From assembly GCA_965287045.1 (NCBI GenBank), contig OZ336874.1, positions 46,810,001-46,874,000 on the forward strand: a DNA stretch of 64,000 nt, read 5' to 3'. The stretch comes from Carcharhinus amblyrhynchos (lineage: Eukaryota). The translations under genes and the position numbers were made by a program. This document shows, in pieces, positions 1 to 64,000 of this stretch. The notes under the pieces are model-generated. The model had not been told where the DNA came from. It saw nothing but the letters and a program-made list of their open reading frames with translations, and made no database searches. Positions within the stretch are counted from its first letter, which is position 1. Each line of letters starts with the position of its first letter.

Positions 1-1165
1 GCCTCACACTTGTGCTGACTTGAGGGAAATTCTCTCACAGCTTGCAAGATCTAGAGGGGACAATAAATCTGCTATTTTGCTTATCAATGACCACCCTAAG
101 TCTCAGCCTCAGTACCAGTGACATAGCTGGAATTGGCCACTGGACTTTCATTTCTCAGGATTTTAACAGTGGGTAGGACTCTGGATTACACCATCAGAAA
201 TTTATTGAAGCAGCATGTAAAATTGAGTTGAACATGCAGTTACACAAGGGCTATAAACCAAATCCTGCAGATCAATTTCCAGGTCTCAACCTAATACAAA
301 TGCCTTATTGTGCTAAGAACCCATTATACAAAACTAATGGCCAACCATCTCCCTCAAGTAATATCTAGGCTTATTGCTAGGCAGAAAAGCTTACGTCAAC
401 ACAATGCTGTTACTTGATTAGGAGTAGGGTCAATAACTGTTTAGGATAAAATAAACATGATATTGCAATTTAATTTGATTCTGTTTTTCAATGAGCTCTT
501 GATGTATCATAAGTCTTGGCTGAGGAGAATACCAAATATGATTATAGGGACAAGGAAGATGTTTAAGCATAGAATAATTTGAGTTGACAGAACATTTGGT
601 CTGCATAGCGGGATGAGTTTAATCCAAGGAGAATGTTTTACTAATAATCCCTCATGAATTATCCTTAGAACAGGCACGAAATAGTACTCCGAATCATCAT
701 CATCTTTTGGATGACTAGTTCCTCAGCTTTCACATCAACCTGATTCACCTCTTCCTGGAAGTCTTAATCTTCACAGAATAGAGAAATGGGGAAAGGCACA
801 TAACAAGTATATTAGATCGCCACTTGGAAGAGCACAGTTGTGACCCCTCCAGGTCAAGCAAGATGGCAAAAGCATGCCTTCGGAAACCCAGCAAAGTCCA
901 AATAACCACTTCTGTTGATGAATTGTGTTTGTTGCAGCAATGTTGATTTCGATCACAAATCAGCTCTGCTCTCACTGGATGATGAAACAGACATGAGAAC
1001 TAAACAACCTACTCCTGTTTCTTCCCTGAATAGAACTGGGAGACTATTTCTTCACGACGCAAATGCCATGACAATTTGCGACAAGTCTGGCATCTGATAT
1101 TGATATGCAGGTTTCATTGTAGATGGTCGCAAACAATTTGAACACTGGGGGAAAATGGATATTTA

Positions 1166-1253
1166 GTGGTCTCAAACAGGAGTCTGCAGTGCAACAGATT
1201 CTAGTGGTCTCAAACAGGAGTCTGCAGTGCAACAGATTCCAGTGGTATCAAAC
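1166..1253. repeat. 38-bp tandem repeat (about 2.3 copies)
   Basis: agtggtctcaaacaggagtctgcagtgcaacagattct occurs twice, plus a partial third copy. Confidence 0.9.
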
Positions 1254-1398
1254 CAATGGAAGCAATTCCTGCCCAGTATCCACTCCCAGTAATTGAAGTT
1301 CAGCCACATTACACTAATTAATTTCTTATGATTATATTTTACATTATATTACAAATACTGCACAATTGTTTAAATTATGAACCCATAAATGGTATCAG

Positions 1399-1442
1399 AT
1401 GAATAGTGACATCCTTACATATGAATAGTGACATCCTTACAT
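1399..1442. repeat. 22-bp tandem duplication
   Basis: atgaatagtgacatccttacat occurs twice. Confidence 0.9.
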
Positions 1443-2102
1443 GGAAATAGATTAGAAATAGGAAATAGATAGAAAGAGATAGGAAACAGATTAGTTTCTA
1501 ATCTATTTTATCCCTTGGAAACTACAGGCTTTCTATATGTAATTGAAGGTTGTGTAAACATGGCATAGATTGAAATTGATGGATCGATCTTATTCAGGAT
1601 GATCTGATAAGTAGTGCAATGCCATTTCCTCAAATGCATTCAGTTGCCATTCATTAACATTTAAGTTATAAAAGAAGTATTTCTCAACGCATTCAAAATC
1701 AATCAGTAGGTTTACAGACAGTATTTCTAAAATGATGTTTCATTTTGTTTTTATGTACATTTACTAAGCATAGAAATTCAAACTAAATAATTAAGAAATT
1801 CAAAGTTTCCAAACAGAAGCTTTCAGTTTGAAGATGAGACAATAATAGTTAAATGCATATGTTAAAAGTGATCTTACCGAAAATAACATTTTTTCTTAAC
1901 TTTCAGGCAATGATACAAAACATAAAATTGAGGTATAAAAATGTTTTCAATGTGAATAACAATATTCCCAACAAGGTAACAACAGGTTCAATTGAGATGA
2001 AAAATAAAATTTGATTAAATAAAAGGATATTTAATTCATTTGTTTGTAAACTTGCGTGCAATTTTACACTGGATTAAACATTTTGGTTTGTACTTTATGA
2101 TT

Positions 2103-2367
2103 TAGTTTAAGTTTATTTATTAGTGCCACACGTAGGCTTACAGTAATACTGCAATGAAGTTACTGTGAAAATCCCCATGTTACCACACTCCAGCACCTGT
2201 TTGGGTACAATGAGGGACAACTTAGCATGGCCGATGCACCGACCAACACGTCTTTCAGACTGTGGGAGGAAATCGGGGCATCAAGAGGAAACCCACGAAC
2301 AGGGAGAACATGCAAACACCACACAGGTAGTGACCTAAGCCAGGAATTGAACCTAGGACCCTGGCAC
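2103..2367 (-). mobile_element. tRNA-derived V-SINE, 5'-truncated, with non-CR1 tail
   Basis: Reverse complement of the V-domain (tggtttgcatgttctccc...tttcctcccacagtctgaaagac). Tail ...gtaacttcattgcag...ctaataaataaactt. Confidence 0.8.
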
Positions 2368-2672
2368 AACTCTGTTGCTTAAATTTTAGCTTGGAGTTAT
2401 GTTTTGTGCATTGGGTCTTTTATGAGGTCAAAAAACCTGGAAGAATGGGTTCCTGAATATTTTGAAGAATTTAACTGCAGGGCTAATTTAAATGGGGCTC
2501 CTGTCCACAAGCAGCCTGATGTGTGAGGCCTATGTCTCAGGGCCAAAGCCTAAGAGATCTGGAAAGAATGCTTCCTAGGCCTCTCATTCCTATCTGAAGA
2601 TCCTCCTTCAGAGTGTGTGAAGATCTGCAGTATGGTAAGCTCTCCCAAGTGTCAATACCTTGTCACTTACAT

Positions 2673-2861
2673 TGTTAAGGCTTGTTAATATCATGTCAAT
2701 TGCATTATTAAAGTTAAGAGAAACAGGTGAAGGGCACATATAAACTGGGGATAACTGGGACCCTGGGGAGTGAGAGACTGAATAAGTGAATAAAAGACTT
2801 CAGTAGAGAATAGCTCTGTGTCTTGGTTTTCGTTTCACCAACTGGCCTGGATCCAATTAAC
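2673..2861 (+). mobile_element. Probable solo LTR
   Basis: Bounded by TGTT...AACA, with internal TATAAA and AATAAA. Confidence 0.45.
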
Positions 2862-3124
2862 ACCGAGGACTGTAGGAACAGGACATCCTCTTCAAACAAG
2901 CAGAACTGGATGAAAGTGGATGAGGGAATCAACAGCAGATGTGTACTCCCTCAAATCTGGAGACGGTGTAGCTTAAGGATGTCCTGATGAGGGAATCAAG
3001 TGCGTCATAACACCTTCAGGTTCCAGCTTGCACATTCTGACTTGCTCAACTTTCCTCTGCACAGCACTCCTCAGATCAACACACCTTGGAGATGCACTCA
3101 ATACTTTCTCTGCAGATACCTTGT

Positions 3125-3240
3125 CCAGAATTTCACTGTACAGGTCGCCACGGGAATCAGAGTGGGCGAGGGGCAGAACATGGAAAGATCCGTTGACCTC
3201 GGGTGGGATTCAGGACGAGCGAGGCTTTAAAATCGTGCCC
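3125..3240. mobile_element. Short MITE-like GC-rich element
   Basis: Ends in aaaatcgtgccc. Related to elements at ~28175-28290 and ~32759-32890, which have ...agaatcctgccc / agaattccggcc termini. Confidence 0.45.
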
Positions 3241-4266
3241 TTCAAGTCCTGATTTGAACAGCCATCCTTCAAACTCACCCTCAGTCGAATGCATTCTTAC
3301 ACCCATGTTTCCCAGTTACCCTGCAAAAATGTTATCCTTCCCACCATGCCACATAAGCCTCAACAAATACTCACACCTTTCTGCTTTCTCTCCTTGCAGG
3401 GAATGCAGCATGTTGAGGATGGGGTATCTATTTTTATCTCCTTGCTTCCCGGGGGAGGGGGAATAGAAAAGACTACTGTATCTGTTACTGGATAGCAGTC
3501 AGCTCTCATGAGCAATTCAAGCTTTACTTGTTTCCCTTCACAAAAGTCTTCAGACAATTCCTTTTGTTATTTTTTGCAACAAATGATCATACTTTAGGTT
3601 AAATTTCCATGTGCATAGATGTATGTCAACAGTAGCAATGAAGTGCACCTAAAACTCCATGCATATGTTTCTTGCTACTTGTTAAAATTGTGATGTTTTA
3701 TTCTGATCTACAGAATAGTAATTTCAGTGTTTAATGTGTAATTACTGAAAACATGGCAGGATCTGCTCTTGCCAGTATCTGAAAGGTCATCAGTGATTCA
3801 GTATTGCACTTTCACTCAAACTTACCAGACAAGGAATATTCTGGGAAACATTAATCAGAGATTTATGCTGACAATAAATACATTTTTGTTGATCCCCATT
3901 TTTCATTTCTAGTTAAGCCATCCAATAAAACTGGGCATAAGGAAGCTCTGCTCCCATTTCCTGAAAAATTGTAAATATTCAATTGCCTCTGGTTATATTT
4001 GAAGAGGATTACCATGCCAGTACATATTACGATAAACATACTGTGACCACATATGAGTATTCTCTCAGTGGGCTTGATCACTAAGTGACTGTTCAGCGAT
4101 ACATCAATTCATTTTTAATAGGAGGCTGCAGAAAACTACAATAATGTAGAATCCTTTTTTTAGACAAACTTAAAGTCAGACTCAGTTTTCAAAGGAAACT
4201 GAGGAACTGCTGTGTGCTCTGTTTCACAGAGACATGGCTCACTCCTGCTTCGCTGGACTGTGCCCT

Positions 4267-4506
4267 ACACAGTAAAAAGTCTGACAACACCAGGTTTTAG
4301 TCCAACCTATTTATTTGATAATATACTCAAGCTTTCGGGGTTAGTCCCTTCGTCAGGTGAATGGAGAGCCATTCACCTGACGAAGGGACTAACCCCGAAA
4401 GCTTGTGAGTATATTATCAAATAAATAGGTTGGACTAAAACCTGGTGTTGTCAGACTTTTTACTGTGTTTACGCCAGTCCAACGCCGGCATACCCACATC
4501 ATGACT
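4267..4506. mobile_element. Penelope-like pseudo-LTR insertion in inverted arrangement, with hammerhead-ribozyme-type cores
   Basis: Inverted arms 4267-4364 and 4369-4468 with loop AGAG. Each arm carries CTGACGA-AGGGACTAACCCC-GAAAGCTT. TSD actgtgccctaca at 4257-4269 and 4507-4519. Confidence 0.8.
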
Positions 4507-5352
4507 ACTGTGCCCTACAGCCAGAGGGCTTCTCAATCCACCAAATGGACTGTACAGTGGCCTCAGGCAAGGGAGGTGAAGTCTGTTTTCTAATCAAGAC
4601 TTGGTGCCTAGACATAACACTGGCGGACCTAGAACACCTGACGCTAATATGCCACCCTTATTATCTTCTGTGGGAATTCACCTTTGTTATCCTGACAGGA
4701 GTTTCCTTCCCACCCCACGCGGACATGAAGATTGCACTGGACGAAATATATACCACCACAATCAGCCTTGAGATGAAACATCCCAAGACTTCGTTCATCA
4801 TGGCCAGGGACTTTAATCAGGCCAAGCTCAAGAATGTCCTATCAAGATACACCAGCATGTCTCCTGTTCCACCAGGGACTCAAACATTCTAGGCCACTGT
4901 TACTCTATCGCACGGCCATACTTTGGCAAATCAGACCACAAGACTGTGCTCCTGCTCCCAACTTACAAACGAAAACTGAAATGGGAGAATCCATTAAAGA
5001 AAGTCATGCAATATTTAAAAACTCAGCAACCGGTCTGCCACTACAGTAACTGACTTCATTAGTAAGCGTGTAGAAGACTGTGTGCCAAAGAAACAAATCT
5101 GTATGTTTCCCCAACTGTAATCCATGGATTAACAGGGATAACCACTGCTTGCTGAAGTCCAAGTCTGAGGTGTTCAAGTCAAGCAACCTTGATCTATACA
5201 AGAAAGCCAGATACAATCTAAGGAGATTCATTAAAGTTGCCAAGAGATAGGACCTGACCAAGCTAACGTCCCAGGCTAGCTACACAGACTCCCATCGACT
5301 ATGGCAAGGTCTGCACGATGTAACAGGCTACAAGATAAAAACGTGTAAAATT

Positions 5353-5640
5353 GCAGTGGCACAGTCATTGGCACTGCTACCTCACATCGCCAGAGACTCG
5401 GGTTCGATTCACAGCTTGGGTCACTGACTGTGGAGTCTATATTCTGCCCGTGTCTGCGCGAGTTTCCTTCAGTACTCTGGTCTCCTCCCACAGTCTGAAA
5501 GATGTACTAGCTAGGTACACTGGCCATGCTAAATTCTCCCTCAGTGTACCTGAGCAGGCGCTAGAGTGTGGCAACTAGGAGATTTTCACAGTAACTTCAT
5601 TACAGCGTTAATGTAAGTTTACTTGTGACACTAATAAGAA
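5353..5640 (+). mobile_element. tRNA-derived V-SINE inserted in the Rex1/Babar LINE
   Basis: Head gcagtggcacagt...gggttcgattc (A/B boxes), V-domain, and the same tail as 2103-2367. Confidence 0.85.
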
Positions 5641-8600
5641 AAGCTTTAGCCAAACCCATATCCAAGGTCACCATTTCAGACATCAGAGCAACCTGCTCGA
5701 AAGTCAACCCACGGAAAACGACTGGCCCGGATCAGGTACAAACGAGCTCACAGATCCTGCACAGACCAGCCGGTTGGGGTATTTGCAGACATCTTCAACC
5801 TCTCTTCACACCAATCTGAGGTCCCTATCTGCTTCAAGAAGACGACCATCATCCTGGTACTAAAGAAAAGCCAAGCAGCATGCCCTAATGACTGATATCC
5901 ATCATTATGAAGTGCTTCAAAAGGTTAGTCATGGCACAAATCAATTCCAGCCTCCCAGACTGCCTGGATCCACTACAGTTCACCTATTGCCACAACAGGT
6001 CTACAGCAAACATCATCTCCCTGGCCCTACACACAACCCTGGAACACCTGGATAACAAAGACACCGATATCAGACTTCTATTTATTGACTACAGCTCAAA
6101 CCTTCAACACCACTGTTCTGAGAAAACTCATTTCCAAACTCCATGGTCTGGGGCTCAGCTCCTCCCTCTGCGACTGGATCTTAGATTTCCTAACTACAGA
6201 CCGCAATCAGTAAGGATAAGTAACACCTGCTCCACGATCATACTCAACACCAGTACCCCACAATGCTGAGTCCTCAGCCCCTTACTATATTCCTTAAACA
6301 CCTTTGCCTTTGTGGCCAAATTCCTCTTCAACTCAATTTTCAAGTTTGCTGATGACATCATCGTAGTAGGTCGGATCTCAAACAATGATGAGACGGAGTT
6401 CAGAAAAGGGATAGAGAATCTGGTGAAGTGGTACAACGACAAACTCTCCTTCAATGTCAACAAAATGAAGGAGATAGTCATCGACTTCAGAAAGCGTAGT
6501 GGAGGACATGCTGTCTACATCAATGGGGCTGAAGTGGAAATGGTCGAAAACTTCAAGTTTCTAGGTTTCCAGTTCACCAACAACCTGTCCTGATCCCTCC
6601 AAGCCAAGGCTATCATTAAGAAAGCCCAACAAAGTCCTTACTTTTGCAGAAGACTAAGGAAATTTGGCATGCACACTATGATTCTCACCAACTTTTACAG
6701 ATGCACAGCTGGTTGTATCAGAACTTGGTATGGCTCCTGCTCTGCCCAAGATCGCAATAAATTACAAATGGTCATAAACAAAGCCCAGTCCATCACACAA
6801 ACCAGCTACCCATCCATTGACTGTGTCTGCACTTTCCGCTGCCTCGGAAAAGCAGCCAGGATAACCAAGGACCCCACAAATCCCAGACATTCTCTCGCCC
6901 ATCTTCTTCCATCAAGAAAAAAAAGATACAAAAGTCTAGAACAACCGACTCAAGAACAGCTTCTTCCCTGCTGCCATCAAATGTTTGAAAGAACATACCT
7001 TGTATTAAGTTGATCTTTCTCTACACCCTAGCTATGACTGTAACATTACACTCCGCACCTTCTTTCCTTCTCTACGTACGGTATGTTTTGTCTGTATAGC
7101 GCCCAAGAAACAAAATTCCTCACTGTATACTAAAACATGCAACAATAAGTCAAATCAAATCTCTCTGCTAAATACTTGCTAATCACAAAGCTCCTGATTA
7201 TTGTAATTTACAGAGTCAGTATGTACACTACTCGACAACCAAAGAAGCATTTAAAAGATACATTCCAAATCAGCAGATTTTCTCAGCAGGATGATATCAA
7301 AGCATGTGACAGACAAAAAATAGTAAGCTAAACGCTGAGGAAAGTAGCTGGCTGAACATCTAAATTAAAATATTGACTAATTGGGGAGAAAATGAACAAC
7401 GTATCTCGCAGATGAAACTTCAGCTGTACATTTAAACTGTTTAGAAGATTGGTATCCTGCATATTATATTGATTCAAAAATTAATGGGTAATCTTGCCAC
7501 TGAACCTGGGATTGGATTCAGAGGCTGGATCTTCCCTCCATATACAATGGAAAACTCAAACTGTTGCTACATTTTCATAAATATTGGTCCATATTTTGTG
7601 AGATAGCCATGGTGGAAAGGGGCTGGTCAACGATAGCAAACTATCAGAGTTCACCATGATTATTCCTCTGCAAACTGGTGTCAACTTTAGGATCTTAGAT
7701 ATGTACATATTATCCTGAAGTTGTGACCTCTCATTCAAAGCTTTGATGCAAGCTGTACTTTGTATACCGGAACCAGCAGTCATAAAATCAGAAAGATTTT
7801 TAACTTTCCTGTTCCTACTTTGCCATTTGAAATCCCCGAAAAAAATTACACTTTGTTCAATCCTGTAAAAGTGGGTCATTAATAGTGATGTGATTCATAA
7901 AATTAAAAGAACAACAGGGCTGGCTTAGAAAAAGTAATTTGATCATCACGGAGCACTGCTAAATGATGAACTGGCATATATTGTTTGAAGTATATTTAAA
8001 TAATTTATTTTTATTAAAATGTTTTTCAAAATATTTTACCTTCTAACTTCACACAATTGTTAATTTATTTTATATAAAAACAAGTGATGTTATTTCATTT
8101 TTTTTGCTTTCTGTTTATGGGAATGTGGAAATTCTGAGACTGTGAAGATCCTTTAATATAGCTACCTTGGCAGTCTGATGATACAGCTGTTGCATGCTGG
8201 GAATGCCCAGTAAAGCATGTCGCCAATCTTATGCAAAATCACTGCATGGTAATGCAGATGAATTTGGAGATCACTTGATTTCTCAAGCTATCCAACTTTG
8301 TGTCAGCAATGAGAACCATTAACTACAAACTTCAGTCCAACAATGGCTTAGAAAGGTTTGCACTCTTGCATTCTCTTGGAGATCCCACCAGGCCTGTCAA
8401 CCTGGTTCCCAGCCTATCCCAAGAAAGAGCTCTGAAAGGTATTGCAAAATCGATTCCAATCCTGAAAAGGGCTTCAACCAAATGAGGCAGTTTCCTCACA
8501 AGGTGGAGATTGGGTATTTCTATAAATTAACCTCAATCAGCCAGACCTACTTACATATCTCCATATTATATCTTGCTTCATAAAATGATAACATAGTGAA

Positions 8601-9869
8601 CTGGTGCCAGATCTCCTCCTAACCTGATTACAAAATTATTTGTATTTTAAAACCTTAACTATATTGCTTTGTATATTACTTCGATATTAAGATGGTCTAT
8701 GAATTGTCAAATATGCATCATAGATTATATCAAAGAGTATATTCTTCATAACGAGTAAACTGGTCTGTAGAAGAATATTAATTCAATTCAACATTAGGCA
8801 ATTAAAATCAACAATATCAATTTCACAATTTGCATATAGTTGACAAAGCAAACTCAACTGTTCAGTCTCAAAGGTCAGTTGCAAAAATCAAGGCACTTCA
8901 ATTATCAACACACAGAACAAAGTAACCTACTTTAAGTCATGAATTAATCATCTGGTTCATTCTACATTTCAAACCAAGCAATCGACTTGATAATGGTTGG
9001 ATTGTGGTGAGTGAAGAGAGAAAAGCTTGTGCATGAAACAAAGATTACGAGTAGGCTGCACTATGTTCACTTCAGAGGATTTTTTCAAGAGGCCCCATTT
9101 AGTCCTAGTTGAAAAGGGATTCTTTCAAATCCCTAATTTATAGCTAATTTAAAAGAAATGACCTCTGTGTATCGAAGCTACAATCTGCAAAACATGCAAC
9201 AATTTAAATGTTTCATTAGATGGGAACTTTGCAAAATAAATGCACTGAAGCATAATTCCTAAAAAGCCCCCAGCTTTAACATTAGTATATAATGATTCAG
9301 AACTTCCTGGAACAACCCAATCTTTGATTTGTGCCATAAATTACATGCTTTTCTGCCCTGATCTTCCTGTTGTGAATTTACTCCAAAATCTCCTGGAAAA
9401 GTAGATGCAATATACCACAATGTGCATAATGTAGAATCATTGACTTCAGAAGCAACACAACTTATTCCAACTATATTTTTTAATAAGTTGATCAATAGTG
9501 GCATAAACTAAGTTATTGAATTAGATTTCAAATTCTTTCAATTTACTGAGTTTGATCAGAATATGGTTTGACTTATGGACCCACTTCAGTTTTCAAGAAC
9601 GTTCTAAATTACAGATTCTTTTCATTAGTTATTTGGACCATAATATTAAGCTACTTATTAAGTTCCAATTTCGTGGAGCTACATCCCGAGGGTTTCTAAA
9701 GTATGTCTAAGGCTGTATTAGCTTCGGCACTATTAGGCATTCTGGAAGTCACCTTGATCAGAGGTAGGTCTTTTTTATGCTAACGAGAGACCAAATACCT
9801 GTTTAATTACCCTTTCCTGAAATTAGTTAGAAACTGAGTGCTGGAAGCCAGAAGCATAAAAATGTGCTT

Positions 9870-10830
9870 TTCTTAAAAACTTACTTTAATATGGATCCAG
9901 AAAAAGCAGGAAATGCAGCAATACTGCACGCAATCATTAGTCCAAATGCAAATCACTTCCCTTCACCACAACAGTGTACACTTCTCCCACCTTCTCCAGA
10001 GATTTGTACACAAAAAAAGCATACCCAATGTCACCTCCATCCTGATGGCTATCTTTGTCAGTAGCTTGATCAAGCTGCGTGTGAACCCTTGGCATGCTTG
10101 GGTGGCAGAGGTTGCAAGCCACAGAAAAAAAATCATTATCATCGGAACCGGATGATCCAGCCATCGGCCAATAGCATACCATCTCCACTACCAGGCAGCA
10201 ACATTCCCCCCAGGTGGTGAAAGGAACTACTGTACCCTGTAGAATGATCCCCGATCAGATTTTCAAAGACATTTGTCAGAATGCCTCATTTTCAAACAAG
10301 CACTAAGACGTATCTTTGATGGTGATGAGAAGAGTCCTACCTGCATGCCTGAAGTCTCACCATCTCTGTATGCTGCCCTCAAAGTGGGGAAGAGAACATT
10401 GCCCACCTCCTTCCAGAATGTGCCTTTGCAAAGCAGGTCAGGAAATTGTTTTTTTTTGGTCAAGGTTCATCCTGAGCAGTTCTGCAACGTAGGACTCAAT
10501 GCTCTACAACCTGGTCACAGGGACACATACAAAGAGGGACATCAACTGCTTCAGGAGGACCATCAGCTCAGTAAATGAAATTCTTTGGTCTGCCCATAGC
10601 TTTCTGGCATTCCTGTGCAAAGAGCTGTCAACAACTGAATTTACTGCAAACTGGCACATCCCAAGACCCTGCACTACCTGCTGGAAAACACGCTAAAGCT
10701 TGGAGAAGCTGCCGTAAAGGCTCAATGAGGAACGATACTGTCTAAGGCCTTACCACCACAACACACCAACAGTCTGGAAACAATGTGAAACTCCTTGGGC
10801 TTTTTGTTTGACATGAAATGAACATTGTAA
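9870..10830 (+). mobile_element. L1/Tx1-type LINE, 3' ORF2 remnant
   Basis: Frameshifted KSIPNVTSILMAIFV..IKL.V.P, followed by a decayed zf-RVT-like region (…HL.QNVPL/ECAFAK…, LYNL..GTHT) typical of Tx1 ORF2 C-termini. Confidence 0.6.
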
Positions 10831-11058
10831 ATATAAGTTGTAATTACGTGTAGGGAGGCACTCAGAGTGCCATATACTGTACTGAAAAACTGATCAGTAT
10901 TACACTTTATGTAATATTAAATTTGAACACTTATAGAATGTGCCTTTACAAATTTTATGAATGAAGTATACTTTTGAGAAGAATTGTACACTCCTGCCAT
11001 CACCCAGGACCTAACCAAGGGCCAGTCACCATCCTTGTCAGCTCAAACTACTCTAGAG

Positions 11059-12707
11059 CAGGTATGTCAAACATGCAACTCATGAAACAGTTTCATCAGC
11101 CCACAGATTCTGCTGGTATTAATTAGTTTGTATTGCCATGTGTCCTGAAATGAGACATAAAATTCCAGTACACACTTCTCAGCACTTGGCGCTGCAGCAG
11201 CACACTGACACTGTACCTAATTCTCGCTCATTTGCTATGGGCAGAGATGCAGGGATTCACTTGGAAGTGACTGGAAAATAATAAAGAGAGAAAGAGAAAT
11301 AGAGAGATGCAAAGTTGGCTGGGTTTGTTGAAGGTGACTATGGGGAAGGACTTTGAAAGGGTTATTAGACTGACAGCAGGATCTAGGGTTGTAAGGTGTG
11401 GATTCAGAAGCTTAGATTAAGTCAACGCAGAGTGTTAGGCGATTGACACTAGGATTCAGTAGGGTAGAGCAACTCTGAGAACATGATCAGGAATAGGAGT
11501 TTGTGTGATGGAGACTGGTACTCGAAAGGGGAAGAAGAGGAGAAATGCAAAGATGCAGGGCTGGGTTGGACGAAGATTATTACAAGAGAGAAGATTGTGA
11601 CTTGGGGTTGGGTTTGGAGGATTGTGAGACTGAGAACAGAATTTGGCATGGGACATAAATGGAGCCATAAGACTGAGATATTGACTGGTGGCTATATGCC
11701 AAGAATCATTTTGGGACCCAGGTGACTTGGTATATGTTACAGGACTAATGTCTGGGGATGGGGGAGGAGGGTGATGGGCTAAGGTTGTAAGTCTCAAGAG
11801 GGAAAAGAATACTGGCATATAGGAGCAAAGGATTGCTTGAATGTTAAAGACTTGGAAATGGGGACTCAAAGGAGAGAAAAGTCAGGTGAAATATGGTCCA
11901 GGGATATGGGCTGGGGGAGAAACGGGAAAGAGATGGTATGAGGCCTATATGCAGCAAAACCAAAAGCAGCAGATGTAGCAGATCTGTGAGAATAGGAAAG
12001 GCACCAGAGAATAGCAGCCAGTAAAGGATTGAGTCAAACCTCAGGGACTTAGCTGTAGGCAAACAGTGACAGATTGTTTCAACTGATGAGCAAATAATGG
12101 ATGGAGACAGAGAATTCTCCCTGCCATCCAGGAGTATTAGAAATGTCAGTGTATGGGGGATCTTAAGAAGAGTTGAGTATGGACTGGCAGTGACCCACAG
12201 TGCTGCTGTGGAGTTTTGGGGTCAACTCCTGCTCCTCCACAGTTCAGAGGGAAAGTAAAGAAAACACCCTTTCCCTGATATTTATATAGTGGCTCTAGCA
12301 GTCCTTTTAAGAAATGCTGTTTGAGCCACTGCCAAACTAAAAATTAGTAAAAGTTTCTATAGCGTATGCTTCATCCCTCCTGTCAGATCTTTCAGGAGGG
12401 TCCTAAAATAGGCTCAGGATGCTTTTTGTATATTTACATTTGATCAAACACTGATTTCAGACACCTGCCAGGGATGCCACGAACAGTAAAAACTAATATG
12501 AAAGTAGCCATGCCACCAATGCAGATTAGATACATGACATTGTGCTGGAAACTGGTATTTATTGCAAACAATTTGCAGCCACAAATGGACAGAACATGTA
12601 CAAATATCAAACCCACCGTGCCCAAATAACTTCAATTGAATGTGGCTCACACCAAACACCAGGGTGTTGGATCAGACTCAATTTATAAACTGAGTTTGAC
12701 ACATGTG
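11059..12707. mobile_element. hAT/Charlie-type DNA transposon remnant containing a nested L2-like fragment
   Basis: TIRs caggtatgtcaaac / gtttgacacatgtg, with degenerate 8-bp TSD ctctagag / atcttgag (NTCTAGAN type). The purine-rich 11300-12100 interval resembles a minus-strand L2. Confidence 0.6.
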
Positions 12708-13574
12708 ATCTTGAGAAAACTAGCAAGTTGCTTCAGTAAGACATGTGTCCACAGCTTGCCAAAAGTATTCGGGTGAAGACAATGTCCAATTTCAAAGAAG
12801 CTTTGGGCCTTCAGCTTCTACAGATAACCATTTCGGGCCCATAAATGAGTCTAAACGAATAGCTCCCCTGCTCTCACTTTAATCAACAGCATGTGCAGAC
12901 ACTTCAATCCACTATGCTAAACTGTTCGCCAATATATGCTAAGCATGGCAAACATTGACGAAATGGAGATGATGGTGTAGATCAATTTCACCCCTATCAG
13001 TGTGAAATGGCTTTGTGATGAATCAGCACCTAATCTTCTATCTGATTCTGCCAGTCTGTAAATCACTAATGTATCATTGATTACAATTACCTCCTTTAGA
13101 CTAAAATTGAGAGTCTGGACAAATATTTGGCTTATACCCATCCTAACAGAGATGGAATATTCCCTAACCAAGCTGAGCACAGTCGAAGAGAAACTGAGAT
13201 ATACATGGCTATAATCACTCCATATGCAGTTTAAACTGTCATCCCACAATACCAGAAACATACCTTGGAAATAACACTTGAAAACAGACTACAAGCTGAA
13301 ATTGGAGACTCAGGAATTCTTTCAACTTTCTTTTGGAAATGACATTCCTTATAACATGGGCTCATTTTGAACAGATGTTCCAGATTGATTATGTTCTGTA
13401 TTTAACAGTGAAACATGGTTCAGGCCTGCAGCTGTGCATTCATCTCTCACGCACAGTGGAATATTGGAAGATAACTAGAAAACCTAAGACTCGAGATGTG
13501 CACACTGAATATATGACTTTTCTTTTCAAACTGGGTGTAAAGATAAGTACAAGCCAGTTTGTTTAACTTCAATA

Positions 13575-14830
13575 GTGAAGAGACTTCTAGAAACAATAAT
13601 CCAAGATAAAAGTGGGTTATTGAAGGAAAGCTGGCATGGGTTTCTTAAGAGAAAACTATGTTTAGCTGACTTGGAGTTTTTTGATGAGGTAAGAGAGGGC
13701 TGATGAGGGCAATGCTGTTGATGTGGTACACATGGTCTTCCAAAGGTATTTAATCAAGTGCCACACAGCAGATTTACAAGCAAAGTTATAGCTCACGAAA
13801 TAAAAGGTACAGTGGCATCATGGTTACAGAACTGGCTAAGTGACAGGAAACAGGCAATAGTACTAAATAGATGATTTTGGGTTGGAGGAAGGTTTGCAGT
13901 GGAGTTTACCAAGGATCAGTTTTGAGACCCTTGCTCTCCTGATATACATTAATGACCTAGACTTTGGTGCAAGTTTAAAAACTTGTGGATGATACAAAAC
14001 TTGGAAACATTATGAATAGTGAGGAGGATGCCGTAGAACTTCAAAAGTGCAGACAAATTGATGGAATGGGTAGATAGATGGCAGATGAAGTTCAATGTGG
14101 AGAACTGTGAAGTGATTCATGTTGGTAGAAAGACCACGAAGAGACAATATAAATATAATACAATATAAAGGGTACAATTCTAAAGGGGATGCTGGAGCAG
14201 AGGCACCTGTGTGTATATGTGCATAAGTCATTGAAGGGCAAATTGAAAGAGCATACAGCCCTCGTTGGCATGATTAATAGATGCAGAGAATACAAAAGCA
14301 AGGAGGTTATGTTGAATTTGCATAAGATACTAGTTCACATTCAGCTGAAGAACTGCAACAAGTTCAGAGCACTGCACTTCAGGAAAAATATGAAAGCAGT
14401 AGGGAGTGTGCATAAAGGATTCATGAGAATGATTCCAGGGATGAGAAGCTTTAGTTATGGACTGTTTTCCTTGGAGAAAAGACTTGGAGGAGATTTGATG
14501 GAGGTATTCAAAATAATGAGTCCAGATGGAATGGATAGGGAGAAACTGATCCCACTTATGAACAGATCAAGAGCAAGAGGGCACATATTTAAAGATATTG
14601 GCATGAGAAGCAAAAATGACATAAGAAAAGAATTCACACTGTGAGTGGTTAAGATTTAGAAGCACTGCCTGAGAATGCAGCAGTGGCATGTTCAGCAGAC
14701 TACCCAAAAGAGAATTCACAGGATTAATTAGAGGGGACGGTACTAAGAGGATCACTTATTTGAGAGATAATGCCAACGTGATGGGCCAAATAGCCTCCTT
14801 CTGCACTATAACAATTCTGAAAATCTGGGA
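13575..14830 (+). mobile_element. CR1 LINE, RT and 3' end, decayed
   Basis: Motifs DVVHMVFQ(R), QGSVL, YINDLD, VDDTKL, WQMKFNVENC and LFSLEKRLGGDL, plus a CR1 tail (gggccaaatagcctccttctgcact). Confidence 0.9.
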
Positions 14831-15689
14831 GGAAAAGCTAAGCAGTGCCTCAAAGAACTCAAATCTGACATGTTTTACTCCAATATTTTAAAACATATAA
14901 AATATACACAAATTTGGATACTCAGTTTGGTTCTGTACTCCTCACTTGTTTAAGTCTGGTAAGTAATAAAACAGCTAGAACTACATCTGCATCACAGTGC
15001 AGTAAGGATGAGTAAATGGGTCAGGCAACGTTTGACCCACTGAAGATCATATGCTTTGATGTGGTTTCTCTGAGTAACATACACTCTGCTGTTATCATTT
15101 TCCTTGCTGTAGTCTGCATCCGCTCTGTACAGCTACAATAAAGTCGCCATCTGCTGTCTTTTGAATGCCAGGAAAAGCATCAGGAATAAAGCCAAATTAC
15201 ATCTTTCATAAAGTGACAGTTACAATCTTTTGTCTTTCTGGTTTGTAGTTGTTGTGAACAAACTAGCATATTACTTTACTTGTATTCTCTTCCTTTTCCA
15301 TAATGTTTTTCTATTTCATTTTGATGGTCTGCCATTCTTGTGAAGAACTGGTATTTAGTGCTGGATCTGGTTTTGGAGCAAACACCAGGGATACATGAAA
15401 GAATCTAGATCAAAGGGCTTACCTGTTCCTCTTCAAAAGTCAAATCAAACCCCAACCTACTCTCTGATCCTCAAGGTAGGGTTTGTTGTCTTTTAATCAA
15501 GTTCATTATTCATATGTGGAATCTGGTATATAGACTACACTTTAATTGTTCATATTATTTATACATCAGAAAGCATCTTATAATGTACATTAGTTTAAAT
15601 TATAGATTTTTTTATAATTACAACATCAATTCACAATATCAAGGAACAAATCATTATATTGTTTATGCATCAGTTTCACCCAGCCTGCC

Positions 15690-16070
15690 AAAATGAGAAA
15701 GTTGTGGGTTCAAGTTCCACTACCAACTTGAAAAAAAAACCTAGACTGACTGTGTTGCCAAAGATGTTGTTTTTGGAAGAGACTTTAATCCAAGGCCCTA
15801 ACTGTGTTCAGATTAATGTAAAATATGTTAACGAACTATAGGAGAAAGAGTAAGATGATCTCCTTGTGTCCTAGTCAAGAATCTTCCTTCAATCATCACC
15901 AAAAGCAGAATAGCTGGTCATTCATGTTTCTGATGCTTGAGAGAACTTTGGGTGTGCAAATTAGCTGCTGCTTCTGTCTGAACAGCAATTTTTACCACTT
16001 TTCAATATTCTTTTATTGGACAAAGTATTTTAGGGCATCTTGAACATATGATAGAGTTAAAATAAATAGA
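15690..16070 (+). mobile_element. Deu-domain SINE (SacSINE1/AmnSINE-like), old
   Basis: gttgtgggttcaagttccac head, followed by Deu-like tgtgtcctagtcaa...gtgcaaattagctgctg. Confidence 0.6.
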
Positions 16071-16279
16071 AGTTCTTTGTAATTTCTGGCATTTTTCACA
16101 AAAGCAGAACTCAATGAAACTTTCTGCAGTTCAAGGAAACATTTAGTTTTGATTTTAACAAACACTCAAATTGGCTATGTGGATATCTGAATTATTTTTC
16201 TAAATGGGTATTAACTATTTCATTGCATGAATCTAGCTCACCCAGTCCTAACTCTTTCAGCAAATGTGGTAAATATACT

Positions 16280-17870
16280 GGCCCAAATTACCATAGTGCT
16301 AGTAGTGCTCTTCTGGCACAAGTGCAGAGATAGCTGAGCAAGATTGGACAGGATCTGCATAGTCCAATTCCAGCCGAGCCAGCCAATTTCTGAAAGGATC
16401 GGGGCAGAATCCCTATCTGCCCCAAACCATTACCCACGACTTTAGGTGTAAGTAGTACCCAACAAGCTCAGGGTCAGAGTTGGCCTGGGATAGTGATGGG
16501 TATCAGCTCTGAGAGGAGGACTGGCACGTAGCTCATGATTGGCTCCAGGATAACGAGGAAAGGTTTACTAATACCAGAGAGGAGAGAAATGACGATGCAG
16601 GGTGGATCTATGCTGATGGGGCCAGGTGGCAGGAGGACGATGAAATGTGATGAGTGACAGAGGGAGGAGAGAAGGTAGTAAAGCATGTTTGAAAAGTGAT
16701 GAGCACCATATTACTTGAACATGCAGTTGGTCAATTAGTGAGATCCCTCCAGCGGAAGGTGAATCTTTTTGGGTGGGAGAGGTTCTGGGTCAACACAAGT
16801 GGCCAACTTAAGGCATACTGTAGAATTATGAGGCAGCTGAATATCAAAGATGCTCACTTACATTCTCCCCTCTATAGTTAAGTCTACATTGCAGCAAATT
16901 TGCTCCGACTCATGGGTCAAAAAAATCAAGGACCCAGCACACTGCAGAGCTACATTTAGTTTACCCATTTGCCATTGGCTGTTGTCAGAAGCATGGTGAA
17001 GGGAGGGAAGTAGAATCCATCCAAGGGGCATGGCTGGAGGAGGGACGACAATTTGCTATTCCAACCTCCAGGATGAATGATTATGGCTGACAGTAGATCA
17101 TGTAGTTACTGTCTTCTATGCTGCTAAGGCAATAGCCTCTCTATTGAGTTTCGAGGGCAGGGGAGACGAGTAGAAAAGTGTCCACATGAGGCTTCTTCAC
17201 ATGGCTCTCATCATTTTGGTCAAAGAATAATGTATTCAAACGCATTTATTTATGAACAGGAGGAACATCCATCTTTGGATTTCCAGGGTGTCCTTTACCT
17301 GGAAGCGGTGGGCTGAAGTGTAGGTGCCAGGTTTGAATAAAAAGGTGAAAGGTTTAGCACTTACATGTTGGCTTTGAGATTGAGGGAAAGCTGGAAAGGA
17401 CATGCTTATTTAACTATCACTTCAATGTGTTCACGCACCCTCTGAAGTGTCAATGATGCAGGCTGCAGTCAACCCTGCCTTGGTAATGGTTCTTATCCAG
17501 ATAAGAGAGAGGGTGCACAGAACCAGGAGGAGCAAGGGCTTGCAATGGCAAGTGTTCTTATCGAGAGTTGAACGAGGTTTTATATATCCTGAGATGTGTT
17601 TGCTCACATCTGGCAGCTTCTCTAACGTGAGGTGCAGCTGCAAGAACTCTGTAGAAGTGCGGAGCTCCTGGCCTACAATGAGTGAGTAGTTGTCTGAATT
17701 CCCTTGGTGCACTAGGGCACTGAAGGCCCAAAGGCCTTTGACCCCATGAGGTAGTGGTGTGTCAGGCAATTTCCTGCCCACCCCGCCACAAGATTTGCCG
17801 TGCTCCTCACGGATGTATAATTAATGAGCTGAAAAGGGGAAAATTGTGCGTGATCATCTGCCCTACCACC
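16280..17870 (-). mobile_element. Possible PIF/Harbinger transposon remnant
   Basis: Weak decayed motifs on the minus strand (LTLEKLPDV..HLR; ILEV...RPSSSH) and GC-rich termini. Confidence 0.35.
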
Positions 17871-17877
17871 TAGCAGG

Positions 17878-18240
17878 ATTACACTAACTTTCTTGTCTCC
17901 AGAATGGAAATTTTTTCCCCATGTTTACTTGTTCTAATCATGCTATGACTTTTTAAGTGCATTGTTAAGGCACCCTTCATAATAGTTTCCAACAATTTCC
18001 TGATGATTGATGTCAGGCTAACTGGTCTGGGTAGTTCTTGTTTTCTCGTTCCTTCCTTTCTTGAATTGCTATTCAAGAAAGGGGTTTATTAACTTTATTA
18101 ACTTCCAAACTGCCAAGATCATTCCAATCTAGAAAATTCTGGAAAATTAAAGCCAGTGCATCTACTACTTGCGCTGCGAGAATCCGAAGATGAGGTCCTG
18201 GGGATTTGTTAAAATTAAATCCATGAGTTTTTCCAGAGGA
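17878..18240 (-). mobile_element. CR1 LINE fragment
   Basis: NKSPGP, DALALIFQNFLD and RPVSLTSIIRKLLETI. Confidence 0.85.
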
Positions 18241-19336
18241 GTACTTCCAGCATCCAACACTCCCCCCCTCCCCCACCCCCACCTTTTCAAATGATCATCC
18301 AATACCACATCTCTTCTACACCTTCTGTAGTGAGTATTTAGTGCAGGCACCAACTGATGGCATAACAAGTGGCCTGCCAGCTCTGGATATTTCAAAATGG
18401 TCAGGCGCAGAAGCTACTGACAATAAATTTGGGGCTAGTATGTTCCTCACATATGCTGAAAACGTTAGGAAGAGGAAATCATAAAGTTAATTGGCTAGCA
18501 TATTAACATCTAATAATGACAGGCAGAAAATGATCAGCTGTTCTTTCTAGCTTTCTCTACATTCTTGATGGCTTAACATAGTTTGATAGCTCCTAACTCC
18601 CTCCAGCCATGTAATCTAAAGTCTATGTATCTATCCAGCAAAAATCTGAAAAGTGAATTAAAGAAAATCCACTGATTAATTTCCCTTTGGAGCACAAAGT
18701 TAAAAAGAAATAATGGTAATGACAATTGCAATGATGATTCTGTAAGCATTTTCAATTTATAATTATGCTCGTGCAGAGCTGAACCTGAATGGTTTGCCAA
18801 ATTACTTTACAATTTTTTACAAGATCAATAAATGCAACAATAGCGCTTCAAAGAAAATAACATTAACAGAGGTGAAGATAGGCTGCAATACACATCATTA
18901 GTGAGAAAACGGAGCTAATGAATCATACAATTTAAGCTCCAACATTAATTATGCTTAAATAATAGATGGTGCACTCACTGTTTCATATACTAATATGGAT
19001 TCGACCAGAAAAGTTTGCCTTTTTTGAATTCATTCCAATATCAACTTTAAATTTTTTTTATGATTTGCAGAAAAAAGAAACCATGCCTGCAAGTGGTACT
19101 TGGCATCTGCTTCCATGAGCTCAGAACATCCAATTATTTATCATAGATTTTTAAACATCACAGTAGTTAATAGTTTCAAGATTTTTCAATTGGAAGCAAG
19201 TTCCAATATGCCGTTCATGACAACGTGTCTATTCCCACTCAATTTTGTTTATTTCAGATAAACTTTATAACTATCAAGCACCATTCATCAAATTCATTGA
19301 TTTTGTCTGCAGAAGTCAAAGATTGTTTGTTCTTAC

Positions 19337-19432
19337 CTCTCTCACACTGGGGACCAGTAAATCCATACACACATGCACAACGATTAGGTCCAATACAACG
19401 ACCACCATTCTGACAACCATTTTCACAGACAG
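19337..19432 (-). CDS. FBN2: Fibrillin coding exon 5 (EGF-like 3)
   Basis: 96 bp, cacag|CT...G|gtaaga. Encodes (P)[31 protein letters not shown], matching FBN2. The next exon (DYRTGPCF...) was not seen in 1-19336. Confidence 0.96.
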
Positions 19433-21378
19433 CTGTGCACAAAACAAAATGTCAGTGTTTTATGAGTGTTTGCTGAACACCAGCAGAGAACGACAGGCTG
19501 TGCTCAATGAAGTGCTTAGCACTACAAGGGAATGTTTCAGAAAATACCTCAATGGTTTCCACAGATGTCCACCTGTCATTAATTTAATTGAAAGTTCTTC
19601 ATAGAAATTATCACACTGAAGTTAATTTCCTTGGAATACCCTTTTATTGAAGAACCATACTGTGCAATGTGTGAGATAAAAAGGATAAATGAACCTCAAT
19701 CCTAATAGACCCAATATAAATGTGATGTTGGTGCCGAACAAGGGGCTGGCACGTAGTTTGGGGAATATTTGTCAGGTTAAGTAAAGTTGAAATCAAACTG
19801 AGCCAACATGAAACCACAGCCCGAGTACTGCAAAGGGAACATAAAATTCCCAGCCTTCAGTGCTAAGAAAATGTAAGATTAAACTTGTGAACAGGAATTT
19901 TTACCAGTCTAGTACATTCTTCACATATCTACCACTATTTCTTGTAGTGAATACTTGACTCAGCCATCCATGCCCCACTATAAACACACTTCTTTGCAAG
20001 TAAGCACAGAATGACACTGGCAGTTGGCAAGATGAAGTCTCCAGAGAAACTCAGTGCTCTCCCAGAGACAATATTATGGGCATAAACATGTGAACAAATA
20101 TGAACTCACAAGATAGGAAAAGTCCTTTTAGGTAGGATCGGTCCTTTATTCTGCAAATTGAGGAAACCTGCATAGCAATTTATTGATGCAGTAACAAATG
20201 GTCTACGAAGGTTATGGAAGAATTTTTAATCCTACAGTACCTCAAATTCAGCCATAAGCTAGCACCACATTTTAATTAAAATTACTTTCAGTTGAACTGA
20301 AATATTTCCACTTAAAAAAAAAGGCATCTTTAGCAACTTTTAACATGGCTTTAAGGGGTAGTGTGCCATTATAAATTAGACCATGACAATAAAATTCAGG
20401 AATTAAAAATGTATATAAAATGTTTTTAGGCACAATTTTATCATGGTGATAATCGTCACCAATGAACATTTACTCAATATAAATCACCACCTCGAGGAAA
20501 GGACTGGAGGACATTGGAAAGAAAATGAATATCTCTGATGCCTTTATTTAGATAATAGAAAAATAAGTTGTTTCATCACTTTTTGAAAATTCTTTGAACA
20601 ATATGAAAAGTCATCAAACTCTGTTAGTGACATTCAGTGTAACGATAGGATTAGTTTTGTTGGCTTTTATGAATTTAAAAATCAAGGGCTAATTATTTAT
20701 TGAAAAGAATTGAACAACAAAATTGAAGTAAAGCTTGGCACAGAACACAAACTTCAAGTATGTACAGAGTTTGAACAAGTGGTCCCAATGCTGAGATTCC
20801 GGTATAGGTCATTCATGAATCACGCACACATATGCTCCATTTATTAAAATTTGTGGGTGGAAAGCTACACAGACCAAGAAAGTGATTCACTAATTTCTGC
20901 ATCTGAATTCCCAGTAAATGCTTCCATCACACAAAACTATGTCCAGAGCACTAACTCATAAAATTTGTCCTGTGGTGTAATAGAGGCAGGAGATTATCAG
21001 TCCCATTATCCTTTTCCTGTTCCCAAAGGTGAAAATATTTTTCAATGCTATTTGTCTTATGTCATGAGTGCTGAGCTCTCACATGTCTCAGGAGGTTCTC
21101 GAAGTTGTCATATTTCCCTTTATAAAAAAAATCAAATTTCTCCATCTGATACAAACAGTAATCAGAGGGATTCTTACCCCACAATTTGAGTAACATATTT
21201 CTTTTTACTTGTATAAAAAAAAACTAATGGCTGCAAAAATGTATCTGCAGATTAAAACTGATTAAATTTGATTGTGGAATTTGATGTCAAAATATTCTTT
21301 GGACAAGTCCTCAGTGAAGCACTCTAATCTTGTTGAACTGCGACTTGTATCACATATCCATCAGTAAAATCTACTTAC

Positions 21379-21474
21379 GCTGTCCACAGTGCGTTCCTGT
21401 GTATCCTTTCTGGCACTGGCAATGATCTTCAGCACAATTCCCTCCATTCATGCATCTGATATTGCACTGTTGAA
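21379..21474 (-). CDS. FBN2: Fibrillin coding exon 4 (EGF-like 2)
   Basis: 96 bp, ttatag|TT...C|gtaagt, phase 1-1. Encodes (L)[31 protein letters not shown]. Confidence 0.96.
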
Positions 21475-21847
21475 CTATAAAAGGTATTCATTTATCATTA
21501 ATCTCCCATAAGTACCACAGTAGAAATGATGCATCTAATCATAGCCTGGATATGAGTCATTGATTATAATTTTTTCATGTGGATTTTAGGTGAAAAAAAA
21601 ATCAAGCTGATTCTCTTACAATGCAGACCAGACCATTACAGTTTTTTTGCATTTAAATGAATTCTAAAAGCTTTACTCATTAATGCACTCATTAGATACA
21701 ATAACATTACTTCAAAAAACTGTACTATACATAATCTTTTGCATGAATTGTTGCGATATAGAATCTAAGGTGTCACTTGACTACTACAGCACTACATGGA
21801 GGTAACAAGAATTCTAAATTTGTAAAAGAAAATGCTTAGAAACCTAC

Positions 21848-21946
21848 GAGATTTAGTTCCACAAGTGGGTGAGATTTGTCCATTGGAGCAGGTGCACATG
21901 TTGGGACGTGAACAGAATCCATCACCACAGGTGTTTCGACAAATAG
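21848..21946 (-). CDS. FBN2: Fibrillin coding exon 3 (EGF-like 1)
   Basis: 99 bp, ctgcag|CT...C|gtaggt, phase 1-1. Encodes (P)[32 protein letters not shown]. Confidence 0.96.
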
Positions 21947-24259
21947 CTGCAGGTAAGAAGCGGTAAACAATTATCATGAAGCAAGTTTCATTCTCAAGTG
22001 AGAGATTTATGAGATTACAGAGAGTATTTGCTGTGCCCGATTACATACTGGCCTAGATTTGCAGCAGAAGTAATGATGGGGCATTCACCATTATTAAGGA
22101 GTAAATTAGATAGCAACATTTGGCCCCCACTCATGCCCTATTAAATGCAGAAATAAAGACGTTTCTGGCCGGGTTGCCCTGCTCCTCAAAAAGCTGTGCT
22201 ACATTGATATTCCTCCCCTGCCCCACCATGCAGAGACTTGGCATTCAAAGGGTGCAAAAGCATTCATAGAAAGGTGCCAAGTTGCACCCTTCTTTTTGAT
22301 TAGATATTAAATAAATACACCAGTAAAAGATACGTCTTGTCCAATCAAATGCAAGTCATTTTTGCACCTGATGTTAAGTTTTAATTACTGTCAAACAATC
22401 TCTCTGGAACTAAAAAAAAATTTCACTAATGTGGTGCCTCATTTCTTCAGATTTTAATTATTTTTGGATATTTAAAAAACAACTTAAATAATGTGAGAAA
22501 TCCTTGACAGTCAAACAACATCTGTGGAAAGTGCAATCTGTGATGAAGGGTCATCAATTTTCATGCAGACAGAAAATGCCAACAAATCCAGGAGTCCTGT
22601 CCCGAACCTGGCCTCTGCCATTTAATTTGGGGTGGGGGGGGGCGGTGGAAAGAGAAGTAATATACCTTCTGAGGCAGGTGCAGTGCCTTCTAGGATCATT
22701 AAAACTCGACACGATTGTGTGCAAAATATGAATAAACTCATTGGAACTATCCAACTGCTGGCTTTAAACTTAGTGTGTGAAGTTAAAAAACAACGCTTGA
22801 TATTTCATTCCTATGTTGTCACCAGCCTGAGTGTAATTATTATAGAATTTGTGCCACATGATTGATTTTACAACCTAATGTTATCTCAGCGGTGTACCTG
22901 TTACATAAGCTGTTTCATTGAAAGCTCCAGGTGTTTATAGAATGTTTGTTTTGATAGATTAATTACAAAATTATTCAAGGACAAATTCTATAATGAGCAG
23001 TAAATTCCTTTATCAATGAGAATGTTTGTTTTAAATAATAACATTACCAATAAATACATAACTTTATTTATGTCATTACTGAGGATTGCCCATTTTGAAT
23101 ACTAAGTGAATTGGAAGATCAGAGGAAGGGCAAAGGGTGGTGTTGGTTGGGGGATGGGGGGCTGTTGCATGATTTTGATTGGCATAGAGGCTACAAAGGG
23201 TCATGGGGATGACTGTTACCTTCTATGCCAATCCATAGAATTGGCATAGGCCAGATGTAGTGAGTAGAAGGGCATAGGGTATGAAGGGCTATGGGGGCGG
23301 ATGGAAGGACATATAGCATTGGGACATGTTGGACAATGGAGGTCAGGTGGGGACATGAGGTGGCTTGGGTTGGCATGGATAGACCATGGGGAATGTGTGT
23401 GTGTGTGCGTGTATGCATGTGTGCCCCAGTGGGGGGGAAAAGGGGTGGAATGAGGACTGGAGGGTTGATTATTAGCTTGTTAATTTTTGTAATAAACTCA
23501 ACAAAATACCAGTGCACTGATGCAAGCTTTCCGCCCAGGCTGCCTCCGCACTCATCCCAGAGGTGACAGGTCCACTTCTAACTCAATCCACCCATCCTCC
23601 CTCCTCCACAACACAAGTTCCAATTTCCAGGCCTCTACACTGGGTTGAGTTCACAAAGTCAGAAAATGTTCCTTCTTTGTGCTCCCAACCCAGAAGCAAA
23701 AATCCGGGCCATTAACTCAGTTTCTCTCTTCCCACAGATGCTGCCAGACCTGAGGCTCATTTCCAGCATTTATGTTTTTATTGCAGTTTTCCAGCATCAG
23801 CAGTACTTTGATTTTGTGATTTAAAAAAAATTCTGTATCTTTTATTGCTCTCTTTCTCTCACTTAAATCATTAGTTCTCTTTCTGTACATAATTTGTCCC
23901 TGAATTAATTATTCTAACTTAGACTTCTGGGTTCAGACTCCATGTAGGAATTCATCGGTCTGCTCAGTTAAAAAAAAAACCACATCATGGCTTTTGCTAT
24001 TTACACATGTTGCAGATCCCTTGAATTTAATAACGTTAACATCCTGTGCAAAAGGAGGTCTGCAGGCACGTTTAAGTGTAATGAATGGCTAGGGTTGTTC
24101 ACTTGCCACTGACCGCAACATTTGGGCTGATATCAAATTAAATTCTTGCAACGCTTTACTGAATCAAGTACTCAAGAATTTACCAAGGTTTTTCAGTTTC
24201 ATATCTGTGTGTGAACACAGGACCTTTCCGTACAAGCGCAGGAGATGAAAAACCTGCTC

Positions 24260-25620
24260 TTTTAACTCCTCCATTCCCACTACACAGGGCCCCCAAGGAA
24301 ACGCAACTAGGGCAGCAATTTACTTCGGATTCTTTCAATTTAGCATCCTGAATTCACTATTCACAACATGGCCTCCTGTACATTGGGGAGAACAAACACA
24401 GATTGGGTGATTGTCCTACACAACACCTCTGTTCAGCCCATAGCATGAACCTAAGCCTGCTGTCATCTGACACTTTAATTTTATGCTTCATTCCAACACC
24501 AATTTCTCCAGACTTAGCTTTAGAAGCAGGAGAATAGGCATTTCACTTTTCAACTTAAAGTTCTCAGAACTATACATCAGGTTCAAAAACTTTAAATCAC
24601 TTTTCCCAATTTTTTCCAAAGTGGCTGAACTGATTCTATTCTTGTCCTTTGCATCTCAACTTGCTATTTTTTGACTTGTTTCATTATCACCCCCTTCCAT
24701 CACTTCCTTTGTCATTTAGTCTCTCCTATTTTTCACTCTATCACTGACTTTCTCTATTGTTCTGTTCTTCCCTCTTAACTTTTCCTGCCACTGCACTTAC
24801 TTAATCCTTTTGCACCTTCAGTTCTAACAAAAGATCATTGATCTGAAATCCCCAAAAGCAGGTGGAGGAGTGGGCACTTAAATCGGGCAGAAGAGTACAA
24901 AAGGGGGCCCCACTGTCATCCCACTTCTCCCCAGTTAAGTCCAGGCTGGAAAATCTGGTGGACAATCTTCCCATCCAGACATTGATTGAGGCTATTAAGT
25001 GGGCAATTAATGCCCTTTTACATGCCAAATCCCACCACTGTTGGTATTCAACCAGTGAAGATGACACCATGCAAGAAGTCCACTGTAGGCTCCTAGCGAG
25101 TGGTGTGCCTCATTCAAAGGCACTCAGTACCAAATCAAGGGACTCAGCATTGGGAATGGGGAGACCTGGTGAGGGTCACTCTCTGCCCTTTTTTCCATCC
25201 CTCCACCTCCACCTAGCAGCCCAGTCCATCATAAGCCTTATCCTACCCCCACTCACCTGTGGCTTGGATTCCTCAACAATCCTAGGCCTCTGGTGGGTGC
25301 ATAACTATCAACTGCCACCATTCCCGGGGCAGTGATGAGCAGTGGAGAATTGCCAGCCTCTGATTCTTTGACAGCTTCTGGATGGTGGAATTTCCACCCC
25401 AGGTTCTAAATCCCAGGGATACCCATCACTGGCCACTCAAGCTCCTGCTGGACACTTAACCCTGGTGGACTTTCACCAGAGGCAACATAGCATTCCCACA
25501 ACTTTGCCAATCATTGGGCGAGACTCCCATTTTCAACATTAAATTGTGTCGATAAACTCTGTTTCTCTCTTCACAGATGCTGCTTGAACAGTGCATATTT
25601 CCAGAAATTTCCCTTTATAT
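24260..25620 (+). mobile_element. Penelope-like element 3' part (GIY-YIG + pLTR), split by a GC-rich insertion at ~24850-25550
   Basis: GLLYIGENKHRLGD at ~24370-24412 (GIY-YIG). The pLTR resumes at 25553 (aactctgtttctctcttcacagatgctgc). A similar pLTR piece lies at 23712-23820. Confidence 0.7.
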
Positions 25621-25654
25621 TTGATGTTAATGATTTAGTTCTTTTAGGAATATA

Positions 25655-25960
25655 AGACTCAGGAATACAAATGTTCCATATGGCTGATCTGGTTTTTGTC
25701 TAGACTCCACTTTCCTACCTGTTGCTCATAATCTTTGGCTCCCTTATCTATCAAAAATCTACCTAGCTCGGCTCTGAATATATTCAATTAGTAGTTCTCC
25801 ATAACTCTCTAGGGAAGTGAATTCTACAGACTAATGACTCAGAAAAAAACTCTCCTTGTTTCGATCTTCAAAGGGAGGCATCTTATCCTTAAGCTATATC
25901 CTCTAGTTCCAGTGCCTCCCACAAGAGGAAATACTCTCCCCATTTCACCCTATCCAATCC
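25655..25960 (-). mobile_element. CR1 3' fragment
   Basis: Reverse complement of the CR1 3' region (…actagaggatatagcttaaggataaga…, gtagaattcacttccctaga…). Confidence 0.7.
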
Positions 25961-26176
25961 CCCCTTGGTTGGGGATTAATGTGAAGGGACTATGTAGCTG
26001 GCAAGTGTATTTGTGATTTTGTTGTTATATTTGATTCCTGCATTCATACCTATTTCACAGCCAAACAGGGGTGTTGACATTATGATTTTGCCTGTGGTTC
26101 CATGATGCTCTTGAGAGGTCACTAGGGATTTTGTGGCATGAAAAGTGTGGGAAACCCTGCATTATATTATTGTCTC

Positions 26177-26445
26177 TGTGATAACCCTCATTACTTGCAT
26201 GGGGAAGTTATTGATTGACCTTCCTGTAGGACTTGTTGAATACAAGCTCTCTGGAGATTGGTAATTAAGTAAACAGGTGGACTTGTATACCAAGCCCTGT
26301 ATAAAGCAGGCCCCTAAGTGGGTCCATTATTCCATTTATCCCAGTTGGGATCAGTTGTGTTCACCATAGGCTTGTGGTTTCTGCTCTACTTCATTTTGTG
26401 CAATAAAGCACTGCCACTTTACAGATGTCTCCTGATGTTACTATA
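26177..26445 (+). mobile_element. Probable solo LTR
   Basis: Starts with TGTG and contains TATAAA and AATAAA. Flanked by the near-duplicate gtctc / gtctg. Confidence 0.45.
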
Positions 26446-26699
26446 GTCTGGTGGCTCTGTTTCTAATAACGTTAAAATAATTTTGCTATGTTTATTACAG
26501 AGAAAGTAACATTATTGAAGGGCTACATTTTTTTTAAAAACGTTGTTTTAACATTGGCATAAAGGCTCTGTAAACTAGGATGGCCCAATATGTAACCACA
26601 GCCTCCCTTACATTGATTTCCCAATTCTCTCAACCCTAGGATATTAGAACAAAATAGAACAATAGGGATAGTTGTAGACTGTTGGCATCAGAATGTCTC

Positions 26700-28390
26700 A
26701 CTTATTGCACTCTCTCCACTGTGCCAAAAGGTTGAGTCCAAGACTCACTCCGTGACTTGAATATGCAACCTAATTTGATACTTATAGTAGTAAAGGACTG
26801 TTGAAGGTCCTTTTGTGAGCGATGTAAAATCAAGAGTCTTCTGTTTATTCATGTAGATATATTAAAAAAACACAATGACGCTATTCAAAAAAAAATAGAA
26901 AGCTCTCTCAGTATCCCAGTCAAAACATAACCTGGGCTATGATGCAAGGTAGATTTGTTACTGGATTAGTAATCCCAAAGCCTGGATTAATGATCCAGAG
27001 ACTTGAATTCAAACCCAAGGAAACTAGGAAATATAACTTAAATTCATTAATTTAAATCGGGATTAAAATGCTAGCATCTTTAATGATGACCTATCTTATT
27101 TTACTAATGTCTTTAGAGTAAGAAAATCCTTATCTGACCTGGTATATGTATGACTCAAAGACTACCGCAATGTGGTTGACTCTTAACTACCCTCTGAAAT
27201 GGCCTCAAACCATTCAATTATATAAAAATAGTTCAGCACTAATGAAGGGGAGTTAGGGACAGACAATAAACGTTGGCCTTGCAAGTGATGTCCAAATCCA
27301 TTGAAAGGAAAACTGACTGGTCAGTTATCTAATTTACTATAAACAGGAGAACTTGCTATGTGCAAATTGGCCTTTGCATTTGCTATGTAACAATGTTTTG
27401 CTTTCTTTCAGAGGATACAGACATGGTTGGTTAGGCCACCATTTATTGCCCATCCCTAATTGCCTTTGAGAAGGTGATAGTGAGCTGCCTTCTTGAATTG
27501 CGGCAGTGCATAAGGTGTTGGTACATTCACAGTGCTGTTAGAAAGTGAATTCCAGGATTTTGACCCAGTGACAATGAAGGAACAGCAATTTAATTCCAAG
27601 TAAGGATGGTGCATGGCTTGGAGGGGACCCTGTAGGTGGCAGTGGTCATGCATCGACTGCTCTTGTCCTTCTAGAAGTAAAGGCATTTGTGCCTTGAAGG
27701 AAGCTTGACAAGTTTTTGCAGTGCATCTTGTACATGGTACACACTGCTGCCACTGTGCAGTGGTGCTGAAGGGAGTGAATATTAAAGGTGGCAAATGGGA
27801 TGCCAATCAAACAGGCTGCTCTGCCTTAATGCTGTTGAGCTTCTTCAATGCTGATGTTGCTAAGTTCATCCAGGCAAGTGGAGAGCATTCCACCACAGTC
27901 CTGACTTGTGCCTTGTAGATGGTGAACAGGCAAATCAGAAGATGACTTATTCATCACAGAATTCCCTGCCTCTAACCTGTTCTGGCAACCACAGTATTTT
28001 TTTCCTGGTCCAGTTCAGTTGGTGGCCAATGGTAACCCAAGGGAACTGGTCCAGTTCAGTTGGTGGCCAATGCTAACCCAAGGGATCACCAATGATGATG
28101 CCATTGAATGTCAAGGGGAGGTGGTCAAATTCACTCCTGTTTCCTGGCACTTCTGTGGTGCACATAGTGACTACAGTTGAAGTTCTCCCATTTCACCCAC
28201 CATGAGAATCATAGCGGGCTAGACAGGAAATTCAGCAGATCATTTAAAGGTCCATTAAGCTCGGGCAGGAATTTCCTGTCTTGGGTGCGCGCAGTTGGAG
28301 AATCCTGCCCTACATTTAAAACAAAAAATAATTGACTGGGAAGTGTTTCAGATTGCCCTAAAGACATGCAAGACACAATGAAGTTAAATT
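26700..28390 (+). mobile_element. Nested cluster: Deu-SINE split by a tRNA-SINE, a CR1-type LINE 3' end (minus) and a MITE
   Basis: Deu-SINE pieces at ~26700-26930, 27310-27395 and 28310-28390. SINE at ~26935-27305. LINE 3' at 27410-28160 (QFKKAAHYHLLKGN). MITE at 28175-28290. Confidence 0.65.
28005..28085. repeat. ~41-bp tandem duplication inside a LINE
   Basis: ctggtccagttcagttggtggccaatg(g/c)taacccaaggga occurs twice. Confidence 0.9.
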
Positions 28391-29137
28391 TTCAAATGGG
28401 CTCTCCCAATCGTCTACCGTAACTTTGGCAGATATATCCAACAGCTTAAACACTGGGTTTGTACCAATTTTGCAGCATTTCAAGGGATCTACTGCCAAAG
28501 GAAAAGCAGCCAATCAAGCAAAAACCCCTGTGCGTTTTCTGCACCCTCTCCCCTTCAAACCCCTAGCCATTTTTACATACTCGTGATGTCATTTTGCTGG
28601 AAGTGTAGTGGAAACAGATTTAAATGCAAGATTGTTTCCACTGCACTTCTAGTTAAGTAACACCCGTGAACAGGAACAGCCTGGAGGAATTTCCCAGCTA
28701 TTGCCTAATATGTGGTTTGATACTAATTATTATGCATTAGATTTGAACCTACTTCTACAAGGTTTTTCCGATAGCCTCATGCTGTGACACAAAGCCACAC
28801 AGGCCAGATGGTCCCACGGTTGATTTCAGAGCTGGAAAGTCATGACAAACCAAATCTCCCCATCACTATTTTCTCAGAGCAATAAATCCAACATCACCCA
28901 CATCCTGAAAGCAAAGTTAAAAAACTACTTCTTTGAGCTTTGAGCACTTGGATATTTACAAAAGTTATGGAAACTTCTCAGTAAAATTCAATTTTTGACA
29001 TACAACAGAAGGAAGGTGAGTCTTAGTGGTATAAGAAAAAAAATACTGTGACATGTTTTCAAGCTAAGTTACCAGGCTGATCTTTCTGTTCTTAGCTTCC
29101 TACTCTGTTCTACCTACTTCTTTGGGCTATTTGGGTA

Positions 29138-29464
29138 CAGTCGAGTATCCTGTATCTGAAACCCTTAGGGTTAACTGCATTTCAGATAATTTTGGTTTTC
29201 AGATATCGCATATAAACTTACATTACAATAGCTTAAGTCTAGGCTAGTTATTGTCTAAAGTAAATAACATTTTTAAAAAAGCAACTTGTATCACCGAATA
29301 ATGAAACACAGGATACCTCTAATAAGTTTCTTTCACATATTCACCATAAAAATCACAAGGTAAATACAGCAGGCTTGCTGCTCTGAAGACTGATGAGGTT
29401 CAAAGAAAGTAGAGTTTTTGAGTGTGTTTGGGTTTCAGATTTATGGATAAAGATACTCGACCTG
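29138..29464. mobile_element. Tigger/pogo-type MITE (MER46/Tigger4-like ends)
   Basis: TIRs cagtcgagtatc...gatactcgacctg, with TA on both sides (29136-37 and 29465-66). Confidence 0.75.
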
Positions 29465-30469
29465 TATTTATAAGAGTTATAAGAACACCCCAGTAAAATC
29501 CAATTTTGACACAACATTGAACACAAAGAGGATATGTCTGAATTCTATAAGAAAAAATATTAATGAGTGTCATACTTTCAGGCTAGGTTGTTATCCTCAA
29601 TTTAAAAGCCTTTGTGTGCATGAGGGATTATTGATACAACAGGCTGTAAAAGTTTTTCATACGTTTTAATAATTTAATAATTTAGTATCTTTAATTGTAT
29701 GCCAATAATGTGTGACTATTGTTATGCTCAAGAATTAGGTATTGAACAAATTTCACCTATGGAACAAGTACATCAAATAACTTTAAAAACATTAAGAGGA
29801 GTGGGACATCAATGGGGCCAGATAAAGTAATTGTACATGCTCAACAACCTCTTCAGGATAAAATACTGCTACTTCTCACTTATTCCCTGGATTTAATTTT
29901 TATTTTGCATAAATGCTGAATAAAATTTAAGAAAATTGAAAAGAAAGTGAAGACCTCCTCATCTAAGCATATACCATAAGTTCTCTTGCACTCCACAAAC
30001 TGGAATACTCCACCTCACATGACTTTAATATAGGCGTCCAACTCTTTCATTTCACCCTCTCACTTTGTTCAGTGATACTGACAAATTATCACCAAGTCAA
30101 TAGGTTATTTTGTGGCTTTGTGCCCAGTTGGAACCTAAATGAGACTTTCCAACATACTTGAGATTCTCAGTGTTCAGAGAGAACAGACACTTTCATCCCA
30201 TTTGCTGAACCAGATCAACTGCTGAATGCCAATGTGAAATAAAAGTACTTTATGTAGCTTACATCAATTTTAGTTACTTCAAAGTGTTTTTTTAAATGTA
30301 AAGTTTTGCTTATTTGAAGACCATATATTATTTGAAATAGCAGTCCAAACCTATCAACAATGCTAATTACAAGGAAATCTATCTCCCCACACTAACCAGT
30401 TATTTATGCTAGGGTTCAGAAAACTCCATCTGTAATAATTACAGGCTAAAAGTGTTAAAAAGTTTTTCT

Positions 30470-31270
30470 AATTCATTCATTCATGGGATGCAGGTGTCAG
30501 TGGCTATGCCAGCATTCATTGCCTATCCATAATCGCTCTCAAGATGCTGGTGGTGAGCTACCATTTTGTACAAAGGAAACCATGTGTACACCCACAGTAC
30601 TTTTAGGAGGGGAATTCCAGGATTAAGACTCAGCAACAGTGAAGGAACAGCGAGACAGTTCCAAGTCAAGATGGTGTGTGGCTTAGAAGTGCTGAATGGT
30701 GAAGGTCACGGATTTGGAAGGTGCTGTCAAAAGATCCTCAGTAAATTGCTGCAGTGCATCTTGTAGGTGGTACACACTGCTGCCACTGTGCGTCAGTTGT
30801 GGAAGGTGTAAATATTTAAGGTGGTGGATGGGCTGCCAATTACATAGACTACTTTGCCATCAATTGTGATAAGCTTCTTGAATGTTGATGGAGCTGCACT
30901 TATCCAGGCAACTGGCAAGTATGCCATCACATTCCTGACCTGGGGCAGTAATTAACTGGGTTAGATTTATCCTGCTTTTTGACAGGACATACTTGGGCAA
31001 TTTTCCACATGGCCGGGTAAATATCAGTGTTGTAACTGTAATGGAACATCTTGCTTAGGGGCGTGGCTATTTTTGGAGCACATATCTTAACTATTATTGC
31101 CAGAATGTTGTTAGGGCCCTTAGCTTTTGCATTATCTCATACATTTAGATGTTTCTTGGTATCACGTGGAGTGAATTCCATTGGCTGAAGACTGACATTT
31201 GTGTTGCTAGGGACCTCAGGAGAAAGCAATGATGGATCATCCACTTGGCACTACTGGCTGAAGTTGGTTG
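30470..31270 (-). mobile_element. CR1-type LINE 3' fragment, same family as 27410-28160
   Basis: Shares gcagtgcatcttgta..tggtacacactgctgccactgtgc with the 27410-28160 copy and has the same tail. Confidence 0.8.
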
Positions 31271-31451
31271 GAACTTACTCTGAGTCCACAACTTCAGGAA
31301 AGGGGAATTTTCACAATAACTTCATTGCAGTGTTAATGTAAGCCAACTTGTAACACTAATAAATAAACTTTAAATGGACAGGCTTATTTCTGCTCTACCT
31401 ATCTTCCCTATTCCTTCCCTCCACAACCATTGTTCACTCATCCTTTTTCTC

Positions 31452-33760
31452 TGTTAATACTGCTTACAGCAGTGTGTAAAGATTGGCTTTAGTTCCATCC
31501 TTCACCATGTGGCTTTTTGGAACAGAATATGGTTGCAGAGGATGACTGCCTAAAGGTGATGGTTGGAAATTAAGAAACAAAAACAGGTAGAAAACTAAAA
31601 TATGGCCATTGTGGAAAATGGCAGAAAGCATGTGTAAATTACAAGGGTACGATTACCCTCTGATAATCCCAGATTCTGAATCATATGAATAATGGAAGAC
31701 TGAAATGAATATGTGGACAACGGCTACATCAATATCCAAGAGAAAGTAAAGTATGACCTTGCTGTTGTTACTTCCTCAAATTAGTAAAATCAGAAATAAA
31801 GTTACCTGTGAGATGAATTTCCATCAGTTGGATATTAATGAAGATGTAGACTTATCCAACAGAGTGCTTAGATAAAATTCACAAGAAACTTGATCTGTTA
31901 AATGTCTGTGAGGCATTTTATTGACAGATTTAGGAAAACACATAATAAATTCACAGAAAAATGCATCATGGAATTTGACAGATTTTATTTAAAAATTGAT
32001 AAAATTCAATTAGGAGATGGCTGGCTCACTACTAGTATTTAAATTACTGGATTATGCTAAGATGTCTCAAATGGAAAGGCAATTGGGTCGAATTGGTGTT
32101 GTATTCTCAGAAAAAAAGAGACCCTGTTGTTTCATATGTCTGCTGCCTTAAAAAAAACACTCTTAGGGAAATTGTCATTTTCTTCAAACTTCATGGAACA
32201 AGTGAGACATCCGACAACGACAGAGATTCAATAATTCCTAGATTGTGAAACAGTCAGATACCAGATGCAGGTATCAATCCAGCAGAAGGATTAAAGACAA
32301 ACAGAACGCGGATGAAAGCATCTTTAACAGATTTGACTATTACCCAGGACAAGATTGAAACAAATTAATTGGGCAAATCAAGTTACGAAATGCCCAAAAA
32401 GACTTAATAAGTGCTTCAGGTTGATTCTAAGTATCATTACACAGTGAACTCTAAAGCAAAGGGGGAAGGGTCCTAAACTGGCACATTATAAAGAAAATTC
32501 TGAGGGACAGAAGGGAGAGGATGAAGGTAATGATGAATTCAAACAAATTATATTGGTTATAATGAGTTTGAGCCCTGCAAGTACTTCTTTAACAGTGTTG
32601 TGCTTGATAGTACTTGGACTTCAACAATATGTGGGGCGTATTAGTTAAAATGTTACCTTGAGAATTGACACAAGGTTGAGCAATACTACTTTCTTTAGGT
32701 TTGGTGATGACAATACATCGGGGGGTCACGAACAAGAGTTGTAATTCCACAACTCTTTGGGATTCTACGAACTCATTCACCCCATCACTGCTGCCAGCGA
32801 GAATAGAGAATTTAGCGCTCAGCCAAAATTCCATTCACTGCAGTGGGGCCGGAGAATCCCAGCCGCAGGCAAGGTCAAAGAATTCCGGCCAATATCTGGA
32901 GTAAATTATTTTATAAGTACTGATGTTGCCTCCAGTGAGATAACTCTGCCTCTGTGAAACAGTTACAAGTGAAACTTGACATAGGTCATGAAAAGGCAGT
33001 TATTTCTGGAAAGTCAGTTCATCTACAGTTTACCTAGTCTGGATATTATTATATCTTCATAACAAAAGCTGATGTCTCTTATCAGATTCTTAGATAAATA
33101 CTAAAAGGTACAAAGTGATAAGGCTCAATCAGAAAAATAACTAATTGTCTTAAATTAACAGAAACAACTTGCCTATACTACTGGTCAAAGGTTAATAATC
33201 TTGCTGAAAGATGTAGGTGTAGTTGATGATAAGCATACAAGGAAAATAAAAGAGATCAGTGAGAATTGTGATATCTGTAAAAAGTATCAAAGAATATAGT
33301 TGCCATGGATTTAAAGCTATGGGACAAAGACAGAAATATTTATCTCCCCCAAATCTTACAGATCTGGTGACCTGATTTAGTTTTTCTACAATATATAGCA
33401 AAGATGGAAGAGTTATCGTCGATAAAAATCATGAAGAAATTCATATAACCAATCTTGAATACTTGGGTGAGGAGTATTCCAAAAAGAGTCTTGTGAATAG
33501 AGGAATGAGAGAATGGTGGAACATACAGAAAAGGTTACCGGCAAGTTTAAATATTGGTTAATTTTTTTATGGCTAAGAAGCAGGGTCTATGCACTGGAAG
33601 AATGGGCTAAAGGCTGTTGTTTGAATAGACGAAACAATGGAATAAAGGCTGCAGTACAGTCTAAGAACAGAAATAGAAGCAGGTGTCCCCATGACTATGA
33701 AGTTTTGGTGGTTGCCAATACATTTGAAGATAAACTAATAAAATAAACAAAACAAAGCAA
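31452..33760 (+). mobile_element. Ty1/copia LTR retrotransposon (GalEa-like), 5' part: U5, PBS, gag, protease, integrase
   Basis: PBS tggttgcagaggatg at 31530-31544 (tRNA-iMet complement). gag-like SYE*WKTEMNMW; knuckle KCFR..SKYH; protease VVLDSTWTSTICG at ~32597-32637; integrase VAMDLKLWD at ~33299. Confidence 0.8.
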
Positions 33761-33764
33761 TTGG

Positions 33765-33902
33765 ATAAAAGCAAAAATACTTTGGATGCTGAAAATTTGA
33801 AGTAAAAACAGAAAATGCTGGAAAGACTCAGCAGGTCTGGCTGTGTTTGTGCAGAAAGAAATTGAGTTAACATTTTGAGTCTGCATGACTTCTTCAGAGC
33901 TT
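33765..33902 (-). mobile_element. Penelope-like pLTR fragment
   Basis: Reverse complement reads ctgaagaagtcatgcagactcaaaatgttaac...acctgctgagtctttccagcattttctg. Confidence 0.7.
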
Positions 33903-34199
33903 GGTTTCTATTCTGTGGTCTGAGGTAAGGGTCAAGCAGCTTTATTGCCTCAGTGGATTTGTGGTGAAAGTGTCCTTGCAGGTGGGATGGATAGAGTTAA
34001 AGGAAGGTAGGTGCTTGGGGGTTTGATGAGCAATTGAGTGAAACAGATTCAAAGGTGTACTCTCCCATATTCATAGGAGTGTAGATCAATCAACATAAAA
34101 GCCACATTTCTGCATTGTGATACTTTTCAGAGAGAAGAGTACCTGATAACTATGATAAGATGGAGCAGACACACATGGAAAACTGCAGAAACCAAATAA

Positions 34200-35812
34200 A
34201 TATATCTATTGCTTGAGAAATATCTCCAGGATAATAGATCATAAAATCATGAGAAATAGGAACAAGGTTAGGCAATTTTTAAGGAAATTTCAGAGACGTG
34301 TAAGAATTATGGAGTAGTAATAATGGGGAACATTAATTATTCAAATACAGACTGGGATACTAGTAACGTAAAGGTCAGAAAAGTGCAAGTTATAGGAGTG
34401 TGTTCAGGAAATTTTCTTATATCAATATAATTCTAGTCCAACAAAGGAGGCACTGCTAAAAATCTGGCTCTTGGTAATGAGGTAAGTCAAGTGTATCAAG
34501 TGTCAGTTGGAGAAAATTTCGGGGACCATAATTGTATCATCAGGTTGTGGATGGCTATGCAAAAGGACAAAGAGCAATCCAGATTACAAATAATTAAAAA
34601 CAGGAAAAACAAACATCAATGTAGTAAGAATAGATCTCAGCCAGATAAATTGTTGGCAAGAAGAACAGTATCTGAACAATAAGATACATTCAAAGAGATA
34701 GTTCAGGTGCAGACAAGGTATATTCCAATGAAAGGGGCAAGATGATGAAAGAGAGATTAAGAGTAAGAATAAAAAGTGTGCTTATGCCAGATGCCAAGAT
34801 GGTAATAGAACAGACAATCAGGCTGAATATAGAAGATTCAGAGGGAAGTGAAAAAACAAATAAGAGAAGTAAAAAAAGTATGAAAAGACTGAAAGCTAAC
34901 TTTAAGGGAATGCCAAAGTCTTCTATAAGTTTAAAATAGTACGGCTGATTTGGGGCCTAAAAGAGGACTCACAGATGGATGCGGGGGCATAGCTAATGTA
35001 TTAAATCAATACTTTCCATCTATCTTTACCAATGAAGAAGATGCAACTTGAACTATGAAATAGGAGGTAATTAACAAATTTGAAGGGTTTAAAACGGATA
35101 AGGAGATGATACAGAATAGGCTGTTGTACATAAAGTTGATAAAGCTCCAGGACTGAATGAGATGCATTCAAGAATTGAGAGAGAAATGAAAGTAGAAGTT
35201 GCAGAGGCACTGCCATAATTTGCCAGTCTTAGACTTAGACACAGCTGGTGCCAAATGTCACACCATTGTTCAGAAAAGGGTGTAAAGATAAGCCCAGCAG
35301 AGTGGTGGGGAAACTTCTAGGAACAAAAATCTGGGACAAAATTAACAGCCACATGTAAAATTATGGAAAGCCAGCATGGATTTCTTAGGTGAAAATTGTG
35401 TTTAACAACTTGCTGGAGGTAATAGAGAGGATTGATGAGGATAATGCTGTTCATATGATGTACGAGAACTTCCAAAATTCATTTAGTAGCAAAGTTTTGG
35501 TTAAAGAATAAAAGGGACAGTAGAAACATGGATATAAAATTGGCAATGGATAGGAAACAAAGAATAGTGCTTAATGAATTTTTATAGACCAGAGCAAGTT
35601 TTGCAATGAAGATCTCCAGGGTCAAGTTGCATCTTCTTCATTGGTAAAGATAGGTGGAAAGTATTGATTGGAATTTCTGATCTTCCTGGTGTATACTAAT
35701 GTTCTAAAACTAGATGAATAGGGCATAATTTCAAAAATCTGCTGGTGATATGAAGTTTGGAAGCATTGTGAACTTTTAAGATGATAGTGTAGAAATTCAA
35801 AAGGACTTTAGG
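34200..35812 (+). mobile_element. CR1 LINE (APE-RT), decayed
   Basis: VIMG..NY..IDW, LG.DH, DKAPG, SQHGFL, and a QGS-type region. Confidence 0.8.
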
Positions 35813-36940
35813 AATTAATTCTCTAAACTCCAATGAATATAGACCCAAACTTTTCTCTTAAAACAACCCTTGCATCCCAGGAAAAAGCCTAGTGAACCTT
35901 CACTGAACTGCTTCAGTAATCTCTCCCTAAGTACTGAGACCAAAACTATATACTGTATTGCAGGCATGGTCTTGCCAGTTTCCTGTATAGCTGTCAAAAT
36001 ACATTGCTACATTTATACTTAATCTTCATTGCAATAAAGACCAGCATTCCATTCATCTATCTAATTACTCACTGCATCTGCATGTTTACCTTTTGTGATA
36101 CATGTATGATAGCACCCGGATCCTTCCACACTGCAACATTCTGCAGTCTTTCTATATTTAAATAATATTCTGCTTTTTTATTCTTTGTACCAAAGTGGAC
36201 AACCTCACATTTCCCTAAATAATGCTCCATCTGCTAATTATTAGCCCCTCTATGTCCCTTTGCAAACGGTTTCACAACTTGCTTTCCTATCTATCTTTAG
36301 ATTATCAGCAAATCTGGCTATAGTACAGTTGGTTCCTCCATCAAATTCATTAACACAGGTGCTTCACTAATTAGTTTTCCAACCTGAAAAAGACACATTT
36401 ATCCCAACTCTATTTCCAATCCTCAATTCATGCTAATATAGTATCCCCAACAGCATGAACTCTTACCTTTTGCAGTAATCTTTCACATGTCACTTCATTA
36501 AATGCATTTTAGAAACCCAAATATACAGCATCTACTGGCTCCCCTTGATCCACCCTGCTTGTTACCTCCTCAAAGAACTATTATAAATCTGTCAAACATG
36601 ATTTCCCTTACACAAAATTATGTAGACTCTGCCTGATTGTATTATGATTTTCTAAATGTCCTACATCTACTTCTTTGTTAATGGTTTCTAGCTTTTCCCA
36701 ATGACAGATGTTAGGCTAACTGGCCTCTTTTTTTTAATTTTATTTCCCTGCTTTCTTTAACAGTGGTGTTATATTTGTTTTTTTTCCAATCTGCTATGGC
36801 TTTTCCAGAATCTGGGGAATGTTGGAAGATTACAATTAACACATTCACTATCTCTGCAGCCACTTCATTTAAAACCTTAGGATGCAGGCCATCAGTTCCA
36901 GGGAATTTTGCATTCTTTACTACCATTTGTTTTTCTATAA
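35813..36940 (-). mobile_element. CR1 LINE RT fragment
   Basis: PGTDGLHPKVLNEVAAEIV and FADNLK on the minus strand. Confidence 0.85.
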
Positions 36941-36944
36941 GCTT

Positions 36945-37325
36945 TTTTTAAATTCATTCATGGGACATGGGCATCACTGGCTGGCCAGCATTTATTGCCC
37001 ATCTCTAATTGCCCATCTCTAATTGCCCTTACTCAGAAGGCAGTTGACAGTCAACCACATTGCTGTGGCTCTGGAGTCACATGTAGGCCAGTCCAGGTAA
37101 GGGCGGCAATTTCCTTCCCATAAGAACATTAGTGAACCAGATGGGTTTTTGTGACAATCGACAATGGTTTCATAGTCATTGATAGATTCTTAATTCCAAA
37201 TATTTTTTATTGAATTCAAATTCCATCATCTGCCATGGCAGGATTCAAACCTGGGCCCCCAGGACATAAGCTGAGTTTCTGGATGAATAGTCTAGTGATG
37301 ATACCACAAAGCCATCAACTCCCCT
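36945..37325 (-). mobile_element. tRNA-headed shark SINE sharing its 3' tail with the 27410/30470 LINE family
   Basis: Minus-strand head gtggtatcatcactagact...caggtttgaatcctgccatggcag and tail gggcaataaatgctggcc...cccatgaatgaat. Confidence 0.75.
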
Positions 37326-37329
37326 TTTG

Positions 37330-38320
37330 GTCCCATTACTTTTCTATTTTTCAGTGAGACCTGTCCTACTCAAAATAGATTGTGTTCAACTAAAAGCTGA
37401 TGCCACATAACTTTACTGGTACCATGAAGGAAAAGTTCTTGATGCATGTTGATGATGTCTTGTAGGACGCTAGTGTAAGATTTGAGTTATACGCTAGTAA
37501 TAAGGCTAGAATAGCATTTAAAATTGGGAGCCAAACTTGTGGTGCCTTAGTTTAGACATTAAATCAAAAATCATATTTAGACAGCATTACTCCAATCCTT
37601 GTTAATAATTCTAGGGCTTCCCAGAAAAATGTTATATTTAAAGAGGCAGAGCAATTGTGATGCTTGATTGATCAATTGAATTGATTGTGCACTCAACTAG
37701 ACCAGCTGCTAGTTTGACATGTTGGAGTTAATTTCTATAATGGGGCACCCTTGAATCAGAAATATTTAAAGGCAAATAAGAAAATGAATTTAAGAAAATG
37801 AATTTAGGAAAATTAGATCTGGATAAATGCATACTTATGTTCCTATCCTTTCACTAAACCTAAAAAAGCATGAAGCTAGTCATTTTACCAATGCTTCATG
37901 AGGTAATATTCTTGATAAGTAGTCTAGTGCAGTTTGTTTCATAATGTTTCTGATAGGTAAGAACAAGACATGTCCTTGAACATGGGAATTTACAAACATT
38001 TTTAAAAATAGGTAATACTCTGGCTGCTGAAATATTTGGTTTTCTGGAAACTGCTGGATATGGATACTTGTCAAACATCTTAAGTACAGGGTGCAAACTG
38101 AAGGATTACATCCATTGAACGTAATGTAGATAATCATTGTGGGGTAATGTAAACTCTATGGAAAGTGTAAGAAACAGTTATGGATTGACCTTCCTAGCTT
38201 AAAACAAATGCTGGAAAGGAAATCTTTAAAATTAAATTGGTTGATGAGATGCAGCAACTGTAGGATTGTTTTACTAAAGAAAAGTACAAAGAAATTGTTC
38301 AGGAGGAAGGATGTTTCACA
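37330..38320 (+). mobile_element. Ty1/copia element, 3' part: RT and RNase H
   Basis: LYWYHEGK...MHVDD at 37442-37456; TRPAA; RNase H-like FTNAS, TLAAE and WIDLPSLKQMLE. The IN-before-RT order defines copia. Confidence 0.8.
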
Positions 38321-39679
38321 ACTATTCACTTGATTTATGTCTCACTCAGCTATAGTCTCTTGTTGGCCTGCCCCCTTCTCCCTATAAATGACATGGTCTA
38401 GCTTGCTCACTTTCACAGCCAGTGACCTGTTACGTCCCAGCTATTAATGTCATACTTCGTACAGGACATGGAAGTCTTTGAATCTGTTATTTGTATATTA
38501 GTTGTGTTTAATTGCATGCAGTTTGGGAGTATTAACTGGAGTTTTGCTTGTTCTCCTATAATTAAGGATAGACTGAAACTAGGCACGTTAAGTTAGGAGA
38601 TGCAAATTAGTAATGTGTATTTTTATTAAAAAAACTTATAAGAATGTGTAAAGGCTCTCTCCAGTTCTATGCTTCATCAATTTAGCTTTCTGGTTAGAAT
38701 AAACCATTCTATTAGATGATGCGTATTTAAATTACCATACCTACCTTTTACCTTGTGCTTTCCAAGCCCCATTGTCAATTTTAGAAATGGAACTCATTTC
38801 TTAGTCTTTAGTTGGCTGAAAACTTGATTCAAATGCTGTTTTTTCCATGAATTGATCCCTAAACAGTGAAATTTGATTTGACCATATCACTAAAATAATC
38901 AGGTCAAATCTATAATATTTGTCACCTGTCAATTTTGCATGCCCAAAATGTTATTCAATCAATGAATCCAGGAATAATGAATTGCCAATGTGTTATATCA
39001 TCAGCAATTTGCCAAGGATCATTACAAATTTATAACGGCTATGATCAGGGGCTTAATGTTTTGAATTTTAATCTCTTCTAGCTCCATCCAAGAACAGGAA
39101 AACATCTCTTCAATTGACAGGTCTAATAACAGAATCAGTAATAATGCAGATGGATTTTTTTTACTGAATTGTTGTCAAGCAGAGGGAAACAAGGTTGCAT
39201 TACAGCTACCACAAGACTACCTACCTATGCTAGTTCATATGCACTTCTATCTACCAGCATTCCAAATGCAAGCATACTTTGGCTAACCTAATTCCCAAAC
39301 TGACGTCTCAGCATCCTGGTACTCAAATTTCAGTTTGGGGTTCTGGTCTTCCCTTGATTCAATTTCATTTTGTTAATGACAGAGAAAATTTGTTTGTGGT
39401 GCCACAAACAATAATTTTCCATCTGCATCAGGAATGAAATGTAAGCTCTGTAGTGAAAATAATGGTTCAAACATTAAACTCTTATGATAACAAAGCTATT
39501 GTATGACATTTGTCACAACTCTTTTACATTTATTGTGTCCAGATGTTTTTCCCCGTATAAGCTGTGTATGATATTTTGTTTAAACATTGCCATATGTTCA
39601 AATATGACATTGCATCATATAATATCACATCCCATGGTATAAAATATAAAAGGACGTTGTTAGGAAGAACTGCACTTAC

Positions 39680-39762
39680 GGACAATGCACTGGTTTCCGC
39701 CAGGTAACGTTTTCCATCCCGGGCAGCAGTAAGAGTGAAATCGAGACCCACAGACATTTGGC
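39680..39762 (-). CDS. FBN2: Fibrillin coding exon 2 (N-terminal 4-Cys/FUN domain)
   Basis: 83 bp, cacag|G...C|gtaagt. Encodes [27 protein letters not shown], identical to FBN2 as I recall it. This frame is absent from the ORF track. Confidence 0.96.
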
Positions 39763-40883
39763 CTGTGATGTATACATTGAAAATCAAAACCATTCAAAAA
39801 TTAAACAGGGCATTTTAAAGTAGGAAAAAAAGTATCACAAATTAAATAAAAGCAAAACCAATTTCTAGCTTAATTATAAAAGATGGAGAAATGTATTGAA
39901 AACAATTTATGTTTTACACTTAAAGATAATTATTGATTTTTGTTCCAGAATGACTTCCTATGGCATAAATATTATGCAGGGGGTGGAAACTTAGCAAATA
40001 TCGAATTATGGGCTACTTTTGGAAGACAGAAAGGAAAGCCACACATGTTGTCTGGTTTGTGCTATCCTAACCCGATTGCGAGTACTTCATTGATTTTTAA
40101 CGCTAAAAATTTTGCTCCACGCAGCTTTACTCGCGGAGAAGGTATTTCAAAACTAAAAGAACTTTTTGAAATAGGCAATTTCTTATTTTATTCAAATTGA
40201 TTGCAGCCTTTCCCTGTCCCTATACATTTTTGGAACCCCATTTTGCATTGCACGCCCTCCCTAGAGATTTTCCATACAGAAAAACTGACCTTTTTTTCCC
40301 TCACAGCAAAAGATCTAATTACTTTTTTCTGCAAGTCCTTAAATGAAACGGTCTGTAGGCTTACAAATACTAAAATTGGGAAAAGCCAATATCGTTCACT
40401 TTGGAGTCTTGAGAACTGCAATTAAAGCTGTTTAGCCGATCAACTTTAACTCTGGCTTGTGAAGCCGCCGAATAGTTTTTTTTAAATAAGGTCAAGATGA
40501 TTCTCGGTTTGGAGGGACAAGTGCTGGAGATATCGTGACCTATCTGCTTTCAGTACAGACGATGAGTGATCTGTGTATTTTCAGTATTTGGAGCTTTCGC
40601 TTTTTTTAAAAACCTTCCCAACTGTAAGTGCAGCTGATCACTGTTACAGACGAATACAGGCTGAAGGGGATTTCTCGAAAGAGATCCGGGAAACCTCCAA
40701 GAACGTATTTAATTCTAACTTACTGTAAAAGTTAGTGGATGACAGCTCAGCGACAATTCTACTTTTACATTAAAATTTGCAGCCACAGCAGGTAATATTC
40801 CAGTCCTTGTGTTTTGAACATTACAAAACATATTCAAACCTATATACATTGCTTTTTTAAAAAAATAGAAATGGTGTGTATAC

Positions 40884-41065
40884 CCTCTCAACATATCATG
40901 TCCTCTTCTCCTCACTTTGGCTGCTGCTGCTTCCCTCATTTCATTTGGATTGTATCTTTGTGCTTCAAAGCTCCTTGGATATTGCTGTCCAGTCACTTTT
41001 TCCACCACGATGCCTGCAATTGCTACACATCCCAGCAGAAATTTCCAACAGCACCGTATCCCCAT
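40884..41065 (-). CDS. FBN2: Fibrillin (FBN2-like; FBN3 not excluded), coding exon 1: signal peptide and N-terminal propeptide
   Basis: ATG at 41065 gives MGIRCCWKFLLGCVAIAGIVVEKVTGQQ...AAAAKVRRRGHDMLRG, which resembles the FBN2 motif RVRRRG..DVLRG. The exon ends at GG|gtatac (phase 2) and joins the next exon to give G-PNVCGSRF. Confidence 0.9.
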
Positions 41066-41860
41066 TCCGGGAACACGCTAGCTCCTTGGCTTGTTAAAGG
41101 ATTTCCAGATCACGTTTCAAGAATAACTTCACAGTCTTGTTGACCCGATTAGTATTCACTTTATAACTCGGGTTCCTCTCAGTTGTTCATAAAAATCTGA
41201 CAAACCTACGGTTTTCTTAAAGTTGGCAAAAAGGAAAAATATCAAAAAAATTTGCTTCGACTGCGACTTAATGCAGTGACACCACCACCCCTCAAAAAAA
41301 TCAATCTAGGGTAGGGAAGGGAGCAAAACGCATGAATGTAAAGACTTTTTTTTAAGGTGTTGCTGTTTAAGAGAACTGAAGCCTGCCTGGGATCTTTGCA
41401 AAAAGCCGCCACTCCAGCGAGCTGAGACTGAGAGGCTACAGAGAGAGCCGGGGCTTTTCACTGGTTGCTGTCAATGGAGAGAGTGTGAGCACGTGGGTTT
41501 AGGGGAGGACTTAATCCAGACGAGAGAGGAGCTTCCCTCTGCTGTCTCACTCACACATTCCAATACTCCACTGGGTGGTGCAAACGAAATGGGAGAGGCG
41601 TCGAATATGGACTTTCTCCATTTCTTGCTTCTTCCACCCCCATTGTTTTGAAATGAGGTAAAGTCGTTTTAAATCATCGGAGAGATTACTTCAGAAGTTG
41701 TTCCTTTTCCTTGTACGCGTTTGCATAAAAGATACTTTATCCCTATATCGCGAACAGGCAGCAATGTATTTCCCGGAAATCTTTCCCACATATCGCAGAC
41801 GCACAGCTGCTCATTTGCTGAGGGTCGCCGACTGCACACCTGTGCTCACTTGAGCAACCG
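41066..41860 (-). promoter_or_regulatory. Fibrillin 5'UTR / proximal promoter region
   Basis: Transposon-free and locally CpG-enriched relative to the window, directly upstream of the ATG. Contains an E-box CACGTG (~41490) and ATTTCCCGGAAAT (41768-41780). The TSS cannot be determined from sequence alone. Confidence 0.55.
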
Positions 41861-42620
41861 TCACCCACCAATCTAACTACCCCATAAACCACTTTCCCAA
41901 CCCCCTGTTCCTATCCCAACTCCGTCTCTTTTCCCACCTACCTAACTACCCCGGTCCTCTCCCACTTCCGTGCCTAAACCCCTTCCGACCCTCTCCCTTC
42001 TTACCCCCTCGTAACACCTTCCCAACCCTCTTCTTTCCCACCTCCATCTACCCATGTGCCTACCTCCCTGCCCCTCCTATCACCTCCCCAGTGCCTGGTC
42101 CTTTCCCACTTCCCCTACACTTTGCCTTACACACTCCCCACCTAACTAATTGCACCCTGAAACCATTTTCCCAACCCTCAGCCCTTTCCAATCTCCATCC
42201 CTACACTCCTTTTTGACCCCTCCACATCTCCCTTCCCAACTCCTGTCCATTTGTCTCCCCCCCCCCCCCCCCCCCCGCTACAGAACTGCTCCCTCCTACC
42301 ACCTTCTATCTATTCCACTTCCCTCCCTGCATATCACCACCTCCCTATCTGCCCCTTTCCAGCAACTATCTCTGCAACCCACTGCCCTCCTGGAGCTGCC
42401 CCCTTCTCCCCAACTCTATCCCTACACTGTCACAACACCCTTCCACCTCCCCTTCTCCATTTCCAATCTTTGACCCACACACCCTCCTCTCATCTTCCTG
42501 CCTCTCACCTCTGCTTCTGTCCCCCATGCTGTCCCATTACTACCCTGCCTCATCATTACCCTCTTAACTTCCCCCCACATAGCACCCTCCTACTTTGCTC
42601 TTCCCTTCCTCTTTGCAATC
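41860..42620. repeat. Pyrimidine (C/T)-rich low-complexity tract including a C20 run
   Basis: About 760 bp with very few G on the + strand and many CCC runs; C20 at 42257-42276. Confidence 0.85.
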
Positions 42621-44845
42621 TGGAAGCAGCAGACCCTGTTCATCGTACAGAAAATCTTTCAAACTCCTAGAATTGTGTCCTATTTCCATGGGTAAAAAAA
42701 AACACTTTACCACAATTCCTCACAATCTTTTACAATATCCTACAGTTCATTTGAGCAACCTGCTGGAAATCCCCTAATATAAAAAATCTATTTTAGAACA
42801 TAGAACACTACAGCACAAACAGGCCCTTCGGCCCACTAGTTGCACCAACTAAAATTAACAATGAGCACTGGTTGTTAGATCTGCATGTGTAATTGTCAAT
42901 ATTATGACTCGTGATGTCACAATTTATTATACACCTTTTGTTAGCATTACAATTTATCAAAATTGTTTACCTTTATATACATGTCTAAATAAGTTGAGTA
43001 AACCTACAAGTTGTGCATACTTCTTAAAACCATAAAATAGCCACAGGAATTTTTTTGTCAAAACATGCAACTTGGCTTTTTATAAACACCACTATTGAAA
43101 ATCCATTGTCAATAAAACTCTCTCTGATACATTCTCTTTGCAACTTCAGTTCTACCTCAAAGTGGTTTCCATTTTACAATGCCTGTAAAGTTTTAGTATA
43201 AACCTGGAGTTGGGATGCAACCAACTGTGAAGAGAAGCAATTTGGGGCTGTGTGGAAGACACAATCTCTCTTCAGTTAGATTTGACACCACAAGCAATAC
43301 AACCAAATTTAAACATTGCCCAGGGCATCCACCGTTACCGCCTAGACACTCTTGAAACCTGTCTGGAGTTAATTTAAATGTTTAAACAGTGCAGATGCTT
43401 TCACCCATGCTCTTTGGGATGTTCTGAGGTCATGAAAAGCAACTTCCTCTTCTCCTTCACATGTTTAAATTTTAACTATTAAGAGAGCAGCTCTGTACAT
43501 GTGTGTAGCCAGGCATGTGCTAAACTCTGGTCAGGATGATGGAATTCCAGTCAGGAAATTTAAATAGGGCAACAATCAGATTCAAACTTGTATTGCTGTG
43601 TTAGATAGGCTAGATAAAACAGAATTGTTAATACAATCAGGACCACTTACGCACTATTTTTAATAGGTATCTTTCCTCTGTATGTTGAGTTAGCCCCGTC
43701 CCATATTTAATAACAGCCTTCTTGCCATCTCTGCTTCCCCTACATAAAATCACAGTGCTGCGTGTTGTCAGAACAGACATCTGTGACTGACTTCGAATTG
43801 TTGGCATTCAACTCTGATTAAAAAGAATCCGAGTAACAAGTAAGAACACAAAATTTCTAAATATAAAAATAATTATTGAAAAATGACAAACTAAATCCAA
43901 CAATTCCTTTTCAGCAAAAAGGCTGTACAGCTGTAGGACCCTAAAAATAACCTCAATTGTAAAACCAAACATTGGACATTATTTAACATTTAAATTTGAA
44001 TTATGAACAAAGATGCTATTCTATAAATAATGACATTTCCCCAAATTATTTCCAAGGCAATGACCTTAGTCCAACTGATTCGACATGGAATGTAGAGTTA
44101 CAAGCATTATAGGATGTTAACTAGTTTTATTCATGAGGTATTCCGGAAAGTAACAATTTATATTCTATGCCAAAAAATTAACAGAGACTGCCTTATGTGC
44201 CACGTATACTAATTCATACTGTCAATACAATACCCATAGTGTTGCTACTAAAATCCTGCCATCATTTAAGATGTTTTTTTTGATATTTGGAATGTTGCCA
44301 TTTTTTTCAAACAAGCGATACCACCAAGCCAAGGTTGACCATATTTCCTCCTCTGCCTCCATTGTTATCTAAATTCAGGATTTTTTTAATGAACCTTCAT
44401 CTTGAATAAATGGTACATCCCTCCAGGATCTGCTAATCTGCCGTATTTACTAAATAAACAGTCCTTTGAATACCCTCGCTTATACTGATTTCCTTTCAAT
44501 GCTACTTTACAATAAAATTCCAAAGTTCATACTTCACATCGTTTTGATACTTTTATATGAAACAAATGTGAATTACCTTAGTTGCTTTAATAATGAATTA
44601 ATTTGGTACTTAGTCCTCAGTTCTTTTCCAGACATGGAAGTCGGACATTCTGCTATACTCTGTGAGTGGCCGGTCTTGGTGATAATCATAAATTCAGAAT
44701 TTTGTAAGTACAGACACTGAATTCTGTCATCTGCTATCTTGCTGAGTTGCTTCAACTAAGAGATATACCTCTAGAAATGCCATGAGATAAATATAAGCAA
44801 TGTTCTGCAGATATTATAAATCTGAAATGAAAATAGAAAATGCTT

Positions 44846-45270
44846 TGATTTGATATATTATTGTCACAAATATTAGCATACAGTGAAAAGTATTGTTTCC
44901 TTCATGCTATACAGACAAAACATGACATTCATAGAGAAGGAAGCAAGAGCACGCAGAATGTAGTGTTACAGTCATAGCTAGCGTATAGAGAAAGATCAAC
45001 TTAACGCAAGGTAGGTCCATTCAAAAATCTGATGGCAGCAGGGAAGAAGTTGTTCTTGAGTTGATTGGCACGTGATCTCACAAGTTTTTACCTTTTTCCT
45101 GATGGAAGAAGGTAGAAGAGAGAATGTCCGGGATGCGTGGGGTCCTTAATTATGCTGGCTGCTTTGCCGAGCAGTGGGAAGTGTAGACAGAATCAATGGA
45201 TGGGAGGCTGATTTGCGTGATGCATTGGCTACATTCATGACATTTTGTAGTTTCTTGTGGTCTTGGGCAG
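44846..45270 (-). mobile_element. Rex1/Babar LINE 3' end, inserted in a Penelope pLTR (44800-44845 and 45271-45355)
   Basis: Reverse complement matches 6750-7160 (AQSITQ..LPSIDSVYTSHC..KAA) and has the tttga-repeat tail. Confidence 0.85.
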
Positions 45271-45394
45271 ATGCTGGAAATATCCAGAAAGTTAGGCAGC
45301 ATTGGCGGAGAGAGATGTAAAGATAACATTTTAGGGTAATGTCCTTTCATTAGAAGTGAATGCCCTGGTCTTTAAAATACAAAATTAGTACTTC

Positions 45395-45667
45395 CGGCAC
45401 AGTGGTTAGCACTGCTGCCTCACAGCTCCAGGAAACTGAAATTAATTCCCGACTTGGGTCACTGTCCATATGGAGTTGCACATTCTCCCCTAGATTGTGT
45501 GAGATGTGTGGGTTTGGTGGATTGGCCATGGTCAGTTGCCTCTTAGTGTCAGGGAGAATAGCTAGGGTAAACACATGGGGTTATGGGGATAGGGCTTGGA
45601 TGGGACTGTGTTTGGTGCAGACTCGATGGGTCACATGACCTCCTTCTGCTCTGTAGGATTCTATGAA
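45395..45667 (+). mobile_element. HE1-type V-SINE with CR1 tail
   Basis: Head ggcacagtggttagcactgctgcctcacag and tail gtgcagactcgatggg...ggattctatga. Confidence 0.85.
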
Positions 45668-46499
45668 TCCATTAGCTTTTATTTTTTAAACATTTAATTC
45701 TGTTGCATATCATATTTAGTTATTGTGGAAAGAGGATTCTGGCTGAAAAAATTTGTAAAAAATTGAAGGATGTCTTTGACTTCACTTCTCAATTTGCTTT
45801 TTATTGGCAAGGCAATGTGTTTTAAATTACTAATGAGTAATTTCAATTCCCACTTGCTAAGTGTGGATTGATGCATCATTATTTATTCAGTTTTAATTTG
45901 TTGCTGTTTCATGATAACTTTAATTGATAAACACAACACCAGGGTGCCGTGGACAAACTGTGTGTTATATGCAAAACTTACAGATAAAGCAAATATCCCA
46001 TGGCATTGCTCATGGACAGCCTTAGGTAATACTTGTTGTTTAAAAGAGGGCTGCTGGAATTCTGAAGGGGGGGGGGGATGCAAATTTCTGGAGGAAATAG
46101 CTGGGATGAAATTTCTAAGAGATCTACAAAGCAGGTTTAATTATTTTTAATTTGTTCCTGAAAAATGAATAATTAGTTTTTTTACCAGTTTAGATGTAGA
46201 AATGTACCATTTTGTTCATTTATATACATTTACAAAGATAAGTAAATAAATCTTGACATAGCCTATACTATTCATGATGTACTCTTTTATAACAAGGCTG
46301 AGAAATGTACAACATTTGGTATAGTCTTTTTTTTATTTCTGCTTTTCATCTGTATCAAACATCTGGAACCACACTTATTGTATTTAAGCAGAAGCTTTTT
46401 GGCACCAGTCAATCTCACATGCAGAATTGGTAACTTCCAGTGTGCCTTTGTCTGCTCAATATCTAGATGAAAGTGAATGGGATTCGAAATTTGAACAGA

Positions 46500-49400
46500 T
46501 GCCTCTTGACACTGCACTCTGGATCATCTGAATGGTAGTTTGTCAAAACAGATTGACCAGAGTTGCAAAACCCATTGAAATACATACATTGATCTGCACT
46601 AATATCATTCAAAGTATTAATATGGATCAATGTGCAAATTTCAATACCCCACACAGGTATAATTTGAAGAATTGAACCATATATACCAAGAAAGTAGCCT
46701 GTGCAACATTTCTTGCCCGGAAGGGTGAATATTATCCATATTGGAAAAGCAGCTAACAAGAATAGATCTTAACAACAGCAATAATTTACATTTGTTATAG
46801 TCAATGTAGCCTACTGTAAACAGCCACTTCAATATGTTAAATGCCAGTTTCAAGAATTTTCTTGGGGTTTTTTCTAATTAACCACTGCAGCTTTAGCAGA
46901 ACAAATTTATCTAAATGTTTATCCATTATGATCAGTACACCTTCTGAGAAAATTCCAGGTGCTAATTTTCCTTTACGGAACAAAATAGTTAGTACTTGCC
47001 GAAAGACAAATTTACCTATTGTACCAAAACATAATTCTGAGCAGTTTTGCATTGCTTCTGCATAATAGAGGAAGTAAGATTGCTCTAAAACAAGTACTAA
47101 TATGATTTATGATTGACCAGTTTTACTGCCAATTTACAAAAAAGTGTCTAAATGGTATACATAAGTGCGTATGGGGAGTTGCAGTCTGCCAGCATATATT
47201 TCTTCAGCTTATGGTAGTCAATCTGGGAACTTGGTTTGGACTTTCCACATAGCATAGTTTTCATGGAAAAGAATGTTACAATTATTTCAGAAACAGCAAA
47301 TATTATTGCCTGGTAAACATTGTCTTTTATTGTCACGTCCTTATTTATACTGGAGAAACAAGATGTTAGAAGCGAAGTTTTTTCAAAAAGTATTTTCAGG
47401 GATTTTAATTTGTTCAACTTGGTATTTCAGTGGTAGACATGACTGGCTGTTCAGGATTGATGCTATAATTTCATCCAAATTGTCATCCTGCTGAATGAGG
47501 TGTCATGATAAATCTGTAAAGTGAGAAAGTTGGGTAAATAAGGAGAATGTAAACTTTTTTATTCACACAAACATGAACATTTTAAGATGGATTTTTTAAC
47601 AATAAATGCACTAAGAGAGAAATTTAACTTTGGGCATTGTCAAAGTAAGACGTCACAGATTGGTTTGCCCAACAGCTGCCAGACTGAAGTTATATATTGT
47701 TTCAAATTTACATCCTTGTCATTAAAGCATTGGTTGCTGCTTTCCAATTGCCTGAAATTTTGCCTTGTTAAGATAAGCTTACCTTGGTTGGATATCTCAA
47801 AGGATTTGAAAGTGTGTACTCTTAGGATGACCCACAAAGGAAAGGCTTTGAACAGTCCTGTGGAGTTGATGTGTTTTTATCTTGCTGAGTCCATGCAAAG
47901 TTCATAGGAAGAACAATCAGCAGATGTAAAAGTGAAGGAACAAAATGGTGAGTACAAGTTGGATATTACTTGAAGCAATCTGGCATTATTTTGAACCCAA
48001 CTATCTGGGACAAGCATATTTTTCTGCTACTGGAAATTATTACATTGATTAAAAAATGTAAAATATGCATTGTAATGAATATCTCTCACTAAATAGGTAA
48101 ATATAGATAGTGTTCTCCTTTAAGCTTAATAAGGACAAAGCCAAATGATTTAGAATATTTATGAACAGTAATTTAAACAAATTTGATGAATGAACAAATT
48201 TCAACATTCCTGAGAATAAAGACTAAAGGGTTGATTTCTCTATGCCTCTCTTTCCGAGCAGTATACAGCAATAGTATACCCCATTCACATTTCATTTGTC
48301 TAGGGATGTGCACATCATATTTCCTGGATCATCAATAGCAGCCTCTGTAGATCCACCCGTTGGCATCAGCAGTAAGACTATGAGAACTGGGGTACTTGTC
48401 GGCCCCGATGTTTGGGCATCCAACGTGTTGCACTAAGAAATGATGCAGAGAGCTGGGAAAACCTACTCCCATCTCATTTGAAAGACCGCATCTAGTCAGT
48501 ACCTTAATATTCACCCCTCATTAGGAAGCCTTGCAACTTAGAACAAAGAACAGTACAGCACAGGAACACGCCCTTCAGCCCGCCAAGTCTGTGCCGACAC
48601 AAGTGCCTCTCTAATCTAATATTTTCTTGCCTCTATGTGGTCCATATCCCTCTATTCCCTGCTTATTCATGTATCTATCCAGATGTCTGTTGAACATTGT
48701 TATCGAATCTGCTTCCAGCACCTCTTCCAGCAGCCCTTTCCAAGCATTTACTACCCTCTGAAAAAGTTGCCCCTTACTGCCCCTTACATCTCTTTTAAAC
48801 ACGCTCCCCTCCTCCCCGCCCCCGCCCCACCACCTTTAATCCTGGGAAAAATACTCTGACTACCCACTCTATTTAAGCCTGTCACAATCTTGTAAACCTC
48901 TATCAGGTTCCCCCTCTCATCCTCCAACGCTTCAATGAAAACAATCCAAGTTTGTTCAATCTTTCTTCATAGCCCATATCCTCCGAACCAGCCAACAAGA
49001 AGGGGGGTAATATTCTAAGACTCAACTAACTACTCTAATATCTGAATTATGTACGAGATTGTCAGTCAGATAGGAAATTCATGTGAAGTTCTTCCTCAAG
49101 TTGTTAATAACCCTCAGGTTTCTCTTTTTTTGGCATCATGGGCTGAATGGTCTCTTTCTGTGACATAACTTTACTCCAGCTCTATAAAGGTTTTGTAAAC
49201 AGCAACAATTAACTGACCTGAAATTTCTTTGTGCGTAGTGTGTTCTTATGCTACTGACTCTGGAAGTACACACCAATGTTAAAAGATGTGATTGAATTCC
49301 ATTTCATAGTCCTTTGAGACTGAAAATGAAATGATCAGTCATAAACCAAAGTAAAGCCTGCAGATATCAAAAAGAAATTGTGTGTGCAATAAAGAATGGC

Positions 49401-49950
49401 AGGATTGACTACAGCCTACTGAGTGTTGACAATGAAAATTCACTTTTCTTCTTGAGGTTTCCTTGGCCCTTTGATTAAGCTGCCTTTTAACAAGGAACTG
49501 GAAGTGCTGAATAAAAATAGCACATGACAGCTTCACTATATTCACTTGTGTGTTGCTAAATATATGTCCTTGTTTCCAAATAATTTGTTTTATTCCAGTG
49601 AGTTTAATATCCAAGTTCAAAAGCAAAATACTGTGGATGCTGGGAATCTGAAATAAAAATAGAAAATACTGAAAATACTAAGCGGGTCGAAGCATTAATA
49701 TCTAAGCTTAGTAGCAAATTTCAGCAGACAACAATTCATTATAGAATACAAATAGCTGATTCTAGGTGGAGACACAGCTGCATTAGGAAAAAAAAACTGA
49801 TGTGTTTAACTGGACTAGTTCCAATTCAAAAATTCTGACAGTTAAGCAGAAGGTCCCACTGTATCATTCTTCTTGTATATTGCCATTTAACTTGGAATCC
49901 AGGTCATCTGACTGAGAGCTTAGCTCAGAACAATTGATTTATTATAGAAC
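46500..49950 (-). pseudogene. Highly decayed Toll-like receptor-like pseudogene (LRR, LRRCT, TM, TIR)
   Basis: Minus-strand fragments occur in the expected order across frameshifts and stops: LRR-like LNLDIKLTGIKQI (~49580-49620), LSLLSLKENTI (~48106-48138), TMPKVKFLS, LFTQLSHFTDLS and LNKLKSLKIL; LRRCT-like LPGNNICCF*NN..F...KVQ (~47240-47317); TM-like ISTCFRAILLPLLC (~47060-47100); TIR-like DKFVLLKL, KLLLLLR...MDNI (~46730) and WGIEI. Interrupted by CR1 and Penelope fragments. Confidence 0.5.
48538..49000 (-). mobile_element. CR1 LINE 3' end
   Basis: FQRVVNAWKGLLEEVLEADSITMFNRHLDRYM, and a tagaacaaagaac tail. Confidence 0.85.
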
Positions 49951-50028
49951 AAACTATCTTTTTACATATTGTAAGAACTGGTTTAACACACAATTGTAAT
50001 CTGTAAGTATCATAGAATCCCTGCAGTT

Positions 50029-50335
50029 CAGAAGGTCATTCAGCCCATCGAGTCTGCACCGACTACAATCCCACCCAGGCCCTATTCCCGTAACCCCACA
50101 TATTTATCTTGCTAATCCCCTGACAACAGGGTCAATTTATCATGGACAATCCACCTACATCTTCCTCCCTACATCTTCGAACTGTGGGAGGAAACCGGAA
50201 CACCTGGAGGAAACCCACACAGGCACAGGGAGAACATGCAAACTCCACACAGACAGTGACCCAAGGCTGGAATCAAACTCGGGTCCCTGGTGCTGTGAGG
50301 CAGTAGTGCTAACCACTGTGCCATGTGCCACCCCA
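50029..50335 (-). mobile_element. HE1-type V-SINE
   Basis: Reverse complement of the tRNA head, V-domain and CR1 tail (catagaatccctgcag). Confidence 0.9.
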
Positions 50336-50829
50336 TAACTATCTACCTCTTCTTAAAACTTTCCCAGCATACACACACACACACACATACACAAACAAAG
50401 GACACACAGATAGCTTCTACAGAGAAGGGGAGTTAGAAAAATCTTTTAAAGAAAGGAGAACATTTGCTGGGTTCTACACATCGATCTGGAAATCTCTCAC
50501 GTGAAGATGGGCCACTCATCTCAGTAAATGTCTGGTGATTCTCACAAATGGAGCTTCGGCATGAAGGAATATATAGAGCTGGATAGATTCCTTTTGTCTC
50601 AGCTTTGCAAGTTTGGAGACAAATTAGACTCAGATGAGGATTGTTTGACTACAGGTTGAGCAAGTAGAAGATAAATAAAGGGTTAACTCAGAAAATATGG
50701 TTTAGCATGATTTGACGGGTTTGAAGAGGATAGCAGGACTTGAATAAAATGAAGGCATACAAAGAATAGGATGCTCTAGGAACAAGCTACAACCTCATTA
50801 GGAATTTAATTATTAGTGTAATTCTATTC

Positions 50830-51125
50830 TGGTAAAGACCTATTGGATAAACAAGGTAGAAAATTCATTGTATTAAAGAATGTGATTAGATCTGTACAGA
50901 ATTGAACATACTTGTCTGATTAGATATGTATAATAGATGGCTGATGTGATTAGATCTGAACAGACTTGAATATACTCATATGATCTATGTAAAGGATGGC
51001 TGTAATAGAACAACTTTAAGCAGATCCTTCTGATCACTCCCAATAGCCATTGTAAGCGCAGAATAAAATAATATTGTGTGGGAGTTGCTGCGATGTAGGT
51101 TGTTTCTTAAAACTTTTCTTTAACA
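50830..51125 (+). mobile_element. Probable solo LTR with internal ~60-bp duplication
   Basis: TG...TTAACA with AATAAA at ~51062. tgtgattagatctg.acaga.ttgaa.atact occurs at 50881 and 50945. Confidence 0.5.
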
Positions 51126-51544
51126 ATGTTGATAAGCACACGTTTTAGGAAGGGCAGGGAAAGAGAGAATCAGTTAGGGTAGCCTTCCTTCATAACTTAT
51201 TATCCACAAATGTTGAATTCAAACTAACAGGTTCAAAACTTGAAGCTTTCTCTGTTACGTGATTTCTAGTAAGTCACTAGCCTTTGCCATTTTTCAGTTC
51301 CTCCACCTCCTCCCCCACCCGCATCAATCAAAGCAATTGTAGTTCAAAACAGACAAAAAATCTTCACCCTTAAGTTCCATATAAGTCAGATGATTTGTTT
51401 AAAAAGGTGTTCTCTCACTCCAAAGAGGAATTTATGACCATTTTGCAAAGAAAAACTCCAAGTGCCGAAATGATGCAATGTCTTTTCAAATTTTAAAAGA
51501 ACAATCCAATTCATGAGGATATGGTTTTCCCCAACAATTTACTA

Positions 51545-52160
51545 ACTCATGGAAAGCAGAGAGTTGGGATTAATGGGTATTTTCAATTTGGCAAACTTTA
51601 ACTAATGAAGTGCCACAGGGATCTTTGCTGGGGCCTCAACTATTTACAATCTATATTAGTAACTTGGATGAAAGGACAGAGTGTATTGTGGCCAAATTCG
51701 CTGACAATACCAAAATAGATGAGGAAGCAAGTGTGAGGAGAATATAAAGAGTCTGCAAAGGACTAGAAATAGTTTAAGGTGAGCAGAAAAATGGCTTTTG
51801 GAGTATAATGTAGGAAAATGAGAGATTATCCAGAAAATTAGAGTGTTGTTTAAATGGCGAGAGACTACAGAATGCTGCAGTAAGACACGTACGAGTCACA
51901 GAAAGTCAGCATGCAGGTAATGTTGATTATTAGGAAGGCAAATGTAATGTTGGCCCTTAATTTCAAAGGAGATGGAGTATAAATGTAGGGACACCTTGTT
52001 CTAACTGCACAGGGGATTAGTGAGACCATGCCAAAAGTACTATGTACAGTTTTGGTCTGCATTAGAGGCAGTTGAAAAAAGGTTCACTAGATTGATTTGT
52101 GGAATGAAGAGATTGTCTTAAAGGAAGGATTTAACAGGTTGTACCTATATTCATCAAAGC
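51545..52160 (+). mobile_element. CR1 LINE RT fragment
   Basis: EVPQGSLLGPQLFTIYISNLD...KFADNTKI. Confidence 0.9.
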
Positions 52161-52270
52161 AGTGTTTGACTGAGTGTGACATCAAGGAGACCTAGAATAA
52201 TGAAAGACAATGTGAATCATGTGGGAAAACTCTCCACATGTTGGAATCATATCCAGTACAAAGGAAAATA

Positions 52271-52372
52271 GTTCTGATGAAGGATCATCCAGACTCAAAA
52301 CGTTAGAACTGGTTTCTCTCCACAGATGCTGTCAGATCTGCTGAGGTTTTCCAGCATTTTCTGTTTTTGTCG
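52271..52372 (+). mobile_element. Penelope-like pLTR fragment with hammerhead-like core
   Basis: ctgatgaaggatcatccagactcaaaacgtt...cacagatgctgtcagatctgctg. The flank caaaggaaaat is duplicated at 52260-52270 and 52373-52383. Confidence 0.75.
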
Positions 52373-52626
52373 CAAAGGAAAATGATGTGATTGTCGGAGA
52401 CCAATCACTTCAGCCCCAGGACATTGTTGTAGGTGTTCTTCAGGGTAGTGTCCCAGGCCCAAGCATCTTCAACATAAGGGGATGTTTGTTCACTGATGAT
52501 TGGACAGTGTTCTGTATCATTCCCAACTCCTCAGACACTGAAGAAACTTGTGGCCACATGCAGCAAAACATAAACAAAATTCAGGCTTGAGCTGATAAAT
52601 GGCAATGACATTTGTGCCAACAGCTC

Positions 52627-53220
52627 TGTGGTAACTAACCCAAATGGTCGTTACTCATTTCTGAGTTAAATAGTGTGGTGAGAAATTTATACTGTTGTCT
52701 ACATGAGGCATGAAGTTGTCATGGTTGCCGTGGGAGCCTGTGCTATTTGAATGCAGCTAGCAAGCTGAGGGCTCTGTTTGGAAATCCACTGCGGTTCACT
52801 TTGTGCAAGAGGCTGGGGAATTGGTTGGTTTTTAAGATCGGCCAACTGCTTAGTCAGATAGAGAATAGGAGAGATGATCCTGTGGTGGCAGACTAAGCCA
52901 ACAATGGACAAAGCACTTTTGTGGAGCCAGAAGAAACATTGCTGTCTCCACAACAATAAAAGAGAAAAAGGTTTGAGCACTTTTTATGGAGCTGCCACCA
53001 ATGTTAATCATATATTAACCGTGTTTAATTATCTGCAGTTGGTGAGCATTAACTGTTGATTCACTTTGATACAATTAGAAACAGATTAAGATTGTGATTA
53101 TTGAGTTGGGAGGTGCGTTCTTGTAATGTGTAGCTTATTAAATAAATATAAAAATGTAAAGGTTGACTCTAGATCTATCCTCCACAATTGGCATTCTGGA
53201 ATTGAGCATGGTAGCAGAGA
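52627..53220 (+). mobile_element. LTR plus tRNA-iMet PBS, same lineage as the intron-2 copia element
   Basis: TG...CA ending at 53208, followed by TGGTAGCAGAG at 53209. Its U5 resembles 31472-31529. Confidence 0.7.
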
Positions 53221-53514
53221 ATCGCTTACTCCAGCTACTTTACATAGAATTACAATTCTATTTAGTGATCTCAAGGTGTTGTCCTTACCAAACCTAAAGA
53301 AACTATGCCTTTATATTCCTTAATCCTTACGATTTAGGTAAAATTTGGACCAATCTTCTCCACAAATTAACAAATGCAAGCTCCTACATTACACAGATAA
53401 TAGTGTATACAACCAAAACATTCCTCTTTCTGAAGTATCATTTTGAGGAACCTTCCTCTCCACTTTGGCTGGTTCATCACGTAGTGATATCTCCAGTCAC
53501 ACCTAGGATCATTG

Positions 53515-54370
53515 AATTATAGAATCGTTACAGCGCAGAAAGAGGCCATTTGGCCATTTATGTTCCTTGCAAGAGCAACTCTGCTAGTCCCAGATCCTCA
53601 CCTTTCCTTCGTTCCTGCTAATTTTTTGCCTGCAGTTAATCATTCAATTTCCTTCTGACTGAATCTGCTTCTACCCCACCCCAAATCCTAACCACATGCT
53701 GCATAAAAATGTCTTTCCTCAAGTTGCCTTTGGTTTTTTTCCTAGTTAATTTACATTGGTGACCATTGGCTGTCAACATTTCCATCAATGGGAATAGTTT
53801 CTCTCTGTCTTCTCTGTCCAGACTCATGATTTTAAACACCTCTACCAAATCTCTGCTCAACCTTCTCTATTCTAAGAGGAGCAACACTAGCTTATTCATT
53901 TTATCCAAATAACTGAAGCCCCTGAAACCTGGAATTGTTATTATAAGGGTACAGTCCTTATATGGTACCATACTCCATAGTATAGTATAGTACCTCCCAC
54001 ACAGTGATCTATGAGTTCACATGACCTATACGTAGGGGTCAGTCTAGTGTTAGGCAGAGCTGTGTGCACAAGCAAGCATGAAGCCAGCTCCGACCTTGAA
54101 CTCTTTACTGTAGATATATACATAGCTCTTATAGTTAATAAATTCATACAGTTAACCTACTTAAGACAATGAAGACTTTATTAAGTTCTATCAACTGATA
54201 GCCAACACCCTACAGAAGAAAATATTTTTGTGAATCTTTTCTGCAACCTCTCCGATGCATTCAAATCCTTCCTGTAGTTTTGTGCCAGAATTGGATACAG
54301 TACGCCAGTTGAGGTTTAATCAGTGTTTTATAGAAGTTCATGATAACTTCCTTGAATTTGTACTTTGTTG
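53515..54370 (-). mobile_element. CR1 3' fragment interrupted by a probable solo LTR (53936-54214)
   Basis: RDLVEVFKIM..DREDREKLFPL and a tagaatc tail. The insert reads TGTT...ACA and contains AATAAA. Confidence 0.8.
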
Positions 54371-56060
54371 GTAGAATTTAATGCTCCTCCCAGGAGTGGA
54401 AGTGGTTTAATCAAGCAGGAAGATGTGGGATAAAGAGTCTATCGACTTCCCGACTCCCCTCAATTAATTCAAAAACAGAGAAGGTCAACATTGGCCTTGG
54501 AGTGGTGGGCTTAAGGAATGTGAGAGGAGGGGAAGGGAGGTGGGTGGAGTAGGGAGGGAAAAAGGGGGGAGTTGGGGAGGGGGCGGGGAGGAGGAGGGAG
54601 TGAAGAAGGAGGGGACAGTTGGGGAGCAGGGCTGGGGTTGGGGAGGTGTGTTTCTATATCATGTGAGGAGGCTGTCAGGTAAACCTCAGCAGCTTCGCTG
54701 GGTGCCTTCTTTCTTGATACTCTGTGGCACCAGCAGGAAACCTGAGATCTGTCTTGACTTCCTCTTGAGGTCCCAGCATCACAGATGTCAATAATCTTCA
54801 GCCAATTTGATTTACTCCATGAGATATCAAGAAACACCTGAAGGCATTGGATACTATACTGCAAAGGCAATAGGTCCTGAAACAACAACCTGGCAATAAA
54901 CTTGTGCCCCACAGCTATTTGCTCCCCTGTTTGCATACAGTTAAACATGGGATGAGGGTAGCAATTTTGCCCCCATTTCACTCATGCAATAAAAAAGGGA
55001 TATAAAAAGGAATTTACAGAGACAAGACAACAGAGAAAATAATTATTGTTTCACTTGTGTCCAAAAGTCCATAAACAAAGTCCATTGGTTATTCCTTCAT
55101 AGAGGTCAGCAGGCTAAACTCATGCTGGTTAGTTCATTTTCCAGCAGAGTTGACTTCCATGATAAGACAGCCACGCAGAGATGAATCAATCTTGTAGGCA
55201 ATGGTACAGAAGTTCCCATGGAACCAGAGTAGTTTGGGGCCAGGCATTCAAATCAGACATTGTCCCTTTTCTGTGCTGCTGTTTGGTAGGTGGAAGGATG
55301 GCAAACTGAACTTTGCAGCTCCACACAAGCTCAGGGGCCATGCCACATGACACTGACCTCTACACTTTTGCTTTGACAACAGATATATCCCTTAATGTTC
55401 CAACCATTAAGAATTTGAAAGGAAAGTTGTAGGACTCTTTGTCCTACCAGCCTAGGAGACTACAGTTTTGTCAGCCTGATTTCTGACATGCAGATGACCT
55501 TTGTAGAGTTCTGTTTGCGTTTGATCTCTGCAGCTATGGGGGTTGTGATGGCCTTCAGAGATAATGAGGTGATACTGTCAGATTAGCTCTTAATATATGA
55601 AGATTACAGACAGGTATAGCTTTAATTTTCTTTTAAATTTTAGAAACTAGCCATGATGATATATATTTCATAAAAATAGTGTGAGTCTTAGCTTCATTAC
55701 AAAATAACATTCATGCCTCACAAAAGCTAGGCAATAAACATCACCACAAGAAAGAATCAAACTGTTGGCCTTTGACATTAAATGGCATTAACATCACTGA
55801 ATCCTTCATTTTCAATATCCTGGGAGTACTAGGAACTGGCCAAGCCTCTTTTAACAACACCTTTCTTTACTAACTAGAAGGTCAAGGGCAGCAAATGTAT
55901 GGAAACACTATCACCTGCAAGTTCCCCTCCAAAATACCCATCATCTTGACTTCAAACTGCATCACCATTACCAATTCCACCATCCCTCCGTACCCTGATA
56001 CTACAAATCTGTGTTAACTCTGTTTCCTCTCAGTTCTGCCGAAGGGTCAAAAAGACTCAT

Positions 56061-56390
56061 GGGGCGGCAAGGTAGCACAGTGGTTAGCACTGCTGCTTCA
56101 CAGCTCCAGGGTCCTGAGTTCAATTCCTGGCTTAGGTCACTGTCTGTGTGGAGTTTGCACATTCTCCTTGTATCTGTGTGGGTTTCCTCTGGGTACTTCA
56201 GTTTTCTCCCACAGTCCAAAGATGTGTGGGTTAGGTTGATTGGCCATGCTAAGAAATTGCCCCTTAGTGTCTAGGGATGCGTAGGTTAGAGGGATTATAT
56301 AAGGATATGGGGGTAGGGCCTGGGTGGGATTATGTTCAGTGCAGACTCAGTGGGCCGAAGGGCCTCTTTCTGCACTGTAGGGTTCTATGA
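56061..56390 (+). mobile_element. HE1-type V-SINE, full length, inserted into a Penelope pLTR
   Basis: Complete head, V-domain and CR1 tail. The pLTR continues on both sides (ctgccgaagggtc... / ...ttgaaatgtt...cacagatgctgtcagacctgctg). Confidence 0.9.
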
Positions 56391-56689
56391 GACTTGAAAT
56401 GTTGGCTCTACTCTATTCACAGATGCTGTCAGACCTGCTGAGATTATCCAGTATTTTTCTGCTTTTGTTTCACCATTCTTTCATTTTCACTGGATCAAAA
56501 TCTTGGATCTTGCTGTTACTAGCACTCTGAGTTGAATCCTGACCAGATGGACTGAGCAGTTCAAGAACTGCATGGCAATTAGAGATTGGTAACAAATGCT
56601 GGCCTTGCAAGCAACTTCCACATCCCATGAGGAATCAGTCAAACTTGGATGACACAAATTTCTGGTCATGTCAAAGTTGTCCATCATTC

Positions 56690-57400
56690 CTGCTGACAGA
56701 AAGGCAAACCTCACAGAACCATGCCTGAGATAAGCCAAAATTCCACACTAGTGATTCAATTTATCCAAACTTGTCTAAGCTTGTCGTATGACTGCAGTGA
56801 TCTCTCGGGTTATCGAGGCCATCAGTAAGGGACAGGAGTACAATCCAACTGTTTTAGAGGCCGTGTTCATAGTAAAGAATGGATGGAAGATGGTGACAGA
56901 AGCCATATTGCCAATTGTTTCCACCATGCTGGGTTCATATAGACTACAACTGCGTAAGATGTCAACAACGAGGAGGGGCAGAGTGAAGCCAACTGACCCG
57001 ATGACAAAAAATGTTTTGCTCACCTGCGAGAGGCTGACACAGAAATTCCAGGAGAGAGGCTGCCAAGGAAACTTGCACAGAGACGGATGATGCCACACAC
57101 TGCATCACAAACCTACGGATCTATGTTCTTCAACTGAGGGGCCAGAGAAGTCCAATACCTTGAAGAGTGCAATGTGCCCCCCTGTGTTTTCCTAGCCGAT
57201 GCTTCAAAAGCTGTTGAGATGTCTAGGATTTTGCACTGCAGCATGACAACACTGAAAACATTTGACAGCATTGGCGACATGGTGGGCTGTAACACACACA
57301 TCCAAAGACAGCATGTTAAGCAGAAAAAAATTACAGAGATTTTCCGAAGCTAACTCACAACAGTTTTCAATGCAAAGCTCCTGCTTTTTAAGAGGTCAGG
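56690..57400 (+). mobile_element. Tigger/pogo transposase remnant (DDE C-terminal part)
   Basis: IEAISKGQEYNPTVLEAVFIVKNGWKMVTEA, then after a frameshift IANCFHHAGF, and terminal KQKKIT. Confidence 0.75.
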
Positions 57401-59089
57401 CCATAGCAAGGTGTGAACAAATTGATTAAAGCCTTTTTCACTCATTTACTACTTTACTGTGTTTTCATTTGGAACTTGAATCTGTTGTTTTTGACATAGA
57501 CTGCCTTTGTAGGTGTATCAGGTTACATGTAGCCTCCTTGGCTATCTCAAAGCTCCACTTAACACAAATTTGTGGCCGCATTCCCGAGATTCGACACATC
57601 AGGATTGTATTGTACCTCACATCAAAAATTGGCTGCCAAGCTGTGCACCCACTTACAGGCCTGCATCTGATAGGTCCTAAGTATTGAAAGAATGGCTGCT
57701 ATTACCTCTTGCTATTCCTCTGCCAGTCACCCATGGGCAGTTGAATATTATTGTCTGCATGTCATCTGCTTATTTGGCCATTAAAAACATGTCAGCTGAG
57801 TCCAATGGCGACACCAATGCACTTTACAAATAGGACTAATGGATAATTGTTGCACCTAAGTTTCTACTTTCGTGAAGAAAGACTAACTCAACAATGACTG
57901 GAACTGAACCTGAGATCCTCTGGTTTGTATGATGTGCTTTCATACTGCATAGTGTACTGAACCACTAAACTATCAGAGAATCATCACAATACTATTTCAC
58001 GGGCTTGTGATGGAAGAATGCCTTGTACAAGAGGGATACATATGTGAATTTATCTCCCTTTCAATGGTCATTCACTTCTACACTCATATAGACTTATAGA
58101 AGCCCTTTAGTATAAGTAGCAATCTGTACACGTGGTATTATACAGTTTGCACAAAATCTACCGTGCTTGATTCCATATGTATAACACAGGAATGCTGCAT
58201 GATAGGTTAGTGAATACCTGCCACAGAAGAACAGCTGGTAGCTAAGAGTGAAACCAGCAATTGGTTTGAACAGACCCCTATTCATTTGTCTATATCAGAT
58301 AACAGAGTTTCCTGTACAAATGGTATATATTGCCTGTGTACACTCATGCTAAACATGTGCCAGTGTTTTTTTTAATGTACTGTGGCCCATTTATAGAACA
58401 TTACTTTCAAACTTAAAAATTCACTTTTACTGATTGAAGATAATATGTAACTTATTCTGTAACAGCACTTTCTGGACTGACTGTATAAGGTTTTTCCAGC
58501 ACAGTGGAATGAGAGAAATCAGTAGATCAAGCTGATGCAGACACATGAATATTGTAGGTCTTCAGGGAGACATGCCACAATAATTTCTTACAGATGTGCT
58601 GTTGGGTCCCTGCAAATTACTAGACTGGAGAGGAAATGCTGGCCACACCCTCTGACGCACTAGGAGCACTGTACAGTACAGCAGCACATTGTGTATATTA
58701 ACATGCAACACATTCTTTTTGCACCAGCAATTTCTGTCTTGGATCAAAATGTATTATTTTAAACGGTAACTATTGCATATTGTCTGAAATATTTACTTCA
58801 ACTAAAACTACTGAGTTCATTTTATTTTCCAGAGCTGTAGATATTATAGTCTCAACAAAACTAACTGTGTTCCTTAAGTCACTTGGAAAAATAGCTTGAT
58901 AAACTTGGAGTTTAGAACTTGATTAAATGTTTCATATTGACTGCGATAACCAAATACACTGTGGTAAGTGATCATTACCAAGTTGCTGGAGTGATGGCAA
59001 TGTTACCTGTAAAAATATCTGAAGTGTACAATGATATTCACAATGCCAGTATATCCCAAATCGTTTACCAGCCATCGAATGACATCTGG

Positions 59090-59670
59090 CATATAGCTTA
59101 AACATGGCAGCCATTTTGCATAAGCCAAGACTCACATACAGCAATAAGATGAAGGGCCAGTTAATCTGTTTTAATGGCATTGGTTTGTGATCTTACTGAC
59201 TTTTTCCGCTGGTTGGTCGGGACACAGGTACACAGCGCACTGGGAGTTTGGGGTGTCTGCACAATGGTGCCCTTGAACTCAGCAGCTGGCTTCCTGGCTT
59301 AAATAGGCTCCACCCACTCACCCTGCTGGTGAGAATCACTCCTGGATTCTTTTTTTATGTGCCATATGATTGCGTATGGGAGCTCGCCCAAACCCGATTC
59401 TCTCCTGCTTTCACGCTTGTTTGGCACTTAGAATTTTTTTGGTATGATGCCCCGGCCGAAGTGTAAGTCCTGTGTTCTTCACAAGAATGCTATAGAATCT
59501 TTTACATTCCAAACAGGTAGAAAGTATCAAAAAGCAACATGTCCAATAATTCAGCATTTTGTTAGTACTGCTCTAAATTGTCAGCAAAGATTGTATGCTC
59601 ATGTGCTGAACTGGGGCTTAACTCACAAAGGTCTAACTTGTAAGAAAGCTAGCCTGTCAATAAGCTAACA
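59090..59670 (-). mobile_element. Deu-domain SINE remnant, interrupted
   Basis: Reverse complement of Deu-like gcaaaatggctgcc and gtaaaagattctatagcatt...gaagaa. Confidence 0.45.
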
Positions 59671-59699
59671 GAAAAAAGTGCCGAGGTCACTGTTGAATG

Positions 59700-60800
59700 T
59701 TGCCTAAATAGGAATGTCCAGGACAGATATGGAGGCTGAAGATCTCTACCAGAATGTGTGGAGATCCATTGTCAGATCTGGCCCGATTGTTAAAGAAAAG
59801 GCTGCTGAAGTTTCAAAACAATAAAAAAGGAAAAATGTTGACTGTAAAGATGAATCCATTGTGTAGATACAGATAACACCTGAAGGTTGGAATCTATAGA
59901 CCTGGCCCAATCACAAGAACAGTGAGCAAAATACAAAAAAAAATTTTAAAAATAGGTAGCAGTTTCAATGCTGAACATATCCATAGGGCAGCTGGAGGAA
60001 AGTTGCAACACGTGCTGGCACCATAACATGAGATGGCTGAGCTGGAGTGAAAAGAAAGAGCAATGTTGAAGAAGAAGGAGGGCAGAGAAGAGTGATCCAA
60101 TCTGAAAAAGATTATGAATGAGATGTGTAATAAAGAAGAGCAAATTCAGACTTTAAAAGCAGAAAACGAAAATTCTCAGAATCAGATTGATGATCTAATG
60201 AGTGAATTGGAAGAATCTAAAGAGGAGTTAATGATCATGGAAAGAAAGACTCTAGAAGGAACTGAGTGTCCAGGCAAAGTTGTTTAGTATGTCTAATTAA
60301 TTTTGCAGATAACTCAAACAATTGAATTCACTGGAGTAGTTGCTCAGCTGAATGAAATGATTCATAAGCTTGAAAAATTATTTGAAATTAAAACTGCAAA
60401 CAATGTTTGCCAAAATTGTGAAATACATAGAAATGAATGTTCTGTTTTCAAAGTGTCATTGCCCAGCAAGAACATGGCGGATCTCATGGAAAAGGAAACT
60501 TCAAGTCCACTCTTGGAATGAGTGGAGTGCGCATTTCCTTCAAAAGCAATTGGACAAACCCATGGTTTCCAAACAAAGCAGGCGTTGTCAATAAAAGGAC
60601 CTTTTAGTGATAGACCAAGTGAGCCTATACAACAGATGCAACTTCAATATATGTGATACTGGTATTGATATTGGCATTAGATGTAGATGTGACCCTTAAT
60701 TTGGGACTCAAGATTTCCACAAATTAACTAAGTTTTATTCTCTAGGCTGCCTCATGAACCATTTCTTTAAAGATCTATTATCAATGGAAAAATGCTTTTT
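59700..60800 (+). mobile_element. Possible decayed LTR-retroelement internal region (coiled-coil gag plus integrase-like)
   Basis: Purine-rich, with frameshifted coiled-coil text (EQIQTLKAENENSQNQIDDL), CQNCEIH and P.EPIQQMQL. Confidence 0.35.
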
Positions 60801-60879
60801 CCTACAAGGTGTGCATGAGCTTTTGTTCTGTCCTACGTTGCGCCTTTTTTTGGGGGAGCATTTGACATGAGCTACTCTC

Positions 60880-61250
60880 TCCAATTTACATTCTAACTTG
60901 GGAATTATGAAGTGTTTGATAGAGTGGACACAGAAAAAGTGTTCCCTGTTGTGGAGAGCAGGCCATCAATATAATAGTCACCAAGAAGTCCAATTGGGAA
61001 TTCAGAAGGAACTTCTTTAACCAGGGAGTAGTAAGAGTGTGGAACTTACTACTATGGGTAGTGATTGTAATGAATAGTGTTGATGCATTTAAGGGGAAAA
61101 TAGACAAGTATTTAAGGGAGGAGGAAATAAATAGTAACAATGGCAGATTTAGATGAGCAAAGATGGGAGGATTTCCAAATAGAACAGAAACATTGGCATT
61201 GACTGGCTACGCCGAATGGCCTATTTCTGTGTTGTACATCCCATATAATT
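60880..61250 (+). mobile_element. CR1 3' end
   Basis: FRRNFFNQGVVRVWNLL...AFKGKIDKYL, and tail gccgaatggcctatttctgtg. Confidence 0.85.
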
Positions 61251-61779
61251 CCACTACCTCCCACTCCAGTCTCCAATGCCTTGTGTCCACTAAAGCCCTG
61301 AACCCATTGATCTGCAGTTCCTTTCTATCTCCCGCTCACCTTTGCCAAGCTTATTCCTTCTATAAAACCCACATCATATCCCTTCAGTTCTCTTCCCTTT
61401 CACTTCTTAGCCACTCAGCATAATCACCTTTCCTGATTGCTATACTAACTCACTGTTGTTAACGATTTATTTTTCTCGAATGTAGCTTCTCCACTCTTAA
61501 ACCATGTAATTACCCAGCTTCTCAAAACAATTGTCCTCCAACTTTTTATCACTATTTTTTCTTCTCTAAAATTTTGGAATGTGTTGCCACCTCCAATTTT
61601 ATGCCTGCCTGTTCCACGAGTGACCATTTGAACATCCTCAGTCCAACTTTGATCCTCAACATAGCAGCAAAATGCTATTTTGGCCAAATTCATGAATAAC
61701 ATTCTCTGGGAGCAATTTTACCATTTTTATTCTCAGTGCTGGAAGGATTTGAAAGTGGAAGGTTTCAGATCTGGCTTTT

Positions 61780-62680
61780 AGGCCCATTTTTAGGACCCCC
61801 CCCCCCCCCCCCACCTCCACCTGTATGCACTCTGCTTGCAAAATTTTGAGCATGTCAGATTCATGGTGCTGAAGCCGGTGGGCGGGGCTTAATGTGCCTG
61901 AAAGCCTGCAGAGGGAGGTCGTGTGCATGTGCAGGCCCTTGATGCTGCACACGCGCATTAGCAATAGCAGGGGTCTGACAAACATGATAAAGCTGTTAGG
62001 CCCCAGTTTCTGCAGGCTGCCTGAAGCAGGTCTCCACCTCTGAAATCACGGGGGTCTGCGGCCCAAGATGCCCCGTCAACCTCCCTGCTGCCCAGACCAA
62101 TTGTGGGTCCCCCTACCCCCACCAATCCCTGCAGAGTGTCAGCGGGCCTCCTCTCCCTCCCTCCTTCCCCACTGATTGCTGCAGAGTGGCAGCAGGCCCC
62201 CTCTCGCTCCCTCCCCACCACCAATCCCTGCAGAAAGGCAGCAGGCCACCTTCCCCCATTAGCCTCTCCCCGCCTTGACCCTGTCCTCACTGGCCCCATC
62301 CCACTGGTTCCTCCCCCATTAGCCCCGCCCTGGCACTGCCCAGTTAGTATTGCCCAGGTGCCAGTCTGGCACTGTCCAAGGGGTACCCCCCTTGGCCTCT
62401 GGTTCCACTGGCAAATCCAAGTCGACTGATCCCCATTCATGGGGAGCATGTCTACTCCTCACCGGCACTAACCTTTTCCAGAGAGGTCATAAAGGGAGGC
62501 TGAGCTTGGGCAATTGAGCGCCGGGCTTGGTAAGCAGGTGCAAATTATATTAACCTGCCTCTCGCTCATTTCTGGTGGGAGGCTGACTGCGCCGGATACC
62601 CGCTGCTCGTAAAATGGCACCGGTTGGGCTTCAGGCTGTATGGTCCACTTTACCACTGCCTTGTGCCCGAAAATGGGCAC
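61780..62680. mobile_element. GC-rich non-autonomous element with inverted termini
   Basis: Termini gcccatttt / aaaatgggc. Internal imperfect repeats ccccaccaatccctgcaga. Confidence 0.45.
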
Positions 62681-62689
62681 AATGTGATG

Positions 62690-63470
62690 GTAAAATCACC
62701 CCCTCTGTGTTTGCAACCATGTCGTGGTATTCCTCCTTGTCTTCCTTCTTAAGCTGCTCCAAGTCTCTACAATCATTGACGCAGTTTAACAATGCTATCA
62801 CCTCTCTTCCACTGTCCAGTTCCATTGTTCCTCCCTTACATGTTCCCATTTCTATTCCACTTTACTGCTCCACTGCAACTCTGGATGCCACAGCTGTTTC
62901 AATGTCTTCCAAATGCCTATCCAATGGTGAGTCATTGATGTTACAATTTCTTCCAAATGAACATTGAAGCCATTGTTTTTAGTTCCAACCACAAACTTGG
63001 CAGACTGCCACTGACTTCTCCCTCTCCCTGGCCAATTGCTAAGGCTGAACTTAACCATGCAATACCCTACTACACTGTTTGACCCTGAGTTGAAACTTCA
63101 AACTACATAATCTAATAGCAAGGCTGCTTATTTCCATTAGCACAACATTGTCCAACTGCACCTCTGCTGTAATGCCAGATTCCCATTTTCAAAAACCTTC
63201 CTTAATGGTCTCCTATCTTCCACCAACTTTATCCAACATGTATCTGTTTACATCCTGTTTTGCATTAGGTCCTAGTAAGTTATCTAGTCCTTGCTGATTT
63301 GCATTGATTCTTTAATTCCACAATGTATTCAAATTTAAAATTTTCACCGTCATGTTCAAATCTCCTCAGGATCTCACCCCACTACATTATGATAATCTCC
63401 TCTGTTTTTATACCTCCACCTGATTTGTCTCTCCAATTCTGGTCTTGCACAGTCTCACCTACCAGGCACA
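62690..63470 (+). mobile_element. L2-like LINE 3' RT remnant
   Basis: LFDPEL..K(A)AYFH..NI..L and IQFKIF..MFK-type decayed motifs. Confidence 0.5.
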
Positions 63471-64000
63471 GAATGTAGGAAAAAGGAACACAGACCAATT
63501 GTATTGGATTCATTCATACATTGTGCTGCTCTAAGTGTACCTGTCATTACTCCAACAACACAATGGGACAGGTTAGGTTACTTCCAATTTCTCACCTGAT
63601 TTTTCTTTTGATCAATTTATTGGGAAGCCCAGTACAGCTACACCAATGATAACCCCGCACCATGATCTTGCTTCAGGATCTGCCAATGGCTGAAAATATT
63701 GCTGGACATTCATTTCTTTTGTTCCAGAATGATTTCCGGCCTGATCTTGGTGCCTCAATTGCAGCTGCAGTCTTTAATTTTCTTCTGGCTTTTTGTTGGT
63801 TGTATTGAACAGTCAGCGAGTGTCTGCACCTCAATTTTAGCCAGCCATGAAGATGGCCCAGGAGAGGAACTATGTGGACAGCTGTTTCCTTACTGACATG
63901 GTGAATTTCAGATGGCTTGTACTTATCTAATGGATAGTGGGCCCCACAGAAGCAGATTATCCATTGCCTAGAAATTGCTTGGCACTGTCCCTAGTTTACA

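What the first reader, a model, noticed from the sequence alone, without database searches (positions are those of the whole stretch)
46500..49950. Hidden, heavily decayed Toll-like-receptor-like gene upstream of fibrillin
Seen: this stretch has no long ORF, yet minus-strand translations across frameshifts give motifs in the colinear order of a TLR. They are several LRR fragments (LNLDIKLTGIKQI, WNSITSF, LSLLSLKENTI, TMPKVKFLS, LFTQLSHFTDLS, LNKLKSLKIL), an LRRCT-like LPGNNICCF*NN...KVQ, a TM-like ISTCFRAILLPLLC, and TIR-like pieces (DKFVLLKL; KLLLLLR...MDNI; WGIEI). After removing the TE insertions the span is close to that of a single-exon TLR. Known: TLR13/21/22-type receptors have a GNPFxCxCxN...VQ LRRCT and a TIR containing I(V/I)DNI. 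Inference: this is a fossil of a lost chondrichthyan TLR, and an intact orthologue may sit beside fibrillin in other sharks or rays. Gene annotation would miss it.
Basis: partly seen in the sequence, partly recalled or inferred. Interest (0 to 1): 0.7.

Follow-up and report, generated by a model that had tools for sequence, protein, structure and literature searches.

The report
Possible ancient Toll-like receptor remnant
Just upstream of a fibrillin gene in what looks like a shark or ray genome lies a stretch that may be the worn-out remains of a lost immune receptor gene, but it is so decayed that no test run here could tell it from chance.

Summary
All 13 quoted motifs are on the minus strand in the stated order, with no long ORF, 5.4 kb upstream of a confirmed fibrillin. 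But no search saw a TLR: Pfam, six PDB searches, 1.84 billion representatives, two word-seeded searches. My own frameshift-tolerant LRR, TIR-motif and coding-ghost scans did not single the locus out. Compared by eye with published sequences, the pieces fit the TLR1 subfamily, best elephant-shark TLR25, on one drifting diagonal whose single 494-nt jump equals a ~500-nt LINE insertion; they fit TLR13/21/22 poorly. Yet random queries give block matches as good. Simulation excludes a young or moderately decayed pseudogene. Verdict: an even bet between a very old TLR25-like fossil (TLR25 is reported lost in sharks and rays) and pattern-finding in AT-rich DNA. The decisive frameshift-aware alignment to real TLR proteins could not be run. 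Non-functional either way; interest modest.

The parts
46480..46920 (-). candidate TIR-like remnant (three frames)
   Evidence: by-eye fit to TLR1-subfamily TIR blocks; not detected
47020..47340 (-). candidate LRRCT, transmembrane and juxtamembrane remnant, mostly one frame with 5 stops
   Evidence: 20 of 85 identities to TLR25 by hand, reached by 410-932 of 5000 random queries
47340..48510 (-). candidate C-terminal ectodomain (LRR) remnant
   Evidence: by-eye blocks on one diagonal; 83 of 200 random queries match the count; generic LRR scan negative
48512..49015 (-). LINE (CR1/L2-like, by eye) 3' fragment inserted in the candidate, flanked by an 8-bp direct repeat 503 nt apart
   Evidence: its 3' end recurs at 42793-42834 and 56342-56389; family label recalled
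49015..49480 (-). candidate N-terminal ectodomain remnant, first-LRR-like block at 49307-49280
   Evidence: hand score 28 vs TLR25, P about 0.007 uncorrected
   Evidence: copies at 23688-23821, 33767-33839, 44819-44844
40884..41065 (-). fibrillin coding exon 1 (signal peptide and propeptide), in a CpG-rich stretch; neighbour, not part of the candidate
   Evidence: exons at about 39762-39680, 21946-21848, 21474-21379, 19432-19337; exon 2 and 5 hit fibrillin-1 at E 2.6e-14 and 3.6e-14

Best explanation
A very old unitary pseudogene of a single-exon TLR1-subfamily receptor, most like TLR25, lying in tandem about 5.4 kb upstream of a fibrillin gene. Inferred history: the gene lost function long ago, then gathered substitutions (probably 30% or more), many frameshifts, a ~500-nt LINE insertion in the ectodomain and smaller indels in the TIR part. 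It makes no protein and does nothing now. Shown: the motifs, the lack of an ORF, the insertion, the fibrillin. Inferred, not shown: descent from a TLR, the subfamily, the age, the host group.
For: Motifs in TLR order. About 20 hand-picked blocks against elephant-shark TLR25 lie on one diagonal that drifts 160 nt over 520 residues, with one 494-nt jump where a ~503-nt insertion sits (coordinates in notebook). Five blocks scored by hand favour TLR25 over TLR2.1 (28/16, 23/17, 23/14, and two with no TLR2 counterpart). C-terminal Phe-Cys...Pro...Lys-Arg..Phe spacing in one stop-free frame equals that in lamprey TLR14/18-like sequences. Two rare loose patterns co-occur here. 46400-48500 has no convincing repeat match elsewhere in the window. 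TLR25 is reported present in chimaera and absent from surveyed sharks and rays, so a remnant is expected somewhere.
Against: 0 of 6 frames and 0 of 81 short pieces hit an LRR or TIR family; 0 TLR chains in 6 PDB searches; 0 hits among 1.84 billion proteins for one frame; 0 of 6072 and 0 of 23 candidates; no Atlas hit. LRR scan: not in top 8 per strand. Six-motif chain: not in top 5. Coding ghost: best rank 26 of 422. Hand chain 45.8 (lower bound) vs random optimum mean 131; block count matched by 83 of 200 and 199 of 200 random queries; anchored identities P 0.08-0.19. The same stretch also admitted a TLR21/22-like and a TLR2-like reading by eye, in other registers. Box 1 to box 2 is about 13 codons too long.
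Confidence: 0.48

Rival explanations
1. Ordinary AT-rich intergenic DNA with old repeats. Three frames of 34% GC DNA are rich in Leu, Ile, Asn, Ser, Lys and Phe, as LRR receptors are, so colinear look-alike words are easy to pick.
For: All searches negative; untuned scans negative; random queries equal the by-eye matches; several incompatible registers could be read by eye; first motif abuts a repeat.
Against: Diagonal jump equals insertion length; first-LRR block P about 0.007 before correction; two rare patterns co-occur; searches lose power at 30% decay (1 of 8 detected with a distant orthologue); scans 35 and 56 had no positive control.
Confidence: 0.43
2. A TLR11-subfamily pseudogene (TLR13, 21, 22 or 30).
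For: TLR13, TLR30 and TLR22 pseudogenes are common in sharks and rays; the gross span before removing repeats is 3.4 kb.
Against: Those pseudogenes were found by BLAST and would probably be seen. Span after removing the insertion and upstream repeat is about 2.5 kb. TIR pieces fit TLR1-subfamily sequences seen. No TLR11-subfamily sequence was read, so that side of the comparison rests on recall.
Confidence: 0.04
3. Remnant of another coding sequence, such as an old transposon or non-TLR retrocopy.
For: Stop counts differ between frames in several 300-nt windows; coding-ghost score is mildly above average (rank 26 of 422).
Against: No Pfam family for any frame; no copy elsewhere in the window. 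No transposon library was available.
Confidence: 0.05

Closest known systems
TLR25 (TLR1 subfamily; elephant shark, gar, teleosts)
   Same: By eye: order and spacing of first LRR, late LRRs, LRRCT, TM and TIR blocks; total length about 810-830 codons.
   Different: No ORF; many frameshifts and stops; ~500-nt insertion; similarity not above chance; synteny with fibrillin not found in the papers searched.
TLR2, TLR27, TLR14/18, TLR15 (other TLR1-subfamily members)
   Same: Shared TIR layout; the Phe-Cys before the last TIR strand-helix occurs in TLR2, TLR27 and lamprey TLR14/18-like rows but not in elephant-shark TLR25.
   Different: TLR2 and TLR27 are intact elsewhere in sharks; TLR15 sits among ASB3, CHAC2, ERLEC1, GPR75, PSME4, not fibrillin.
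Known TLR remnants: shark TLR13/TLR30/TLR22 pseudogenes, elephant-shark TLR4 fragment, tuatara TLR15 remnant
   Same: Decay in place of a single-exon TLR.
   Different: Those are BLAST-detectable; this one, if real, is far more eroded.

Membership tests
Toll-like receptor (pseudogene) | LRR ectodomain | tested here: not met
   No LRR family; generic frameshift LRR scan negative (35, no positive control). Only by-eye fragments.
Toll-like receptor (pseudogene) | Cysteine-capped LRRCT before the membrane | tested here: inconclusive
   Pattern unique in the window (88, post hoc); anchored identity P 0.08-0.19 (78); searches negative.
Toll-like receptor (pseudogene) | Single transmembrane helix | tested here: inconclusive
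   Only short hydrophobic runs at 47106-47062 in two frames.
Toll-like receptor (pseudogene) | TIR domain with boxes 1-3 in order | tested here: inconclusive
   Six-motif chain not above 12 surrogates; no Pfam or PDB hit; by-eye fit with spacing errors.
Toll-like receptor (pseudogene) | Significant colinear frameshift-aware alignment to a TLR protein | not testable with these tools
   No TLR protein could be obtained as a stored sequence.
TLR25 | Groups with TLR25 in a TIR or full-length tree | not testable with these tools
   Only hand scores vs two sequences.
TLR25 | Conserved synteny | not testable with these tools
   No vertebrate genomes on hand; synteny figures are not held as text.
TLR13/21/22 (TLR11 subfamily) | Length about 950-990 aa | tested here: not met
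   About 2.5 kb remains after removing the insertion and upstream repeat (78, 80) vs lengths; deletions could hide a longer ancestor.

The most novel reading that the evidence does not exclude
This is the in-place fossil of TLR25, reported absent from all surveyed sharks and rays, fixing its ancestral address next to fibrillin and showing loss by slow decay, perhaps since early elasmobranch history; it would be among the most eroded gene remnants still readable.
Probability: 0.35. Interest if true: 0.45.

Novelty: new member of a known kind. Interest (0 to 1): 0.25.

Why it matters
If real, it turns a reported absence (TLR25 in sharks and rays) into a located, datable loss and gives a site to inspect in other genomes, where some lineage may keep the gene. 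It adds no new mechanism: TLR pseudogenes are common in this group. If not real, it is a clean example of how AT-rich DNA mimics LRR proteins.

Tried and rejected
Single-frame searches: Pfam whole frames and 81 minus-strand 70-aa pieces (11 of 81 had unrelated weak hits, best E 0.005; the 81 plus-strand controls prepared were not run); PDB (two unrelated hits, E 1.4 and 0.23); representatives (25, one of three frames only); word-seeded searches; Atlas on one natural ORF part. Seeking a TLR-type bait in bacterial genomes gave 1 chance match. Three-frame mixed profile: alignments were not diagonal, dropped. Tandem duplication to explain the long box 1-box 2 spacing: rejected, 271 of 1000 shuffles score as high. 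Fibrillin paralogue by exon 1 search: 0 of 33 candidates, length cap below fibrillin size. Structured RNA: none at 40000-56500. Upstream neighbour: no gene family in 50001-64000, one RT remnant. By-eye TLR21/22-like and TLR2-like registers were considered and set aside for the TLR25-like one; their existence counts against the method.

Full report
Observation. All 13 quoted strings are in the sequence, on the minus strand, in the stated order between 49620 and 46651, with 8 frame changes. No stop-free stretch exceeds 121 codons; GC is 34-38%. The fibrillin is real: five coding exons with canonical splice sites on the minus strand, start codon at 41065, exons 2 and 5 matching fibrillin-1 at E about 3e-14 (in one search WIF1 ranks first by summed repeats). 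The exon-2 motif is of the FBN2/FBN3 type (recalled); the paralogue and the host group were not determined by any search. A LINE-like piece occupies about 49015-48512, between 8-bp direct repeats, and 49613-49767 is a dispersed repeat on whose edge the first motif sits.

Searches. No tool saw a TLR: 0 of 6 whole frames and 0 of 81 short pieces in Pfam, 0 TLR chains in six PDB searches, 0 hits at E 0.001 among 1.84 billion proteins for the one frame sent, 0 of 6072 and 0 of 23 word-seeded candidates, no Atlas hit. In simulation the best of three frames was detected in 8 of 8 runs up to 15% substitution, 5-8 of 8 at 20-25%, and 5 or 1 of 8 at 30% depending on orthologue distance. A young or moderately decayed pseudogene is thus unlikely; a very old one is not excluded.

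Own scans. A frameshift-tolerant generic LRR scan did not place the locus in the top 8 per strand. A chain of six short TLR motifs (two from PMC8882821; four recalled) did not place it in the top 5; 12 surrogates per setting reached 14-21 bits. Neither scan had a positive control. A composition-based coding test ranked LINE remnants first and the locus 26th of 422 at best. Loose patterns fitted to the finding are rare for two motifs and at chance for two.

By-eye comparison. I read published TLR rows and scored blocks by hand. About 20 blocks against elephant-shark TLR25 fall on one diagonal from residue 266 (48192) to 778 (46522), drifting 160 nt, and the first-LRR block (residue 61, 49301) is offset by 494 nt, about the length of the insertion. 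The fit is better than to TLR2.1 in the blocks compared, and the TIR pieces read as TLR1-subfamily. But controls undercut it: my chain scores 45.8, a lower bound, against a random-query optimum of mean 131 (30 queries); six blocks of 21 or more in a 75-nt band are matched by 83 of 200 random queries, seven in a 165-nt band by 199 of 200; 20 of 85 anchored identities are reached by 410-932 of 5000. Only the first-LRR block (P about 0.007, uncorrected) and the insertion-length agreement stand somewhat apart. I could also read TLR21/22-like and TLR2-like registers in the same DNA.

How it most likely works. It does nothing now. The slightly favoured history (0.48) is a single-exon TLR1-subfamily gene, TLR25-like, that died long ago and decayed in place; chance resemblance is nearly as likely (0.43). 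The intact receptor would signal through MyD88, ligand unknown (PMC13457159, passages).

Literature. bioRxiv 10.64898/2026.03.23.713620 (parts 1-4 of 5 and section 17 read): TLR25 in chimaera but absent from surveyed elasmobranchs; TLR13/30/22 pseudogenes frequent; no mention of fibrillin in the main text; its synteny supplement is closed and may bear on this locus. PMC8455134 (passages, 12 of 24 supplements searched), PMC9808068 (abstract, results, part 1 of supplement), PMC4850435 (passages, supplement search), PMC10426278, PMC8882821 (passages), PMC6946030 (passages, supplement parts 240, 253, 255, 256). Eight searches listed no paper that places a TLR beside a fibrillin or reports a TLR25 remnant in a shark; figures are not searchable and subscription papers are missing.

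Verdict. Motifs present, significance not shown; if real, a new remnant of a known family, more likely TLR1-subfamily than TLR13/21/22. Interest 0.25; 0.45 if the TLR25 reading holds.

Noticed in passing
window 4267-4468: Near-perfect 200-bp palindrome (96% self reverse-complement match) at the start of a LINE-like stretch.
   Followed up: no
window 35004-35051 and 35622-35669: 48-bp inverted pair, 98% identical, 570 bp apart, in fibrillin intron 2; could be the ends of a non-autonomous DNA transposon.
   Followed up: no
window 2106-2364, 5356-5648, 45396-45666, 50005-50336, 56059-56395: Five copies of one SINE-like repeat, 66-79% identical to each other.
   Followed up: no
window 5700-7200 (+), 44844-45271, 59700-61500 (+), about 51600-51720 (+): LINE remnants: RT-like frames, a coiled-coil ORF1-like stretch near 60000-60900, one weak Pfam RVT_1 hit.
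   Followed up: partly
window about 56650-57100 (+): Decayed frame resembling a pogo/Tigger transposase by eye (label recalled); no Pfam hit.
   Followed up: no
window 40001-42000: CpG-rich stretch (observed/expected 0.60-0.65) over fibrillin exon 1 and promoter.
   Followed up: partly
window 50880-51002: Tandem pair of about 64 bp, 78% identical.
   Followed up: no
window 48500-48300 (-): A GC-richer patch inside the candidate; if it is a separate old insertion, the diagonal agreement argued here weakens.
   Followed up: no
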